IMG/VR virus record: IMGVR_UViG_2582581022_000007
Location: 1-48,575 of that record
DNA: 48,575 nt
Source: a virus
Taxonomy: Duplodnaviria > Heunggongvirae > Uroviricota > Caudoviricetes
Reading direction: 5' to 3' (one strand)
Shown piece by piece: positions 1 through 48,575 of the stretch. The translations under genes were made by a program, and so were the position numbers. The notes below the pieces were generated by a model. The model was not told the DNA's origin and did not search any database. It was given only the letters and a program-made list of their open reading frames with translations. Every line of letters starts with the position of its first letter. Positions within the stretch are counted from its first letter, which is position 1.

Positions 1-1
1 C

Positions 2-562
2 CTTTTCCATGAGCTGGTAACACCATCGATTGTGCTGGAACTGCTGGATGAACAGGAAAGAAACCAGCAATACATCAAACGCCGCGACCAGGAGAACGAG
101 GAGATTGCGCTTACGGTTGGGAAGCTGCGTGTTGAGCTTGAAGCAGCAGAGAACAACCTTATTGATAGTGAATGCCATGTTGCTGAACTGGAAGAAGCTC
201 TACGCGATAAGCAGGCGTTACTTGAAGCCTCAGAAAAGCGCAACGCAAAATTACAAAGCGAGAATGCATACATCCGCAACCGGTACAAAGAACTGGACCT
301 ATTAATCGGGAAAAACATTCTGGTCATGCAGGCTGCCATTATCGAATGGCAGGCAACTGGCGACGCTAAGAGCGGACTAGCATGGATTTATAACACACTG
401 TTTGGCCCTGGCGAATTACCGGACGAATCTGAGAAAGATGCTCAGGCCTACTTTAATCGCAAATATGCACCGATTGACGAAAAGCTTATGGCGCTTCACA
501 AGTGGTTTTGGGAACAAAGTGAAGCCGAGCGCGCCGCTGGCATTCGCATCAAAGGAGAGTGA
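2..562 (+). CDS. hypothetical phage protein, coiled-coil rich; 5' end truncated by window edge
   Basis: Frame is open from window start (no upstream stop); charged/leucine heptad-like segment LRVELEAAENNLIDSECHVAELEEALRDKQALLEASEKRNAKLQSE; stop at 560-562 followed 1 nt later by next gene ATG. Confidence 0.5.
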   Translation, partial: LFHELVTPSIVLELLDEQERNQQYIKRRDQENEEIALTVGKLRVELEAAENNLIDSECHVAELEEALRDKQALLEASEKRNAKLQSENAYIRNRYKELDLLIGKNILVMQAAIIEWQATGDAKSGLAWIYNTLFGPGELPDESEKDAQAYFNRKYAPIDEKLMALHKWFWEQSEAERAAGIRIKGE

Positions 563-563
563 G

Positions 564-755
564 ATGAACGGACAAATCTCAATTGTTCGACCGGGAGCAT
601 GTGACGATTGCGAGATACGAATGATTATTCGTCTGGCGAGGGGGAAAACAATAACTGCTCTCATTACTCCAGAAAATCTCGCATTAGCATTAACCGGAAA
701 GTCAGACCTGCCAGTAGAGCTAAAGCTGCGAAATGTTGAGATTAAGGTGAAATAG
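564..755 (+). CDS. small hypothetical phage protein (63 aa)
   Basis: ATG at 564 preceded by AAAGGAGAG RBS; tight packing with neighbours. Confidence 0.5.
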   Translation: MNGQISIVRPGACDDCEIRMIIRLARGKTITALITPENLALALTGKSDLPVELKLRNVEIKVK

Positions 756-757
756 CT

Positions 758-1153
758 ATGACCACTATTACCAAAGAGCGACTGCTGACAATCAAGCAGT
801 GGCGCGAAACATACGGACCGGGTAGCAACGTTGTACTGCCAGCAGAAGAAGCGGAAGAACTGGCACGAATTGCTCTGGCATCGCTGGAAGTCGAGCCGAT
901 AGGTTTCCGTTGCAGGCGCAATGATAACCTTGGTGATTGGAGTTACGTATATCATCGAGAGCCAGATGATTTTGAGCGCAAACATTTAGTGATAGAGGGC
1001 ATTTACGCCGCCCCTCCAGCGCAAGTAGTACCGGAAGAAAAACCAATGCCTAATCCTCTTAGCATGTACGCGGTTGATGCTGTTGCCGCTATTGCAGAGG
1101 TGAGAGGCTGGAACGCCTGCCGTGCCGCTATGCTTCAGGGGAAAGGAGACTGA
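758..1153 (+). CDS. hypothetical phage protein; N-terminus paralogous to downstream DUF551-like gene
   Basis: N-terminal MTTITKE...ELARIALASLEVEP mirrors MTTITRE...ELARIALASLEAEP of the 1363..1989 product. Confidence 0.55.
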   Translation: MTTITKERLLTIKQWRETYGPGSNVVLPAEEAEELARIALASLEVEPIGFRCRRNDNLGDWSYVYHREPDDFERKHLVIEGIYAAPPAQVVPEEKPMPNPLSMYAVDAVAAIAEVRGWNACRAAMLQGKGD

Positions 1154-1154
1154 T

Positions 1155-1352
1155 ATGGATAAAAACACCACTGCTTACTGGAATCTGTCACTTGATACCG
1201 AATGCCCAAAATGCGGTCACAATTTCGATCTGCTTTGTGACGCTGATTTCTGGGAGTTTTCTGGAGCTAAACAGGCATGTGAAGAAATAAAAGGTTACGA
1301 AACATGCTGTCCAGAATGTAACCATGAATTTAAAACAGATTTCGTGTATTGA
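1155..1352 (+). CDS. small zinc-ribbon-like protein (65 aa)
   Basis: ATG at 1155 with GAAAGGAGAC RBS; two Cys pairs CPKCG ... CCPEC. Confidence 0.5.
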   Translation: MDKNTTAYWNLSLDTECPKCGHNFDLLCDADFWEFSGAKQACEEIKGYETCCPECNHEFKTDFVY

Positions 1353-1362
1353 GGCATAACAA

Positions 1363-1989
1363 ATGACCACTATTACCAGAGAACAGGCACAGAAAATTAT
1401 TGAAGCAGCCGATGAGGTTATTAGTGCGCTTGCCGGAACTAACGAGGATGTTCACCCTGGTAGCGATAACATGCTACGCCTGTGGGATGACCTGAATGAC
1501 CGTTACGCGCCCCCTGAAGTTGTGCGTGAGCTGGCACGAATTGCACTGGCATCACTGGAAGCAGAGCCTGTAAGCCAAACTTACAACTTGCCAGAATTAA
1601 TCGAAGGGATGGAAGTTTCCATTGATGTAAGCACTTGTGATGCTGATTTAGGTAATCGCTATTTCGGTACCGTCACCGAGGCGTTAGAACTTGATACAGC
1701 CAAGAATGGTTACATCCTCCTAGTTCAGGACGCAGAGCCAAACTTCGATGTAAATGGCAACTCTCCGGTAATTCCGGGCGGTTGGATAAGCTGTAGTGAG
1801 CGAATGCCGGATAGCAAAACAGCCGTTCTTGTTGCCAGGGAGTTTGACAGGAAAGGTGACTGGCGAATGAAATGGGCGACTTACATCCCGGGGCATCCTG
1901 ACGCTAATGATGGGTGGGTAATACCTGGTGCGTCGTGGATACCATCACACTGGATGCCGCTACCAGAACCGCCGCAGGAGGCAAAATGA
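1363..1989 (+). CDS. DUF551-like phage protein
   Basis: C-terminal Trp-rich segment GGWISCSERMPDS...WIPSHWMPLPEPP recalled as typical of DUF551 prophage proteins; RBS before ATG. Confidence 0.6.
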   Translation: MTTITREQAQKIIEAADEVISALAGTNEDVHPGSDNMLRLWDDLNDRYAPPEVVRELARIALASLEAEPVSQTYNLPELIEGMEVSIDVSTCDADLGNRYFGTVTEALELDTAKNGYILLVQDAEPNFDVNGNSPVIPGGWISCSERMPDSKTAVLVAREFDRKGDWRMKWATYIPGHPDANDGWVIPGASWIPSHWMPLPEPPQEAK

Positions 1990-2246
1990 TGGATGTAAAA
2001 GAGAAGGTTTTGCAGGTGATACGTTCCCGTGCGGCCCTGCAAGAGAAAGCTCTCGGCGGGGAATATCCATTCACGATAGCAACCTGGAATCTGCGGTTGG
2101 CAATGGAGAAGGAATTTCCTGATGAAGAATGGCGCTCGGCAGATTTGCGCAAAATTCTTATGGAGCTGGCTAAAGACGGAACAGTATCTAAAGATACCCA
2201 TGCCAGCCGGATTGGTCAGGCGGTATGGAGACTGGAGGTGAGGTAA
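1986..2246 (+). CDS. hypothetical phage protein (86 aa)
   Basis: ATG at 1986 with CAGGAGG RBS 5 nt upstream, overlapping stop of previous gene. Confidence 0.5.
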   Translation: MMDVKEKVLQVIRSRAALQEKALGGEYPFTIATWNLRLAMEKEFPDEEWRSADLRKILMELAKDGTVSKDTHASRIGQAVWRLEVR

Positions 2247-2607
2247 TGGCTAAATCCGCAGCAGAACGCAAAGCCGCGCAGCGGGCCCGCCAGGCTGAAT
2301 CTGGTAACCGCAAGCTTGAATTGCAACTCGATGAGCAGGAGCATGAGATGCTGGCGCGGAACTGCGCCGCCCGGCGCCCTGGTCGTGCGCCGCCCGGCGC
2401 CCTGGTCGTGCGCCGTATGAGATGAGCGAGTACATCGCGTTGCTTATCCGCCAGGATGATGCGCGAGTTCGTGGCCGTATCAAGTCAATCAGCACCAACC
2501 GCTGCGGCAAGTGCGGCGATGCGTTGCCGGTTAAGTCGTGTCCGTGCGATGGTGATTCGGCATGTTGGGTGACGCGTGGCTGGCATGAGACTAAATTATC
2601 AGTGTGA
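2246..2607 (+). pseudogene. phage gene split into two overlapping ORFs (2246..2425 and 2422..2607) by a 23-bp tandem duplication; C-terminal Cys-rich zinc-finger-like part
   Basis: Removing one 23-bp unit fuses both ORFs into one ~112-aa frame (..RRPGRAPYEMSEYIALLIRQDD..); current ORFs overlap in ATGA. Confidence 0.5.
2364..2409. repeat. perfect 23-bp tandem duplication (GCGCCGCCCGGCGCCCTGGTCGT x2, plus 6-bp partial third copy to 2415)
   Basis: Direct inspection: 2364-2386 identical to 2387-2409. Confidence 0.9.
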
Positions 2608-2616
2608 CATGTCACG
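2603..2616. promoter_or_regulatory. TGTGACATGTCAC palindrome, copy 1 of 3
   Basis: GTGACATGTCAC at 2604-2615 overlapping the stop codon; same 12-mer recurs at 4846-4857 and 23216-23227. Confidence 0.4.
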
Positions 2617-2637
2617 ATATCGACAATAAATTGCAAT

Positions 2638-2664
2638 GGCCGCCGACTATGGCGGCTTTGTTTT
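2638..2664 (+). terminator. rho-independent terminator-like hairpin upstream of terS
   Basis: GGCCGCC-gactat-GGCGGC hairpin followed by TTTGTTTT. Confidence 0.55.
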
Positions 2665-2710
2665 GCGTGTTACTATTACCAAAATGGTAATTATTACTTT
2701 GGTGGTAACA

Positions 2711-3340
2711 ATGCCCGCAGAACCTAAAGCACCAAAACGCAAATCAACGCAGTATAAGCCACTGACAGCGATGCAGGAGGCTTACGCGCAGGAATACACC
2801 AAATGCCCTGAGAATCAGACTCAGGCAGCGATTAACGCAGGATTCTCACCTAATACGGCAGCGGTAAAAGCCAGCGTCATGATGCGTGATGAGCGTATCC
2901 AGAAACGGATCGCCGAACTGATGGAAGAGCGCAACAAGCGTCTGCGTGTCAGTGCTGATTACGTGCTGCTCCGCCTGGTGGAAATCGACCAGATGGATGT
3001 GCTGGACATCCTGAATGAAGATGGCTCAATGAAGCCGATCAGCAGCTGGCCAAAGGTATGGCGTACTTCTCTCAGTGCTCTTGATATTGCAACGATAAAA
3101 ACCACGCAGGCATCACTGCAAAAAGATAATGGTGAAGCGGATCTGTCAGTTGAGGATGTAGAGCATATTCTCAAAAAAATAAAATGGCCGGACAAGGTGA
3201 AGAACCTTGAGCTTATCGGTAAGCACGTCGACGTCAATGCGTTCAAAGAGCGCCTGGAGGTTTCCGGTACCGTCACGATTGCCGACCGCATGGCGAAGGC
3301 CCGTCGTCGCGTGAAAGAACAGGCTGGTGGTGAAGAATGA
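2711..3340 (+). CDS. terminase small subunit
   Basis: Immediately upstream of and overlapping terL; N-terminal region (AMQEAYAQEY...QTQAAINAGFSPNTAAVKASVMMRDERIQKRI) resembles terminase small subunit HTH region; start chosen at ATG 2711 because the ORF-track start at 2636 would span the terminator hairpin. Confidence 0.7.
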   Translation: MPAEPKAPKRKSTQYKPLTAMQEAYAQEYTKCPENQTQAAINAGFSPNTAAVKASVMMRDERIQKRIAELMEERNKRLRVSADYVLLRLVEIDQMDVLDILNEDGSMKPISSWPKVWRTSLSALDIATIKTTQASLQKDNGEADLSVEDVEHILKKIKWPDKVKNLELIGKHVDVNAFKERLEVSGTVTIADRMAKARRRVKEQAGGEE

Positions 3341-4818
3341 CAGCTGCAGCCATGTCGCCGGAAGATCAGCTCGTCGAGGATATCGCATCGTTCACGTATG
3401 ACCCGCTGGGCTATTCGCTGTATGCGTTTCCGTGGGGCGAAGAGGGAACAGAGCTGGCGCATGCCACCGGTCCGCGAAAATGGCAGGCTGATGCATTCCG
3501 CGAGATACGGGATCACCTTCAGAATCCTGCTACCCGTCACCAGCCACTGATGCTGGCCCGCGCATCCGGTCACGGTATCGGAAAATCCGCTTTCATTTCG
3601 ATGCTGATCAACTGGGGCATGTCCACCTGCGAGGACTGCAAGGTGGTGGTGACCGCCAACACAGACAACCAGCTGCGCACCAAAACATGGCCTGAAATCA
3701 TCAAATGGTCGAACCTGGCTATCACGAAAGAATGGTTCACCTGCACCGCCACGGCGATGTACAGCAACGATCCCGGTCACGACAAACGCTGGCGCGCTGA
3801 CGCAATCCCATGGTCTGAGCACAACACAGAGGCGTTCGCCGGTCTGCACAACGAGCGTAAGCGCATCATCGTCGTATTCGACGAGGCGTCCAACATCGCC
3901 GATCTGGTGTGGGAGGTGGCCGAGGGTGCGCTGACGGACGAAGACACCGAAATCATCTGGGTGGCGTTCGGTAACCCGACGCGTAACACCGGGCGTTTCC
4001 GTGAATGCTTCCGAAAATACAAACACCGCTGGAAGTGCGCGCAGATAGACAGCCGTACTGTCGAAGGAACAAACAAGCAGCAGTTGCAGAAATGGGTGGA
4101 CGACTACGGCGAGGATAGCGACTTTGTGAAGGTCCGTGTGCGCGGGATCTTCCCTGATGCGTCTGAAAACCAGTTTATTCCATCCGGCCTGACGCAACCA
4201 GCTGTTGGCAGGGTTATCACTCCGGCACAGGTCCAGCACGCTGCTGTAGTTCTTGGCGTCGACCCGTCTCACCAGGGTAAAGACCCCGCAGTTATCTACC
4301 TGAGGCAGGGGCTGCACTGCAAAAAACTCGGGGAGTGGCAGCGTACCACTGACGATGTGCTGTTTGCGAAAGTGATCGCCGACTTTGAGGATCAGTACCA
4401 GGCTGATGCTGTGTTTATCGATTACGGCTATGGCACAGGTCTTAAATCTGTTGGCGATAACTGGGGGCGTAACTGGACGCTGATAATGTTCGGCAGCGGT
4501 ACGGCAGATCCTGAAATGGGCAATAAGCGCGGCGAGATGTACAAATCAGCCCGTGATGCGCTGAAGCTTGGTGCGCAACTTGATAGCCAGGATTTAGCCG
4601 ACGAGCTGAGCGCTCCTGAATACAAGGTCAGGCTCAAGGACAGCCGGAAGATTTTGCAGGACAAGGAAGAGGTGAAAGAATTGCTTGGCCGGTCACCTAA
4701 CAACGCCGACGCCTATGTGCTGACTTATGCTGCTCCGGTTACTAAAAAACAGTTCAATTATGGGCAGCAGCAAAGCCAGCAGGGTAAGGCTCTCACAGAG
4801 TACGATCCCTATGCATGA
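3337..4818 (+). CDS. terminase large subunit
   Basis: 493 aa; ATPase region (ARASGHGIGKSAF.. / IIVVFDEAS) followed by nuclease-like C-terminal half; position between terS and portal. Confidence 0.85.
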   Translation: MTAAAMSPEDQLVEDIASFTYDPLGYSLYAFPWGEEGTELAHATGPRKWQADAFREIRDHLQNPATRHQPLMLARASGHGIGKSAFISMLINWGMSTCEDCKVVVTANTDNQLRTKTWPEIIKWSNLAITKEWFTCTATAMYSNDPGHDKRWRADAIPWSEHNTEAFAGLHNERKRIIVVFDEASNIADLVWEVAEGALTDEDTEIIWVAFGNPTRNTGRFRECFRKYKHRWKCAQIDSRTVEGTNKQQLQKWVDDYGEDSDFVKVRVRGIFPDASENQFIPSGLTQPAVGRVITPAQVQHAAVVLGVDPSHQGKDPAVIYLRQGLHCKKLGEWQRTTDDVLFAKVIADFEDQYQADAVFIDYGYGTGLKSVGDNWGRNWTLIMFGSGTADPEMGNKRGEMYKSARDALKLGAQLDSQDLADELSAPEYKVRLKDSRKILQDKEEVKELLGRSPNNADAYVLTYAAPVTKKQFNYGQQQSQQGKALTEYDPYA

Positions 4819-4841
4819 AAAAGCCCGCGCATCGGCGGGCT
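4816..4841 (-). terminator. terminator hairpin between convergent terL and moron gene
   Basis: AGCCCGC-gcatc-GGCGGGCT stem-loop; on the minus strand it is followed by TTTTTCA. Confidence 0.55.
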
Positions 4842-4844
4842 GAT

Positions 4845-4858
4845 TGTGACATGTCACA
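4845..4858. promoter_or_regulatory. TGTGACATGTCACA palindrome, copy 2 (perfect 14-mer)
   Basis: Perfect 14-bp palindrome directly next to the terminator hairpin. Confidence 0.4.
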
Positions 4859-4861
4859 TCA

Positions 4862-5278
4862 TTATTTTTCGCTCATTATCTGCTTCAGAAGATAACCTTC
4901 CAGCATCCAGATTTTATTTACCGCATTTTCGCGGGAAATCTTTCGCCCGATCTCTGGGTCGAAGTTCTCAGGGCTGGCGCATGCACTCTCGCCGGTGACA
5001 GTGAATCCATTTCGCAGCACTAGAACGCAAAACGTAAGTACTGCAGCCTGCTCAGGAATGTTCAACTCCTCAACCTTTTCATCATCTGACTTTGTATCAG
5101 TCAAATATTGATGGCGACCTGCTATACCATCAGCAGCCGTGAAGTAATGCTCACTTACTATAACGTCGGCAATCCGTTGTGGCGTAATGCGCGGCGCGTT
5201 TAAGCCTTTAGCCTGAATTTCCTGCTCGATTGCCATGCAGGATGGTGCTGGAGATGCGGTTGATACCATGATTTTCAC
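4862..5278 (-). CDS. hypothetical protein (moron between terL and portal)
   Basis: 138-aa ORF on opposite strand to the structural operon, AAGGTGA RBS 5 nt before ATG, own terminator. Confidence 0.5.
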   Translation of the reverse strand: MKIMVSTASPAPSCMAIEQEIQAKGLNAPRITPQRIADVIVSEHYFTAADGIAGRHQYLTDTKSDDEKVEELNIPEQAAVLTFCVLVLRNGFTVTGESACASPENFDPEIGRKISRENAVNKIWMLEGYLLKQIMSEK

Positions 5279-5476
5279 CTTAAAAAAATGCCCACCGAAG
5301 TGGGAGAACTGGAAGCAAGGGTGCCTTCCATGGCTTTACGGGTTTACAGCGCAACGTCATCGCAATGGCGTTCTGCTGTAAAAGTGACGGTGGTCAGCAT
5401 CAAGGGAAACTGCCACCGCCAATAGCTACACAGCATCGTTCTTATGGGCGCTTCATCACGGTCCTAAGGCGTGATC

Positions 5477-5553
5477 TGGTGCGGCATGCAGGATTCGAAC
5501 CTGCGACCAACCGCTTAGAAGGCGGTTGCTCTATCCAACTGAGCTAATGCCAC
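5477..5553 (-). tRNA. tRNA-Arg (anticodon UCU)
   Basis: Reverse complement folds as cloverleaf: acceptor GTGGCAT/ATGCCGC, D-arm GCTC-AGTTGGAT-AGAGC, anticodon stem ACCGC/GCGGT with loop CTTCTAA, T-arm GCAGG-TTCGAAT-CCTGC, 3' ACCA. Confidence 0.85.
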
Positions 5554-6112
5554 AACGCTGAGAGCACTCCCATCTTTGCTAATGGGCTTCAAGAGCGGCA
5601 GGCCTACCACTTGGAATGCTCTCATCGTTGCATCCTCGTCTCTTCCGAGGTGTCACACCGTATCGCCACGATGGTGAGTCGTCATGTCCGTGCTTACCTG
5701 ACACTGGCTTGCACATTCCGGCTACCCGGTTGGGGAAGTAGCATCAAGGGAACCCATCCGGACCGCTGCGGCACATGTGCCATATGCCGTACTGCTACAC
5801 ATCTGAAAGCGCACTCCACCGTTTGGATTTAACGACCAGGCTCAAAGGTCATTCACTGAAGCGCGCTTTTAGTTGTGTGCGGAGATGATGCTCCGCTTAT
5901 CCACCGCCTTTACTTTTAAGCCCAATTTATTGCTGCGGTACTCCGGGCTACTGCACAAGCGGTTACATAACCACCTCCGCAATTCGTCAATTCAACACGC
6001 GAACTAATTACCTAAAAGGTAATATCTGATGTTATAAGTGTCAATAGCCTACGCTAAATAAATCATATGTGGTTAAATTGGTAATAATTTAATTGCGTAC
6101 GGAGCTATTGCT

Positions 6113-6319
6113 ATGTGTATCGGCAGCAAGCCATCAGTGCCAGCAGCACCAGAAGTACAGGCCGCGCCACAGGAGCAGGATGCAGCAGTTGTCAGTTCTC
6201 GTGACGATGAAGAGCGCCGCCGCCGTGCAGCTGCTGGTCGCAGTTCTACTCTGCTGACTGGTGCGCAGGGCGACACCTCAACCGCAAACACCAGCGGTAA
6301 AACGCTGCTCGGTCAGTAA
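6113..6319 (+). CDS. small hypothetical protein upstream of portal (68 aa)
   Basis: ATG with GGAG RBS 8 nt upstream; ends 15 nt before portal start; low-complexity Ala/Arg-rich product, so could be spurious. Confidence 0.35.
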   Translation: MCIGSKPSVPAAPEVQAAPQEQDAAVVSSRDDEERRRRAAAGRSSTLLTGAQGDTSTANTSGKTLLGQ

Positions 6320-6333
6320 CGGAGTAGGCAGAG

Positions 6334-8004
6334 ATGGCGGAAACCGAAAAAGAGCGTCTGCTGAAGCAGCTCGCACAGCTGAAGAATGAGCGCACATCGT
6401 TCGAGTCGCACTGGCGTGACCTGAGCGACTTCATCAATCCGCGCGGCTCTCGCTTTCTGACGTCTGATGTAAACCGTGATGATCGTCGAAACACCAAGAT
6501 TGTTGATCCTACTGGCTCAATGGCTCAGCGCATTTTGTCCAGCGGCATGATGTCAGGCATCACCAGCCCGGCACGTCCATGGTTCAAACTGGCAACGCCA
6601 GACCCTGACATGATGGATTATGGTCCGGTTAAAGTCTGGCTGGAAGTCGTGCAGCGCCGCATGAACGAAGTGTTCAACAAGTCAAACCTGTATCAGTCAT
6701 TGCCTGTCATGTACGCCAGCCTTGGCACTTTCGGCACCGCCGCAATGGCTGTGCTCGAAGATGACCAGGACGTGATCCGCACAATGCCTTTCCCGATTGG
6801 CAGCTACTACCTGGCTAACAGCCCGCGCGGCAGCGTCGACACATCCTTCCGCCAGTTCTCCATGACTGTTCGTCAGCTTGTGCAGGAATTCGGTCTGGAT
6901 AACGTCAGCTCATCGGTGCAGGGGATGTGGCAAAACGGCACGTATGAAACGTGGATCGAGGTTAACCACTGCATTACTCCAAACGTTAACCGTGATACCG
7001 GGAAGATGGACAGCAAGAACAAGCCGTTCCGCTCTGTGTACTTCGAGAGTGGCGGCGATTCCGACAAGCTGCTGCGTGAGTCCGGCTTCGATGAATTCCC
7101 GATCCTGGCGCCGCGCTGGGAAGTTAACGGCGAAGACGTTTACGCATCTTCCTGCCCTGGCATGCTGGCACTCGGTCAGGTGAAAGCCCTTCAGGTTGAG
7201 CAGAAGCGTAAAGCTCAGCTGATCGATAAGGCTACTAACCCGCCGATGGTCGCACCTACCTCGCTAAAAACACAGCGTGTTTCCCTGCTGCCTGGTGATG
7301 TGACGTACCTCGACGTGTTGAACGGTCAGGACGGTTTCAAACCTGCATACCTGGTAAACCCGAATACTGCAGATCTGCTGGCTGATATTCAGGATACCCG
7401 CCAGACCATCAACAGCGCCTACTTCGTCGACCTCTTCATGATGCTGCAAAACATCAACACCCGCTCTATGCCGGTGGAAGCAGTGATCGAGATGAAGGAA
7501 GAGAAACTTCTGATGCTTGGCCCGGTGCTGGAGCGCCTGAACGACGAAGCACTTAATCCGCTTATTGACCGCGTTTTCTCCATCATGGCGCGCAAGAACA
7601 TGCTTCCTCCACCGCCGGACGTTATGCAGGGTATGCCGCTGCGTATCGAATACATCTCCGTTATGGCGCAGGCTCAGAAATCTATCGGACTCACCAGCCT
7701 TTCGCAGACCGTTGGCTTCATTGGCCAACTCGCACAGCTCAAACCTGAAGCGCTCGACAAGCTCGACGTTGATCAGGCTATCGACGCGTTCTCCGAAATG
7801 TCCGGCGTATCGCCAACCGTCATCATTCCGCAGGAGCAGGTTCAGGGCATTCGTGAAGAGCGCGCCAAACAGGCACAAGCCGCACAGGCAATGGCAATGG
7901 GGCAGGCCGTAGCGCAGGGAGCCAAGACTCTCAGCGAGACGCAAACCACTGACCCGAGCGCATTAACCGCTATCGCTAATGCAGCAGGAGCACCGCAGCA
8001 ATGA
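6334..8004 (+). CDS. portal (head-to-tail connector) protein, T7-like
   Basis: 556 aa directly after terminase; Q/A-rich C-terminal tail (AKQAQAAQAMAMGQAVAQGAK) like podovirus connector proteins. Confidence 0.75.
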   Translation: MAETEKERLLKQLAQLKNERTSFESHWRDLSDFINPRGSRFLTSDVNRDDRRNTKIVDPTGSMAQRILSSGMMSGITSPARPWFKLATPDPDMMDYGPVKVWLEVVQRRMNEVFNKSNLYQSLPVMYASLGTFGTAAMAVLEDDQDVIRTMPFPIGSYYLANSPRGSVDTSFRQFSMTVRQLVQEFGLDNVSSSVQGMWQNGTYETWIEVNHCITPNVNRDTGKMDSKNKPFRSVYFESGGDSDKLLRESGFDEFPILAPRWEVNGEDVYASSCPGMLALGQVKALQVEQKRKAQLIDKATNPPMVAPTSLKTQRVSLLPGDVTYLDVLNGQDGFKPAYLVNPNTADLLADIQDTRQTINSAYFVDLFMMLQNINTRSMPVEAVIEMKEEKLLMLGPVLERLNDEALNPLIDRVFSIMARKNMLPPPPDVMQGMPLRIEYISVMAQAQKSIGLTSLSQTVGFIGQLAQLKPEALDKLDVDQAIDAFSEMSGVSPTVIIPQEQVQGIREERAKQAQAAQAMAMGQAVAQGAKTLSETQTTDPSALTAIANAAGAPQQ

Positions 8005-8300
8005 CGGATATCGATGACGAAGCCCGCAAAGCAGAGCTTGACGCTAAACAGCAACTTCTGGCGCAGCGCGACATTGACGACATTCAGTTTGTCATGGGTA
8101 GCGAGCAGGGCCGCCGCGTGATCTGGTCACTGCTTGAGAAAGGTCAGGTGTTCGGTGCTTGCTTCAACGTAGATCCACACATCACAGCATTCAACGAAGG
8201 GCAGCGCAACCTGGCTCTGGTTCTTTTTCAGCGCGTCATGGCGCACTGCCCCGATCAGTATCTGAAGATGGCCGCAGAGGCCGGAGAGGACAATTTATGA
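8001..8300 (+). CDS. hypothetical head-assembly protein
   Basis: ATGA overlap with portal stop; in structural operon. Confidence 0.5.
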   Translation: MTDIDDEARKAELDAKQQLLAQRDIDDIQFVMGSEQGRRVIWSLLEKGQVFGACFNVDPHITAFNEGQRNLALVLFQRVMAHCPDQYLKMAAEAGEDNL

Positions 8301-8620
8301 CACAGGTACAAACGCAGCGCGTCGTGCGCCTCGATGGTTCCAGCCAGGTAGTTGAGGTTCCGGATCCTGCTCCGGCAGTAATTGGCGCTCCAACCGCGAC
8401 TGATTACGGTGGCGTAAAACTGGGCGCGACAATCGCGGCCCCGGCTGCAATGACGGCCACCAAGGATACAGCCTCATCGGCATCAGATGTTGCTGGTCTG
8501 CTCACCGACCATAACGACCTGGTTACGAAATATAACGCACTGCTGGATGACACCACAGCAGTGCGCACCACGCTGGCATCAGTTCTGGCGCAACTGAAAG
8601 CCAAAACGATCCCGGTTTAA
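8297..8620 (+). CDS. hypothetical structural protein
   Basis: ATG 8297 with GGAGAGGA RBS, ATGA overlap with previous stop; the longer track ORF from 8159 would overlap the upstream gene. Confidence 0.5.
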   Translation: MTQVQTQRVVRLDGSSQVVEVPDPAPAVIGAPTATDYGGVKLGATIAAPAAMTATKDTASSASDVAGLLTDHNDLVTKYNALLDDTTAVRTTLASVLAQLKAKTIPV

Positions 8621-8631
8621 GGAGATAACCA

Positions 8632-9339
8632 ATGAATTTGTTTGAACGTCTTCTGCATCGTCGCCTTTGCAACGAACAACCTGCTGATGGTGGCGCAGCT
8701 CCTGCTGCATCTGAACCTGCTGCATCAACTGGGGATAATCCGGCACCAGCTGGCGATCCGGCTAAATCGGAAGGCGATAAGTCACAGCCAGGCGCTGAAG
8801 GTGACAAACCTCAGGAAGAAAAACCTGCTGATGGTGATAAGCCAGAAGAGAAAAAGCCTGGCGAAGAAAAAGAGCAGAAGCAGGAAGGCGCGCCGGAGAA
8901 ATATGAGTTCAAACCAGCCGAAGGACAGGAGCTTGATGCTGCTGCTCTTGAGCAGTTCGAGCCTATCGCCCGTGAACTGAACCTGACCAATGATCAGGCG
9001 CAGAAGATGGTCGACCTGTACGGCACCAAGATCATGCCAATGGTCCAGCAGCAGCAGGCAGAAGCCTGGCAGAAGACCACCGAGCAGTGGGCTGCTGACG
9101 TGAAGGCAGACAAAGAGATCGGCGGCGACAAGCTCACCGGTAACCTGAGCGCTGCACAGCGTGCTCTTGCTCAGTTCGGTACGCCTGAACTGAAAGAATA
9201 TCTGGAAGGCACTGGCCTGGGTAATCACCCTGAACTGGTCAAGGCGTTCGTGAAAATCGGTAAAGCCATGTCGGAAGACGGCATGGTCGATGGCAGTAAT
9301 CAAGGCCAGCGTAGTGCGGCCGAAGTGCTTTATGGCTAA
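8632..9339 (+). CDS. scaffolding protein (putative)
   Basis: Acidic low-complexity protein (GDKSQPGAEGDKPQEEKPADGDKPEEKKPGEEKEQKQEG) immediately upstream of major capsid gene. Confidence 0.6.
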   Translation: MNLFERLLHRRLCNEQPADGGAAPAASEPAASTGDNPAPAGDPAKSEGDKSQPGAEGDKPQEEKPADGDKPEEKKPGEEKEQKQEGAPEKYEFKPAEGQELDAAALEQFEPIARELNLTNDQAQKMVDLYGTKIMPMVQQQQAEAWQKTTEQWAADVKADKEIGGDKLTGNLSAAQRALAQFGTPELKEYLEGTGLGNHPELVKAFVKIGKAMSEDGMVDGSNQGQRSAAEVLYG

Positions 9340-9356
9340 TAAGAGAGGATATAACC

Positions 9357-10343
9357 ATGGCTGTTAAAGGCGTAAATGCGCTGACGCTGGCTGACTGGGC
9401 TAAGCGTACTGATCCAAACGGGAAGGTCGATAAGATCGTCGAACTCCTTTCCCAGACCAACGAAATCCTGACGGACATGATGTTCGTTGAGGGTAACCTG
9501 CCAACCGGCCACCGTACTACCGTGCGCTCTGGTTTGCCATCTGCTACCTGGCGTTTGCTTAACTACGGCGTGCAGCCAAGCAAATCAACTACAGTACAGG
9601 TAACCGACACCTGCGGGATGCTGGAAACTTATGCCGAAGTTGACAAGTCACTGGCAGATCTGAACGGCAACACCGCTGAATTCCGTCTGTCTGAAGACCG
9701 TGCGTTCATCGAAGGCATGAACCAGCAGATGGCTCAGACTCTGTTCTATGGCGATACAAGTGTTAACCCTCAGCAGTTCATGGGGCTTGCTTCTCGTTAT
9801 TCCAGCAAATCTGCCGGTAATGGGCAGAACATTATTGATGCTGGCGGTACCGGTACCGACAACACTTCTATCTGGCTGGTTGTGTGGGGAGAAAACACGG
9901 TTCACGGTATTTTCCCGAAAGGTCAGAAAGCAGGATTACAGACTCAGAATCTGGGCGAACAGACGCTTATCGATGCTGCTGGTGGTAAATACCAGGGATA
10001 CCGTACCCACTACAAGTGGGATAACGGACTGGCCCTGCGTGACTGGCGCTACGTTGTTCGCATCGCCAACATCGATGTGAGCGATCTGTCTGTTCCAGCT
10101 TCTGCTGCAAACATCGTCACGATGATGGTTAAAGCGCTGCACCGCGTTCCTAACCTGAAGATGGGTCGCGCGGCTTTCTACATGAACCGCACTGTTGCCC
10201 AGGCACTCGACCTGCAATCTCTGGATAAAGCTTCTCTGGCTCTGTCCGTCAAAGAGACTGAGGGCGAATGGTGGACCACTTTCCGTGGCATCCCAATCCG
10301 TGAAACTGACGCAATTCTGGAAACAGAAGCGCGCGTTGTTTAA
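9357..10343 (+). CDS. major capsid protein
   Basis: 328 aa, strong RBS (AGAGAGGATATAACC-ATG), position after scaffold, followed by stem-loop. Confidence 0.7.
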   Translation: MAVKGVNALTLADWAKRTDPNGKVDKIVELLSQTNEILTDMMFVEGNLPTGHRTTVRSGLPSATWRLLNYGVQPSKSTTVQVTDTCGMLETYAEVDKSLADLNGNTAEFRLSEDRAFIEGMNQQMAQTLFYGDTSVNPQQFMGLASRYSSKSAGNGQNIIDAGGTGTDNTSIWLVVWGENTVHGIFPKGQKAGLQTQNLGEQTLIDAAGGKYQGYRTHYKWDNGLALRDWRYVVRIANIDVSDLSVPASAANIVTMMVKALHRVPNLKMGRAAFYMNRTVAQALDLQSLDKASLALSVKETEGEWWTTFRGIPIRETDAILETEARVV

Positions 10344-10359
10344 CGCCTGTCATTAACTA

Positions 10360-10379
10360 ATGGGCCTTAACCGGCCCAT
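10360..10379 (+). other. RNA stem-loop directly after capsid gene (ATGGGCC-ttaacc-GGCCCAT)
   Basis: Perfect 7-bp inverted repeat; no T-run, so more likely processing or attenuation structure than full terminator. Confidence 0.4.
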
Positions 10380-10394
10380 GAATGGAGAAAGAAA

Positions 10395-10835
10395 ATGATC
10401 CTCGACAAACTGTTGATGTTCTCCGAGAAGCAGGCGGTTACAGCTTCTGCTGCTTCTACGGATGTGATTGACCTTGGACCTATCGACGGCACCCGCCGCG
10501 ATATCGGTGTGGGTTATCCGCTGGAGTTCTGGGCAACCGTTGACACCACTGCGACCGCTGCCGGTGCTGCGACTCTTAACGTTCAACTACAGACCAGCCA
10601 GGACAACTCCACCTGGACCACTATCTACGATAGCGGTGCTTTGGCACTTGCTGCGTTGACTGCTGGCAAGCGCCTGTTCTCTGCGAAGGTTCCTGCTGGT
10701 GTTCAGCGTTATCTGCGCGTGAACTACACGGTAGGTACTGGCCCACTGACGGCTGGCGCGTTCACCTCGGGAATTAACCTGGATGTTGATAACAACAGCC
10801 CGTACTACCCGATTCGTTCAAAAGTGACTGGCTAA
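10395..10835 (+). CDS. hypothetical structural protein (possible capsid decoration protein)
   Basis: 146 aa, Thr/Ala/Gly-rich, good RBS (GGAGAAAGAAA-ATG), directly after capsid gene. Confidence 0.45.
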   Translation: MILDKLLMFSEKQAVTASAASTDVIDLGPIDGTRRDIGVGYPLEFWATVDTTATAAGAATLNVQLQTSQDNSTWTTIYDSGALALAALTAGKRLFSAKVPAGVQRYLRVNYTVGTGPLTAGAFTSGINLDVDNNSPYYPIRSKVTG

Positions 10836-10845
10836 GGGGATATCG

Positions 10846-11190
10846 ATGTCAGGTGAAAAAGCAAGATACCGAGTCCTGCGTTTATCACACATTCATAACA
10901 ACCTATGGCCTGAAGGCTCTGAAGTTGAGTATGACGGTGAGCCGGGCACGGCGCTGGAGCCGCTGAACGATGCTGCACGTGCAGCAAAGGCTAAAGCAAA
11001 GCACAAAGGCGAACCAACGGTTGTCGTTGCTGAGCATGAGCCGCTGAACGATGCGGATAGCGCTGATGATGGTCTGGATAAACTCCGCGAAGAGTATGAG
11101 TTCCTCTTCAACGAGAAACCGCATCACAACGCCAAAGCCGAAACGCTCCGCGAGAAGATCGCAGATAAGCGTAAAGAACTGGGCGTCTAA
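10846..11190 (+). CDS. hypothetical structural-module protein
   Basis: RBS AAGGGGA before ATG; followed by hairpin. Confidence 0.5.
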   Translation: MSGEKARYRVLRLSHIHNNLWPEGSEVEYDGEPGTALEPLNDAARAAKAKAKHKGEPTVVVAEHEPLNDADSADDGLDKLREEYEFLFNEKPHHNAKAETLREKIADKRKELGV

Positions 11191-11206
11191 GCCTCGCTAA
11201 TCAAAC

Positions 11207-11228
11207 AGGGGGCTTCGGCCCCCTTCTT
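11207..11228 (+). terminator. terminator-like hairpin (AGGGGGC-ttcg-GCCCCCT + TCTT)
   Basis: Perfect GC-rich stem with weak U-tract. Confidence 0.4.
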
Positions 11229-11241
11229 GCAGGAGTCCGTT

Positions 11242-11565
11242 ATGGATCTGGTAAACCTCAAAACCGGCACCGACACATATCAGGATGAGGATGGTAAAAC
11301 CCAGACTCGTGATGATTATCCGTGGGGCCTTTGCATTGAGTTGAACAACGAGACGCTCGCCAAGCTCAAGGCAACGCCTCAATCCGCTGGCACTGAAGTA
11401 ATGATCACCGCAAAGGCAACTATTCGCTCAACGTCTACCCGCGAAACGGAAGATGGAATGCAGCATAACGCCAGTCTGCAGATCACTGATATGGCACTCA
11501 GCCCCGTATCCGGGGAGCAACCGAAGACAGCAGCGCAAACTCTTTACGGTGGGGAGGATGATTAA
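11242..11565 (+). CDS. hypothetical structural protein
   Basis: ATG at 11242 after GCAGGAG RBS. Confidence 0.5.
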   Translation: MDLVNLKTGTDTYQDEDGKTQTRDDYPWGLCIELNNETLAKLKATPQSAGTEVMITAKATIRSTSTRETEDGMQHNASLQITDMALSPVSGEQPKTAAQTLYGGEDD

Positions 11566-12170
11566 TGGCCTCCGTTATCGAGATCTGCAACCGCGCGCTG
11601 AGCAATATCGGCAACAGCCGCAGCATAAACAGTCTGAATGAAGCCAGTAAAGAGGCCGGACAGTGCTCCCTGCATTATGATGCTTGCCGCGATGCTGCTC
11701 TGGCTGATTTCGACTGGAACTTTGCTACCAAGCGCGTTGCGCTAGCTGATACCAATAATCCACCTCCTGACTGGCAATACGCCTACCAGTACCCATCTGA
11801 TTGTGTTCGCATAACCGAGATCATGCCGACAGGCATACGCAATCCTACTGCTGAGCAGCGCATTGAGTATGTTGTCGGTTCCAATGAGGACCTGACAGGT
11901 AAGCTCATTTACACCGATCAGCCGAAAGCGTGGTTGAAGTACGTGGCGCGGGTTACTGACGTCAATATGTATGACGCCATTTTTATGGAGGCGCTTTCCT
12001 GGCGTCTGGCTGCTGCTATCAATATGGCGCTGACCGGTAGCGCAGATCTCGGTAACAACGCACTGACGATGTACAACCGCGTGATCCTGAGTGCTGGCTC
12101 ACATAGCCAGAACGAATCACAGGAGCCACAACCACCGGTAGATGAGTTCACAGCAGCGAGGTTGTCATAA
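11565..12170 (+). CDS. tail tubular protein A-like (adaptor/gatekeeper), T7 gp11-like by size and position
   Basis: 201 aa immediately before an 825-aa gene, matching the gp11 (196 aa)/gp12 (794 aa) pair of T7-like podoviruses; ATGA overlaps. Confidence 0.45.
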   Translation: MASVIEICNRALSNIGNSRSINSLNEASKEAGQCSLHYDACRDAALADFDWNFATKRVALADTNNPPPDWQYAYQYPSDCVRITEIMPTGIRNPTAEQRIEYVVGSNEDLTGKLIYTDQPKAWLKYVARVTDVNMYDAIFMEALSWRLAAAINMALTGSADLGNNALTMYNRVILSAGSHSQNESQEPQPPVDEFTAARLS

Positions 12171-14647
12171 TGGCTTTTAGCTGGATTCAACCGAGCTTTG
12201 CCGGTGGTGAAATTGGTCCGTCACTGTATGGCCGCATTGATATGTCAAAGTATCAGGTGGCGCTTCGCAAGTGCGATAACTTCATTGTTCGTCAGTATGG
12301 CGGTGTCGAGAACAGACCAGGTACGCGCTTTGTTGGCCCAGCTAAATATCCTGATCGCAAGTGCCGGTTAATCCCGTTTCAGTTCTCGACCGTCCAGACC
12401 TACGCGCTTGAGTTCGGTCATAACTATATGCGCGTCATTAAAGACGGAGCTTATGTTCTGACGACCAGTAATGTGATTTATGAGCTGGCGATGCCGTATG
12501 CTGATACCGACCTTTTCCGCATTAAATTCACGCAGAGCGCCGACGTTCTGACGCTGGTGCATCCTGCTTACCCGCCGAAAGAGCTGCGTCGTTACGCGCA
12601 CGACAACTGGCAGATTGTCGACGTCACCACCAAAAACGGACCGTTCGAAGATATCAACGTTGACGAGACAGTAAAGGTATACGCCAGCGCCAGCACCGGC
12701 ACCATTACGCTGACGGCCAGCTCTGCCATCTTCGGTGCTGAGCAGGTCGGAAAACTGTTCTATCTCGAGCAGCCTGCTATTGATTCCGTACCGGTATGGG
12801 AAACCAGCAAGACCACGGCAATCAATGATGTTCGTCGTGCAGACAGCAACTACTACCGCGCCAATACTGCTGGCAAGACCGGAACACTTCGCCCTTCGCA
12901 TACCGAGGGAATGTCGTGGGATGGCTGGGGCGGTACCGGTTCAGATGATACCGGGATCCAGTGGGAGTACCTGCACAGCGGTTTTGGCATTGCCAGAATC
13001 ACAGCGGTGGCTGGTGATGGACTGACAGCAACTGCCGATGTGGTTTCATTCATTCCTTCTCAGGCGGTTGGGTCCACTAACGCCAGCTATAAGTGGGCGA
13101 AATACGCATGGAACAGCGTTAACGGCTACCCGAGCACCGTTGTTTACTACCAGCAGAGGCTGTATTTTGCCGCGTCTACCGCGTACCCGCAAACCATCTG
13201 GGCAAGCCGCACCGGCGATTATAAGGACTTCGGAAAGAACAACCCTATTCAGGATGATGATCGGATTATTTACACCTACGCCGGTAGGCAGGTGAATGAA
13301 ATCCGCCATCTTATTGACGTTGGCAACCTGGTCGCGCTGACTTCCGGAGGGGAATATACGATATCCGGGGACCAGAATAAGGTTCTCACGCCGTCGGCGT
13401 TTTCTTTCAGCTCACAGGGTAATAACGGGTCCAGTAACGTGCCACCTATTGCCGTGGCTAACATTGCGTTGTTCATCCAGGAGAAAGGAAGCGTGGTCCG
13501 TGATCTGGCGTATTCATTTGATGTTGACGGATACCAGGGCACCGACCTGACCATACTGGCAAACCACCTTTTCCAGAAGCACAGTATTGTTGACTGGTCA
13601 TTCTGCATCGTGCCGTACAGCAGCGCGTTCTGCATTCGTGATGACGGCAAGTTGCTGGTGTTGACCTATCTGCGTGATCAGCAGGTTTTTGCCTGGGCAC
13701 CGCAATCCAGTGCCGGTAAGTACGAAAGCACCTGCTCCATCAGTGAAGGCAGCGAGGATGCTGTTTACTTCGTGGTTAACCGTACTATTAATGGGCAGAC
13801 TGTGCGTTACATCGAGCGCCTTTCCAGTCGCCTGTTCACCAACGATGAAGATGCGTTCTTTGTCGACTGCGGCCTGAGCTACGACGGACGCAACACATCA
13901 TCACGCACAATGACCATCAGCGGTGGCACGGGTGACTGGAGCTATCAGGTTGATTATCCGGTTACGGTGAGTGGTGGAGCGTATTTCGTTAATACTGATG
14001 TTGGTTCTCAGATTCAGTTCCCATATACCGGAACGGATCCAGACACCAACGAACCGGTGGCTAAAGAGCTGCGCGGCGATATCATCTCGGTAACAAGCAA
14101 TACCGCAGTTACCGTCCGATTCAATCGCAACGTTCCGGAGATACTTCGCAATGTGCCAACAACTAACTGGCAGATGGCCCGACAGACGTTCGGCGGCCTT
14201 TCTCACCTCGAAGGGCAAACGGTAAACATCCTGTCAGATGCCAGCGTTGAACCACAGAAAACAGTAACTGGTGGCTCTGTCACGCTGGAATCACCAGGCG
14301 CAGTTGTGCACATCGGTCTTCCTATCACTGCTGAATTCGAAACACTGGATATCAATATCAACGGCCAGGAAACGCTGCTGGATAAAAAGCAGGTCATTCC
14401 TACTGTCACGATGGTGGTTAATGCCAGCCGTGGCATCTGGGCCACTACTCCTGGTGGGACATGGTACGAATACCAGCAGCGTGAATTTGAGTTCTACGAC
14501 GATCCTGTTGATGACGCTACCGGCAAGGTTGAAGTAAAACTCGACAGCAACTGGGATAAAAACGGACGCGTTAAGGTTCGCCAACTTGATCCTTTGCCGC
14601 TGTCAGTGCTTGCTGTTCTTCCTCGACTTACCGTCGGAGGCTTCTGA
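12170..14647 (+). CDS. tail tubular protein B-like (nozzle), T7 gp12-like by size and position
   Basis: 825 aa, overlapping start/stop with neighbours. Confidence 0.5.
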   Translation: MAFSWIQPSFAGGEIGPSLYGRIDMSKYQVALRKCDNFIVRQYGGVENRPGTRFVGPAKYPDRKCRLIPFQFSTVQTYALEFGHNYMRVIKDGAYVLTTSNVIYELAMPYADTDLFRIKFTQSADVLTLVHPAYPPKELRRYAHDNWQIVDVTTKNGPFEDINVDETVKVYASASTGTITLTASSAIFGAEQVGKLFYLEQPAIDSVPVWETSKTTAINDVRRADSNYYRANTAGKTGTLRPSHTEGMSWDGWGGTGSDDTGIQWEYLHSGFGIARITAVAGDGLTATADVVSFIPSQAVGSTNASYKWAKYAWNSVNGYPSTVVYYQQRLYFAASTAYPQTIWASRTGDYKDFGKNNPIQDDDRIIYTYAGRQVNEIRHLIDVGNLVALTSGGEYTISGDQNKVLTPSAFSFSSQGNNGSSNVPPIAVANIALFIQEKGSVVRDLAYSFDVDGYQGTDLTILANHLFQKHSIVDWSFCIVPYSSAFCIRDDGKLLVLTYLRDQQVFAWAPQSSAGKYESTCSISEGSEDAVYFVVNRTINGQTVRYIERLSSRLFTNDEDAFFVDCGLSYDGRNTSSRTMTISGGTGDWSYQVDYPVTVSGGAYFVNTDVGSQIQFPYTGTDPDTNEPVAKELRGDIISVTSNTAVTVRFNRNVPEILRNVPTTNWQMARQTFGGLSHLEGQTVNILSDASVEPQKTVTGGSVTLESPGAVVHIGLPITAEFETLDININGQETLLDKKQVIPTVTMVVNASRGIWATTPGGTWYEYQQREFEFYDDPVDDATGKVEVKLDSNWDKNGRVKVRQLDPLPLSVLAVLPRLTVGGF

Positions 14648-15111
14648 TGATTAACGCTCAGATCGTACCAACTACCGCAGAACACATCGAAGCCATGCTT
14701 CCACGTGTCCGCCAGGCTGATATCGATGAGTTTATGGCAACTAATGGATGGAGTCCGCGCCGCGTGCTGGAAACTGGTCTGCGCACGTCAACATTTTGCT
14801 GTGCCGGATTGATTAACGGTGAAGTGGTGACTGTCTTTGGCGTAGCACCAGCATCGATGATCGGCGGCAGCGGTATTCCGTGGCTGGTGGGCACTGACGC
14901 GCTGGAGAAATACCAGAGCACCTTCCTTCGCCGCTGTGGGAAAGTGGTCAATGCAATGCTTACTGTTTACCCGTATCTTGAAAATTATGTTGATGCACGT
15001 AACCACACTGCGCGCATTTGGCTTCACTGGCTGGGATTCACCATCGACGAAGCTCAGCCATACGGCATTAAAAACCTACCGTTTCACCGTTTCCACATGG
15101 AGAGAAAATAA
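14647..15111 (+). CDS. internal virion protein (putative)
   Basis: 154 aa between nozzle gene and internal-virion block. Confidence 0.4.
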   Translation: MINAQIVPTTAEHIEAMLPRVRQADIDEFMATNGWSPRRVLETGLRTSTFCCAGLINGEVVTVFGVAPASMIGGSGIPWLVGTDALEKYQSTFLRRCGKVVNAMLTVYPYLENYVDARNHTARIWLHWLGFTIDEAQPYGIKNLPFHRFHMERK

Positions 15112-15653
15112 TGTGCAGCCCGGCTATCGCTCTCGCTGGCGCCAGTGTCGCTTTAAGTGGCGTTTCAGCATACAACCAGTACCAGCAAGGTAAGTATTCG
15201 TCTGCTGTTGCCGAGCAAAATGCAGAGGTGGCGACGGCACAGGCACAGGATTCTATCAACCGTGGCAACGCTCAGGCTGATGAGGTTCGTCGCCGTAATC
15301 GTCAGGCCGCTGGCACCCAGGCGGCAACCATGGGCGCTACAGGTGCAGATCTATCCACTGGTGGATCGCTGGATATCTTTGGTGATACGGCTCAGTTTGG
15401 TGCACTGGATGCGCTGACAACGGTCAATAACGCTCAGCGTGAAGCGTATGGCTATCAGGTTCAGGCAGAAAACTACAAAGCCCAGGCCAGTGCTTCGCGT
15501 AAGCAGGGGAATATGGGCGCATTTACCACACTGCTGACTGCTCCGCTTAATGCGTATGGTGCTTATAGGATTGGTGGTGGTGAATGGAACCCGTTCACAC
15601 AAAGCACCCCAGCACCAATTAGTGTCGCTATCGGTACACCAACCGGTCGATAA
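15111..15653 (+). CDS. internal virion protein (putative), Ala/Gln-rich
   Basis: 180 aa, in same operon. Confidence 0.4.
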   Translation: MCSPAIALAGASVALSGVSAYNQYQQGKYSSAVAEQNAEVATAQAQDSINRGNAQADEVRRRNRQAAGTQAATMGATGADLSTGGSLDIFGDTAQFGALDALTTVNNAQREAYGYQVQAENYKAQASASRKQGNMGAFTTLLTAPLNAYGAYRIGGGEWNPFTQSTPAPISVAIGTPTGR

Positions 15654-15665
15654 GGAGACATAGAA

Positions 15666-18287
15666 ATGCCAACAGTACCAACAGTCACCGGTCGTCAGGT
15701 CGAAAGCAGGGGGTTTCAGTCTCCTGGTTTTCAGGCATTAGATCAGCCAAACATTGGTGATGCTATCGTCGACGCTGGCAGCAAAGCCATCAACGTATTT
15801 GGAGAGGCCAAGCAACGGGCAAATGTGGCACTTACCCAAGAGGCAACTCTTCAACTGAATGCGGTTGGCAACGATCTGCTAAATAACCCTGATTCAGGAT
15901 TCATGAATCTGCAAGGGAAGAACGCGATCGGCAAGTGGCAGGAGTACGTGCAGCAGTTTGATTCTCAGGCGCAGAGCATTGCAGCAAGCCTGCCGGATGA
16001 GCAGGCGCGAAATGCGTTTCTTCAGCAGGCACAGCAGCAGAGAATCCAGTTCAAGACGACCGCTGTTCGCCATGAAGTTGGGCAGGTGCGTCAGTACGAA
16101 GCAGGTATGCAGGAGGGAACGTTACGTTCGCTGGCACAGCAGGCGATTTCTCCTGGTCTGTTTGTTCCTGCATTGATGAATGCTCGTAATTCTATTATCG
16201 CTTATGGGAAAGCCCACGGACAGAGCGATGAGGAAATAGAGTCTAATTTCGTGCAGTGGCGTGAGCAGGCCGCCAACCGCGCCAGCGAAGCATGGTATAC
16301 ACCAACCTATCAGCAAATCATGGGGCCGGAAGGTAAGATCGAAGTTACCGACACTCCGAGCGAATCGCAGCTTTTTTCCGCGATGATCTGGCAGGAATCC
16401 GGAGGTAATCAGTATGGCAAAGACGGTTTACCACTGGTATCTCCGAAAGGTGCAGTAGGGGTGGCGCAGGTGATGGAGGATACGGGGCCGGAAGCAGCAC
16501 GACTGGCTGGCGTACCGTGGGATCGTGATAAGTGGCTGAACGATACGCGCTACAATGCGAAGCTTGGTCAAGCCTACTTCGGCGCGCAGATGAAGAAGTA
16601 TGACAATAATCCTGTACTGGCGGTGGCGGCGTATAACGCTGGGCCAGGTGCGGTTGATGGATGGATAAAGCAGTTTGGCGACCCGCGTACTGGTGCGGTG
16701 AGCAATGAGCAATTCGCTGCGGCAATCCCTTATGATGAAACTCGCAACTATGTCGCGAAAGTAACCGGCAGCGCTCCGGCGATACCAGGAACTGCTACGA
16801 TGGAAAACCTCATCAATCAGCCTTTCTGGGATGCGATGAGTCCGCAGAACAAATCAGCGATGATGAGCAAAGTGGCAGGCATGTACGATATGCAAGCCGC
16901 AGCTGGTCGCGTGTCATTGCAAAGCCGCATGCAGGATGACCTTGCTAAATTAGAGTCAGGACAGAAAGTTAACCCGATCTCGGAACGTGAGTGGCTGGCG
17001 GTCATGCCGTTGCAGGCAAGCCCGGCGGAGCGCATTCAGATGCGCGAGTCATTCCAGCAATATCAGCAGGCGATGACGCTGCAACCGGTATATCAATCCA
17101 TTGTTCAGGGGTCTGCGCAGCAGGGTATCGCTGCGGTGCAGTCTATGGTGCCGCAGGAAGATGACCCTGACTTTAAATTTAAGCAGAGCTTGTACGCAAC
17201 TGCGCAGGCCAAACTGAATCAGGTAATTAAAGCGCGCGAGTCCGACCCGGGTACGTGGCTACAAGCCAACTCGCCGGTGGTGAAAAACGCCTTTGAGCAA
17301 TATCAGAACAACCAGGCATCAGGTGAATATCTGGTTTCCCGTCTGCAAGCAGAGAAAGACCGCCTTGGTATCAATAGTAAGAAGGTACTTCCTGACGCCA
17401 TGGTTAACAACCTCATTTCTCAGATCGATAACAATAAAGAATCAAGCGTAACCGCCATTCAGTCGGTGGCGCAGTCGTTCGGAAAATACTCCGATCAGGT
17501 TATGCAGCAGGTGCAGAAAAGCGCATATCCAGCGCTTCAAGTCATCATGGCGACCAATAATCCTCGGGCCGCCAACGCGCTCTGGCAAAACCGCAGTGTT
17601 AAAACTTCTGACCTGCGCGGCAGCTTTGAGAAGACAGACGCCGACAGCGCTGATTCATCTTGGAATGACCAGGCAAAAGATTTTGCCGGGACGATGGTTG
17701 TACAGCCTGGCGGGTCTGCCGTGTGGAACAACTTCAACGATCAGGGTAAACGCCTGACCTACACCTATATGCAGCGCGGCATGTCGCCTGGCGATGCAGC
17801 AAAACAGGCATATCAGGACGTTCTCGGTGAGCAGTATCAGACCAATGGCACCTGGCGTATGCCTAACAACGCCGGGCATGATATTCGTGACGTTAATGAC
17901 GGCGCTAACGTGTACCTGAAGAATCTGTCAGCAGATCAGATCATGCCGCTAATCGGTGACGCCCGTCTGCCGGATGAGGTTAACCGAGAGCAAAGTATTT
18001 CCCGCATTCGTGATAACGCACAGTGGGTAACCAACAGCGACGAAACAGGGCTTACGCTGATGATGAATGGTCTGTTGATCAACAATGCGCAGGGGCAGCC
18101 GATTACAGTTTCGTTTGCTGACCTCGCGAAACTTGGCGCTGGCAACCGTACAACTTGGAACAGCCTGACCAAATTAGTGCAGACGCCGGTTAAGTACACT
18201 CCGGGCCAGTCGAAGAATTACACGGTAGAAAGTCAGCGTGAAAATCTGATCAACATTATCCAGAACGGCCAGCAGACGGGACGATAA
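15666..18287 (+). CDS. internal virion/ejection protein with lytic transglycosylase (SLT) domain
   Basis: SLT motifs IWQESGGNQ ... GAVGVAQVM ... AVAAYNAGPGAV in an 873-aa protein. Confidence 0.8.
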   Translation: MPTVPTVTGRQVESRGFQSPGFQALDQPNIGDAIVDAGSKAINVFGEAKQRANVALTQEATLQLNAVGNDLLNNPDSGFMNLQGKNAIGKWQEYVQQFDSQAQSIAASLPDEQARNAFLQQAQQQRIQFKTTAVRHEVGQVRQYEAGMQEGTLRSLAQQAISPGLFVPALMNARNSIIAYGKAHGQSDEEIESNFVQWREQAANRASEAWYTPTYQQIMGPEGKIEVTDTPSESQLFSAMIWQESGGNQYGKDGLPLVSPKGAVGVAQVMEDTGPEAARLAGVPWDRDKWLNDTRYNAKLGQAYFGAQMKKYDNNPVLAVAAYNAGPGAVDGWIKQFGDPRTGAVSNEQFAAAIPYDETRNYVAKVTGSAPAIPGTATMENLINQPFWDAMSPQNKSAMMSKVAGMYDMQAAAGRVSLQSRMQDDLAKLESGQKVNPISEREWLAVMPLQASPAERIQMRESFQQYQQAMTLQPVYQSIVQGSAQQGIAAVQSMVPQEDDPDFKFKQSLYATAQAKLNQVIKARESDPGTWLQANSPVVKNAFEQYQNNQASGEYLVSRLQAEKDRLGINSKKVLPDAMVNNLISQIDNNKESSVTAIQSVAQSFGKYSDQVMQQVQKSAYPALQVIMATNNPRAANALWQNRSVKTSDLRGSFEKTDADSADSSWNDQAKDFAGTMVVQPGGSAVWNNFNDQGKRLTYTYMQRGMSPGDAAKQAYQDVLGEQYQTNGTWRMPNNAGHDIRDVNDGANVYLKNLSADQIMPLIGDARLPDEVNREQSISRIRDNAQWVTNSDETGLTLMMNGLLINNAQGQPITVSFADLAKLGAGNRTTWNSLTKLVQTPVKYTPGQSKNYTVESQRENLINIIQNGQQTGR

Positions 18288-18288
18288 T

Positions 18289-19995
18289 ATGCCGATTTAT
18301 ACAGATGACCCAGGGCAGGGAATAAACCAGCCGCTGTCGAATGCCCCATCAGGGCTTGGTGAATCGCTGCTTTCCTCCCTGAAAGAGGGATTCAAAGAGG
18401 GGCCTGTTGTGTCAGGTTATCGGTTTTCTCAAGCCGACCAACTGGCAAATGACCCAAATTCGACCATCGTCAGTAAATCTGACGCGGAAACACGCCTTAA
18501 AGAGTACGGCGTTAAAAGTATCAATGTGCCTGACGGCGGTGTTACACAAACATTCCTCGACCATGTGATCAGCGAGCGCAGAGAAACTCTGGCGAAGCAG
18601 CAGATCGCCATGTCTGCCCCGTCTGGATGGGTTGCCACTCCGCTTAACTTTGCCGCAAACCTTGCAGGATCAATGGCTGATCCCGGTAACGTGGCTTTGG
18701 CGCTGGTCCCGTTCGGTGGAGAAGCAAAGGCGGCAACTATGCTTGGGCGCTTCGGTGAGCGTCTTTCCACTGGTACTCGGCTTGGCGCTGCTCAGGCCAT
18801 TGCCACCGTACCTCTGACGGCACAGGCAGCAGCGGCAGAAGGAGATGACTTCACATATGGCAACGCGCTGGAGAGCACCTTCTTTAACACCATCGCTGGC
18901 GGGTTGATGCACGCTGGCGGCGGGCTGATATCGGATGTGGTACGCTCCCGCAGGGCTGGTACTGTTGAAAATCCTGCTGCCTCGCAAGACGTTCAGCCTG
19001 TCGCTGATGCGCAGCCAACACCGGTGTTTACGCCTGACAATATACCGGCAGGCGTAAATATTCCTGAGTCCGGCACCAACGCCGATCTGTCAGCGGCAAT
19101 CGCGCGGGATGCGGAAGCGTATGCCTACAGCCGCGCCTATGATGATGTTGTGCCGGAATATATGGTAAGGCAGCAGGAGCTACAGACAGGGAGCATTGAC
19201 AACGTTGCGGATCTGCGAACTGAGTTGGTGACCAACAACAGGCAAAGTGAGGCACTTGACGCAACTCTGGCCCAGCGCACGACCGATTACCAGGCGCAAC
19301 GCATGAAATTCAAAGCAGCACGAGCCAGGGCGCAGCGAGATATTGAGGTTGAGAAAGACGCCATCACCGCGCGTAACCAGGAAATTACGCAACAGATTGA
19401 ACGTAATGCTGCAGCAGAGCAGGCAAAAGGCAGAGAGGCGCAACTGTCCCGCAAAGAGATACCTGACGACTTGGCGCCGTTGATAGCCCAGCGTGCGCAA
19501 CAGATTCGCGAAAGCATGCAGATGTCGCCTGTGGCTGGCGCAGTGCGCACTGCGTCGGCAGCGGTTCGTGAGGCTGACTGGAGCGTTAACCAGCAGGCGT
19601 ATCGAGGCTCACTGGCGCACATGATGGAAGGGCGCTCGCCTGATATTGAGCCATTCTATGATCTGCACAAACCAGCTCTACGCGAGCGTGCTATCCAGCG
19701 CATACAAAATCCGGTGCGGCAGGCTGATGAAGGTTCCCGCGCCGTCAGTGAAAGTGCGGATCGTGTGTGGCAGGATACGCAGAATGTTGACCATGAAATA
19801 ACAGCGGCTACCGCTGATCTGGAAAATGAATTTAATATCAGTGATGCGCTGCTGAACGACATTGCCACTGACAATCCTGACCTGGCTGCGTCGATGCGGG
19901 AGAATATTGCAGCGATCCGTGCAGAGGCCAGTGACGACTCTATCGGAAAAGCGTACCGCGCTTTCGCCGCCTGTCTGATTAACCGGGGGCTGTAA
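18289..19995 (+). CDS. internal virion/ejection protein (putative)
   Basis: 568 aa, abuts SLT-protein gene. Confidence 0.45.
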   Translation: MPIYTDDPGQGINQPLSNAPSGLGESLLSSLKEGFKEGPVVSGYRFSQADQLANDPNSTIVSKSDAETRLKEYGVKSINVPDGGVTQTFLDHVISERRETLAKQQIAMSAPSGWVATPLNFAANLAGSMADPGNVALALVPFGGEAKAATMLGRFGERLSTGTRLGAAQAIATVPLTAQAAAAEGDDFTYGNALESTFFNTIAGGLMHAGGGLISDVVRSRRAGTVENPAASQDVQPVADAQPTPVFTPDNIPAGVNIPESGTNADLSAAIARDAEAYAYSRAYDDVVPEYMVRQQELQTGSIDNVADLRTELVTNNRQSEALDATLAQRTTDYQAQRMKFKAARARAQRDIEVEKDAITARNQEITQQIERNAAAEQAKGREAQLSRKEIPDDLAPLIAQRAQQIRESMQMSPVAGAVRTASAAVREADWSVNQQAYRGSLAHMMEGRSPDIEPFYDLHKPALRERAIQRIQNPVRQADEGSRAVSESADRVWQDTQNVDHEITAATADLENEFNISDALLNDIATDNPDLAASMRENIAAIRAEASDDSIGKAYRAFAACLINRGL

Positions 19996-22541
19996 TGGCT
20001 AACGAATTTCTTACGCAATGCGAAATGACCGTCAATGCAGCTGCCGGGCGCAAGCTGTCTGATGACGAAATGGAATCTTTGGTGCGTGACATGAACGACA
20101 CCACAAACCGGATACTGGCTGGTAATGAAGCACTGACGCTGGAAGAAGCAGCGATGCGCGCCGCGCAGGAGCTTGGTAATCGCGAGCAACTGGCTAAAGT
20201 CATTGAGGCACGGAATAAGGCCATTAATACCCGTATTGCAGCTCAGCGCCTTGGCGAGCTTCGCCGGACTTGGAAAGACCGTCCTGACATCGGTCTGGAG
20301 GCTATTCTTGTCGGACGTAATGACGCGCGCACTGGTTCCCGCCGCTCGGTATCCTCTGAGGTTGCCCAACTGCGCGGTAAGTATCATGCTGGTATCAACT
20401 ATGATTTCGACCAGGCAGGACTGGTTAAATTTATTGCCAGTGGCAGCAATGACCGCGAGATAGCCGACGCCATGTGGCGCATTGGCCGCGGACAGAAAAC
20501 GGACGGTATGACGCCGCAATCAGTCAGTGCCGCTAAGATCATCATGAAGTGGCAGGAAACTGCGCGCGTGGATGAAAACCGTGCTGGTGCCTGGATTGGT
20601 AAGATGCCTGGCTACATCGTCCGGCAGTCGCATGACATACTGAAAATCCGTGCCGCCGGGTATGAATCCTGGCGCAATACCATTCTGCCGCGGCTGGATG
20701 ATGCCACCTTTGACGGGATCACAGACCGAGAAGGGTTCCTGCGTGGTGTCTACGACGGCCTTGCCTCCGGTGTGCACCTTACCTCTGAAAAACCAGACTG
20801 GATGAATGGCTTTAAGGGATCGGCGAATGCGGCCAAACGAGCCAGCCAGGAGCGGGTGTTGCACTTCAAAGACGGTGTTAACTGGCACGAATACAACGAG
20901 CAATTCGGAACTGGCAGCCTGCGTGAGGCAGTATTCGGCGGACTGAACAGCGCGGCGCGCACTACGGGCATGATGCGCGTGCTTGGTACCAACCCGCAGA
21001 ACATGTTCAAGTACCTGACAGACACCATCGCAAAAGACGTGAGCAAGCAGAGCAACCCTTCGGCGCTGGCTGATTTCATGACCAAGGTGCGCCGCCTGAA
21101 TCGCACGGTTATGCCACAGGTTGATGGATCGCTGAATATCCCCGGCAGTGTTGGCTGGGCTAATGCCTCAGCCAACGTGCGCGGCTGGCTGCGTATGAGT
21201 CAGCTTGGAGGAGCGGTCATTTCATCTTTTAACGACGTGCCAATCTCGGCGACAGAAATGCGGTATCAGGGCCAGAACTTCATGCAGGCGCTGACCGGCG
21301 CGATGAAGGGGCGCTTTTCCCGCTACACCAGTGATGAGCAGAAGGAGATCCTTTCATCTATCGGCGTTTACTCCGACACGATGACGCAGGAAATCATCCG
21401 TCGCATGTCTGGCGACGACAGCATGAGCGGCAAGATGGGGCGTGCGCAGCAGCTATTCTTCAAATACAACCTTATGAACTTCTGGACAGAATCCGGGCGT
21501 AACAGCAACGCCATGATGATAACAAACTGGCTGGCGAAGAACGCCGATCAGCAATTTTCTGCACTGCCGGAGGACCTGCGCCGCGTTCTGGACCTGCACG
21601 GCATAGGTGACGCTGAATGGAATATCTACCGCAGCATGGACATGGCAGACAGCGAAGGCCGCAAATTCATGACGACCAGCGGAATTCGTGGCGTTCCGGA
21701 TGAGGTGATAGCCTCATATGTTGAAGGAAAAGGCATGAAGGTCACCGAGCGATCTATTGCCGATGCGAGAGACACGCTGGAAAGCCAACTTCGTGGGTAT
21801 ATTCTTGACCGACTAAACATCGCTATGTCAGAGCCGGGAGATCGTACGCAGGCGTTTATGAAGATGGGCACTGTACCAGGAACAGTAGCTGGGGAGGCAA
21901 TACGTTTCGCTGGTCAGTACAAATCGTTCACTGCGAGTTTCATGCAGAACGTGCTTGGACGTGAGGTATTCGGGCGCGGTTATACTCCCGCTGGCCTGGG
22001 TGAATCAAAAACAGGATCGCTGACGAATGCGCTGCTGCGTAACGGAAAAGGTGCATTCTTGGGGGCGGCAAACCTGTTCGTCTGGGCAACCATGTTTGGC
22101 TATATCTCTATGCAGTCGAAACTATTGCTTAAGGGGCAGACGCCGCGTCCGGCAGATGCCAAGACATTCCTCGCAGCCGCATCTCAGGGCGGCGGCCTAG
22201 GCATCTTGGGCGACTTCATGTTTGGCGAAGTCAATCGCATGGGTGCTGGTCCAGTGACATCATTGATGGGGCCAGCCGCGTCGAACGCTGATAGCATTAT
22301 CACGCTGTTCCAGCAGACAACGCGCGGCGATGCAGACCTGGGTGACTGGTATCGCACCGCGCTGGACAATACGCCTTTCCTTAACGTGTTCTGGCTGCGC
22401 ACAGCAATGAATGGTTTAATATTGAACCGTATACAGGATGCTCTTGACCCTGGATCACTGGAGCGCTATCAGCGCCGTGTTGAACGGGAGCAGGGTAACG
22501 ACTTTCTGATCCCACCATCGCAGTTCATGCTAGGGAAGTAA
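19995..22541 (+). CDS. internal virion/ejection protein (putative)
   Basis: 848 aa; ATGG overlap with previous stop. Confidence 0.45.
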   Translation: MANEFLTQCEMTVNAAAGRKLSDDEMESLVRDMNDTTNRILAGNEALTLEEAAMRAAQELGNREQLAKVIEARNKAINTRIAAQRLGELRRTWKDRPDIGLEAILVGRNDARTGSRRSVSSEVAQLRGKYHAGINYDFDQAGLVKFIASGSNDREIADAMWRIGRGQKTDGMTPQSVSAAKIIMKWQETARVDENRAGAWIGKMPGYIVRQSHDILKIRAAGYESWRNTILPRLDDATFDGITDREGFLRGVYDGLASGVHLTSEKPDWMNGFKGSANAAKRASQERVLHFKDGVNWHEYNEQFGTGSLREAVFGGLNSAARTTGMMRVLGTNPQNMFKYLTDTIAKDVSKQSNPSALADFMTKVRRLNRTVMPQVDGSLNIPGSVGWANASANVRGWLRMSQLGGAVISSFNDVPISATEMRYQGQNFMQALTGAMKGRFSRYTSDEQKEILSSIGVYSDTMTQEIIRRMSGDDSMSGKMGRAQQLFFKYNLMNFWTESGRNSNAMMITNWLAKNADQQFSALPEDLRRVLDLHGIGDAEWNIYRSMDMADSEGRKFMTTSGIRGVPDEVIASYVEGKGMKVTERSIADARDTLESQLRGYILDRLNIAMSEPGDRTQAFMKMGTVPGTVAGEAIRFAGQYKSFTASFMQNVLGREVFGRGYTPAGLGESKTGSLTNALLRNGKGAFLGAANLFVWATMFGYISMQSKLLLKGQTPRPADAKTFLAAASQGGGLGILGDFMFGEVNRMGAGPVTSLMGPAASNADSIITLFQQTTRGDADLGDWYRTALDNTPFLNVFWLRTAMNGLILNRIQDALDPGSLERYQRRVEREQGNDFLIPPSQFMLGK

Positions 22542-22542
22542 T

Positions 22543-22914
22543 ATGAACAGAATTATATTAATGACTCTTCTTATTTTTTTTGTTGGAAAAGCTTCTGCTG
22601 ATACTACATCACCTTTAATGATTCAGCCTAAAAATGGAGAAACATTGGAGGATTCTAAAAAGCATACAATGGAATACTTTGGATGCATAAAAGGGCAGGC
22701 TGTAAAGTATGCCAAGACAGGAGAAAGTGTTGATTCCATATCAAAAGCTTCGGTTGTGTCATGCGAGTCATATATACCAATGATCGCCGAGTCGAATATA
22801 TATTATTTAAACTCTTCGCAAGATGGTAAGCGGCAATTTACAGAAAGGCTAAAATCTGATGGTGAGAGATTAGCCACAAAATTTGCCATGGATGAGAAGA
22901 TTAAAAATAAATAG
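22543..22914 (+). CDS. secreted protein with N-terminal signal peptide (moron)
   Basis: MNRIILMTLLIFFVGKASA signal-like N-terminus; markedly AT-rich relative to flanking structural genes. Confidence 0.55.
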   Translation: MNRIILMTLLIFFVGKASADTTSPLMIQPKNGETLEDSKKHTMEYFGCIKGQAVKYAKTGESVDSISKASVVSCESYIPMIAESNIYYLNSSQDGKRQFTERLKSDGERLATKFAMDEKIKNK

Positions 22915-22922
22915 GTGACCAC

Positions 22923-23219
22923 ATGCAAGCTATTGGTTTCATTGTTTACATAGTTGTTGGTCTTTTTCAGTTGGCTGCGATCATGGCTGGTCTTGAATCG
23001 TGGTGGGGACTGCACTGGATAGTGGCCGCACCCATTGCTTTCATCGTTAGTTATATCCCTTTGGTCGGTTCCATTGTTGGAATGGTTGGCGCTGTCGACG
23101 TATGGCGTTGGGAATGGTGGCAGGCAGGGCTTCTTTTCTTTGGCGGCCTGGTTTTTGCTATTGCGTGCGGGGGGATGTCTTCGTTCTTCGAATGGCTATC
23201 CTTCAGGAAAAGAGCGTGA
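22923..23219 (+). CDS. small inner-membrane protein (moron; possible superinfection-exclusion function)
   Basis: 98 aa, mostly hydrophobic with Trp-rich loops; stop codon embedded in palindrome copy 3. Confidence 0.5.
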   Translation: MQAIGFIVYIVVGLFQLAAIMAGLESWWGLHWIVAAPIAFIVSYIPLVGSIVGMVGAVDVWRWEWWQAGLLFFGGLVFAIACGGMSSFFEWLSFRKRA

Positions 23220-23228
23220 CATGTCACA
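23215..23228. promoter_or_regulatory. GTGACATGTCAC palindrome, copy 3
   Basis: 12-mer at 23216-23227 overlapping TGA stop and abutting terminator. Confidence 0.4.
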
Positions 23229-23256
23229 AAGGCCGCCGAAGCGGCCTTAATTTTTT
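23229..23256 (+). terminator. rho-independent terminator
   Basis: AAGGCCGC-cgaa-GCGGCCTT hairpin followed by AATTTTTT. Confidence 0.7.
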
Positions 23257-23407
23257 AACGCCCGCCAGGACGAGAATCGGCAGAACGACCACCGCAGCGT
23301 GATCCATCCGAAGCCGTATCGCTGTCATGCTGGCAGTTTCCAGCAAAAGCTTGTGTAGCAGAACCCAGAGAAAACAGAACAAACAGCACTGCTAATGCTT
23401 TTTTCAT
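23255..23407 (-). CDS. small secreted peptide (50 aa) with signal peptide
   Basis: Not in ORF track (<60 aa); my translation MKKALAVLFVLFSLGSATQAFA-GNCQHDSDTASDGSRCGGRSADSRPGGR; weak RBS. Confidence 0.3.
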   Translation of the reverse strand: MKKALAVLFVLFSLGSATQAFAGNCQHDSDTASDGSRCGGRSADSRPGGR

Positions 23408-23475
23408 TTCTTATTTCCATGTGTAGGCCAATAAATTATGGCGAAGAATTGTAGCGCGTCCATGCGCTACCGTCA

Positions 23476-24165
23476 TCAGAACTTACCAGCCATGCTGTTG
23501 ATGTACTGCGTATGAGTCTGGATATCGCGCAGGCATTTACTGGCGCCGACAATATAGCTCATCATGGCCGCGAACTCTGCTACAGCACCTTCAACATCAT
23601 GCCCGTCGGAATCCAGTTGGCGCAGCAGGTTCATCATCAAAGAGTGCTCTCTCAAACCAAGAACACCTTCAGGTGAATGGATGTGTTCACGGTAGTTTGG
23701 CTTGAGTGGGGCGCTGTATTCCTGTTTCTCTTCCGTCTTCATCGCTTCCAGAATGGCGGGCATGAAGCTGGCTACAACCTTTTGCGCTTTGTCTGCCGGT
23801 GATAATTCTTCACGAACGTATCGACCAGTGCGGCGGATTTGCGGAAGAACGTCGCCAGTTACCCATTTGCGGAAACGATAGGGGATAGTACCAGGAGTTA
23901 CCGCATCGCGGCAGCGCAGGATCAGAGTGTAGAGGCCGGATTCAGAGATGATGAGGGTATTAGGGTTCCCTCGTTTTCCGTCGGTTAAAGCGACGGTATT
24001 CTTTTCGTCGTCATCCAATTTAAGCAGAGCATCACGGTTGTTTGATATACCAAGAGCATTACATACATCTAACGCAATAAACCATGGCTCGCCGTCGATG
24101 ATGATTGCACGAATATCGGCTTGCGATTCGAAAGAAAAAACTGAAGTATTTTTTTGAGTTGTCAT
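23476..24165 (-). CDS. phage antirepressor (Bro-N/AntA-like N-terminal domain)
   Basis: N-terminal FSFESQADIRAIIIDGEPWFIALDVCNALGI resembles Bro-N/AntA; start set at ATG 24165 with GGTGA RBS. Confidence 0.7.
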   Translation of the reverse strand: MTTQKNTSVFSFESQADIRAIIIDGEPWFIALDVCNALGISNNRDALLKLDDDEKNTVALTDGKRGNPNTLIISESGLYTLILRCRDAVTPGTIPYRFRKWVTGDVLPQIRRTGRYVREELSPADKAQKVVASFMPAILEAMKTEEKQEYSAPLKPNYREHIHSPEGVLGLREHSLMMNLLRQLDSDGHDVEGAVAEFAAMMSYIVGASKCLRDIQTHTQYINSMAGKF

Positions 24166-24323
24166 AGTGATCACCTTTTAGTCTGGTTAATCACCACCGG
24201 AGGTTCCAATCTCGGAGGTGGTGAACTGTGCAGGGTTGGAACTACCGGCTAAAAGGACCCGGCGCACCTTTCGGTGCCCCCACACAGCCCACCATAATGC
24301 GAATGTGGCCGTGCTTAACGCAT

Positions 24324-24343
24324 AAAAAAACCGCTTGCGCGGT
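24324..24343 (-). terminator. rho-independent terminator on minus strand
   Basis: Minus-strand ACCGCGCAAGCGGT hairpin followed by TTTTTTT. Confidence 0.5.
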
Positions 24344-24480
24344 GAATGCGCCTTTTAGTATCCGGGGTTCCAATCCCGGCACTGGATTTTGCCAGTGCCT
24401 GATCACTATGGCACAAGTATTTTGCGTTGTAAATTTACCGTAAAGGTAATAATAAACGCATTATGTAGGTTATTTCAACC

Positions 24481-24741
24481 TTATGTGGTTTGTCTGCGTA
24501 GCTGTTCAACGCAGTAGTCGAGATGCGTTTGCACATCCTTCATGGACAACTGCGAGCTGGTGACATAGTTCACCAGTGCAGTAAGTTCGGCCAGCGGCCC
24601 GTCGACGTTGAATCCGTCTTTATCAAGTTCCCGCAATAAAGTCATAAGGTGCGAGTTCTCCACCAGGGATATAACGCCTCCCGGCGTGTGTACTCTTTCA
24701 TAAAATCCATCTTCCAGTGGGTGGTGATACCGCTGTTGCAT
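24481..24741 (-). CDS. stand-alone paralog of the antirepressor C-terminal domain (86 aa)
   Basis: SLVENSHLMTLLRELDKDGFNVDGPLAELTALVNYVTSSQLSMKDVQTHLDY parallels LGLREHSLMMNLLRQLDSDGHDVEGAVAEFAAMMSYIVGASKCLRDIQTHTQY of 23476..24165; ATG 24741 with GGAGAA RBS. Confidence 0.5.
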   Translation of the reverse strand: MQQRYHHPLEDGFYERVHTPGGVISLVENSHLMTLLRELDKDGFNVDGPLAELTALVNYVTSSQLSMKDVQTHLDYCVEQLRRQTT

Positions 24742-24936
24742 TAACCATTCTCCATACAAACACTGTATATATATACATATATCAGATGAACCACTGTTTC
24801 ACCAGTATGATTTTTAATTACCTGTGAGGTAATAACTTTGTTGATTACATCTCGTGCGATTCATATATGGTTCGTTGGGTAATAGAATAACCAGTAGTGC
24901 GGTGCGCCGGGTGCTGCGACTTTCTGGAGTTTAAAC

Positions 24937-27648
24937 ATGACGGTCTCAACCGAAGTTGACCACAATGACTACACGGGTAACGGGGTCACGACATCATTCC
25001 CATATACCTTCCGAATTTTTCATAATCATGATCTGGTGGTGCAGGTTGTTGACCTGAGCGAAAACATCACTGAATTAACACTGGACACAGATTACACGGT
25101 GACAGGTGCTGGCGGATATACTGGCGGGAATGTTGTTTTATCGTCGCCTCTTGCCAATGGTTATCAGATTTCGATATCCAGAGAGTTACCGGTTACCCAG
25201 GAGACCGATCTCAGAAATCAGGGTAAGTTTTTCGCAGAAGTGCATGAGGATGCTTTTGATAAGTTAACCATGCTGATACAGCAGGCAATTAGTTGGCTGC
25301 GCCTTTCTTTACGTAAGCCGTCTTTTATTGCAAATTATTATGATGCCCTGGGTAACTACATACGAAATCTTCGTGACCCGTCACGACCACAGGATGCAGC
25401 TACAAAAAATTACGTTGACGGGGTTGCTGAAGGTAACATTTCTTATGCAGATTCTCTATTTAAAAGAACCTTAAGAGTTCCTGAGGATTATGTTGACCAG
25501 ATACCATCAAATGCTGATAGATCAAATAAAATACTTGCTTTTGATTCTGGAGGTAAACCGATTGCTGTTTTACCTGAATCTGGTTCTGCTTCAGATGTTT
25601 TAATTGAGCTGGCAAATAACGGTGATAAAAAAATTGGTAGCTCATATGGTGGCACAGTTTATAGCGACTACCAACAATCAATTTTTGTCAAAAAAGGAGA
25701 TTTTTATTCCGGTTTAAGCATATCGGGAAAAGATGATGCCTACCTTTTTTCTGATGGGCTATGGTATGTATGGACTGGCGCATTACCGCACACGATCTTG
25801 TCGGGTGAAACTCCTGATGTAGAAACAACTAAATGGGCTTGTGTAGGCCTGCTTAATGGGCATGAAATTTGTTCTGCTCTTAACTATAGCGATTCATGGG
25901 GCATCCATGATGATTCACCATTACTTCGCAAAGCCATCATTAGTTTAATAAGAACTGGATATGCAAGATTTTGCATTAACGCTGGCGTTACTATTAACCT
26001 TTTTACTGATTGCGAAATTCCGTTCTATCTGGATGGGAGGGCTGTGTCTTTCCGTTTTCATGGAGAAACAGCAATTGGTTCTTTAGGAAGAGTGTCAGAA
26101 CTAGTAGTAGCTCTAGGTATTAGAGGTCTTGTATTCGAGGCTATTCAAGTAGAGATTGACCATTTCACTATGCGTCAGTGGGTTGGTAATGCTGGGCAGT
26201 CTATTGTCAGTTATACATCTGATACAGTTACGCTATCTTTTGACCCATGGCCTGACGGACGCACCCCAGTGATATGGCCTTGGGGAACTACTGCTGGTGA
26301 TGGCACTGTTTACACAAGCTTTTTAGAATTTAAAACTGACAGTGGTGGTTATTACGCATCTGGCGTAACTCGCAACTTAGATGGAACCGTAACACTAACC
26401 AATGTCCATCCTATTGGGCCAACTAATACAATCGCTTCCGCAACGATTGTTAACTTTTTCCAGAGTCATGCTAATAACTATCCAGAAGGAAGTTTCGCAG
26501 ATACGGCAGCAGTAATCACCCTGGGGGTATCAGAAAACCCATTTATTCATAACTTATGGGTGCTTGCTGTCTATCGAGGCTTTGCTCACGGTCTTGGCTC
26601 TGGAGCAGGTCCGGGAGTATTGATGGGAAATATCGGCGTATGGTCTGATATTGTCGTAGACAACGCTTTATACTTTATAGCTAATACTGATGTGAATCCA
26701 TCATCTGGGCAAGGCATCAACAATGGGATGTTCAATAACATTCAGTTATCAAACGTCCGTCGTGGAATAAGAGCACGTAGAGCCTACAATCTTGCATTCA
26801 CAAACCTTCAGCATATTGCTAGCGGTAATGTTTCATTTGATGCTGTTACTATACTGGCAAATGAAATAGAAGGTGTTACTTTAAATGGATCTCAGTTTGG
26901 TTGGACATCTATCGACTGGGTTATAGATACATGGGTTCCTAAACTACTCAAGTGTACCCGATTACGTCGCTCCTCTATTACTGGATGCGTGTTCGGTCGA
27001 CATGATGTAACCATCACAAGAGGTGCCGTAATTGACGTTAAGGACGGCACAATACTAGGTTTAACACTAACTGGTAATTCTATGGTTACAATCGACGAAA
27101 ACTCAGATTCAAGTAACTATGGATGGATTGAGTGTAATGAGCTTAAATCATCAGTTATTTCTGATAACTCCCCTAGTTCAGGTAGTGAGCTTGGTGGAAG
27201 CATTAATCTCTCGCTGAGAACTGCTTCTAATGACTTAACAAAATTTGATAACACATATTTTGGTCAACCAGTCAGAACAAACGCAGAAGCTGGTGTGTTT
27301 GATAATGAACTAGCATCCGGTGGAAATGTTTTTGACAGCACAACTGAATACAGAGACGCAGGTAAAATTTTAATCTTTGTTGATGTAAACAATGCTGCTG
27401 TATGGCCTGATAATTCAAGGAATATCATACCATTCGGCGGAGGATTAACAGGAGGTAAAACACTTGGATTGCCTACCCCAGCAGTACTCCTGTCATTGAA
27501 AAGAAGAAGTGTTCTGGTTGATTTGTCATCTGTGGTTTTTGGTAGCCAGACAATTGGAGTGTATAACGGGGCAACTTTGGTATCAACAATATCAACTCCT
27601 GGTGTTTATGAGTTTCTCCTCGTAGGGGCAAAATACATAAAATTATAA
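24937..27648 (+). CDS. tailspike / tail fiber with conserved podovirus N-terminal anchor and AT-rich variable receptor-binding region
   Basis: N-terminus MTVSTEVDHNDYTGNGVTTSFPYTF is the phage tail-fibre head-binding motif as I recall it; 903 aa; composition drops to AT-rich after ~residue 170; terminator follows. Confidence 0.8.
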   Translation: MTVSTEVDHNDYTGNGVTTSFPYTFRIFHNHDLVVQVVDLSENITELTLDTDYTVTGAGGYTGGNVVLSSPLANGYQISISRELPVTQETDLRNQGKFFAEVHEDAFDKLTMLIQQAISWLRLSLRKPSFIANYYDALGNYIRNLRDPSRPQDAATKNYVDGVAEGNISYADSLFKRTLRVPEDYVDQIPSNADRSNKILAFDSGGKPIAVLPESGSASDVLIELANNGDKKIGSSYGGTVYSDYQQSIFVKKGDFYSGLSISGKDDAYLFSDGLWYVWTGALPHTILSGETPDVETTKWACVGLLNGHEICSALNYSDSWGIHDDSPLLRKAIISLIRTGYARFCINAGVTINLFTDCEIPFYLDGRAVSFRFHGETAIGSLGRVSELVVALGIRGLVFEAIQVEIDHFTMRQWVGNAGQSIVSYTSDTVTLSFDPWPDGRTPVIWPWGTTAGDGTVYTSFLEFKTDSGGYYASGVTRNLDGTVTLTNVHPIGPTNTIASATIVNFFQSHANNYPEGSFADTAAVITLGVSENPFIHNLWVLAVYRGFAHGLGSGAGPGVLMGNIGVWSDIVVDNALYFIANTDVNPSSGQGINNGMFNNIQLSNVRRGIRARRAYNLAFTNLQHIASGNVSFDAVTILANEIEGVTLNGSQFGWTSIDWVIDTWVPKLLKCTRLRRSSITGCVFGRHDVTITRGAVIDVKDGTILGLTLTGNSMVTIDENSDSSNYGWIECNELKSSVISDNSPSSGSELGGSINLSLRTASNDLTKFDNTYFGQPVRTNAEAGVFDNELASGGNVFDSTTEYRDAGKILIFVDVNNAAVWPDNSRNIIPFGGGLTGGKTLGLPTPAVLLSLKRRSVLVDLSSVVFGSQTIGVYNGATLVSTISTPGVYEFLLVGAKYIKL

Positions 27649-27655
27649 GCTTAAC

Positions 27656-27680
27656 AGGCCGGGAAACCGGCCTATTTTTT
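27656..27680 (+). terminator. rho-independent terminator after tailspike
   Basis: AGGCCGG-gaaa-CCGGCCT hairpin + ATTTTTT. Confidence 0.75.
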
Positions 27681-27801
27681 ACTAATTATTTTTTGAAGTT
27701 ACTAAATAGTCACAATGAAAATTTAAACCATATATGGTTTATTGTGTATGATGTGATCACCAACTAATGGGGGTCTTTATGCACAGTAAACGGTGGTCAC
27801 C

Positions 27802-28206
27802 ATGTCAGCCCAGCTAACCAGTGAGTCTTTAAATCAGTGGCTTAGTATGGGTTCTCTGGCTGCAGTGATCGCAGGAGTTCCACCAGAGGTGGCGCTTGGT
27901 GCTTTATCAGGTGCGGTAATATTTATTACCTCAGCCGTTGAGTATCCAATACGCCGTCGGGTTCTCCTGTCGATGCTCAGCTTCCTCTGCGGGCTTCTAT
28001 TCTACAAACCAACTGCATCAATCCTTATCGGCGTAGCCAGCCTGATCCCAACTATCACGCAGGACTCTTTCGAGAAAGGGATCGTCTTCTCTGCTGGCGC
28101 GTTCGTGTCGGCAATCGTCGCAGTACGTATTGGTATCTGGCTCTATCACCGTTCCGACAATCCACGCGATTTAATCCCGGGGAGAAAAGACGATGACAAC
28201 TCATGA
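27802..28206 (+). CDS. holin (putative), multi-pass membrane protein
   Basis: ~134 aa with several hydrophobic segments and charged C-terminus, first gene of lysis cassette. Confidence 0.5.
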   Translation: MSAQLTSESLNQWLSMGSLAAVIAGVPPEVALGALSGAVIFITSAVEYPIRRRVLLSMLSFLCGLLFYKPTASILIGVASLIPTITQDSFEKGIVFSAGAFVSAIVAVRIGIWLYHRSDNPRDLIPGRKDDDNS

Positions 28207-28498
28207 GCTGCTTTTACTGATTGCCAATGCGGTTATCTGTTCAGCTATAGCAATCCGCGTCGGTACATTCAGGCGTAATGGATCGCAACACCGCCGGTGG
28301 GGTGGGTGGATAGCCTACTTCCTTATCGTGGCATCAGCCAGCATCCCCGTCCGGGCTGCATATGCAATCTGGTATCACACACCAATGTCCGCTGATTTAT
28401 CAGAGGTCATCATCAATGCTGTCATGCTTGCCGCCGTTCTGAAGACGCGCGGTAACGTCGTGCAGATATTCAAAATATCGAGGTCTCAACATGAGTGA
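28193..28498 (+). CDS. second small membrane protein of lysis cassette (holin/antiholin-like)
   Basis: 101 aa, hydrophobic segments, GGAGAAAAGACG-ATG RBS, overlaps neighbours. Confidence 0.45.
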   Translation: MTTHELLLLIANAVICSAIAIRVGTFRRNGSQHRRWGGWIAYFLIVASASIPVRAAYAIWYHTPMSADLSEVIINAVMLAAVLKTRGNVVQIFKISRSQHE

Positions 28499-28970
28499 AC
28501 TTGCATGGATTTCTGAAGGAAGAAAATATATAGGGCAACTGGAAATCAAAGGCCCTCGTCATAATCCTCTAATTCTCCAGTTCTGGAAGGATATTAAACG
28601 AGGTGGTATCAAAGATGATGAAACGCCATGGTGTGCTGCATACGTCGGATCAATGCTCGAGCGTGTCGGAATCAAATCAACCCGTTTCGAGTCTGCAAAA
28701 TCTTACCTCAACTGGGGCGTCGAAATTAGCGAACCAGCTTATGGGTGTGTAGTGGTATTCAATCGTGACGGTGGCGGACATGTCGGGTTTGTTGTCGGAC
28801 AGCAACAGAACGGTGACCTGATGGTGCTGGGCGGTAATCAGTCAGATGCCATCAATATTCGTGCATTTTCACGCTCCCGTGTCACCGGTTACCGCTGGCC
28901 TGTTAATGTTGCCAAGGACAACAGGAAGTTACCTTTAATGACCGGCTCATTATCGGTGAGTGAATCATGA
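28491..28970 (+). CDS. endolysin (putative CHAP/NlpC-P60-like peptidoglycan hydrolase)
   Basis: Cys...His motifs (ETPWCAAYV ... GGHVGFVV) typical of CHAP-type hydrolases; between holin-like genes and spanins. Confidence 0.55.
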   Translation: MSELAWISEGRKYIGQLEIKGPRHNPLILQFWKDIKRGGIKDDETPWCAAYVGSMLERVGIKSTRFESAKSYLNWGVEISEPAYGCVVVFNRDGGGHVGFVVGQQQNGDLMVLGGNQSDAINIRAFSRSRVTGYRWPVNVAKDNRKLPLMTGSLSVSES

Positions 28971-29449
28971 TCAGAGCATTCATGAAAGCGTACTGGAAAC
29001 AGTTGCTTATCGTGGCGATGCTTGCTGCTCTGGTGATCGTCGGCGTTGTTGCCTGGAATGTTCATGGCAGCCGACAGTATGACGCCGGGTATGCGCAGGC
29101 AAAGACAGACCGTAAAACCGAAGATGATAAAGCTCGTCAGCACGACGAACAGGAGAAAGCAATCAATGAACGTAAAGCGCAGCAGAGGATCGACCAGGCG
29201 CGCAATGATGCTCTTGATGCTGCCGCTCGCGCTGGCAGGTTGCAGCAACAGCTCGTTGCCATCCGTGAGCAGCTCAGGCAGTATAACGCCATTGTCGGCG
29301 CTGGGCCGTCAGCCGCAGACACCGGTGTTTTGCTTGCCGACTTGCTCAGCAAATCTCTCGAGCGAAACCGACAACTGGCAGAGTACGCTGATCGGGCAGC
29401 CGAAGCAGGAAGAGTCTGTGAAAAGCAGTACGATTCGCTGACCAGGTGA
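28967..29449 (+). CDS. i-spanin (Rz-like)
   Basis: N-terminal transmembrane segment (LLIVAMLAALVIVGVVAW) then coiled-coil; contains embedded o-spanin in +1 frame. Confidence 0.7.
   Translation: MIRAFMKAYWKQLLIVAMLAALVIVGVVAWNVHGSRQYDAGYAQAKTDRKTEDDKARQHDEQEKAINERKAQQRIDQARNDALDAAARAGRLQQQLVAIREQLRQYNAIVGAGPSAADTGVLLADLLSKSLERNRQLAEYADRAAEAGRVCEKQYDSLTR
29205..29441 (+). CDS. o-spanin (Rz1-like lipoprotein) embedded within Rz gene
   Basis: MMLLMLPLALAGCSNSS lipobox, Pro-rich mature part, fully inside Rz in a different frame. Confidence 0.65.
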   Translation: MMLLMLPLALAGCSNSSLPSVSSSGSITPLSALGRQPQTPVFCLPTCSANLSSETDNWQSTLIGQPKQEESVKSSTIR

Positions 29450-29622
29450 CATGGCATTTTTCATGGTACTGATTTCCGGCGACGGTATATAAAACGGTAT
29501 TGGAAATTTTGTTTCTTTAAAAGTTGTTGTCAGTCAATTACTTATGTTGTCCGTAAATAATTGAGTGGGAATGATTTAACGTCTGGCAACAGCCTGCACG
29601 TAAAAGCAGTAAAGTACCTCTA

Positions 29623-29654
29623 AGCCCGCGTAACTGCGGGCTTTTTTGTTTTTG
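29623..29654 (+). terminator. rho-independent terminator after lysis cassette
   Basis: AGCCCGC-gtaact-GCGGGCT + TTTTTTGTTTTTG. Confidence 0.75.
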
Positions 29655-29880
29655 TATCTGGCACTTTCTGGCAGCTGTTAGCAACGGGAAGCACGGTTTT
29701 TTCAATGGAATTTTTGATGGTACTCTCTGGTTTCGAATTCAGGTTTGAAAAAGTACCATGTGATAAATTTCGGTTGAGTTATGGTATTTATTTTTTATAA
29801 CTCAATTAAAAACAGAGAGTTAAACAAGTTTTCTGAATTTTTTACAACATGGTATTTTTGATAAAGGAAAACAATAAAAC

Positions 29881-31071
29881 ATGTTGACTGACACCAGGCT
29901 GCGTCACCTTAAGCCGAAGGAGAAACTCTATAAAGTTAATGACCGTGATGGTCTGTATGTTGCGGTCACTCCGGCTGGAACTATTTCATTTCGTTATAAC
30001 TATTCAATAAACGGAAGACAGGAGACCGTTACTTTTGGCCGCTATGGTGTTGGAGGGATCACGCTTGCAGAAGCGCGTGAACGGCTCAATGAAGCTAAAA
30101 AAATGGTTGCCAGTGGAAGATCGCCAGCGAGGGAAAAAGCTAGAGATAAAGCTCGTATCAAAGATGCGGAGACTTTTGGTGCATGGGCTGAGAAATGGTT
30201 ACGCGGTTATCAAATGGCTGAATCGACGCGTGATATGCGGCGTTCGGTATATCAAAGGGAGTTGAAGTCAAAATTTGCGCAGCAGAAATTGACCGAGATT
30301 ACACATGAAGACTTACGCGCATTAACCGATAACATTGTCGAGAGAGGGGCACCGGCGACAGCTGTGCACGCCAGAGAGATTGTATTGCAAGTCTATCGCT
30401 GGGCTATTGAGCGCGGTCAGAAGGTTGAGAATCCCGCTGATCTGGTACGGCCTGCAAGCATAGCGAAATTTGAGCCTCGTGACAGGGCATTGACGCCAGT
30501 TGAAATTGGTCTGATGTATCGGTACATGGAACGGGTAGGAACGACGCCATCAATCAGAGCAGCGGTTAAACTTTTGCTGTTAACGATGGTACGTAAAAGT
30601 GAGCTTACTAACGCAACCTGGAACGAGATCAATTTTAGTGAGGCATTATGGACGATACCAAAGGAGAGGATGAAACGACGTAATCCACATTTGGTTTTTC
30701 TTTCCAGACAGGCAATGGATATTATGATTGCTCTCAAAACCTTTGCCGGTAGCTCTGATTTTATCCTTCCTTCGCGGTACGATTCCGATGCGCCAATGAG
30801 TAGCGCTACTTTAAACCGGGTTTTGACACTGACGTATCGTCTGGCTCAGAAAGAAGGGGACTTGTTACCTAAGTTTGGTCCCCATGACTTACGGCGTACT
30901 GCCAGCACCTTGCTACATGAGGCCGGGTACAATACTGACTGGATTGAGAAGTGCCTTGCCCATGAACAAAAGGGGGTACGAGCTGTTTATAACAAGGCTG
31001 AATATCGTGAGCAGAGGGCCGAGATGCTACAAGATTGGGCGAATATGATTGATGAATGGACTAGTAAGTAG
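29881..31071 (+). CDS. int: tyrosine recombinase/integrase, P4-type
   Basis: N-terminal arm-binding-like region (RLRHLKPKEKLYKVNDRDGLYVAV); C-terminal catalytic signature HDLRRTASTLLHEAGY...CLAHEQKGVRAVYNKAEY. Confidence 0.9.
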   Translation: MLTDTRLRHLKPKEKLYKVNDRDGLYVAVTPAGTISFRYNYSINGRQETVTFGRYGVGGITLAEARERLNEAKKMVASGRSPAREKARDKARIKDAETFGAWAEKWLRGYQMAESTRDMRRSVYQRELKSKFAQQKLTEITHEDLRALTDNIVERGAPATAVHAREIVLQVYRWAIERGQKVENPADLVRPASIAKFEPRDRALTPVEIGLMYRYMERVGTTPSIRAAVKLLLLTMVRKSELTNATWNEINFSEALWTIPKERMKRRNPHLVFLSRQAMDIMIALKTFAGSSDFILPSRYDSDAPMSSATLNRVLTLTYRLAQKEGDLLPKFGPHDLRRTASTLLHEAGYNTDWIEKCLAHEQKGVRAVYNKAEYREQRAEMLQDWANMIDEWTSK

Positions 31072-31125
31072 TTAATAATCAGTGATTTAAGTGGATATAC
31101 TTCTTTTATCTACGCCAGGAGAGCA

Positions 31126-31142
31126 ATTTTAGCCGCTAAAAT
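31126..31142. promoter_or_regulatory. 17-bp perfect palindrome ATTTTAGCCGCTAAAAT (KorB operator-like), copy 1
   Basis: Matches the TTTAGC(C/G)GCTAAA IncP KorB operator consensus as I recall it; ~55 bp upstream of gene 31195. Confidence 0.5.
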
Positions 31143-31194
31143 TTACTGAATCTTTACTGGTTTTATCTGGATTGCATAAAAAGGAAAAATAAAA

Positions 31195-31824
31195 GTGCCT
31201 GAGTTGTCTGTAATTATACAATGGATGAATCAATACCCTAAGACCGGCTGGCTATTGCTGTGTATCTATATTGCACTCGGTGTAGTTCGTCACAGAGTAA
31301 TTAATGCTGAATCTGGAAGTGTATTTCGTGGACTACTCAATCTTAGGAAGCGCCGGCTAGAGCAAATGCTGACACAGCCATATTTGAATAAAAATGCGGT
31401 CCGTCTGGCAAAGCGTGAGCTTCGTCAGCGCAGCCTTTATCGGCTCACAGGCTTGTATAATTATCGGCTGCAGGATTTGGCTGTAATAATGTGTGATCGT
31501 TATGGGTTGCGGGCTGGTTATCTCAAGCCGTGGCGTAACTGGCTCGAAGAACGGGATGGACGGATTGTGTTCAACAGGAAATGGCATTGTTTTCGCTGGC
31601 GTCTTTTTCTGGTAGGTCAGATTGTAAACACAGTTCTACTAATCTTATTCATTATGTATATAGTTTCTCATTCTTCGGCCGAAATGATCGCACCGCTTAT
31701 GTTACTCTTCATGCTTGTATGGTGGTTTCCTTGGCTAATGATCACCTCGGTACCTACCCCTAGGTGGACTCGCGAAATGGAAGTCTATCTTGAGAAATTT
31801 AACGCTGAACAGACCATGGTTTAA
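31195..31824 (+). CDS. hypothetical membrane protein
   Basis: 209 aa, several hydrophobic segments; GTG start with AAGGA RBS; flanked by palindrome copies 1 and 2. Confidence 0.45.
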   Translation: MPELSVIIQWMNQYPKTGWLLLCIYIALGVVRHRVINAESGSVFRGLLNLRKRRLEQMLTQPYLNKNAVRLAKRELRQRSLYRLTGLYNYRLQDLAVIMCDRYGLRAGYLKPWRNWLEERDGRIVFNRKWHCFRWRLFLVGQIVNTVLLILFIMYIVSHSSAEMIAPLMLLFMLVWWFPWLMITSVPTPRWTREMEVYLEKFNAEQTMV

Positions 31825-31961
31825 ACTGTTCTTTGTTACCATGCATTCAGAGTGAATTGTCAGAGTTTTGGAAGATTCCATCCTACGAGTAATACTCACA
31901 AGGTAATTCACATAATCAATAGGTTAAGTCATAAGCTTCTTGACCCTACATGAGAAGACGA

Positions 31962-31978
31962 ATTTTAGCTGCTAAAAG
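31962..31978. promoter_or_regulatory. KorB operator-like palindrome, copy 2 (ATTTTAGCTGCTAAAAG)
   Basis: One central and one terminal mismatch; flanking ~15 bp also resemble copy 1. Confidence 0.4.
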
Positions 31979-32401
31979 TTTGGGCATATTTGGACTTAAA
32001 TGCCACCGACATGATTCTAATAATTAAGCCAGTACCTAATGAGCCAAGAGAAGACAACTGTAAACGCCCCTTGGCTTAGACTTGCTTTCAGGAAAGCGAA
32101 TGCTTTTTATGGTCAGGGACAAGTAAGGGGATGAGCCATTGCATAACCATAAAACCAATTCGTTCTATGTCATTACAGATCGGCTTCAGTGATTTACTGG
32201 TGAGGTAGTATCACTGTGATCCGTTTTGCATAACGCTTACAGCTGCGCTACAAACAATAAACTATAATACTGTATTTTCAAAATCATCAATTTGAAGCAG
32301 GGTAATCGCGAAAAACCCTCGTAAGTGGCTGGTTATAATTCAATAAAGTGGATGATATTAAGACTTAAACTGCCACCATAATAGCTCGTGGATATACTAT
32401 T

Positions 32402-33373
32402 TTAAATATAAAATTCTTTCCTCACAGACGCTAAGGCCTTGGACACAGCCTGCTTTGTCATAGTTGTGTAGTGATTTTTTTCTAAAACCTGTGCGGTTTC
32501 AAACTGGTTAAAACCTTGGTGTTTTAATATGATTATTTTTTTCTTAGTATCAGTGAATTTGGAGTCAACCATTCGTCTGGCAATATTCCTAAGTTTATCT
32601 AGATCTGCTGGGGTTAAAGTTTGACCCTGCATCCACTCATGAAAATAGGTATCAATCAATATATCCCCTGTGTTTGCGTTAGCTTTATGCGGTTTAGCGC
32701 ATTGCCGTCTAAGCCTTATTAATTCTTTATTGAACTGTTCGAGAGACCGCTTTCCTTGTCTGTATTTGGGATTCCATAGACCATTGGTGAGTTTGGGCCT
32801 ATGGTCAGAACAATATCGATGACTAAGGACCTGTTTTTCATGAACGGGGAACTCATTATCGTTAGCAACAAATTCTGATATCTCACTGATCAACTTGGAA
32901 AATTCGGTTAGATTACCGCAGAACTCGCAATAACCGAGCTTACGCTGTGAATTTATAGTTACTCCTTTTGCAGGAGAGGATTTCTTCGGCCGCTTGGATG
33001 CGCACTCACTGACTAATTCAATAAGAGACTCAATCGTAGCGGTAAAGCATTTATCAAGAGAAGTTTGTTGATCTAAAGTCAGAACGAAATTACGCAAAAG
33101 AAGTCTTTGTGCCTGTACTACGACGTTTAAGCCCACTTTTTTAAGTACATCACTAAATCCTAGATTTACTCCAGAAATGTAGTCTTTATGACTTGGTGGC
33201 AGGGAATTTACATAAGCAGCTACTGCTGGATCAATAACTTCCTGTATGAGACGCAGTATTGGATACCTCCGTGAAAATATGGAGTACGGATAACTACGCT
33301 CTACAAATAATTTAATTGCAGCTGCAACTGTGAGGTCACAGCCTTCCCAGATAGTAATTTTCATGTCAACCAT
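32402..33373 (-). CDS. hypothetical regulator-like protein with Cys/His cluster and C-terminal HTH-like segment
   Basis: AT-rich ORF divergent from alpA; CEFCGN...CSDH cluster; start set at first ATG not overlapping alpA; no convincing RBS. Confidence 0.4.
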   Translation of the reverse strand: MVDMKITIWEGCDLTVAAAIKLFVERSYPYSIFSRRYPILRLIQEVIDPAVAAYVNSLPPSHKDYISGVNLGFSDVLKKVGLNVVVQAQRLLLRNFVLTLDQQTSLDKCFTATIESLIELVSECASKRPKKSSPAKGVTINSQRKLGYCEFCGNLTEFSKLISEISEFVANDNEFPVHEKQVLSHRYCSDHRPKLTNGLWNPKYRQGKRSLEQFNKELIRLRRQCAKPHKANANTGDILIDTYFHEWMQGQTLTPADLDKLRNIARRMVDSKFTDTKKKIIILKHQGFNQFETAQVLEKNHYTTMTKQAVSKALASVRKEFYI

Positions 33374-33450
33374 TTTAGCCAATGAATAGGTTTTAGCAAG
33401 TGGTAATGCTTGGCATTGTATAGGCCTGATTGGAAACAGGAGGAAGGCAG

Positions 33451-33681
33451 ATGCAAACAAAGGCACATAGCACGCTCATTAACAGAAAAACACTTCTGGA
33501 AATGATCCCATTGTCAGCCCGCACTATTTATAACCTTGAACAGCGAGGCGAGTTTCCTCGCCGTATAGCACTTACTAGTCGAAATGTTGCATGGCAGTTA
33601 TCCGAAGTGGAACAGTGGATTGCGGATCGTAAATCAGCAATGTTTAAAGCGGCCAGACCCGGTGTTGTTTTAGGTAGGTAA
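33451..33681 (+). CDS. alpA: AlpA-family transcriptional regulator (prophage CP4-57 regulatory protein type)
   Basis: ~76 aa with LLEMIPLSARTIYNLEQRGEFPRRI HTH; AGGAGGAAGG RBS before ATG 33451. Confidence 0.75.
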   Translation: MQTKAHSTLINRKTLLEMIPLSARTIYNLEQRGEFPRRIALTSRNVAWQLSEVEQWIADRKSAMFKAARPGVVLGR

Positions 33682-33686
33682 CAGCA

Positions 33687-34544
33687 ATGTCATTGAACAT
33701 AATGGAAGCATTTGAAGCTAAGCCACAACCAATTGATTACGTCTTGCCTAATTTGGCTATTGGTACTATCGGAGCGATTGTTTCTCCGGGAGGCGCTGGA
33801 AAGTCAATGCTGGCATTACAATTGGCTGTGCAGATTACTTGTGGTGTAGATCTTTTAAACTTTGGTGAATATCCGACTGGGTTGGTGGCATATTTACCTG
33901 TGGAGGACTCTGAAACCATCGTTCACCATCGTTTATATGCGTTGGGAAAATATCTAACAGCACGTCAGCAGCAGATTGTAGCTGATAAGCTACTGGTCGA
34001 ACCTTTGGTAGGGAAGTGTCCAAATATTTTCTTGCCGGATTGGAGCAACTTGATCAATGAAGTTTCAAAAGGTAGACGTTTAATAATTTTGGATACTCTT
34101 CGCCGTTTCCACCAGGAGGATGAGAATAATAGCGCAGCAATGTCCAAAGTCATTGGAAAGCTAGAAGGTATTGCTGCTGATACTGGATGTTCGATTATAT
34201 TTCTACACCATTCAAACAAAGGCGCTGCCACGATGGGGGTTGGTGATATACAGCAGGCAAGCAGGGGTAGTAGCGTCCTGGTTGATAATATACGGTGGCA
34301 ATCTTATCTGGCGGGCATGACCGCCTTGGAAGCGAAGACGTATGGTATTTCTGATGATGTTCGAGGTCAATTTGTTAGATTTGGAATAAATAAAGTAAAT
34401 TATGGAGAACGTGCGCCAGATCGTTGGTTACAGAGACATGAGGGGGGAGTATTAAAAATAACGGCGCTCAGCTCGAAGAATAATAAAAAGCTTACTAAAG
34501 AAAGAACATCTACCTGGAGTGGCGCTGACAATGACAACTGGTAA
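33687..34544 (+). CDS. RecA-fold P-loop ATPase (AAA_25/RepA-like)
   Basis: Walker A IVSPGGAGKSMLALQLA, Walker B-like RLIILDTL, IIFLHHSNK; typical partner of alpA in integrative islands. Confidence 0.6.
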   Translation: MSLNIMEAFEAKPQPIDYVLPNLAIGTIGAIVSPGGAGKSMLALQLAVQITCGVDLLNFGEYPTGLVAYLPVEDSETIVHHRLYALGKYLTARQQQIVADKLLVEPLVGKCPNIFLPDWSNLINEVSKGRRLIILDTLRRFHQEDENNSAAMSKVIGKLEGIAADTGCSIIFLHHSNKGAATMGVGDIQQASRGSSVLVDNIRWQSYLAGMTALEAKTYGISDDVRGQFVRFGINKVNYGERAPDRWLQRHEGGVLKITALSSKNNKKLTKERTSTWSGADNDNW

Positions 34545-35313
34545 TAAAGTGGCACCCACAAGTACAGCTTGGCAAGCCCGAGTAATTCTGTACCAGCCAA
34601 GCCAGCGTCCTAAGGAGGTGAAGGGACAATGGATGGAGACTAGTTTTGGTCGTTGTCGTGTTACCGGACGGCTCGGACAGCGTCATGCCGATATCGTAGA
34701 GACAATATTATATGTTGCCGAGCAACGTCGTGAAATTTCTGATGGTGGAATCGAATTATTAGTAGATCCAGCGAAAGTACGCCGAACGCTATCCGATGCA
34801 CAATACAGTTATGGTCGTATACAGAAATTGCTTTTAGATCTGCGCGTCGCAACAGTTGAAATTATAACGCCAGAGCTGGAGAAAAGCGGCGACTGTATAA
34901 TAGGGGGACTGATCGATCATGTAGTGCCATCACCTATGACGCGTCCAGATCCTTTGACTGGGGGAGAACGCCGTTTATGGCGTGTCCGTCTGGGTGTTGC
35001 ATTAGCGATGTTACTCAAAAAAGATTTGCCATTTTATTATCATCCTGGCCCCATAGCTCGGCTACAACATGGTATTAGCCAGGCAGTCGCTCGTCATGTC
35101 TTAACCCATAGTAATAATCCTTTAGGAGGGTGGTATATGGATACGTTGATATTAGCAGTATGCGGTGAAGGAACGAGTAATATGACTTTACGTAACTATC
35201 GTCGGAGATTGAAAGAAGATTCCGTGCAATTGCTGGAAATTGGAATTGATTTGAACGGTTCTAGGATAAAACGTGTCACAACGGCCCGATATTGTGTCAC
35301 AACGGCCCGATAG
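34519..35313 (+). CDS. hypothetical protein, possibly replication-associated (3' end overlaps iteron array)
   Basis: 264-aa ORF; last ~40 nt lie within 21-bp iterons; start codon uncertain (GTG 34519 or ATG 34531). Confidence 0.35.
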   Translation: MALTMTTGNKVAPTSTAWQARVILYQPSQRPKEVKGQWMETSFGRCRVTGRLGQRHADIVETILYVAEQRREISDGGIELLVDPAKVRRTLSDAQYSYGRIQKLLLDLRVATVEIITPELEKSGDCIIGGLIDHVVPSPMTRPDPLTGGERRLWRVRLGVALAMLLKKDLPFYYHPGPIARLQHGISQAVARHVLTHSNNPLGGWYMDTLILAVCGEGTSNMTLRNYRRRLKEDSVQLLEIGIDLNGSRIKRVTTARYCVTTAR

Positions 35314-35356
35314 CGTGTTATAGCGGCCCGGTAGCGTGCTACAGCGGCCCGATTTT
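35273..35356. repeat. iteron-like array, 4 tandem 21-bp repeats (GTGTCACAACGGCCCGATATT and variants)
   Basis: Units at 35273, 35294, 35315, 35336 share GTG-yyAyAgCGGCCCGrTa core; followed by AT-rich region with GATC sites. Confidence 0.7.
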
Positions 35357-35564
35357 TTACTATTCAGCAGTATTTACAGGATCGTTCAGGATCTACAGTC
35401 TTTGAAATCACCTGCCTGAGCAGGCGCTTTCAAATCTAGAATCGGCCAAAGGCCGATGGTTGTACGCCAGAAGAAGAGATTACTTACTCGTTTGGTATAT
35501 TGACACTTGAGGTAGGTTTTATGACATATGAGGTACGCCCCTAGCTTTAGGCATAGGGAGGAAG

Positions 35565-35581
35565 ATTTTAGCCGCTAAAAT
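35565..35581. promoter_or_regulatory. KorB operator-like perfect palindrome ATTTTAGCCGCTAAAAT, copy 3
   Basis: Identical 17-mer to copy 1; ~400 bp upstream of mobC-like gene. Confidence 0.5.
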
Positions 35582-35970
35582 CTGCAATGCACATGCTTTG
35601 ACAATGTAAGTAAAAAAGTGCATGAGAAAATAAAATATTTCTTACAATATATCGAAACATAAATACAGTTGGTGGACGCCCATTTATAACTACTAAAGGT
35701 CATTTTCAAAAGGGAGAAATATAGTTTCCTTGCAAGAAACACATTTGCTGCAGATCTTTACCCGAGTAATCCTATATTAATACGCTAAGAAAACACATCC
35801 TGTACACTGAAATACACATTGATGTGCACAGATATACTACGGCAACAGGAGGGCAGGACATGTAAAGTAGGCCCACCGCTACGGTGTTCCAACTTTACCA
35901 CTCCCTATTCGCCGCATCGCGGCTCAAGGGCGTCCTGCTCTGCCAGGCTACCGCCTGTATGGAGAGCTAT

Positions 35971-36324
35971 ATGAAAGTTACTCAGACTAGAAAAAATAGT
36001 ACGCCAATAAAAGTTTATTGTTTACCCGAAGAAAAAATTCTCATCCAAGAAAATGCAGAAGCATCTGGATTAAGTGTTGCCTGTTTTGTTCGTAGAGTTG
36101 CAATGGGTTATCAGGTTGATTCTATCGTAGATATAAAACAGGTTAATGAACTTAGCCGAGTAAACGCTGATCTTGGAAGACTTGGCGGATTACTTAAATT
36201 ATGGCTCGCAAATGATCCTCGAACAGTTGATTTTTCACCCACCCTGATAAGAACCTTGCTTGCGAAAATAGAATCAACTCGGCAAGAACTAAGGAACATT
36301 ATGGATAAAATCTTGGATAAATAA
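35971..36324 (+). CDS. MobC-like ribbon-helix-helix mobilisation accessory protein (putative)
   Basis: 117 aa from ATG 35971 (GGAGAG RBS); IKVYCLPEEKILIQENAEASGLSVACFVRRVAMG resembles relaxosome RHH proteins. Confidence 0.45.
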   Translation: MKVTQTRKNSTPIKVYCLPEEKILIQENAEASGLSVACFVRRVAMGYQVDSIVDIKQVNELSRVNADLGRLGGLLKLWLANDPRTVDFSPTLIRTLLAKIESTRQELRNIMDKILDK

Positions 36325-36405
36325 ATGTGTGGTTTCCTATATACCTGCGTCTGTTAAAAGACAGTGTGTTAAATATTACTGAACTGATGAAAAAGAGGTG
36401 AGCAA

Positions 36406-37200
36406 ATGAATTTAATGTTCCGAGTGGTTTCATTACAAAGAGGGATTTTAGCCGCTAAAAAAGCTTTAATAGTTCCTTTCGTGGCGTCCGTCATGGCATT
36501 ACCGGTTAAGGCCGGAATTCCCGTTATTGATGGCACTAATGTGGTTCAGACCACAATCAGCGCAGTTAACAACGTTCAGGCTGTGACTAAACAGATCCAG
36601 CAGTACCAGACGCAGCTGCAGCAGTATGAAAACATGCTCAAAAATACCGTCGCACCTGCGGCCTATATCTGGGATCAGGCCAATTCAACCATCAACAAAT
36701 TGTTGCAGGCGCAGGACACTCTTAATTACTACAAAAATCAGGCCGGGAGTCTTGATTCATATCTGAAACGTTATCAGGACGTGAATTACTACCGCTCATC
36801 ACCGTGCTTTAACAGTAATGTTGAATGTACTGCAGATGAAATCAGCGCACTGCGTAAAGCAGAACAGAACAGCTCTGAGGCGCGTAAAAAGGCCAATGAC
36901 GCCGTTTTTAAGGCTCTTGATGAACAGCAAGAAACACTGCAAAGCGATGCTGATAACCTGGCAGATTTGCAAACTCAGGCAACCGGCGCACAAGGGCAAA
37001 TGGAAGCTATTCAGGCCGCTAACCAGCTTGCAAGTGCTCAAACGAACCAGCTGCTGCAAATCCGCTCGCTCCTGGTAGCCCAGCAAAACGCTGCAGCAAC
37101 ACTGGCACAGGCTCAGGCAGATAAAGAATCACAACAGATAGCCGCTGATGAAAAAGCGTTAGCTGGAGAGAATACACCAAGCCCGAAGCGAATTTGGTGA
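36406..37200 (+). CDS. trbJ: TrbJ/VirB5-like type IV secretion protein
   Basis: Signal peptide, Q-rich coiled-coil (QIQQYQTQLQQYENMLKNT), ~260 aa, followed by small lipoprotein and TrbL-like gene as in IncP trbJ-trbK-trbL. Confidence 0.6.
   Translation: MNLMFRVVSLQRGILAAKKALIVPFVASVMALPVKAGIPVIDGTNVVQTTISAVNNVQAVTKQIQQYQTQLQQYENMLKNTVAPAAYIWDQANSTINKLLQAQDTLNYYKNQAGSLDSYLKRYQDVNYYRSSPCFNSNVECTADEISALRKAEQNSSEARKKANDAVFKALDEQQETLQSDADNLADLQTQATGAQGQMEAIQAANQLASAQTNQLLQIRSLLVAQQNAAATLAQAQADKESQQIAADEKALAGENTPSPKRIW
36445..36461. promoter_or_regulatory. KorB operator-like palindrome, copy 4 (ATTTTAGCCGCTAAAAA), inside trbJ 5' end
   Basis: 16/17 palindrome; encodes ILAAK within the putative signal peptide. 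Confidence 0.4.
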
Positions 37201-37211
37201 GGAAACGCAGA

Positions 37212-37385
37212 ATGAAAGATAATCTTTTGATTGTATTTATTCTGATCAGTTTATTGGCCATATGTTCTTGCGATAAAAATGATAAAGATTGTTTATCGAC
37301 GCCAGATAATAAATTTGATGAAAATAAATACGATAAATGTGCTCTACGGAGTAATAATAAACCAAGCCCTAAACGAGAATGGTAA
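37212..37385 (+). CDS. trbK: small lipoprotein, TrbK-like (entry exclusion) by position
   Basis: MKDNLLIVFILISLLAICSC signal/lipobox-like N-terminus, 57 aa, between trbJ-like and trbL-like genes. Confidence 0.45.
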   Translation: MKDNLLIVFILISLLAICSCDKNDKDCLSTPDNKFDENKYDKCALRSNNKPSPKREW

Positions 37386-38779
37386 TCATGAAAATAGCAA
37401 GTAAGCTCACCTTTCTAGGTATCATAATTTTCTTTTCTATAAATGCCTATGCTGGTCAATTAGATAGTAGCGGGCTACTTGATTCTTTATTAGATAAGTT
37501 TCAACAAGTAGCCAGTACATGGACAACAGTAATTGCTGACTATGCAAATTGGCTCTTCTGGGGGCTGGTATTAATAAGTATGGTTTGGACATTTGGTATG
37601 ATGGCAATGCAAGGAGAAGGGTTGACAGGCGTACTTGCTGAAATAGTTCGCTTTTTTGCCGTCATTGGTTTTTTTTATTATCTTTTAATCAACGGCCCAT
37701 CCATATCGCAATCCATAATTAATTCAATGAGGCAACTTGCAGCAAACGCTTTAGGAATAAGTACTGGTATTTCGCCCTCAAGCATAGTTGATATGGCGTT
37801 TGCGATATTAACAAAGGTCAGTTCAGCCGCATCAATTTGGTCGCCAATGATATCCACCATTATGATAACAGTAGCGATAATCGTTTTGGTAGTGATGTCC
37901 CTTATAGCGATAAATATGCTAATCATGTTGGTTTCTGCATGGGTGTTATGTTATGCAGGAGTTATATTGCTTGGATTTAGTGGTTCGAAATGGACCTCTG
38001 ATATAGCAATTAATTACTTACGAACTGTTTTATCGATTGGCATTCAATTATTCACGATGACATTAATTATTGGGATTGGACAATCATTTATAGATCAATA
38101 TTTTTCTCTTATTAAAGATGATGTTCCTGATCTTAATAGTCTTATCGTTTTGCTTCTGGCGTCAATTATCCTGTTAGTATTAACGAATAAGCTACCACTG
38201 TTGTTATCAGGTGTTGTAGGAGGAGCTTCTTTACAAGGGATTGGTGGATTTGGGGCGGGTATGATTACTGGCGCTGCCGCTACTGCCATCAGCGGTGCTG
38301 GAGCAATTGCAATGGGGGCATCAGCTCAAGTCAGCGGCGGAGCCTCTGCATTAAAGGCAGCGTTCGAGTCTGCGCAAGCTGCCATGGCCGAGGAATCTGG
38401 TTCAGGTGGTGGAGGCGGTTCCGGTGGAGGATTTGGCGTCGGGGAAGATACCGGTTCTGTAGATACTTCTGGAGGCCAACCCTCAGGCAGTTCCGGTGGT
38501 TCGTCAGCATGGAGCAGTTCAGTTAGCTCCAGCGGAGGAAGTCAGGGGTTTGCTTCATTCTCACGAGCTGGCCGCATGGCAAGCCATATGGGAAGCATCA
38601 TGGCCAACGGAGCTGCTGAGTACCAGAAAATGAAGCGAAGTAGCAATTCTTCTCGTGTCCAACAAACTATTGGAGGGGAGTTGGCGACTCAGATACGTAA
38701 GCAGACAGCTACTCATCGGGATAACCGCGAACATGATGATTTTGCCGATGATAGCTTATCGGGTAATAATAAATCTTGA
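37379..38779 (+). CDS. trbL: TrbL/VirB6-like polytopic membrane protein
   Basis: 466 aa, many transmembrane segments, Gly/Ser-rich C-terminal tail (SGSGGGGGSGGGFGVGEDTGS). Confidence 0.65.
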   Translation: MVIMKIASKLTFLGIIIFFSINAYAGQLDSSGLLDSLLDKFQQVASTWTTVIADYANWLFWGLVLISMVWTFGMMAMQGEGLTGVLAEIVRFFAVIGFFYYLLINGPSISQSIINSMRQLAANALGISTGISPSSIVDMAFAILTKVSSAASIWSPMISTIMITVAIIVLVVMSLIAINMLIMLVSAWVLCYAGVILLGFSGSKWTSDIAINYLRTVLSIGIQLFTMTLIIGIGQSFIDQYFSLIKDDVPDLNSLIVLLLASIILLVLTNKLPLLLSGVVGGASLQGIGGFGAGMITGAAATAISGAGAIAMGASAQVSGGASALKAAFESAQAAMAEESGSGGGGGSGGGFGVGEDTGSVDTSGGQPSGSSGGSSAWSSSVSSSGGSQGFASFSRAGRMASHMGSIMANGAAEYQKMKRSSNSSRVQQTIGGELATQIRKQTATHRDNREHDDFADDSLSGNNKS

Positions 38780-38860
38780 ATCATGTGCGTCAGTTAACGA
38801 GGTAGCGTGAGCTGACGCTTTCACTGTGCGAACTTTACTCCTGCAATTCAAAGGAAAAAC

Positions 38861-39325
38861 ATGTCCAGGACTCCCTATACACGGTTACGTATTGAGGGCT
38901 TCCGCAAAGCAGAGGCTTCCCTGAGACTTGAAGGAATGGACCCCAGTGGTACGCCACTGTACGAGTCCATTAAGGCACGTATTATTTCAGGTGAACTGAC
39001 GTATGAGCAGGGGCGTTCAGAGATTCTTACATACTACACAAAAGCAGATACTGACGGGCCTGTGACAGTGGGAGAGATGCTGGTAGAGGAATTTTTAAAA
39101 CCGCTGAACATGTCTCATGATGAACTGGCGGAAGCTATGGGTATCTGCAAGCAGTATATTGACGATATTATCTGCGGTTTGCGTCGTCTTACGGATGATG
39201 AGGCTCGCGTTCTTGCTGTCATATTTGGTACTGATGAGGACTTTTGGAGTAACCTTCAAAAGTTGCAAGATTGCAAGGAAAACCAAGTAAGTAGCCTTCG
39301 TCCACTTCGTGTTAGACCATGCTAG
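38861..39325 (+). CDS. HigA-like XRE-family HTH protein with N-terminal VbhA/FicA-like SxxxEG motif region
   Basis: C-terminal VGEMLVEEFLKPLNMSHDELAEAMGICKQYIDDIICGLRRLTDDEARVLAVIFGTDEDFWSNLQ matches HigA antitoxin HTH pattern; N-terminal ASLRLEGMDPSG has the (S/T)xxxE(G/N) motif. Confidence 0.55.
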   Translation: MSRTPYTRLRIEGFRKAEASLRLEGMDPSGTPLYESIKARIISGELTYEQGRSEILTYYTKADTDGPVTVGEMLVEEFLKPLNMSHDELAEAMGICKQYIDDIICGLRRLTDDEARVLAVIFGTDEDFWSNLQKLQDCKENQVSSLRPLRVRPC

Positions 39326-39514
39326 CTGCTCTTCACATGTCATGAATGTTAGAATATTTGTTCAAAGTCATTTCTTCAGAGCAAAATTTTTAATAGCGGA
39401 TAGAAAAATGCAAGGTATGTTGGAAAAATAAACGAAGCGAGTACGCAAACGTCTTGAAATGCAGTAACATCATTCCGCCACACTGGCAGTTGGCTAACGG
39501 CGAAAGGAGTTCAT

Positions 39515-40747
39515 GTGAGCCAAGAAGATGATGATAAGTATCCAGCTAGCGCCGTATCCTCATGGAGCGGCTTCGTTTATCAAGGGAAAATTGCATTATA
39601 TCACTCCCTCAAGATTATTCACGATGGCGATCTAGACTTTGAGCTTCAGCTAGACAGTAGTGACGACTTCGCTATTTATAAAAATGGAAAACTACACACA
39701 GCCCATCAAGTCAAAGCGAAGATAAGTAAATATCGAAGTGGTTACACCAAGGCGCTGGAACAGTCTACTTTAATCGAACACGACAAAATCCAAGGGACAA
39801 CGCGTTACTTCCATGTATCTGTTCCTCTAAATAATACGGACGATCATAGAGGCGCTAGCGGAGAAATAGTAAAATTCTATCGCTATGGGGATAATTATTA
39901 TTGTGGTTTGGGTGAAATTGAAGGGCTTACCAAAGAACTAATAAAAAAAATATGTAATAAGCAGCACATCATTGTCAGTGATAACCTTATAAATTTTAAC
40001 TATTGTTTACTTTCTGAAAAAATCAGCACCAAGGCAATATACAATCATAAATTAAATCAGGTTGGCGGAATTTCAGAAAACAGAGCAGCATATGAGGGTC
40101 GTATCAAGGCCAGAAATATTCTAGAAGACCTGCTAACCGAAAACCCCTATCAGAATAGGGACTACTATGCAGTTGCATTAAAGGCCAGGCTTCAAACTCA
40201 TCTGGAAGAGAGGTTGGATCAGGCGCTTCCAACAATGAGTGACACTACTTACGAGAGAGCTAGATGTCTGTGTGAGCACATTCGCGAAACTCATATCAAT
40301 GAATTGAAAGCCCTATGCCAGATGATGAAGCCCTCCGAGCGATTTCAAGACGTTCAGACGAACGACATCAGGCGATACACCAAGCTTATCCAGGCTATTT
40401 CGGTGGAGCCTATATTCAACCACCTCCCACACTACCTTGACAGCGAAAATCGATTTTACGTACCTACCGCTCTTGATGTAGATGAAAGCGAAGAGTGTGA
40501 GTTTGACATGACCCGTGAAATGAAAAACAACGGGGATCTGCTGAGACTACTTTTTGAGTATAACCATCTAATCGCCAGCAAAGCAGAAGCCTCATTCACC
40601 TTTAATACAAAATTTACAAACTCAGATGACTTCGACAACAAGCAGACCACTGAAAAGCTCGAAAGCAACATCACCAAGTCGCTATGCATTAGCGTGATAA
40701 CAAAAGACGATGCGGAGGAACGACTGAATGATAAAGCAACTCATTGA
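39515..40747 (+). CDS. candidate defence effector, LmuA-like (N-terminal PD-(D/E)xK-like nuclease motifs)
   Basis: GTG start with AAAGGAG RBS; GFVYQGKIALYHS...DLDFELQLDSSDDF...HQVKAK suggests D...D...(E/Q)xK nuclease; first gene of coupled operon. Confidence 0.45.
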   Translation: MSQEDDDKYPASAVSSWSGFVYQGKIALYHSLKIIHDGDLDFELQLDSSDDFAIYKNGKLHTAHQVKAKISKYRSGYTKALEQSTLIEHDKIQGTTRYFHVSVPLNNTDDHRGASGEIVKFYRYGDNYYCGLGEIEGLTKELIKKICNKQHIIVSDNLINFNYCLLSEKISTKAIYNHKLNQVGGISENRAAYEGRIKARNILEDLLTENPYQNRDYYAVALKARLQTHLEERLDQALPTMSDTTYERARCLCEHIRETHINELKALCQMMKPSERFQDVQTNDIRRYTKLIQAISVEPIFNHLPHYLDSENRFYVPTALDVDESEECEFDMTREMKNNGDLLRLLFEYNHLIASKAEASFTFNTKFTNSDDFDNKQTTEKLESNITKSLCISVITKDDAEERLNDKATH

Positions 40748-41393
40748 TGAAGCACTTGTTGCACATGGCTTTGTTAGTAAACGCGACTTGGACAACACAA
40801 GCTTTTATATTCGCGAGTCTGGATCTGCTATCAGGTTTGCAGTTCTATATAATCTTGATGACCTTCCTGACCCAGCCGAATTGAATAATAGAATCAATCA
40901 TCTTGCTCCTAGTGAATTTCTCAGAAACCCAAGCTTTAAGAAAAACTGCGACTTGATTTGTATTTATCGTCTTGATGTTCTGGCCAATTTCAAAGATCAC
41001 GAAGAAGAGATTTTCGCAATTGAAGAAGATCCGCACTTCTATAAAAAGTATGTTCTCTATTACAGTATCGCGGAAGAAAGTGCACTCACTAATTTCACCT
41101 ACGACAAACTGGTATCTGTTATTGCTGACAAAAAAGAATTTCTTGAATACAAAGAAAATCCTCTTAACGCCACACAATACAGCTTTGCGGCGAAGACCTT
41201 TATCAAGCTTCCTTTTTTAGAGTTACCTAACCATCAAGAAAATCTTGTGTCCTTGAGGTTACAGGCAGCAGAGGCCGTTGCACAAGCCAGCCTGAACGAT
41301 ACGTATTTGACTATCCAGAAAGTCACAGATAAAAACGCCGACGAAATTATCAAGGAAATGATTAAAAATGAACTGGCAAATATCCAAGATTGA
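40728..41393 (+). CDS. small middle-gene protein of the operon (LmuC-like by position)
   Basis: 221 aa; overlaps upstream gene by 20 nt and downstream gene by 26 nt; GGAGGA RBS. Confidence 0.45.
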   Translation: MIKQLIDEALVAHGFVSKRDLDNTSFYIRESGSAIRFAVLYNLDDLPDPAELNNRINHLAPSEFLRNPSFKKNCDLICIYRLDVLANFKDHEEEIFAIEEDPHFYKKYVLYYSIAEESALTNFTYDKLVSVIADKKEFLEYKENPLNATQYSFAAKTFIKLPFLELPNHQENLVSLRLQAAEAVAQASLNDTYLTIQKVTDKNADEIIKEMIKNELANIQD

Positions 41394-43701
41394 AGTCTCT
41401 AGCTTCAAAGCTTTCAAGCATATCTATTTGGATCTTGACAAGTCGTCTTTGCTAACTCTGGACGGCCCTAACGGTTATGGTAAAACAAGCATATTCGACG
41501 CAATCGAACTATTGCTTACCGGCCAGATCAGTCGAATACAAAATCTATTCAAGACATTACTAACCAAGAACAAGAGAGACTACGCGGACAATCTTTTCTG
41601 GAATAGTCGCTCAGGAGAGAACGATCTCTGCATTAAGATTGAATTTACTAATGATGGTCGCAAACTTGTCTTAGCTAGACATTGCCAAGCTGCAATATTC
41701 AAAAAACCAGTAAACAATCGTGCAGACAAATACGAAAATTTCAAGCTTTATGAGCTGCCAGAATTCGAATCGTCTGAATTCACTAAGATCAATCTGCGCG
41801 ATAATAATTTCCTTGATGAAATTTTCGGAAAGAATTTCAGGGAAAACTTCTCCTTTCTTAACTATTTGGAGCAAGGGCAAAACCGGCTGTTACACACTCG
41901 GGTAGACGAACGGAAGGATAAACTAGGAAACCTATTTAATATCAGTGATATCGAAGCCGAGATTGAAAACTGCAACACTGTATACAGCAAACTCACAAGG
42001 TACATCAATAATCCTGAACGCACGGCAAAAGCTGCATCTCTTATTGAAGAAATAGCCATCCTAAAGGACACATTGCAGGCAGTGGCTGGGAACATTAAGT
42101 ACAAAAAACTCTCGACGACTGATGTCCAACCGGGGTGGGACAAGGAGATAATGTTCTCTACGTATTCGTCAGTGGACCATGCAGCCTACCAGGAATCAGT
42201 TCGTAAGATTATTGCCCTTCTACCACTCAAAGCCACGATAAAAACTAGGGTCCATAACGAGAGAATTGATGCCTACATCGGTCGTAATGAGGAATCTCTG
42301 AGAAGTCTGGCGCAGTTTGGTAAAGACCTGGGCAAGCTTGATGTGCTTGACGCTATCAAGAAAGGGATTGATGAGTTAGAACGTTCAGCAAGTATCATTA
42401 AACGTGGTGCTACGGTGATCAAGCTCGAAGAAGCTCGTTCATTACAAGGTTGGGCGGGTGGGCGTCTTGAGTGGTTTGAGTTACAAATTAATTCTCGAAA
42501 CAGCTTACAAGTAAAAAGTAGCGCCAACACGAACGTTGTAGCCGAATTGGAACGTCTAAAAAGGCAGTTACTTAGGGAACATAAAAAGTCTTATCCCGAC
42601 GAGCAGTTGTGCCCTCTCTGTGGTGCTGACTGGGAAGATCACAAATTAATGGCAGATGCTATTGAAGCAAGAACTAAGCAGATCTCTGAATCATTAGGAC
42701 AGGACGGTAAGGACTTAGTTAACCTTATCGCTGCTATGGACGCAGAGCTGAAACTTATCGACTCCTTTATACAAGACAGCCTGAAACTCCTTACGCCTAC
42801 ATTTGAATCGAACCTTCATGTAGGGCTGACCAGAATTAAGCTTCGGCTCCCGGCAATAACCCAAGTACTGGAAAAGCTGCAAAGCGAAAATATTCAATTT
42901 ACTGATTCATTCACGGAAATTGATGACTTAGTAGATGAGCGACTTGAAAAGCTCAAAGAGATTCTAAGAAATAAAAAACAGGTTGAGGCTGATGCCTTAA
43001 CGCTGCCGGAGGACTGGCGAGAAACCATAAATAGCTCTTTTAAAGATCTGCAGGACTTCTACATAGTCACGGCTGAAGACCTAAAGGGTAAAGAGCATTA
43101 CATATCGATTAAAGCTAACGAGGCTCAAAGTTCTAGGCTCCAAACTTGTATTAAAGATCTTAATCTTATCGAAAAAGAAACCATGGCAGCTCAAAAAGCA
43201 CAAGGTAAAATCGAAAAGCTCCGCAACACTTTGAAAAAGACCGAGCAGAACTATACTGACCAAACAATTTCGGCTATTGAGTTCATATTCCACATTTATA
43301 GTGGTCGGCTGATCCAAAACTACCAGCGTGGCCTGGGCCTGTTTATTGAGAGCCGCGAAGGTACGCAACTGAGGTTCCTGACTGCTGAGAAGTCTGAACA
43401 CGACGCAGTCATGTCCATGAGTTCAGGTCAGGTGTCTGCGCTCAGCCTTGCTTTCTTCCTCGCGCTCAACAAAGTCTATGCACGGGTTCCTCTCATATTG
43501 ATTGACGACCCGTCGCAATCACTGGATGAAGTAAACGTTGCTTCGTTGACCGATCTACTCCGTTGCGAACTCAAACATTGCCAGTTGGTTGTCTCATCGC
43601 ACGAGGACGATATCTCGGCCTATATGCGCTACCGGTTCGACAGAGCCGGTTTGACAACAAGTTCGCTCAACATGCAGCTTTTGGCGAAAGAAGCTTCGTA
43701 A
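41368..43701 (+). CDS. SMC/Rad50-like ABC ATPase with mid-protein CxxC (zinc-hook-like); LmuB-like
   Basis: Walker A GPNGYGKTS (res ~33-41), CPLCG near res ~415 in long charged helix-rich middle, C-terminal SGQVSALSLAF signature, LILIDDP Walker B, SSHED. Confidence 0.75.
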   Translation: MNWQISKIEVSSFKAFKHIYLDLDKSSLLTLDGPNGYGKTSIFDAIELLLTGQISRIQNLFKTLLTKNKRDYADNLFWNSRSGENDLCIKIEFTNDGRKLVLARHCQAAIFKKPVNNRADKYENFKLYELPEFESSEFTKINLRDNNFLDEIFGKNFRENFSFLNYLEQGQNRLLHTRVDERKDKLGNLFNISDIEAEIENCNTVYSKLTRYINNPERTAKAASLIEEIAILKDTLQAVAGNIKYKKLSTTDVQPGWDKEIMFSTYSSVDHAAYQESVRKIIALLPLKATIKTRVHNERIDAYIGRNEESLRSLAQFGKDLGKLDVLDAIKKGIDELERSASIIKRGATVIKLEEARSLQGWAGGRLEWFELQINSRNSLQVKSSANTNVVAELERLKRQLLREHKKSYPDEQLCPLCGADWEDHKLMADAIEARTKQISESLGQDGKDLVNLIAAMDAELKLIDSFIQDSLKLLTPTFESNLHVGLTRIKLRLPAITQVLEKLQSENIQFTDSFTEIDDLVDERLEKLKEILRNKKQVEADALTLPEDWRETINSSFKDLQDFYIVTAEDLKGKEHYISIKANEAQSSRLQTCIKDLNLIEKETMAAQKAQGKIEKLRNTLKKTEQNYTDQTISAIEFIFHIYSGRLIQNYQRGLGLFIESREGTQLRFLTAEKSEHDAVMSMSSGQVSALSLAFFLALNKVYARVPLILIDDPSQSLDEVNVASLTDLLRCELKHCQLVVSSHEDDISAYMRYRFDRAGLTTSSLNMQLLAKEAS

Positions 43702-43856
43702 AAGCCACCTTGGCCACCTATTAGAGCGGGTGGCTAAATTTAGTGTTTCACTACAAATAGCATAAAAGGATGCAAAAATTCGGCGAATTTATTCCACGTG
43801 TTTTTTTAAATTCAATGTATGTTAAAATTGTGTCTATTTTATATCAGGATTGTCAA

Positions 43857-44744
43857 ATGAACTCAATTGTTACAGCTAAGGCATTGTCAGCAAGGAAAAA
43901 GTTTGCAGGCCGTCAATGGTTCTACGATTTTAGAGAACTAACTCAGCGTATTGATGAACAAAATGCCCAAAAAATTGCAGATAGCCTTTCCGTTCGATAT
44001 TCAAAACTAACAAAATTTTGGGATAAGGAAAAGAATTCAGAATGGATGTGCAGAATTTATTTATCGGCAAAAATGGTGATGAACGCCACAATACAGATTA
44101 ACTCCATGGAGTTTGCAAAAGAACGCAATATCCGTATCACAACTCCTTATTTAACATATTATTCCCTCCTTTCACTTCTTCGAGGAATCGTCTACACATT
44201 ACCAGAAGTGGAATGGGAGAATGGAAAGCTTATTGAGATATCGCATCACAAAGCTATAAATTTGGCATTCGACCATCTTTCGGCATTTAATAAGGACTTA
44301 TCTGAAGAGTTTAAAAATATCACGCTCACAGCCAAGGCATATCGTGAATTAATTTCGTATCGCTCCCCAACGTCGGGTGACTCTATAATTGAATCAATAA
44401 GCATCGAAGCGATTGCCACATTGCTAGCTGAGGTGGCACAATTTAACTCTGAAATTTTGGAGTCATCCATTATTAAGAAAGCAGATGGCGCTTCGTTTGA
44501 GTTTCTTAGTAAGTATATAAAAGAGTTATCTGGCATTACTATCGAAGGTATCAATTTCTTCGATCAAGAAGATGCTTATAGGTTAAACTATCTTCGCCGA
44601 AAATACCCTCTACCTCCAAATGTTCTTCATGTCATGACGGAAGGACATGTAGAGGATTTTTTTGGGGCATGGCTACCTAGTGAAGAAATTGAAGGTGCTT
44701 TTGACCCAGATGAAAATTGGGGAGTTATTTTTGATATCCCATAG
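43857..44744 (+). CDS. hypothetical protein (orphan gene between two defence loci)
   Basis: 295 aa from ATG 43857 (AGGA RBS); follows hairpin after previous operon; no motifs I can assign. Confidence 0.4.
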   Translation: MNSIVTAKALSARKKFAGRQWFYDFRELTQRIDEQNAQKIADSLSVRYSKLTKFWDKEKNSEWMCRIYLSAKMVMNATIQINSMEFAKERNIRITTPYLTYYSLLSLLRGIVYTLPEVEWENGKLIEISHHKAINLAFDHLSAFNKDLSEEFKNITLTAKAYRELISYRSPTSGDSIIESISIEAIATLLAEVAQFNSEILESSIIKKADGASFEFLSKYIKELSGITIEGINFFDQEDAYRLNYLRRKYPLPPNVLHVMTEGHVEDFFGAWLPSEEIEGAFDPDENWGVIFDIP

Positions 44745-45064
44745 TTAATTAATTGCGAAGATTATTTTTTTTGTTAATCCAGAACTAAATTGGAATGAAA
44801 AAATATGGGGTTGGGTAGTAAATAGAGCCAATTCCCCATATCCTTCATGGCAAGAATGTTTAAGCGGTATATAACACGTTTATGGACATTCATGAGTTAT
44901 GATTTTTATAAATTAGCATTTCTAAAATCAACTTGGATATTGTAAACCTAGGTCAGTTGACCAAATCTATTACGACACTATACTATACATTTGTCTTTCG
45001 TCTAAATGCCGCTAGGTCAATATCAACGGTATTGACCTTTGCTTCGAATGAATCTTTATAAATA

Positions 45065-45916
45065 CTATGGGTAAATTAAATTGTGCTTAGTATATAAGAA
45101 CTGGACTACACCTTGGGAGTTTAAAATTCCATGAATAAAGATTGAGAACCAGTTGTTTGGTGTGCTGTACGACTGATCATATCTATTTAATGCATCATTC
45201 AAATATCTCGAAAAGTCAGCAATGGTTGGAGTATTGGCTAATGGTAACGTTTGAATTTTTAAGCTTGGGTTTTGTGTCGTTGTATCCCATTCACCTTCTA
45301 GCCAATTAATAATTCCTGATGGGAGAACAACTTTCTCCGTGTGGTATTTTATGCTGTCTATTTCTAAGTGCTGTGGTAAAACATAAGCTATTTCAATTTT
45401 AGCTTTTGGAAATTGAGGGTCTTGAGTAATGTTACACGACAAAAGCCTCTGATTAAGAAAAACGTCATAATAAGGATGTAGTATCCTTTTATTTCCATCC
45501 GTTAAATTCGTTTTTCGTTTGCTGTTGCAATCACAAGCTGGAACTAAATTTTTTGAATACACAGAAAAGCAAGGGTAGTCATCTTTAGGAAACAGGTGAT
45601 CAAGGGTTCCTGTTTTTAATGAACCGCACATTGGGCAAACGTTTGGTGAAGATGCTCTTAAATCATCAATGAACTTTAAGTCAGTTGGTGGTGAAGCGTA
45701 GTGCTTCTTCAATGCTATTGATAAATCATTGGTAATGTTGACGTTCGCAACTGATAGTGCGTTACCATTATTAGCGTCATAGTCTTGGTATCCATTTAAA
45801 ATGATCTGTAACTCATTGTGTAAATGCGGATAACTTGTTCTATGAAGCCTGTCTCTTTGAGACGTTGTCGTTATTTTCTCAATATCATTTACCGCAGGTA
45901 AAGGAAGCTTTTTCAC
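45065..45916 (-). CDS. HNH endonuclease (PtuB-like)
   Basis: CPMCGS...TLDHLFPK...PACDCNSKR HNH/zinc-finger motifs; GTG start 2 nt after upstream ATPase stop with GGAGGA RBS. Confidence 0.75.
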   Translation of the reverse strand: MKKLPLPAVNDIEKITTTSQRDRLHRTSYPHLHNELQIILNGYQDYDANNGNALSVANVNITNDLSIALKKHYASPPTDLKFIDDLRASSPNVCPMCGSLKTGTLDHLFPKDDYPCFSVYSKNLVPACDCNSKRKTNLTDGNKRILHPYYDVFLNQRLLSCNITQDPQFPKAKIEIAYVLPQHLEIDSIKYHTEKVVLPSGIINWLEGEWDTTTQNPSLKIQTLPLANTPTIADFSRYLNDALNRYDQSYSTPNNWFSIFIHGILNSQGVVQFLYTKHNLIYP

Positions 45917-45918
45917 AA

Positions 45919-47385
45919 TTAATCCTCCATCATGCGTTTTAATCGCATTAAGGCTGATAGCGAAATTTCATTGCCTAGCTGTTCTTCTACGTCAGAAAAG
46001 CTCTTGCCTTTCACTCTATCGTAGAGTTTTTCTGAAAGTCTTATTTCAGTATCTTCCTGAAAGATAAACTGTGAAATAGAATCTACAGTTGCTCCAAATG
46101 TCGGTAACCTCGGTTTATCAGTTACGAGCCTGTGATCTGATATTGAGAGAACAGCTACCTGTTCATTTGATACTTCACGGACAAAATACGCCGAATGAGT
46201 TGCTATAAGTGCCTGTGAGCCTGTTTTTTCTAATAGGAAGTCTAGTAGTCCTATAAAATCAACAATCATGTTAGGATGCATGTGCGTTTCAGGTTCATCC
46301 ATCAATACAAACGTACCGTTTTCAATGAACAAGCAACTCAGTAAAGCAACCTTAAAGAAGGTTAACTGCCCGCTACTAAGCGGGTAGAGTCCGTCGCCTC
46401 TTTTTAATTTAGGGTCTAGGTTGTGCTCAATACTAGCCCAACGCATCAAAGAATCTTGCTCTCCGTTTCCTTGTAAAAAACTCCATAGATTGATTGTTCG
46501 TTCATTTTTTAACTGTAAAAAGATATTTCTAGGGTCTAATCCTGCTTGGTAAAGTGAATCCAAAAAAAGGTTTTTTCGAGTATTTTCACCAATCTCATCT
46601 GCACTTCTCGCTAATTGTACGAGGCAATCACCAATATTATGTGTCCCTTTTCGAGTCAGATTTAACCGTCTATAGTAAAGCTTCTGTGTCGCTCTTCTTT
46701 CAGGGGGAAACGTGTTTGAGGTTTCACCAGGTGTCGCTATTGCGATAATACGATTGATTAGAGGTCGTTTACCGTCATCGTCAACCAGTGACAACCCTTT
46801 ATCTTTATATTGCAGTGCCCCTCGGCAAAATGCTTTAAGCGACTCGCTTTTACCAACACCATTTTTACCTATCAACACAAAAATTCGCTTCGGTATGATA
46901 CTTTGGTGGTTGTATTTTAATGACAGTTGATGAAGCTCTTCAAAACCATCTAACTGGAACTTAAGTTCTAACGAGTTGGATATAGCTACATCACTTTTTA
47001 GCTCTTCTCCAATAATAATACTGTTAGCATTGTGATAAGCGAAGAACGGCTCGGAGTTACGCATGAAACCAAGTTTAAATACTTCAGTATCAATGGCTTT
47101 TCTTACCCATTTTTCATCAGTGTCTTTATATTGAGAAAGATCATTTACTGTACGTAAGAATAGTTCGGCTCCTTCGCGGCCAAACCCGTCGTAAAGGTCT
47201 CGGTAGCTTTGCATGTCAGGTAACAAAGTAAAAAATGGAGGAAGGTCCTCTGAATAAACAACCTCTTTATCAGCCTTTTTTAGGTACTCCCATAGCGTTT
47301 CTTTTTTTTCATAAAAGAGAAGCTCTTCCTCTTTGTTTTCTATGTTATCTGGAGCCATAAAGCCAATTAACATTGAGCCTTCCAT
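45919..47385 (-). CDS. ABC-type/AAA_21-like ATPase (PtuA-like) with ~170-aa N-terminal extension
   Basis: Walker A IGKNGVGKS at res ~173-180, signature LSSGQLTFFKVALL, Walker B FVLMDEPETHMHP, H-loop IATHSAYF. Confidence 0.75.
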   Translation of the reverse strand: MEGSMLIGFMAPDNIENKEEELLFYEKKETLWEYLKKADKEVVYSEDLPPFFTLLPDMQSYRDLYDGFGREGAELFLRTVNDLSQYKDTDEKWVRKAIDTEVFKLGFMRNSEPFFAYHNANSIIIGEELKSDVAISNSLELKFQLDGFEELHQLSLKYNHQSIIPKRIFVLIGKNGVGKSESLKAFCRGALQYKDKGLSLVDDDGKRPLINRIIAIATPGETSNTFPPERRATQKLYYRRLNLTRKGTHNIGDCLVQLARSADEIGENTRKNLFLDSLYQAGLDPRNIFLQLKNERTINLWSFLQGNGEQDSLMRWASIEHNLDPKLKRGDGLYPLSSGQLTFFKVALLSCLFIENGTFVLMDEPETHMHPNMIVDFIGLLDFLLEKTGSQALIATHSAYFVREVSNEQVAVLSISDHRLVTDKPRLPTFGATVDSISQFIFQEDTEIRLSEKLYDRVKGKSFSDVEEQLGNEISLSALMRLKRMMED

Positions 47386-47665
47386 TGGTCTATGTTCTTC
47401 GGATATACAAACCTTAAATTCACATCTAATTTTGAACCCGAAGTCATTTCACGATGTTTCAGCAGGTGAGATGATCACTTGACCAGCCAATGGGATATGT
47501 TCAGCGGTTTTGTTCAGGCTAAATAAAACTTTTAATGACTCCATTTATTTCCCTATTTAATCATGACTTTAACAGCAATCAATTTAGCAATTCGGTATAC
47601 CGAAGTAGATGGCAATTTGGACTGAAGTTCTCTCACTTATTCAGTTTCTAGCTGATGGTTGCGAC

Positions 47666-48237
47666 TTAAGGGCGTTTCATTCTAATTCCATTAATTGGGA
47701 TGGTAATCCTCCCATTTTTAACCGCAATTAAACGTAGAAGTCTAGCGGCCATTAATGGTGGTTTTCCTCCATTGGCTTTGTGTGGCCGTTCATAATTGGA
47801 AAAACTAAAACCATTTAGTGGCATAGTCTTACACTTCTTCAAGTGTATCAAATAAATGTTTGCTGACCTAGCTGTACATGATCGTTTTGTTATGTAGTTC
47901 GATGTAGGCATTTTGCTGTGGTTTGCCAGGCTGAGTGTACTCAATACGGATCCCATGCATTTTCGACCATTTTGTAAACCCTTGGCTGATTAACTCAGGC
48001 CCATTGTCAAAGCGTATCGCTAGCAGTTTTGTTCGCCATTCGAGCAATTGATTTAGTGTTCTTATCACTTGCAGTGCCAGCAATGAGAACTCTGCTTTAA
48101 TCGGCAAACCTCGTTTGAAGTCGTCGATGACGTTGAAGAACTGATAGCTGCGTCCATCCGCTAGCAGGTCAGCGCTATGTAAAGTGTATAGAGATAAGTT
48201 GGAGGTACAAGGTGGATAGAATTACATCGGAACCAGC
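47666..48237 (-). pseudogene. IS3-family transposase (DDE integrase core) remnant, N-terminally truncated and frameshifted
   Basis: Two overlapping frames: ...FFNVIDDFKRGLPIKAEF...RFDNGPELISQ...QPGKPQQNAYIE and ...NYERPHKANGGKPPLMAARL; in-frame stop at 48238, no start. Confidence 0.65.
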
Positions 48238-48481
48238 GATGACTTGTGGCAGAGAAACAAGAACTTCGTCAGGACATGAAAGAATCCTCAGCTTGGGCCA
48301 ACGTCGAACTAAACACCGATGAGACGCAAAAAATCAAAAAATTTACGCATGGTATAGATGATGGTATCGATAAACCTTTTCTTTATAACAAGCTGTTATT
48401 TCTATATATTTTTTTCTCGTTGATATTCGAGTGGGAATGATTTGACCCTGCACTATGAATGAACAAAACCCTCTGTTACTA

Positions 48482-48574
48482 CCTGTCTCTTGATCAGATC
48501 TCCTGATCAAGAGACTTCATCACCAGGTAACCCTCAACCATATCCTGAAGTCTGAACCAGCCATCCCACATGAC
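48482..48574 (-). mobile_element. terminus of an IS50-like (IS4-family) insertion sequence with 3' end of its transposase gene; element continues past window end
   Basis: CTGTCTCTTGATCAGATCT at 48482-48500 equals the Tn5/IS50 inside-end repeat as I recall it (two GATC sites); minus-strand frame ends ..GWFRLQDMVEGYLVMKSLDQEI* with stop inside the repeat. Confidence 0.55.
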
Positions 48575-48575
48575 T

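Follow-up and report, generated by a model that had tools for sequence, protein, structure and literature searches.

The DNA considered here (the window: all 48,575 nucleotides of the IMG/VR virus record IMGVR_UViG_2582581022_000007) carries two defence operons, and wedged between them lies a gene for a 295-aa protein (43857..44744, + strand) that belongs to an unnamed, conserved, stand-alone family. An earlier note on this DNA, made from the letters alone, had pointed to this orphan gene and had offered two options for it: that it encodes a defence or abortive-infection protein working as a single gene, or that it supplies an accessory factor to one of its neighbours. Which of the two is it, and how might such a protein act?

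The orphan gene and the island around it

The layout that the earlier note had described is borne out. Its well-formed ORF with its own RBS, its hairpin following the SMC-like gene, its convergent ATPase/HNH operon downstream and its two palindromes in a region of about 320 bp are all present, the palindromes as they had been quoted. In the ORF listing the open frame covers 43770..44744 (+) and could encode 324 aa; from the ATG at 43857 it encodes 295 aa plus the stop codon. DNA similarity to the loci of distant homologues has its left edge exactly at 43857 and its right edge at 44742-44744, and for this reason we take 43857 as the correct start. Indeed, an M-N/S-S-I N-terminus is found at this start in all 45 aligned homologues, which are about 296 aa long. 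The longer start at 43770 was discarded, as no homologue reaches upstream. A Shine-Dalgarno-like AGGA, read from the sequence, lies at 43846..43849 (+), 7 nt before the ATG. A consensus scan gave no full -35/-10 promoter on the + strand near 43820; by eye, TGTTAAAAT at 43820..43828 (+) is a possible extended -10 element of the orphan gene's own promoter.

Bases 1 to about 29450 of the window are an epsilon15-like prophage, whose structural genes are about 90% identical to those of the Salmonella phages PAT1 and epsilon15; lysis genes (holin, CHAP and DUF2514) and a tailspike-like gene belong to it as well. An integrative island occupies the window from 29560 on, with an integrase, a RepA-type helicase, NikA/TraJ, TrbJ, TrbL and a HigA-like HTH protein, and then a Lamassu operon composed of LmuA (Cap4-nuclease and CTD1 domains), LmuC (MComp1) and LmuB (an SMC-type ATPase). 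By BLAST, the backbone from 29560 to 43734 is 97.2% identical to the guaA-adjacent island of E. coli O43 RM10042, and it is found in other E. coli strains too. The identity to the RM10042 island ends at 43734, inside the LmuB terminator hairpin and immediately before the orphan gene. This hairpin (43710..43737, + strand; 10 bp, -15.7 kcal/mol, z = -1.7) follows the LmuB stop at 43701 and, since the backbone shared with E. coli ends within it, marks where the cargo segment of the orphan is joined on its left. Past the position equivalent to 43734, the E. coli island has a Fic/DOC gene and hypothetical genes that are unrelated. It follows that the orphan and the PDC-M01 pair are alternative cargo; the orphan was inserted as a separate cargo gene behind the terminator of the Lamassu operon, in an integrative island of the guaA type. 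The PDC-M01 genes run towards the orphan on the - strand, the HNH-like PDC-M01B at 45065..45916 and the ATPase gene PDC-M01A at 45919..47385; to their right lies an IS3-type transposase fragment (rve; 47868-48107, - strand). Set against the RM10042 island, the window presents a cargo swap just behind the conserved Lamassu operon of a guaA-type island, and the two form a natural comparison for the study of defence cargo exchange.

The spacer between the convergent genes (44745..45064) is AT-rich and 320 bp long. We found no E. coli counterpart of it, its small ORFs (28-42 aa) are without support and none is conserved, and Rfam gave no match on the orphan locus. In DNA comparisons, the flanks of the orphan gene, including the spacer, are not shared by any distant homologue locus, and the palindromes are therefore outside the orphan gene unit. 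The first of them, GGTCAGTTGACC (GGTCA-GT-TGACC) at 44951..44962, is not distinguishable from chance (z = -1.1). The second, GGTCAATA-N7-TATTGACC at 45015-45037, is contained in a hairpin at 45014..45038 with an 11-bp stem and a 3-nt loop, whose folding energy on the + strand (-14.1 kcal/mol, z = -3.4) was reached in none of 200 shuffles, and which folds on the - strand at -11.9 kcal/mol (z = -2.4). It stands 27 nt past the stop of the HNH gene, UUUGCUU comes next on the + strand, and it is probably, at most, a terminator, possibly a bidirectional one, between the convergent units. Each palindrome is preceded by CTAGGTCA, of which a third copy is found at 47864-47871, in the IS remnant; as many as three window-wide copies were reached in 6 of 100 shuffles, and the two window-wide matches to GGTCA-N0-15-TGACC in 9 of 100. 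The CTAGGTCA/TTGACC half-site and motif counts being within chance, we rejected the palindromes as operators or cassette ends. A 21-nt inverted repeat bracketing PDC-M01 (44936-44956 / 47863-47883) was also discarded: its arms are only 81% complementary, like many chance pairs, and the right one lies inside the IS3 rve remnant. Apart from the terminator-like hairpin, the palindromes are probably incidental.

A conserved family and its predicted fold

The orphan protein is real, strongly conserved and of fixed size. We found 231 homologues at E <= 1e-3 in 90% clusters, most of them about 296 aa long, and 374 clusters at 50% identity match the family profile, 164 of these at E <= 1e-30. Nearly all members are single-domain proteins of about 280-305 aa, and the sources annotate them only as 'hypothetical protein'. 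In the Janthinobacterium and metagenome relatives the amino acid identity (76-80%) exceeds the DNA identity (about 73%), and we therefore conclude that the family is under purifying selection. A single fusion member, P0135, has 798 aa; its N-terminal 486 residues contain no Pfam domain, and reading them by eye gives a putative EVE-like segment and a putative PD-(D/E)xK motif.

Members of the family occur in Alpha-, Beta- and Gammaproteobacteria, Desulfobacterota, Cyanobacteria, Verrucomicrobia, Bacteroidota, Firmicutes, Armatimonadota and a Saccharibacteria MAG. Among 185,579 species represented by one genome each there are at least 47 loci, a count that is a lower bound from a pattern-based scan. 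By tblastn, the family was present on 3 of 72,556 plasmids and in none of 50,697 phage records, and it is present in 2 of the 2.9 million IMG/VR contigs. The orphan locus itself had no megablast match in 5,426 complete E. coli genomes, nor in plasmids, in a search sensitive only to DNA identities of roughly 85% or higher. Judged from these sequence searches, so sparse and phylogenetically incoherent a spread is of the kind seen with horizontally transferred accessory genes.

The earlier statement that no motif could be assigned to the protein holds at the sequence level: it has no match in Pfam (E <= 0.01), NCBIfam release 20 or PHROGs, and none of the families among the 5027 models of PADLOC-DB v2.0.0 is found at E <= 0.01. 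When Pfam was searched with the 45 aligned members at E <= 10, it gave scattered noise, with a weak HEPN_Toprim_N match in 2 of the 45 (E = 0.045). Sequence searches of the PDB with two family profiles, followed up to E = 10, found nothing relevant and one chance match to HscB (E = 0.021).

Structure prediction, a check that the earlier note had proposed, gave a confident model with a HEPN-like helical core. The AlphaFold2 monomer model, built from the 45-sequence alignment, has a mean pLDDT of 92.2 and a pTM of 0.92. Its N-terminal part (residues 3-52) consists of a helix, a beta-hairpin and two helices; then come the long helices of the core (residues 57-89, 93-112, 130-142, 146-169 and 184-208), a small C-terminal alpha/beta unit (residues 218-270) and an extended acidic tail (residues 271-295), for which the pLDDT is still about 88. 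The whole C-terminal part is acidic, with a mean net charge of -4.8 over residues 209-270 and of -5.4 over the last 25 residues or so. In the predicted model the core is a four-helix up-and-down bundle with the topology of the HEPN superfamily. What is predicted is thus a HEPN-like four-helix core, spanning approximately residues 57-208, flanked by N- and C-terminal elements specific to the family. Foldseek of the model found nothing significant in the PDB, where the best HEPN match had E = 0.33, or in BFVD, and no HEPN family profile recognised the sequence in Pfam (E <= 0.01) or in the PDB profile searches.

R66, Y101, R163 and Y168 are present in all 69 members compared, the most distant of which have 26% identity; H130 occurs in 67 of the 69, and W63, K72, Y98, Y102, R109, E164, S167, P171, D236, D239, R242, G263, D267 and W272 are, like H130, conserved in at least 90%. 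A regular-expression search for the HEPN catalytic motif, R-x(4-6)-H, found it nowhere in the 295-aa protein of the window. The protein has R163-E-L-I-S-Y168 (R163-E-x-x-S-Y168 in the family), with the minimal Rx4H spacing and a polar residue after the Arg, and with a Tyr at i+5 instead of the His. In the model, this motif would precede the last core helix and lie roughly at the usual site of the HEPN motif.

Neighbourhoods and possible function

P2-like prophages harbour the homologues of Rahnella inusitata and Serratia fonticola; these lie in the variable region adjoining the portal gene (bounded in S. fonticola by gpA, the replication gene, and the portal) and are flanked by an FRG-domain protein or by a type IIG Eco57I/BsuBI restriction-modification enzyme. 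The homologue of Rhodobacter capsulatus lies at the end of a prophage and adjoins an NgoMIV restriction-modification system and an integrase; that of Microbulbifer adjoins a 675-aa AAA_15 ATPase, that of Janthinobacterium an integrase, and that of an Acinetobacter resistance plasmid a recombinase. On one viral contig, the homologue has RecT/exonuclease genes on one side and, on the other, a DUF3800 gene with a 1373-aa helicase-nuclease. A PADLOC and domain scan of the 141 proteins encoded within two genes of homologues returned, as recurrent near neighbours, AAA_21, AAA_15 and AAA_13 ATPases (PDC-S06, AriA-like, MADS mad2/mad3), type II methyltransferases and restriction enzymes, HamA/HamB (Hachiman), TIR_2, NERD, DUF6932, PDC-M63 and PDC-S42, with restriction-modification neighbours in at least 4 loci. 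Control genes taken 6.5-10 kb from the homologues also match PADLOC models (SspF, HerA, type I S subunits, mad5); defence genes are thus abundant in the surrounding regions, and the association of the orphan with defence stays qualitative. Other loci look ordinary, namely the metagenome locus L001 and that of Aphanizomenon, where the homologue has 6PGD on one side and small ORFs on the other.

Does the protein have a partner? We called the genes in 52 homologue loci and compared the five neighbours on either side by BLAST (E <= 1e-5) and the two on either side by phmmer (E <= 1e-3). Neither method found a neighbour conserved across lineages in these loci, and by BLAST the neighbours common to several of them occur only within two groups of close kin, roseobacters and Acetobacterium. 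Co-directional neighbours within 60 bp are few (9 of 46 upstream, 2 of 50 downstream), which, together with the lack of a shared neighbour, argues against a toxin-antitoxin pair. Indeed, no conserved and tightly linked gene of the kind expected of a type II toxin-antitoxin partner was found, and most intergenic gaps are larger than 60 bp. A conserved small upstream ORF was considered as a candidate antitoxin and dropped, as none is common to different lineages.

The same comparison bears on the accessory-factor option, that is, on the orphan being an accessory or regulatory component of the LmuACB operon upstream or of PDC-M01 (a Septu-like ATPase plus HNH) downstream. The orphan lies physically between the two, a 3-kb metagenomic contig of 98.3% identity has the same arrangement, and a distant homologue on a Rhizobium plasmid is found 3 kb from another ABC-3C/Lamassu-type operon. 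However, the contig represents the same island and hence brings no independent evidence, and the Rhizobium homologue is the only distant one with an ABC-3C operon within 3 kb. The E. coli RM10042 island has LmuACB at 97% identity without the orphan, the identity stopping at the terminator and other genes following, and no Lmu or PDC-M01 family recurs beside the homologues in the 52 loci; PDC-M01 is absent from the top 25 listed PADLOC families for their neighbours. Moreover, a hairpin and an AT-rich gap separate the orphan from LmuB, and PDC-M01 is convergent to it, across 320 bp and with neighbours that are not conserved. The earlier note had suggested that co-occurrence with either neighbouring operon be examined, and no conserved co-occurrence was seen across the 52 loci or in RM10042. 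As no neighbour is shared and the E. coli Lamassu island does without the orphan, its accessory-factor option is contradicted and we reject it, leaving it a very slim probability.

The explanation that we favour, and to which the sequence comparisons and the model lead us to give an even chance, is that the orphan would be an autonomous, horizontally mobile single-gene module, most likely an anti-phage protein of the abortive-infection type. The single-gene option of the earlier note has circumstantial support from a conserved stand-alone family, loci of the defence type and a predicted HEPN-like core; what goes against it is that the canonical HEPN motif is missing, that neither Pfam HEPN models nor Foldseek against the PDB gave a significant match, that some homologues sit at ordinary loci, and that the family is nearly absent from sequenced phages. 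Such a protein would unite sensor and effector in one chain. R66, K72, Y98, Y101, Y102, R109, H130 and R163-E-x-x-S-Y168 may form a phosphate- or nucleic-acid-binding catalytic pocket derived from the HEPN Rx4H site, with Tyr168 at the usual spacing of the His and His130 possibly providing the missing imidazole. The N- and C-terminal elements specific to the family would hold the protein inactive, the acidic C-terminal region closing the site as long as no phage component is bound and the tail perhaps acting as a pseudo-substrate. Once activated, the protein might cut or block RNA (tRNA, mRNA or rRNA), and the infection would be aborted, as with HepS. This specific RNase chemistry we rate clearly below even, and well below a defence role, because the defining His is missing.

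A bolder proposal, for which we see only a small chance, starts from the same residues. The orphan would be a single-protein immune system on a remodelled HEPN scaffold, where an invariant Tyr stands in for the catalytic His (R-E-x-x-S-Y, with R66, R109, H130 and the Tyr cluster in support) and the chemistry is one not seen in HEPN RNases, for instance a Tyr nucleophile that becomes covalently linked to nucleic acid, or the modification of nucleotides or tRNA. The acidic tail, mimicking nucleic acid, would autoinhibit the protein until displaced by a phage factor.

Should the orphan be counted among defence genes at all? It could be mobile-element cargo of another sort: a toxin or addiction factor acting by itself, a protein giving immunity to a polymorphic toxin, or a hitch-hiker that counters defence or manipulates the host. 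We find this unlikely, but it deserves serious consideration. The patchy, transfer-like distribution of the family, with integrases, recombinases and IS elements adjoining homologues, would suit such cargo, some loci have no recognisable defence neighbours, and two loci have immunity-type genes (Imm-NTF2 and SMI1/KNR4) no more than about 6 kb away. However, the homologues have no conserved toxin partner, and the invariant set of Arg, Tyr, His and Lys residues on a predicted nuclease-type fold appears enzyme-like rather than suited to an immunity protein that only binds. Their repeated location beside the P2 portal, restriction-modification and other defence genes is also typical of defence cargo. 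A different doubt concerns catalysis. Sacsin-type and nucleotidyltransferase-associated HEPN domains are catalytically dead sensors or scaffolds, and the orphan might likewise be a dead, HEPN-derived ligand or nucleotide sensor or scaffold which acts by binding and might, for instance, sequester a factor of the phage or the host. The missing Rx4-6H motif and the many conserved aromatic residues able to stack on a base would agree with this, but R163 and Y168 are invariant at the exact Rx4H spacing and H130 is nearly so, which suggests retained chemistry rather than decay, and a stand-alone defence protein requires an effector output of some sort. We consider a dead binder of this kind rather improbable.

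Almost no weight is left for the orphan being a housekeeping or IS-derived gene or a spurious ORF, a possibility that is effectively refuted. The IS3-type rve fragment close by could have hinted at an IS origin, but the protein has no similarity to any transposase or housekeeping family, and homology of this sort, which the earlier note had named as what would overturn its reading, was found in none of the family libraries searched. Neither does a family found at its low frequency among species genomes, and without a megablast match in E. coli, behave as a housekeeping one, while a spurious ORF is excluded by the high-confidence fold and the strong purifying selection.

If the favoured explanation holds and the orphan protects against phages, it would be a compact 0.9-kb one-gene immune module that PADLOC v2.0.0, Pfam, NCBIfam and PHROGs leave undetected. 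It would extend the solo-HEPN paradigm of HepS to a family where the hallmark His has become Tyr, and this family would test how far HEPN catalysis depends on the Rx4-6H dyad. If it gives no protection, it still represents a widely scattered family, well folded according to the prediction, that is carried by mobile elements.

Likeness to known systems

The nearest functional analogue of the orphan protein would be HepS, the HEPN Solo abortive-infection protein of the Salmonella Gifsy-1 prophage, a lone HEPN protein that senses the phage tail tip J and executes tRNA cleavage (PMC13043305). Its canonical motif is R100-x4-H105, and defence is lost in the H105A mutant (PMC13043305). Both are single proteins without a partner gene and have a HEPN-type helical core, which in the orphan is predicted, and both are carried in Enterobacteriaceae by a prophage or mobile element, as accessory cargo. 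The logic expected of the orphan by analogy would be the same too: made constitutively, inactive until a phage protein binds, then cleaving RNA. They differ in the motif, since HepS has the canonical Rx4H, whereas the orphan family has R-E-x-x-S-Y and no Rx4-6H.

On the evidence of the model, the nearest relatives in structure would be the minimal HEPN toxins (HepT/UPF0332). HEPN/MNT toxins (HepT/DUF86, UPF0332; PDB 2hsb, 7ae2, 5yep, 8xdj) are proteins of about 130 aa and always come with an MNT antitoxin gene. The orphan, in contrast, is 295 aa long, exceeding them by about 55 residues at the N-terminus and about 90 at the C-terminus, and it has neither a partner gene, nor the motif His, nor a match to a Pfam HEPN model. 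For AbiV, the Abi_2 proteins AbiD/AbiF, AbiU2, ApeA and the C-terminal HEPN of AbiA, Pfam and/or PADLOC models exist and the catalytic motif is canonical; no Pfam or PADLOC model of these matches the orphan protein. As far as profile and sequence searches can tell, the orphan is outside every described HEPN family.

The variable region of P2-like prophages is a described defence hotspot (Rousset et al. 2022, PMC9122126; PMC13586616), and when P4 satellites with only unknown-function genes at their defence loci were picked at random, 6 of 8 gave protection against phages (PMC13586616). The Rahnella and Serratia homologues share this region of P2-like prophages and lie there beside defence-type genes, whereas the copy in the window is carried by a guaA-type integrative island and not by a P2 phage, and its family is not among the PADLOC v2.0.0 models. 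By its lifestyle, the orphan resembles the cargo of P2 hotspots and of defence islands.

Backbone and cargo of the defence island

The stretch from 29560 to 43734 is 97.2% identical to a chromosomal island of E. coli O43 RM10042 (L059), which adjoins guaA. The backbone common to the two comprises the genes for the integrase, RepA helicase, NikA/TraJ, TrbJ, TrbL and a HigA-like HTH protein, together with the Lamassu LmuACB operon. Identity stops within the terminator hairpin of LmuB (43710-43737), and beyond this point the cargo of the two genomes is wholly unlike. The pair is a clean example of cargo swapping 3′ of a fixed defence operon.

At the other end, the island integrase gene (29881-31071) is immediately adjoined by an epsilon15-like prophage (1 to about 29450), whose structural genes share about 90% identity with those of the Salmonella phages PAT1, 65FD and epsilon15. 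Lysis genes (holin/CHAP/DUF2514) and a tailspike-like gene are also present in the prophage. Since guaA directly precedes the island in E. coli, prophage and island may have integrated in tandem at a single attachment site.

Neighbours and a possible fusion of the orphan family

Homologues of the 295-aa orphan (43857-44744, + strand), a candidate stand-alone HEPN-like protein, directly adjoin mutually homologous type IIG/BsuBI-PstI-type restriction-modification genes in two unrelated lineages. In a Serratia P2-like prophage (L010/L011) these genes form a fused 826-aa protein, and in Acetobacterium and Firmicutes MAGs (L042/L043/L052) they are split into proteins of 554 aa and 308 aa. This is the only similarity among neighbours of the homologues that spans lineages, and it may be a coincidence within defence islands. 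A further homologue, 32% identical, lies on the Rhizobium sp. N324 plasmid pRspN324d (L061, locus positions 1576-8867). At a distance of 3 kb there is a second ABC-three-component operon (Lamassu-like, DUF3732), an unrelated one, and the interval contains genes for a pentapeptide-repeat protein and a nucleotidyltransferase; the start of the homologue is overlapped by a 96-aa ORF.

The single fusion or read-through bearing the family domain is P0135, a 798-aa representative in which this domain (residues 506-798) follows some 500 unrelated residues. Read by eye, these N-terminal residues contain a putative EVE/PUA-like stretch and a putative PD-(D/E)xK-like 'D...EAK' motif; a Pfam scan of them gave no match. 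P0135 may be an artefact of gene calling, or else a domain fusion that is informative.

The right-hand cargo junction

Just past the ATPase/HNH operon convergent with the orphan lies an IS3-family transposase remnant (47666-48170, − strand), with an rve/rve_3 fragment within a 79-aa ORF (47868-48107, − strand). The remnant suggests that IS activity shaped the right-hand cargo junction. Among 5,426 E. coli genomes the ATPase/HNH pair has no close counterpart, the sole match being 221 bp at 68% identity. In PADLOC the pair (45065-47385, − strand) matches candidate system PDC-M01 (E = 3e-51 for A and E = 2e-35 for B), and it resembles, more weakly, Septu PtuA.

Follow-up and report, generated by a model that had tools for sequence, protein, structure and literature searches.

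In the stand-alone Septu system of E. coli (EcB88; PDB 8EE4, 8EE7, and 8EEA), a gene for the ATPase PtuA is followed by a gene for the HNH nuclease PtuB in a two-gene operon. PtuA, an ABC/AAA_15-type ATPase, carries a DEPExH(x)H motif and ends in a helical domain. Its Walker A motif lies near the N terminus (lysine K43 in EcB88), about 273 aa before Walker B, and a coiled-coil domain inserted in its ATPase domain mediates PtuA-PtuA contacts. The catalytic histidine of the nuclease is H75. In Retron-Eco7 PtuA, Walker A occupies residues 93-100 behind a 63-aa N-terminal domain, and the helical C-terminal domain (CTD) binds PtuB (PMC12673091). This N-terminal element (NTD/NTE, 63-65 aa in PtuA of the type I-A retrons Eco7/Ec78 and Eco4/Ec83) contacts the RT and the ncRNA and is required for defense, which makes it a precedent for an N-terminal extension that adapts the module to a sensor. 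PtuAB of retron Ec78 is toxic when unrestrained. Mechanistic precedents for PtuAB are found in PMC12673091, PMC12819146, PMC13096335, and PMC12640716.

PDC-M01 is an unpublished computational candidate family in PADLOC. A search of the literature on PDC-M01 returned genome surveys and no characterizing paper, and a search for Septu-like HNH plus ATPase pairs gave no match. Here we analyzed an ATPase-HNH gene pair in a 48,575-nucleotide stretch of viral DNA (the window; IMG/VR record IMGVR_UViG_2582581022_000007). The pair is probably a two-gene anti-phage module of the PDC-M01 family, structurally a distant relative of Septu, carried as island cargo and present here with a stop-mutated ATPase gene.

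Organization of the gene pair

Both genes lie on the minus strand with a 2-nt gap, as an earlier note on this DNA had described, and the open reading frame coordinates agree with that description (Table 1). The ATPase frame seen by the earlier reader starts with ATG and encodes 488 aa; the HNH frame starts with GTG and is intact. The junction reads TAA-tt-GTG, and the sequence GGAGGA, located 6 nt upstream of the GTG within the final ATPase codons, corresponds to the ribosome-binding site that had been placed there. From this layout the two genes are taken to be translationally coupled. Homologous pairs overlap by 1-4 nt. A promoter and terminator scan of positions 44600-48575 gave counts not above those of shuffled controls. 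An Rfam scan of the window found nothing in the region of the pair, and no retron RNA.

Table 1. Features of the ATPase-HNH locus, with positions in the window
Feature	Position	Strand	Basis or residues
Full ATPase gene, 541 codons, one in-frame stop (codon 32)	45919..47544	-	Homologue length; whole-length match to P0001
488-aa frame, the post-stop part of the ATPase gene, from internal Met54	45919..47385	-	
Family-specific N-terminal domain, aa 1-190	46975..47544	-	AF2 secondary structure and conservation
Premature TGA in place of Trp32	47449..47451	-	Context TCG TGA AAT; seen in translation
Walker A, I225-GKNGVGKS-233 (K232)	46846..46872	-	Invariant G226, N228, G231, K232, S233
ABC signature, LSSGQ (389-393)	46366..46380	-	Invariant S390, S391, G392, Q393
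Walker B, FVLMDE (412-417), and PETHMH (H421, H423)	46276..46311	-	Invariant D416, E417, P418, E419, T420, H421, H423
H-loop, T449-H450-S451	46192..46200	-	Invariant columns
C-terminal helical bundle, aa 487-540	45922..46086	-	AF2 helices 487-494, 499-511, 516-523, 529-540
ATPase-HNH junction	45917..45930	-	Shine-Dalgarno in ATPase 3' end, TAA, 2-nt spacer
HNH nuclease partner, PDC-M01B-type, PtuB-like fold, 283 aa	45065..45916	-	
HNH core and zinc-finger cysteines	45476..45637	-	Invariant columns

The ATPase is an ABC protein of the PDC-M01A type in the AAA_15/AAA_21 class (Pfam AAA_21, 3e-13; AAA_15, 3e-11). The Walker A, ABC signature, Walker B, and H-loop motifs that had been read from the sequence were all found; together with the Q-loop and PETHMH they are invariant among 22 homologues. 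The spacing from Walker B to the histidines equals that of Eco7 PtuA E396/H400/H402 (PMC12673091). By analogy with the PtuA CTD, the C-terminal helical bundle is likely the docking site for the HNH partner.

In the HNH protein, an 88-aa helical N-terminal region precedes the core, which comprises C94-x2-C97, D106-H107 with the catalytic histidine H107, N123, C128-x-C130-N131, and H147. The HNH and zinc motifs reported earlier were recovered, and CPMCG, DH, NLVPAC, and CDCN are invariant among 23 homologues. The core aligns with the motif of the Gme HNH endonuclease 4h9d. At E<=0.01 the protein matched nothing in Pfam or NCBIfam, and its profile retrieved no PtuB chain from the PDB sequences even at E<=10.

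The ATPase gene is interrupted by a nonsense codon

Homologues of the ATPase are nearly all ~541 aa long. The translation of the full gene aligns over its whole length with the homologue P0001, with a handful of substitutions aside from the stop. With the frame extended back to an ATG at position 47544, the stop is preceded by 31 residues, of which 28 are identical to P0015/P0023. The residue replaced, Trp32 of the motif SWNDFG, is invariant in 22 homologues with identities down to 45%, and the codon change is TGG-to-TGA. The W32* allele was found in 22 contigs from independent assemblies, covering several strain backgrounds and at least three flank configurations, and RefSeq carries it as an "AAA family ATPase" starting at Met54 (488 aa) or Met58 (484 aa). 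The stop codon is thus genuine; it lies upstream of the frame annotated in the earlier note, which did not record it. Selenocysteine at the TGA was dismissed because homologues encode Trp there. The position of Walker A near residue 175 given earlier holds for the 488-aa frame; in the intact protein the motif occupies residues 226-233, so the region before it spans ~220 aa, not ~170 aa.

Because of the stop, this copy is probably inactive or strongly hypomorphic. Its products would be only a protein without residues 1-53, or rare UGA read-through protein, and translation of the coupled HNH gene would be expected to fall as well. The remaining residues of the ATPase gene stay consensus-like, so decay, if any, would be recent; the HNH gene is also intact and consensus-like. 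The spread of W32* over strain backgrounds could mean that the allele is tolerated through some remaining function.

It is rather unlikely that the W32* copy still functions, either by tRNA-Trp read-through of UGA, which would restore Trp, or by restart at Met54 or Met58. The intact remainder of the pair would fit such function, as would the persistence of the allele in 22 contigs with three or more flank configurations. If the island spread recently, clonally or by hitch-hiking, that would account for this persistence equally well. The stop is followed by A, and UGA-A is a leaky context in E. coli, where tRNA-Trp reads UGA, but read-through does not normally exceed a few per cent. An AAGG occurs within a few bases upstream of Met58; Met54 is preceded by no strong Shine-Dalgarno, and a protein begun at either Met would be missing SWNDFG, which is invariant, and all but one of the four N-terminal beta-strands. 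UGA-A at Trp32 might even serve as a natural read-through "dimmer" that holds a toxic module at low dose. We retain loss or strong reduction of function as the preferred reading of the allele. The RefSeq annotation of 484 or 488 aa masks the premature stop in a 541-codon gene, and a tally of this locus as an active defense system would therefore probably be wrong.

The N-terminal domain marks a family

In the AF2 model, the N-terminal domain of the ATPase folds as a beta-sheet of four strands with helices after it. Conserved motifs within it are SWNDFG, IGF, FFT(L/M)LP..YR, NDL, and FKLGFMRNSEPFFA. The earlier note had proposed an HMM comparison of this region and a check of its conservation in homologues. 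The domain gave no match to Pfam at E<=10 and none to the PDB by sequence, and among PADLOC models it alone matched only PDC-M01A (four models) and no PtuA model. It occurs across ~239 representative clusters, almost all of which share this architecture; in some family members, extra AbiJ_NTD3 or DUF4062 domains precede it. The description of the extension as atypical is borne out by the Walker A positions of the characterized PtuA proteins of EcB88 and Eco7. The suggestion of a fusion or variant at this locus, in contrast, gives way to the conservation over ~239 clusters and the coverage by four models: on these grounds the ~190-aa domain is a family mark, not a one-off fusion.

Relationship to PDC-M01 and Septu

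Against PADLOC-DB v2.0.0, the best match of the ATPase was the PDC-M01A model PDLC04242 (3.2e-51, aa 49-471 of the 488-aa frame), and eight of its nine best matches were PDC-M01A models. The HNH protein best matched the PDC-M01B model PDLC04270 (2.2e-35, aa 2-277 of 283), and PDC-M01B models made up 24 of the 25 matches listed for it. Components A and B are adjacent on the same strand, and remote homologous pairs from Vibrio, Pseudomonas, and Rhizobium received the same PADLOC calls. Apart from the premature stop in gene A, no structural difference from PDC-M01 was found. The pair is an ordinary member of this catalogued candidate Septu-like family.

Sequence searches of the PDB with single sequences and profiles returned generic ABC lobes, marginal PtuA matches (profile E values of 0.009-0.64, in the C-terminal ATPase lobe only), and none for PtuB. 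Structures had to be compared because these searches were weak for PtuA and blank for PtuB. In a Foldseek search of the PDB with the ATPase model, the top 33 matches were all PtuA (retron Ec78/Eco7/Ec83 and E. coli Septu; E values of 1e-9 to 3e-6), and the first other match was an SMC head (2.7e-6); TM-scores were only 0.3-0.45, and the lead over generic ABC/SMC heads was 2-3 orders of magnitude in E-value. By the predicted models, the structures nearest to the pair are PtuA and PtuB.

The Septu-like operon proposed at the outset therefore stands in fold and in gene organization: an HNH gene directly follows the gene for an ABC-type AAA_15/AAA_21 ATPase, and that ATPase carries the DEPExH(x)H motif and ends in a helical domain. 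The pair is not canonical Septu by sequence. That it could nonetheless be an ordinary PtuA/PtuB pair whose N-terminal region is usual for PtuA is very unlikely. Besides gene order and nearest structures, such a reading could draw on the PADLOC PtuA1 model PDLC00282, which matched most of the ATPase (1e-25), and on loci that PADLOC at times labels both Septu and PDC-M01. However, the curated PtuA model NF041760 (NCBIfam) gave the ATPase 32.5 bits, in the C-terminal lobe only, with 500 bits as the cut-off, although NF041760 covers PtuA of retron Ec78 specifically and so is a narrow test of PtuA membership. Retron PtuB chains with solved structures carry the name "TIGR02646 family protein" in their depositions, whereas the partner here matched no NCBIfam model, and its similarity to the Septu partner is undetectable by sequence.

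The domain plans differ as well. The Walker A lysine is K232 here and K43 in EcB88, and the additional ~190-aa N-terminal domain, which matched no PtuA model, is absent from characterized PtuA. Walker A and Walker B are ~184 aa apart instead of ~273 aa; no helix between them in the AF2 model exceeds ~16 residues, and there is no coiled-coil insertion. The catalytic histidine is H107, compared with H75 in the Septu partner. Compared with the N-terminal element of retron I-A PtuA, the domain has three times the length and no relationship by sequence, and the coiled-coil domain is again lacking. Neither an RT gene nor an ncRNA adjoins the pair in the contexts covered: RT genes were looked for in its flanks within the window and in seven homologous neighborhoods, and retron (msr/msd) RNA by Rfam in the window. 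We therefore continue with PDC-M01 as a distant structural relative of Septu.

Gabija GajA, PARIS AriA/AriB, OLD, AbiL, and MADS mad3 belong to the same ATPase superfamily. Weak C-lobe matches were obtained to AriA, AbiLi, NsnB, and mad3, with models far below PDC-M01A. The effector here is a separate HNH protein, in contrast to the Toprim or DUF4435 domain of other AAA_15/AAA_21 pairs. Identity with the validated Vibrio systems GAPS4/GAPS6 was rejected; these contain PD-(D/E)xK and PIN/TPR proteins.

Genomic contexts

An integrative island carries the pair as cargo at its end, adjoining a Lamassu system. An ATPase-then-HNH pair, with a 2-nt gap or a 1-4-nt overlap and no conserved third gene, was present in an enterobacterial island beside Lamassu, a V. 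cholerae Tn7-like CRISPR-associated transposon, a Pseudomonas chromosome, Aeromonas, a Rhizobium plasmid beside Gabija, and a metagenomic island with integrase and primase. In PHROGs, both proteins matched viral-genome families of unknown function over their full length. A tblastn search of phages gave no match, and neither did megablast with positions 44900-47500, whether the target was complete E. coli genomes or phages. An exact-protein look-up found a 100% match in E. coli GCA_901482685.1.

The constant carriage of the pair on mobile elements could also suit a maintenance or addiction module of those elements, for which the toxicity of unrestrained Ec78 PtuAB offers a TA-like parallel, or an ATPase-nuclease associated with DNA repair or restriction, given a match to TIGR04435 ("restriction system-associated AAA ATPase"). 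We regard a role other than anti-phage defense as improbable. The TIGR04435 match, at 64 bits, is far under the cut-off of 300; the neighbors are recognized defense systems (Lamassu, Gabija, and the CRISPR-associated transposon), abortive-infection-type domains such as AbiJ_NTD3 are fused in family members, and the pair is patchily distributed, without housekeeping synteny.

Discussion

For the favored anti-phage module, PtuAB suggests a working scheme by analogy. In it, the ABC-type ATPase would form nucleotide-dependent head-to-head dimers or higher oligomers, which would hold the HNH nuclease inactive via helical domains at the C termini of the two proteins. Upon infection, the nuclease would be released or activated and would cut DNA or tRNA, so that phage replication is aborted. 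The ~190-aa N-terminal domain, which has little or no counterpart in PtuA, is most likely a sensing or assembly module, and AbiJ_NTD3 and DUF4062, attached before it in other family members, are sensor-type domains.

A further reading, which we put forward tentatively and consider doubtful, is that PDC-M01 is a mechanistically distinct offshoot of Septu. The family-specific alpha/beta N-terminal domain would then stand in for the PtuA coiled coil, or for the retron-binding extension, in assembly or sensing, and the N terminus would be a plug-in site for sensors such as AbiJ_NTD3 and DUF4062.

The pair does not overturn the current understanding of ATPase-nuclease defense systems. It shows how a catalogued candidate family, PDC-M01, relates to Septu, and the fold kinship to PtuA and PtuB, together with a different domain plan of the ATPase, offers a concrete hypothesis for that family. 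Should PDC-M01 be a distinct offshoot, it would respond to a different phage cue and might assemble into an oligomer other than PtuA6-PtuB2, since its ATPase lacks the coiled-coil domain through which PtuA subunits contact each other.

Gene Pair and Conserved Motifs

The pair of minus-strand genes was described in the earlier note as separated by 2 nt, with the ribosome binding site of the HNH gene inside the last ATPase codons, and both features were confirmed. The junction reads ...ATG ATG GAG GAT TAA tt GTG AAA AAG, where GGAGGA lies within the last ATPase codons, 6 bases 5' of the GTG. This start is correct, since all homologues of the HNH partner open with MKK. The ATPase motifs were invariant in an alignment of 22 homologues with identity down to 45%. 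These are Walker A (GKNGVGKS, residues 226-233), the Q-loop glutamine, the signature LSSGQ, Walker B (FVLMDE, residues 412-417, followed by PETHMH), and the H-loop (THS). In the partner, the HNH/zinc residues C94-x2-C97, D106-H107, N123, C128-x-C130-N131, and H147 were invariant in 23 homologues with identity down to 36%. In the family profile they align with the HNH motif of the Geobacter Gme HNH endonuclease.

Features of the window
Feature	Position	Strand	Remarks
tRNA-Arg(TCT)	5477-5553		prophage block
Bro-N-domain gene	23476-24174		adjoins C4 antisense RNA and isrK
C4 antisense RNA	24214-24299	-	Rfam
isrK	24324-24398	-	Rfam
Tyrosine integrase	29881-31071		island
AAA_25 protein	33687-34544		island
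traJ-II RNA element	35851-35949		island; Rfam, 83.5 bits
TrbL/VirB6 protein	37379-38779		island
Lamassu/ABC-3C system	39515-43701	+	complete
CTD1-domain effector	39515-40747	+	Lamassu component
MComp1 middle component	40728-41393	+	Lamassu component
SMC-type ABC ATPase	41368-43701	+	PADLOC LmuB, 5e-83
324-aa ORF	43770-44744	+	between LmuB and HNH genes
HNH partner ORF	45065-45916	-	283 aa, GTG start
ATPase ORF as first read	45919-47385	-	488 aa, ATG start
Whole ATPase gene	45919-47544	-	TGA at codon 32 (47449-47451)
Two short overlapping ORFs	47666-48107	-	just upstream of ATPase gene

Premature Stop in the ATPase Gene

The 488-aa ORF was read correctly, but it is not the whole gene. Almost all homologues have about 541 residues, and when the frame was opened upstream to the ATG at 47544 it tracked the 541-aa proteins of Klebsiella, Salmonella, Serratia, and Providencia over their whole length, codon 32 excepted. 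This codon is TGA in the window and Trp in those proteins, where it lies within an SWNDFG motif and does not vary among the 22 aligned sequences. The ORF is therefore the part of the ATPase gene downstream of a nonsense mutation (W32*), and Walker A, which had been placed at residue ~175, is at 226-233 in the intact protein. The stop is genuine and no read error, because the allele occurs on 22 contigs from NCBI, ENA, and Logan assemblies, in an E. coli genome (GCA_901482685.1) with 100% identity over 4.6 kb, and in RefSeq entries that start at internal methionines (WP_028120232.1, 484 aa; WP_077757482.1, 488 aa). Loci carrying the stop share 99.9-100% identity with the window, compared with about 98.3% for loci with an intact gene. 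The mutation looks recent, because the remaining differences from an intact 541-aa homologue (P0001) match the family consensus and no further decay was seen.

W32* should abolish or greatly cut production of the full-length ATPase and, via translational coupling and polarity, should also reduce HNH expression. Two routes could soften this effect. UGA followed by A is a leaky context in E. coli and is decoded by tRNA-Trp, so that read-through at codon 32 would restore the native residue. Translation might also restart at Met54 or Met58; a protein made this way would be missing the SWNDFG motif and three of the four N-terminal strands.

Family Assignment and N-terminal Domain

The best PADLOC-DB matches were PDC-M01A for the ATPase (3e-51) and PDC-M01B for the HNH partner (2e-35, full length), and the best Septu PtuA model ranked behind PDC-M01A for the ATPase (1e-25). 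In Pfam, the ATPase matched AAA_21/AAA_15 alone, in its C-terminal lobe, and the partner matched no family. The curated NCBIfam PtuA model gave 32.5 bits, short of its cut-off of 500; no NCBIfam model matched the partner. The pair is a Septu-like ATPase-HNH member of PDC-M01, a family already catalogued by PADLOC; identical proteins are already in public databases. PDC-M01 is an unpublished candidate of the PADLOC authors, and a literature search found no experimental paper on it. In a Bacillus survey, PDC-M01 and Septu were sometimes called on the same loci.

About 190 residues precede the ABC fold; the model gives them a four-stranded sheet and then helices. This N-domain had no match in Pfam even at E≤10 or in PDB sequence searches, and within PADLOC it matched PDC-M01A models alone and no PtuA model. 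Searched with a profile of the domain, a set of 1.84 billion representative proteins yielded 239 clusters, nearly all of 530-580 residues with the domain at 1-190. These profile matches mark the domain as a conserved hallmark of PDC-M01A-type ATPases. The extension is atypical beside validated PtuA, as had been noticed, but normal within PDC-M01A, and the suggested fusion or variant at this locus was not borne out. The note's own ground for refutation, a region normal for known PtuA-family ATPases, therefore applies only in part. A few longer members bear an additional domain ahead of it: AbiJ_NTD3 in P0297 (5e-50), where a 291-aa partner gene follows with a 4-nt overlap (locus L014), and DUF4062 in P0286 and P0299 (9e-12). 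In P0256 and P0381, stretches of ~160 and ~200 residues, respectively, that could be assigned to no domain precede the N-domain; by eye, that of P0256 resembles McrB-N/DUF3578-type DNA-binding domains.

Relation to Septu

In searches of PDB chain sequences, family profiles included, the ATPase retrieved just generic ABC lobes and marginal PtuA matches, and the partner did not retrieve PtuB. Therefore, both structures were predicted from family alignments (pLDDT 77.8 for the ATPase and 90.4 for the partner). In Foldseek against the PDB, the best 33 matches of the ATPase model were PtuA chains from retrons Ec78/Eco7 and Ec83 and E. coli Septu (E 9e-10 to about 3e-6), with TM-scores of only 0.3-0.45; the first non-PtuA match was an SMC head (2.7e-6). 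On these models the pair is structurally, if distantly, related to PtuAB. The earlier Septu reading agrees with fold and gene order, which support the kinship, but failed on the PtuA/PtuB sequence models and the domain plan.

In characterized PtuA, Walker A lies near the N terminus. Septu EcB88 has Walker A K43 and Walker B D316 (PMC13096335). In Retron-Eco7 PtuA a 63-aa NTD precedes Walker A (93-100), the coiled-coil domain (255-310) lies between Walker A and Walker B (391-396), and the CTD spans 484-550 (PMC12673091). In contrast, the window ATPase carries an extra domain at its N terminus and has no coiled-coil insertion; about 184 residues, without long helices, separate Walker A and Walker B in the alignment and model. 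Its N228, E417, H421, and H423 are spaced like the dimer-interface residues N95, E396, H400, and H402 of Retron-Eco7 PtuA.

Genomic Context

The order ATPase then HNH was kept across the contexts examined, with a gap of 2 nt or an overlap of 1-4 nt, and no conserved third gene was found beside the pair. In the enterobacterial island the pair is the last cargo and adjoins the Lamassu/ABC-3C system, which lies immediately upstream and converges on it. In Vibrio cholerae (L009-L011, 8001-10513) a 51% identical pair sits between tnsABC plus an HTH/VspR-like gene pair and tniQ-cas8/5-cas7-cas6, and is therefore cargo of a Tn7-like CRISPR-associated transposon. Further pairs occur on a Pseudomonas chromosome, in Aeromonas, in a small integrase and primase island, and on a Rhizobium plasmid beside Gabija (GajA 2e-187, GajB 2e-123). 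PHROGs families, with functions unassigned there, match both proteins full length. Such a spread is what defence cargo on mobile elements typically shows.

Positions 1-29500 hold a podovirus-type prophage block of about 53% GC, compared with about 40% for the island. It encodes a DUF551 protein, small terminase, T7-type portal (PF12236, 2e-187), epsilon15-type GP7 capsid, SLT-domain internal protein, and tailspike-like 903-aa protein. The segment 24214-24398, together with the Bro-N gene beside it, has the look of an immI-like immunity region of the P1/P7 type. At 29881-38779 the low-GC island with the defence genes carries the integrase, AAA_25 protein, traJ-II element, TrbL/VirB6 protein, and a NikA-like gene (gene calls of the source-genome locus). 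These suggest that an integrative mobilisable element has inserted near ppk-ppx-yfgF, next to the prophage.

In related loci, the LmuB gene is broken into 399- and 350-aa pieces (E. coli L005) or the CTD1 gene is split (L008). The 324-aa ORF had no significant match in Pfam, NCBIfam, PADLOC, or PHROGs. All eight related enterobacterial loci keep it at the same place, with gene calls of 274-295 aa. It might be either a fourth gene associated with Lamassu or a separate single-gene system. Because the ORF at 47868-48107 (minus strand) contains rve integrase core fragments, it is likely a degraded IS3-type transposase, and its presence in the 98% identical loci L006-L008 makes it part of the conserved island. 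Similarity to other strains stops at about 48440-48482, the site of a perfect 13-nt inverted repeat (GTCTCTTGATCAG / CTGATCAAGAGAC, 48485-48515), which resembles the IS50 inside end. Just past the window end, the source genome encodes a 457-aa DDE_Tnp_1 (IS4-family) transposase (L001, 7507-8880); together these look like an IS insertion, specific to this strain, at the edge of the island.

Proposed Mechanism

By analogy with PtuAB, the ATPase would form nucleotide-dependent head-to-head dimers, whose C-terminal helical bundle would hold the HNH protein by its helical C-terminal domain. Until infection the nuclease would be kept in check; it would then cut DNA or a tRNA, aborting phage replication. 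Trigger sensing or higher-order assembly would most plausibly fall to the N-domain, because the short N-terminal extension of retron PtuA couples to the sensor and because in this family further sensor-type domains are fused at that end too. The family carries a domain without a detectable sequence relative, and in the window copy of its ATPase a nonsense mutation is hidden by current annotation.

Follow-up and report, generated by a model that had tools for sequence, protein, structure and literature searches.

The window, by which we mean the whole 48,575-nucleotide stretch of DNA analysed here, runs at its right edge into a sequence resembling the end of a Tn5-type transposable element and stops there. 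This locus raises the question of which element enters at the edge, why the DNA breaks off within it, and what led to its insertion at this particular site.

Identity of the element at the window edge

The 19-mer CTGTCTCTTGATCAGATCT occurs a single time in the window, at 48483-48501 on the plus strand, while 100 shuffles gave 0 matches with up to 3 mismatches. The first-pass annotation had recognised this sequence but placed it at 48482-48500, one base short. The two GATC (Dam) sites it had reported within the 19-mer are located at 48492-48495 and 48497-48500, and a third GATC (48505-48508) lies in the 13-nt inverted partial copy that was also noticed at first reading, the arms of which (48485-48497 and 48503-48515) are 100% complementary and separated by a 5-nt spacer. 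The minus-strand frame said to stop inside the 19-mer was recovered as well. It runs from 48574 to 48494 and translates as VMWDGWFRLQDMVEGYLVMKSLDQEI plus stop (26 codons and the stop codon, with GWFRLQDMVEGYLVMKSLDQEI as C-terminus), its TGA being the complement of 48494-48496, or positions 12-14 of the 19-mer. The 19-mer is a 19-bp terminal inverted repeat adjoining this stop codon. Terminal inverted repeats of the IS10 and IS50 subgroups begin with 5'-CT (PMC2266710), and so does the end in the window, which starts CTGTCTC; reference ISEc13 copies carry CTGTCTCTT at both ends.

When the end of the window was compared by BLAST with plasmids and with complete E. coli genomes, it matched genes annotated as 'IS4-like element ISEc13 family transposase'. 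One such annotated copy, H74, is identical over 93/93 nucleotides to 48483-48575, in which the transposase gene lies on the minus strand, and copies in E2348/69, both chromosomal and on pMAR7, are also 100% identical. The E2348/69 reference copy extends from CTGTCTCTTGATCAGATCT to ATTTGTGTATAAGAGACAG and measures 1550 bp (L001 3019-4568), which is the length listed for ISEc13, an IS4-family element of 1550 bp (PMC6650469), and thus supports this identity. The tail encoded in the window (48494-48574) is identical to that of its 457-aa transposase WP_000244358.1 (L001:3030-4403, minus strand). This protein scored 514 bits against the NCBIfam model NF033590 'IS4 family transposase' (cutoff 160), exceeded the Pfam cutoffs for Tnp_DNA_bind and DDE_Tnp_1 while falling slightly under that for Dimer_Tnp_Tn5 (24.1 vs 26.7 bits), aligned over residues 6-453 to solved Tn5 transposase chains in the PDB (E = 6e-84), and keeps the aspartate motifs EDTT and VCDREADI together with the YREK-bearing RWxIEExHKAWK. 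The 93 nt visible here make up the terminal 6% of the element. In another contig with the same junction (L003), 46 further nucleotides can be read, all of them ISEc13-identical (139/139). The 93-mer is present in 2469 of 5426 complete E. coli genomes, at up to 32 places per genome, and many of the E. coli ISEc13 copies are frameshifted or truncated. Taken together, we identify 48483-48575 as the ISEc13 end that adjoins the transposase stop codon, with a probability of about 93%. The feature is a known, catalogued insertion sequence of the IS50/Tn5 subgroup at a contig break. The earlier statements that an IS4-family element begins here and runs beyond the window, and that the protein tail resembles the C-terminus of Tn5 transposase, to which it is homologous, were borne out.

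The 19-mer had also been taken for the inside end of IS50, and correctly so: in an Aeromonas media contig (L092), a 476-aa protein whose stop codon lies within it aligns end to end with the PDB Tn5 transposase (1016 bits, about 14 differences). Sharing this end might therefore suggest a genuine IS50 or Tn5, either natural or derived from a laboratory transposon or vector. However, the sequence from 48502 to 48575 rules against such an origin, which we regard as having next to no chance of being true, because the 93 nt are 100% ISEc13 and both interior and tail are unlike those of IS50. Directly after the 19-mer, the window and ISEc13 read TCCTGATCAAGAGAC while IS50-type copies read TGATCCCCTGCGCC; the tail ends in GWFRLQDMVEGYLVMKSLDQEI rather than the GWEALQSKLDGFLAAKDLMAQGIKI of IS50-type proteins, with few of 22 residues matching past a shared GW; and the full transposases (457 vs 476 aa) are 39% identical. 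What the window has in common with IS50 proper is the inside end CTGTCTCTTGATCAGATCT, whereas neither a Tn5-identical transposase nor an IS50 interior was found. The assignment of the element to IS50 is accordingly withdrawn in favour of ISEc13.

The 19-mer also fails as an identifier of IS50, as it ends many different Tn5-like elements. In a scan of one genome per species, it was found exactly in at least 120 contigs, from genera including Parashewanella, Serratia, Rahnella, Xenorhabdus, Photorhabdus, Aeromonas, Shewanella, Herbaspirillum, Paraburkholderia and Bradyrhizobium. Behind it lie varied interiors and protein tails (GIKI, SLDQEI, SVDLEI, SLEQEI and others, each followed by the stop) in Gamma-, Beta- and Alphaproteobacteria, indicating that the 19-mer is a clade-wide end sequence. 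For annotation practice, the Tn5 inside-end 19-mer alone is unfit for calling IS50 or Tn5.

The two ends of ISEc13 are unlike each other, one being rich in Dam sites and the other carrying TTATACACA, the DnaA-box sequence of IS50. This other end, CTGTCTCTTATACACAAAT, matches 17/19 positions of the IS50 outside end CTGACTCTTATACACAAGT and likewise 17/19 of the engineered mosaic end CTGTCTCTTATACACATCT (IS50 and mosaic end sequences from PMC3347997). Judged from these sequences, the two-ended asymmetry of IS50 is common to transposases that have diverged to 39% identity.

Insertion site and contig break

The first-pass annotation took the insertion sequence to mark the edge of a genomic island. 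The island itself, about 18.9 kb long, has the 3' end of guaA as its integration site and lies between two copies of GAGTGGGAATGATTT. The right att repeat (48429-48443, plus strand; 15 nt) copies the last codons and stop of guaA and equals the K-12 guaA 3' end; the left one (29563-29577, plus strand) is an exact second copy, with a tyrosine integrase gene (29881-31071, plus strand; Phage_integrase and Arm-DNA-bind_3 domains) 300 nt downstream of it. The edge is therefore the guaA att repeat and that is where the boundary should be drawn; ISEc13 lies 42 nt outside it in conserved E. coli core DNA. The IS3-family remnant that had been cited as further evidence of an IS-rich junction is real, being a degraded transposase with a broken frame at 47700-48158 on the minus strand (rve integrase-core domain in the minus-strand ORF 47868-48107; about 71% nucleotide identity to IS3/ISAca1-like transposase genes on Acinetobacter plasmids), but it belongs to the interior of the island and has no connection with the insertion of ISEc13.

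Some further properties of the surroundings were noted. That the nearest DNA relatives of the IS3 remnant are on Acinetobacter plasmids fits the low G+C content (36-39%) at that end of the island. The island encodes TrbL/NikA-like transfer genes, and the sequence immediately to the left of both att repeats is similar, suggesting two related elements in tandem. Candidate defence cargo occupies 39515-47385. Its plus-strand genes encode CTD1 (410 aa), MComp1 (221 aa) and SMC/AAA_23 ATPase (777 aa) proteins, and its minus-strand genes an AAA_21/AAA_15 ATPase of 488 aa and a 283-aa partner. The cargo found at this position in related islands of other E. coli differs, being either a HEPN protein or a different AAA ATPase. 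The left part of the window, 1-22541 (to about 29500), is prophage-like DNA with portal, terminase, capsid and tail genes; it shows 76-92% identity to prophages in other E. coli, among them E2348/69, and is followed by a Bro-N protein (23476-24174) and a tail-spike-like protein of 903 aa (24937-27648).

Comparison with the empty site showed where the element went in. The empty site AAAACCCTCTGTTACTACAGAGGGTTTTTT is found in K-12 and in strains 203740 and M37H, and the insertion sequence is located exactly before its AGAGGGTTTTTT. In the layout of this site, GAGTGGGAATGA, the end of guaA, is followed by TTTGACCCTGCACTATGAATGAACAAAACCCTCTGTTACTAC and then AGAGGGTTTTTTATC, with the insertion between the latter two. 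The hairpin AAAACCCTCT-GTTACTAC-AGAGGGTTTT is the terminator common to the convergent guaA and yfgI genes, so that the insertion sequence sits in its loop, and the left half, AAAACCCTCT-GTTACTAC, remains at 48465-48482 on the plus strand as the target. The insertion splits the shared guaA/yfgI terminator and could alter read-through there.

To extend the window, six contigs were read in a look-up for the neighbouring 488-aa ATPase (45919-47385), which gave five places, from JGI, NCBI (three) and Logan. All five other assemblies of the locus end on the IS side, one of them (L004) 3 nt before the element and the rest 28 to 139 nt inside it. Endings of this kind, at or close to the junction, are the signature of an assembly break caused by a repeat. 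Short-read assembly tends to break off in multicopy repeats, and this is why the window stops in the element; the truncation is not biological. The exact junction between flank and insertion sequence was seen in 0 of 5,426 complete E. coli genomes and 0 of 72,556 plasmids, and a contig scan of species-representative genomes gave no match to it. A 136-nt query had matched 5,420 genomes, but these matches were rejected as junctions since they came from the conserved guaA/yfgI core flank; the IS part alone matched 2469.

Lying at a contig end, the junction could in principle be an artefact, either an assembly chimera or a carry-over of adapter, given that the Nextera mosaic end is derived from Tn5 and that adapter-like TCGTCGGCAGCGTC stands beside mosaic-end-like sequence in some public metagenome contigs. 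Such an origin is highly improbable. At least 4 independent assemblies (JGI, two NCBI, Logan) contain this flank-IS junction and thereby rule out a chimera, and the end is of the inside type, not a mosaic end, with 74 nt of ISEc13 coding sequence following it. As a separate observation on public metagenome contigs, in L139, L143, L148 and L161 the stem of the Nextera read-1 adapter, (T)CGTCGGCAGCGTC, stands before the mosaic-end-like sequence, and these are probably untrimmed adapters and not transposon ends.

The assembly break leaves another reading to be weighed, namely that what separates guaA and yfgI is a remnant, in the form of an ISEc13 end that was truncated or that an IS-mediated rearrangement left behind, and not a complete active element. 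The far end was present in no assembly found, and degraded copies are frequent, with a split gene in O157:H7 and frameshifts or internal stops in Nissle-type and other strains. In addition, the pMAR7 copy and others lack matching duplications, suggesting recombination between copies. However, no visible base, over 139 nt in L003, departs from intact copies, the frame is open, and several independent assemblies break here, as expected when other near-identical copies exist in the genome. One form of remnant, the 35-bp relic treated in the following section, is excluded because the window reads GAGACTT and then coding sequence, instead of GAGACAG and then flank. We therefore consider a remnant unlikely and treat the window as holding the end of an ISEc13 copy interrupted by assembly.

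Subterminal hairpin and palindromic relics

The 13-nt inverted copy forms a subterminal hairpin at 48485-48515, with a perfect 13-bp stem (48485-48497 paired with 48503-48515) and a 5-nt loop, as given by both inverted-repeat and folding results. As single-stranded DNA it folds with -13.5 kcal/mol (z = -6.0), and it is the sole helix in the centroid structure of the transposase-sense RNA. Its outer arm lies within the terminal repeat, while its inner arm encodes S-L-D-Q and contains the third GATC. Among 16 distinct ends of the clade with transposase tails of the form SLDQ(E/K)I, positions 20-33 are 98% conserved. The six third codon positions within the 33 nt have conservation values of 1.00, 1.00, 1.00, 1.00, 1.00 and 0.94, compared with a mean of 0.72 in the next 30 codons. 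This conservation of third positions indicates selection on the nucleic acid itself and not on the protein alone, showing that the 13-bp hairpin is under selection at the nucleotide level. The hairpin is a feature particular to the ISEc13 clade. A subterminal inverted repeat, CACAAATCCCC...GGGGATTTGTG, is also found at the other ISEc13 end. No paper containing the hairpin sequence was found in our literature search.

The hairpin most likely acts at the level of nucleic acid. It may structure the transposase mRNA at its 3' end, block transcription that enters from the gene whose terminator was split by the insertion, or serve as a second binding site for transposase. Its candidacy as an intrinsic terminator was dropped, as no terminator-like site was scored and the stem is not followed by a T-run. 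The element habitually interrupts terminators, and our best guess is that the hairpins at both ends buffer it against read-in transcription from the genes on either side and terminate or stabilise its transposase mRNA; alternatively, the hairpin may provide an extra transposase-binding site. The transposition cycle itself would, by homology with IS50/Tn5, be of the cut-and-paste type. A DDE/YREK transposase would bind two different 19-bp ends, one inside-like and one outside- or mosaic-like, form a paired-end complex and excise the element via hairpin intermediates, and the excised element would then be joined to its target with a short duplication. By analogy with IS50, Dam methylation of the GATC sites at the end probably affects how well the transposase binds; for IS50/Tn5, methylation of the end GATC sites lowers transposase binding according to Yin et al. 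(1988), as cited in PMC3347997.

The same end sequence also occurs in a reduced form. A perfect stand-alone palindrome of 35 bp, CTGTCTCTTGATCAG-ATCTC-CTGATCAAGAGACAG (as a whole, CTGTCTCTTGATCAGATCTCCTGATCAAGAGACAG), consists of two outward-facing end sequences. It is located between lldD and trmL in E. coli M15 (L008 1501-1535), where K-12 has two hairpin repeats, and occurs in Rahnella, Serratia and other genomes. Further stand-alone palindromes were found in L017, L057, L067, L090, L093, L099, L111, L116, L130 and L211, while L146 (1471-1520) and L165 (1603-1652) contain a 50-bp counterpart made of the other type of end. In 16 distinct palindromes, direct duplications never exceeded 4 bp, and several of the palindromes lie within longer perfect ones (L090, L146); both properties argue against ordinary transposition or simple internal deletion. 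In particular, we rejected an origin of the 35-mers from a resident copy that lost the DNA between its two AAGAGAC repeats, as such a simple deletion would keep the direct duplication; some of the palindromes also have inverted flanks. Template switching at the subterminal hairpin is a candidate origin. Two longer sequences, L214 302-512 (211 bp) and L181 538-936 (399 bp), are non-autonomous derivatives with one outside-type and one inside-type end; unlike the palindromes, the 211-bp derivative has a 9-bp duplication, located within a CCCTCTCC...GGAGAGGG hairpin.

Target choice of the ISEc13 clade and comparison with known systems

Insertion in a terminator loop is paralleled by the flanks of other copies. 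In 27 of 33 distinct left flanks of the ISEc13 clade, a run of pyrimidines rich in C precedes the IS end by 6-17 nt, compared with 6.4% of random positions and 18 of 86 flanks in other clades ending in this 19-mer (Fisher p = 1e-9). Position -13 was C throughout (25/25) in a set of flanks analysed earlier. The right flanks, at outside-type ends, are G-rich from +7 to +14 and then T-rich, which corresponds to the 3' half of a terminator. As separately noted, flanks with inverted CCCTCT / AGAGGG half-sites include window positions 48465-48482 and those in L001, L009, L082, L232, L257, L258, L046/L028 and L214.

Original targets were reconstructed for those copies with both flanks available, and are written here with the duplicated segment in brackets. 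Duplications of 10 bp were found between araE and kduD (CCCT[GCCATGCGAC]AGGG), inside eutA (CCCT[GTTTATCGAC]AGGGG) and in Pantoea (CCCC[GTGCTTACGG]AGAGG), and duplications of 9 bp in Scandinavium, from two contig ends (CTCT[CCCGCGGGG]AGAGGG), and around the 211-bp derivative (CTCT[CCCTCCGGG]AGAGGG). The duplication is 8 bp near ybaY (CTCT[CCGGGCGG]AGAGGG) and in a metagenome contig, L232 (CCCC[CCTGATAG]GGGGAG), and 7 bp inside a fimbrial usher gene (CTCT[GTTATGT]GGGGG). In every reconstructed target the duplicated segment equals the spacer between the inverted half-sites, the lengths being 7, 8, 8, 9, 9, 10, 10 and 10 bp. The half-sites belong to terminators, to CCCTCTCC...GGAGAGGG repeats or, rarely, to the same motif inside genes (eutA and the fimbrial usher gene); the repeat name 'Box C' presumably applies here.

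The copy in the window fits this rule, with CCCTCT[GTTACTAC]AGAGGG as its target and a predicted duplication of 8 bp. Its left junction is directly visible, and the right one is predicted to read ...AAGAGACAG-GTTACTAC-AGAGGGTTTTTT, the sequence on the IS side also being written TGTGTATAAGAGACAG. We tentatively propose, as a model that could well turn out otherwise, that the ISEc13 clade inserts at the apex of G+C-rich hairpins, with strand transfer beside the half-sites CYCT^ ... ^AGRGG, so that the duplication would equal the spacer (7-10 bp) instead of a fixed 9. The hairpins at the element's ends would then replace the terminator that is split, and could seed the 35-bp and 50-bp palindromes. 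Hairpin-tip targeting, spacer-length duplications and palindromic relics concern the clade rather than the window. Given experimental confirmation, they would add modestly but genuinely to the understanding of how Tn5-type transposases, themselves tools in wide use, capture their targets. Our literature search returned no description of ISEc13 target choice, nor of insertion into hairpins for the IS50 subgroup.

Among known systems, ISEc13, with about 30 copies in EPEC E2348/69, has the same terminal repeat, transposase tail and subterminal hairpin as the window, and the visible sequence is without differences; the guaA/yfgI terminator site is occupied in 0/5,426 complete E. coli genomes. IS50/Tn5 shares the identical 19-bp end at the transposase stop, including the stop codon within it and its two Dam sites. 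The other ISEc13 end is close to the outside end (17/19) with TTATACACA kept, and the transposases are homologous over their full length with conserved catalytic motifs. By contrast, the 13-nt inverted copy after the 19-mer is present in ISEc13 and absent from IS50, the C-rich flank motif of the ISEc13 clade is not seen at IS50-type copies, and duplications of 7-10 bp in ISEc13-clade copies differ from the fixed 9-bp target duplication of Tn5.

A parallel in target choice is IS231A, whose preferred target is reported to be GGG-N5-CCC with duplications of 10-12 bp (Hallet et al. 1994, cited in PMC2266710). It resembles ISEc13 in belonging to the IS4 family, in using inverted G/C-rich half-sites as target and in its variable duplication length, whereas its subgroup, its half-site sequence and its Bacillus hosts are different. 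Target-arm specificity and variable duplication lengths are also known in other IS4-family subgroups (PMC2266710), and IS1397, ISKpn1, IS621 and ISRm22 are known to enter extragenic palindromes (PMC1525189). IS1397 and ISKpn1 of the IS3 family and ISRm22 of the IS4 family are like ISEc13 in that they insert at the tip or in the loop of palindromes repeated in extragenic DNA, where the sites are safe (PMC1525189; PMC2266710), but they do so with transposases of other families or subgroups and at other palindromes (REP/BIME, RIME).
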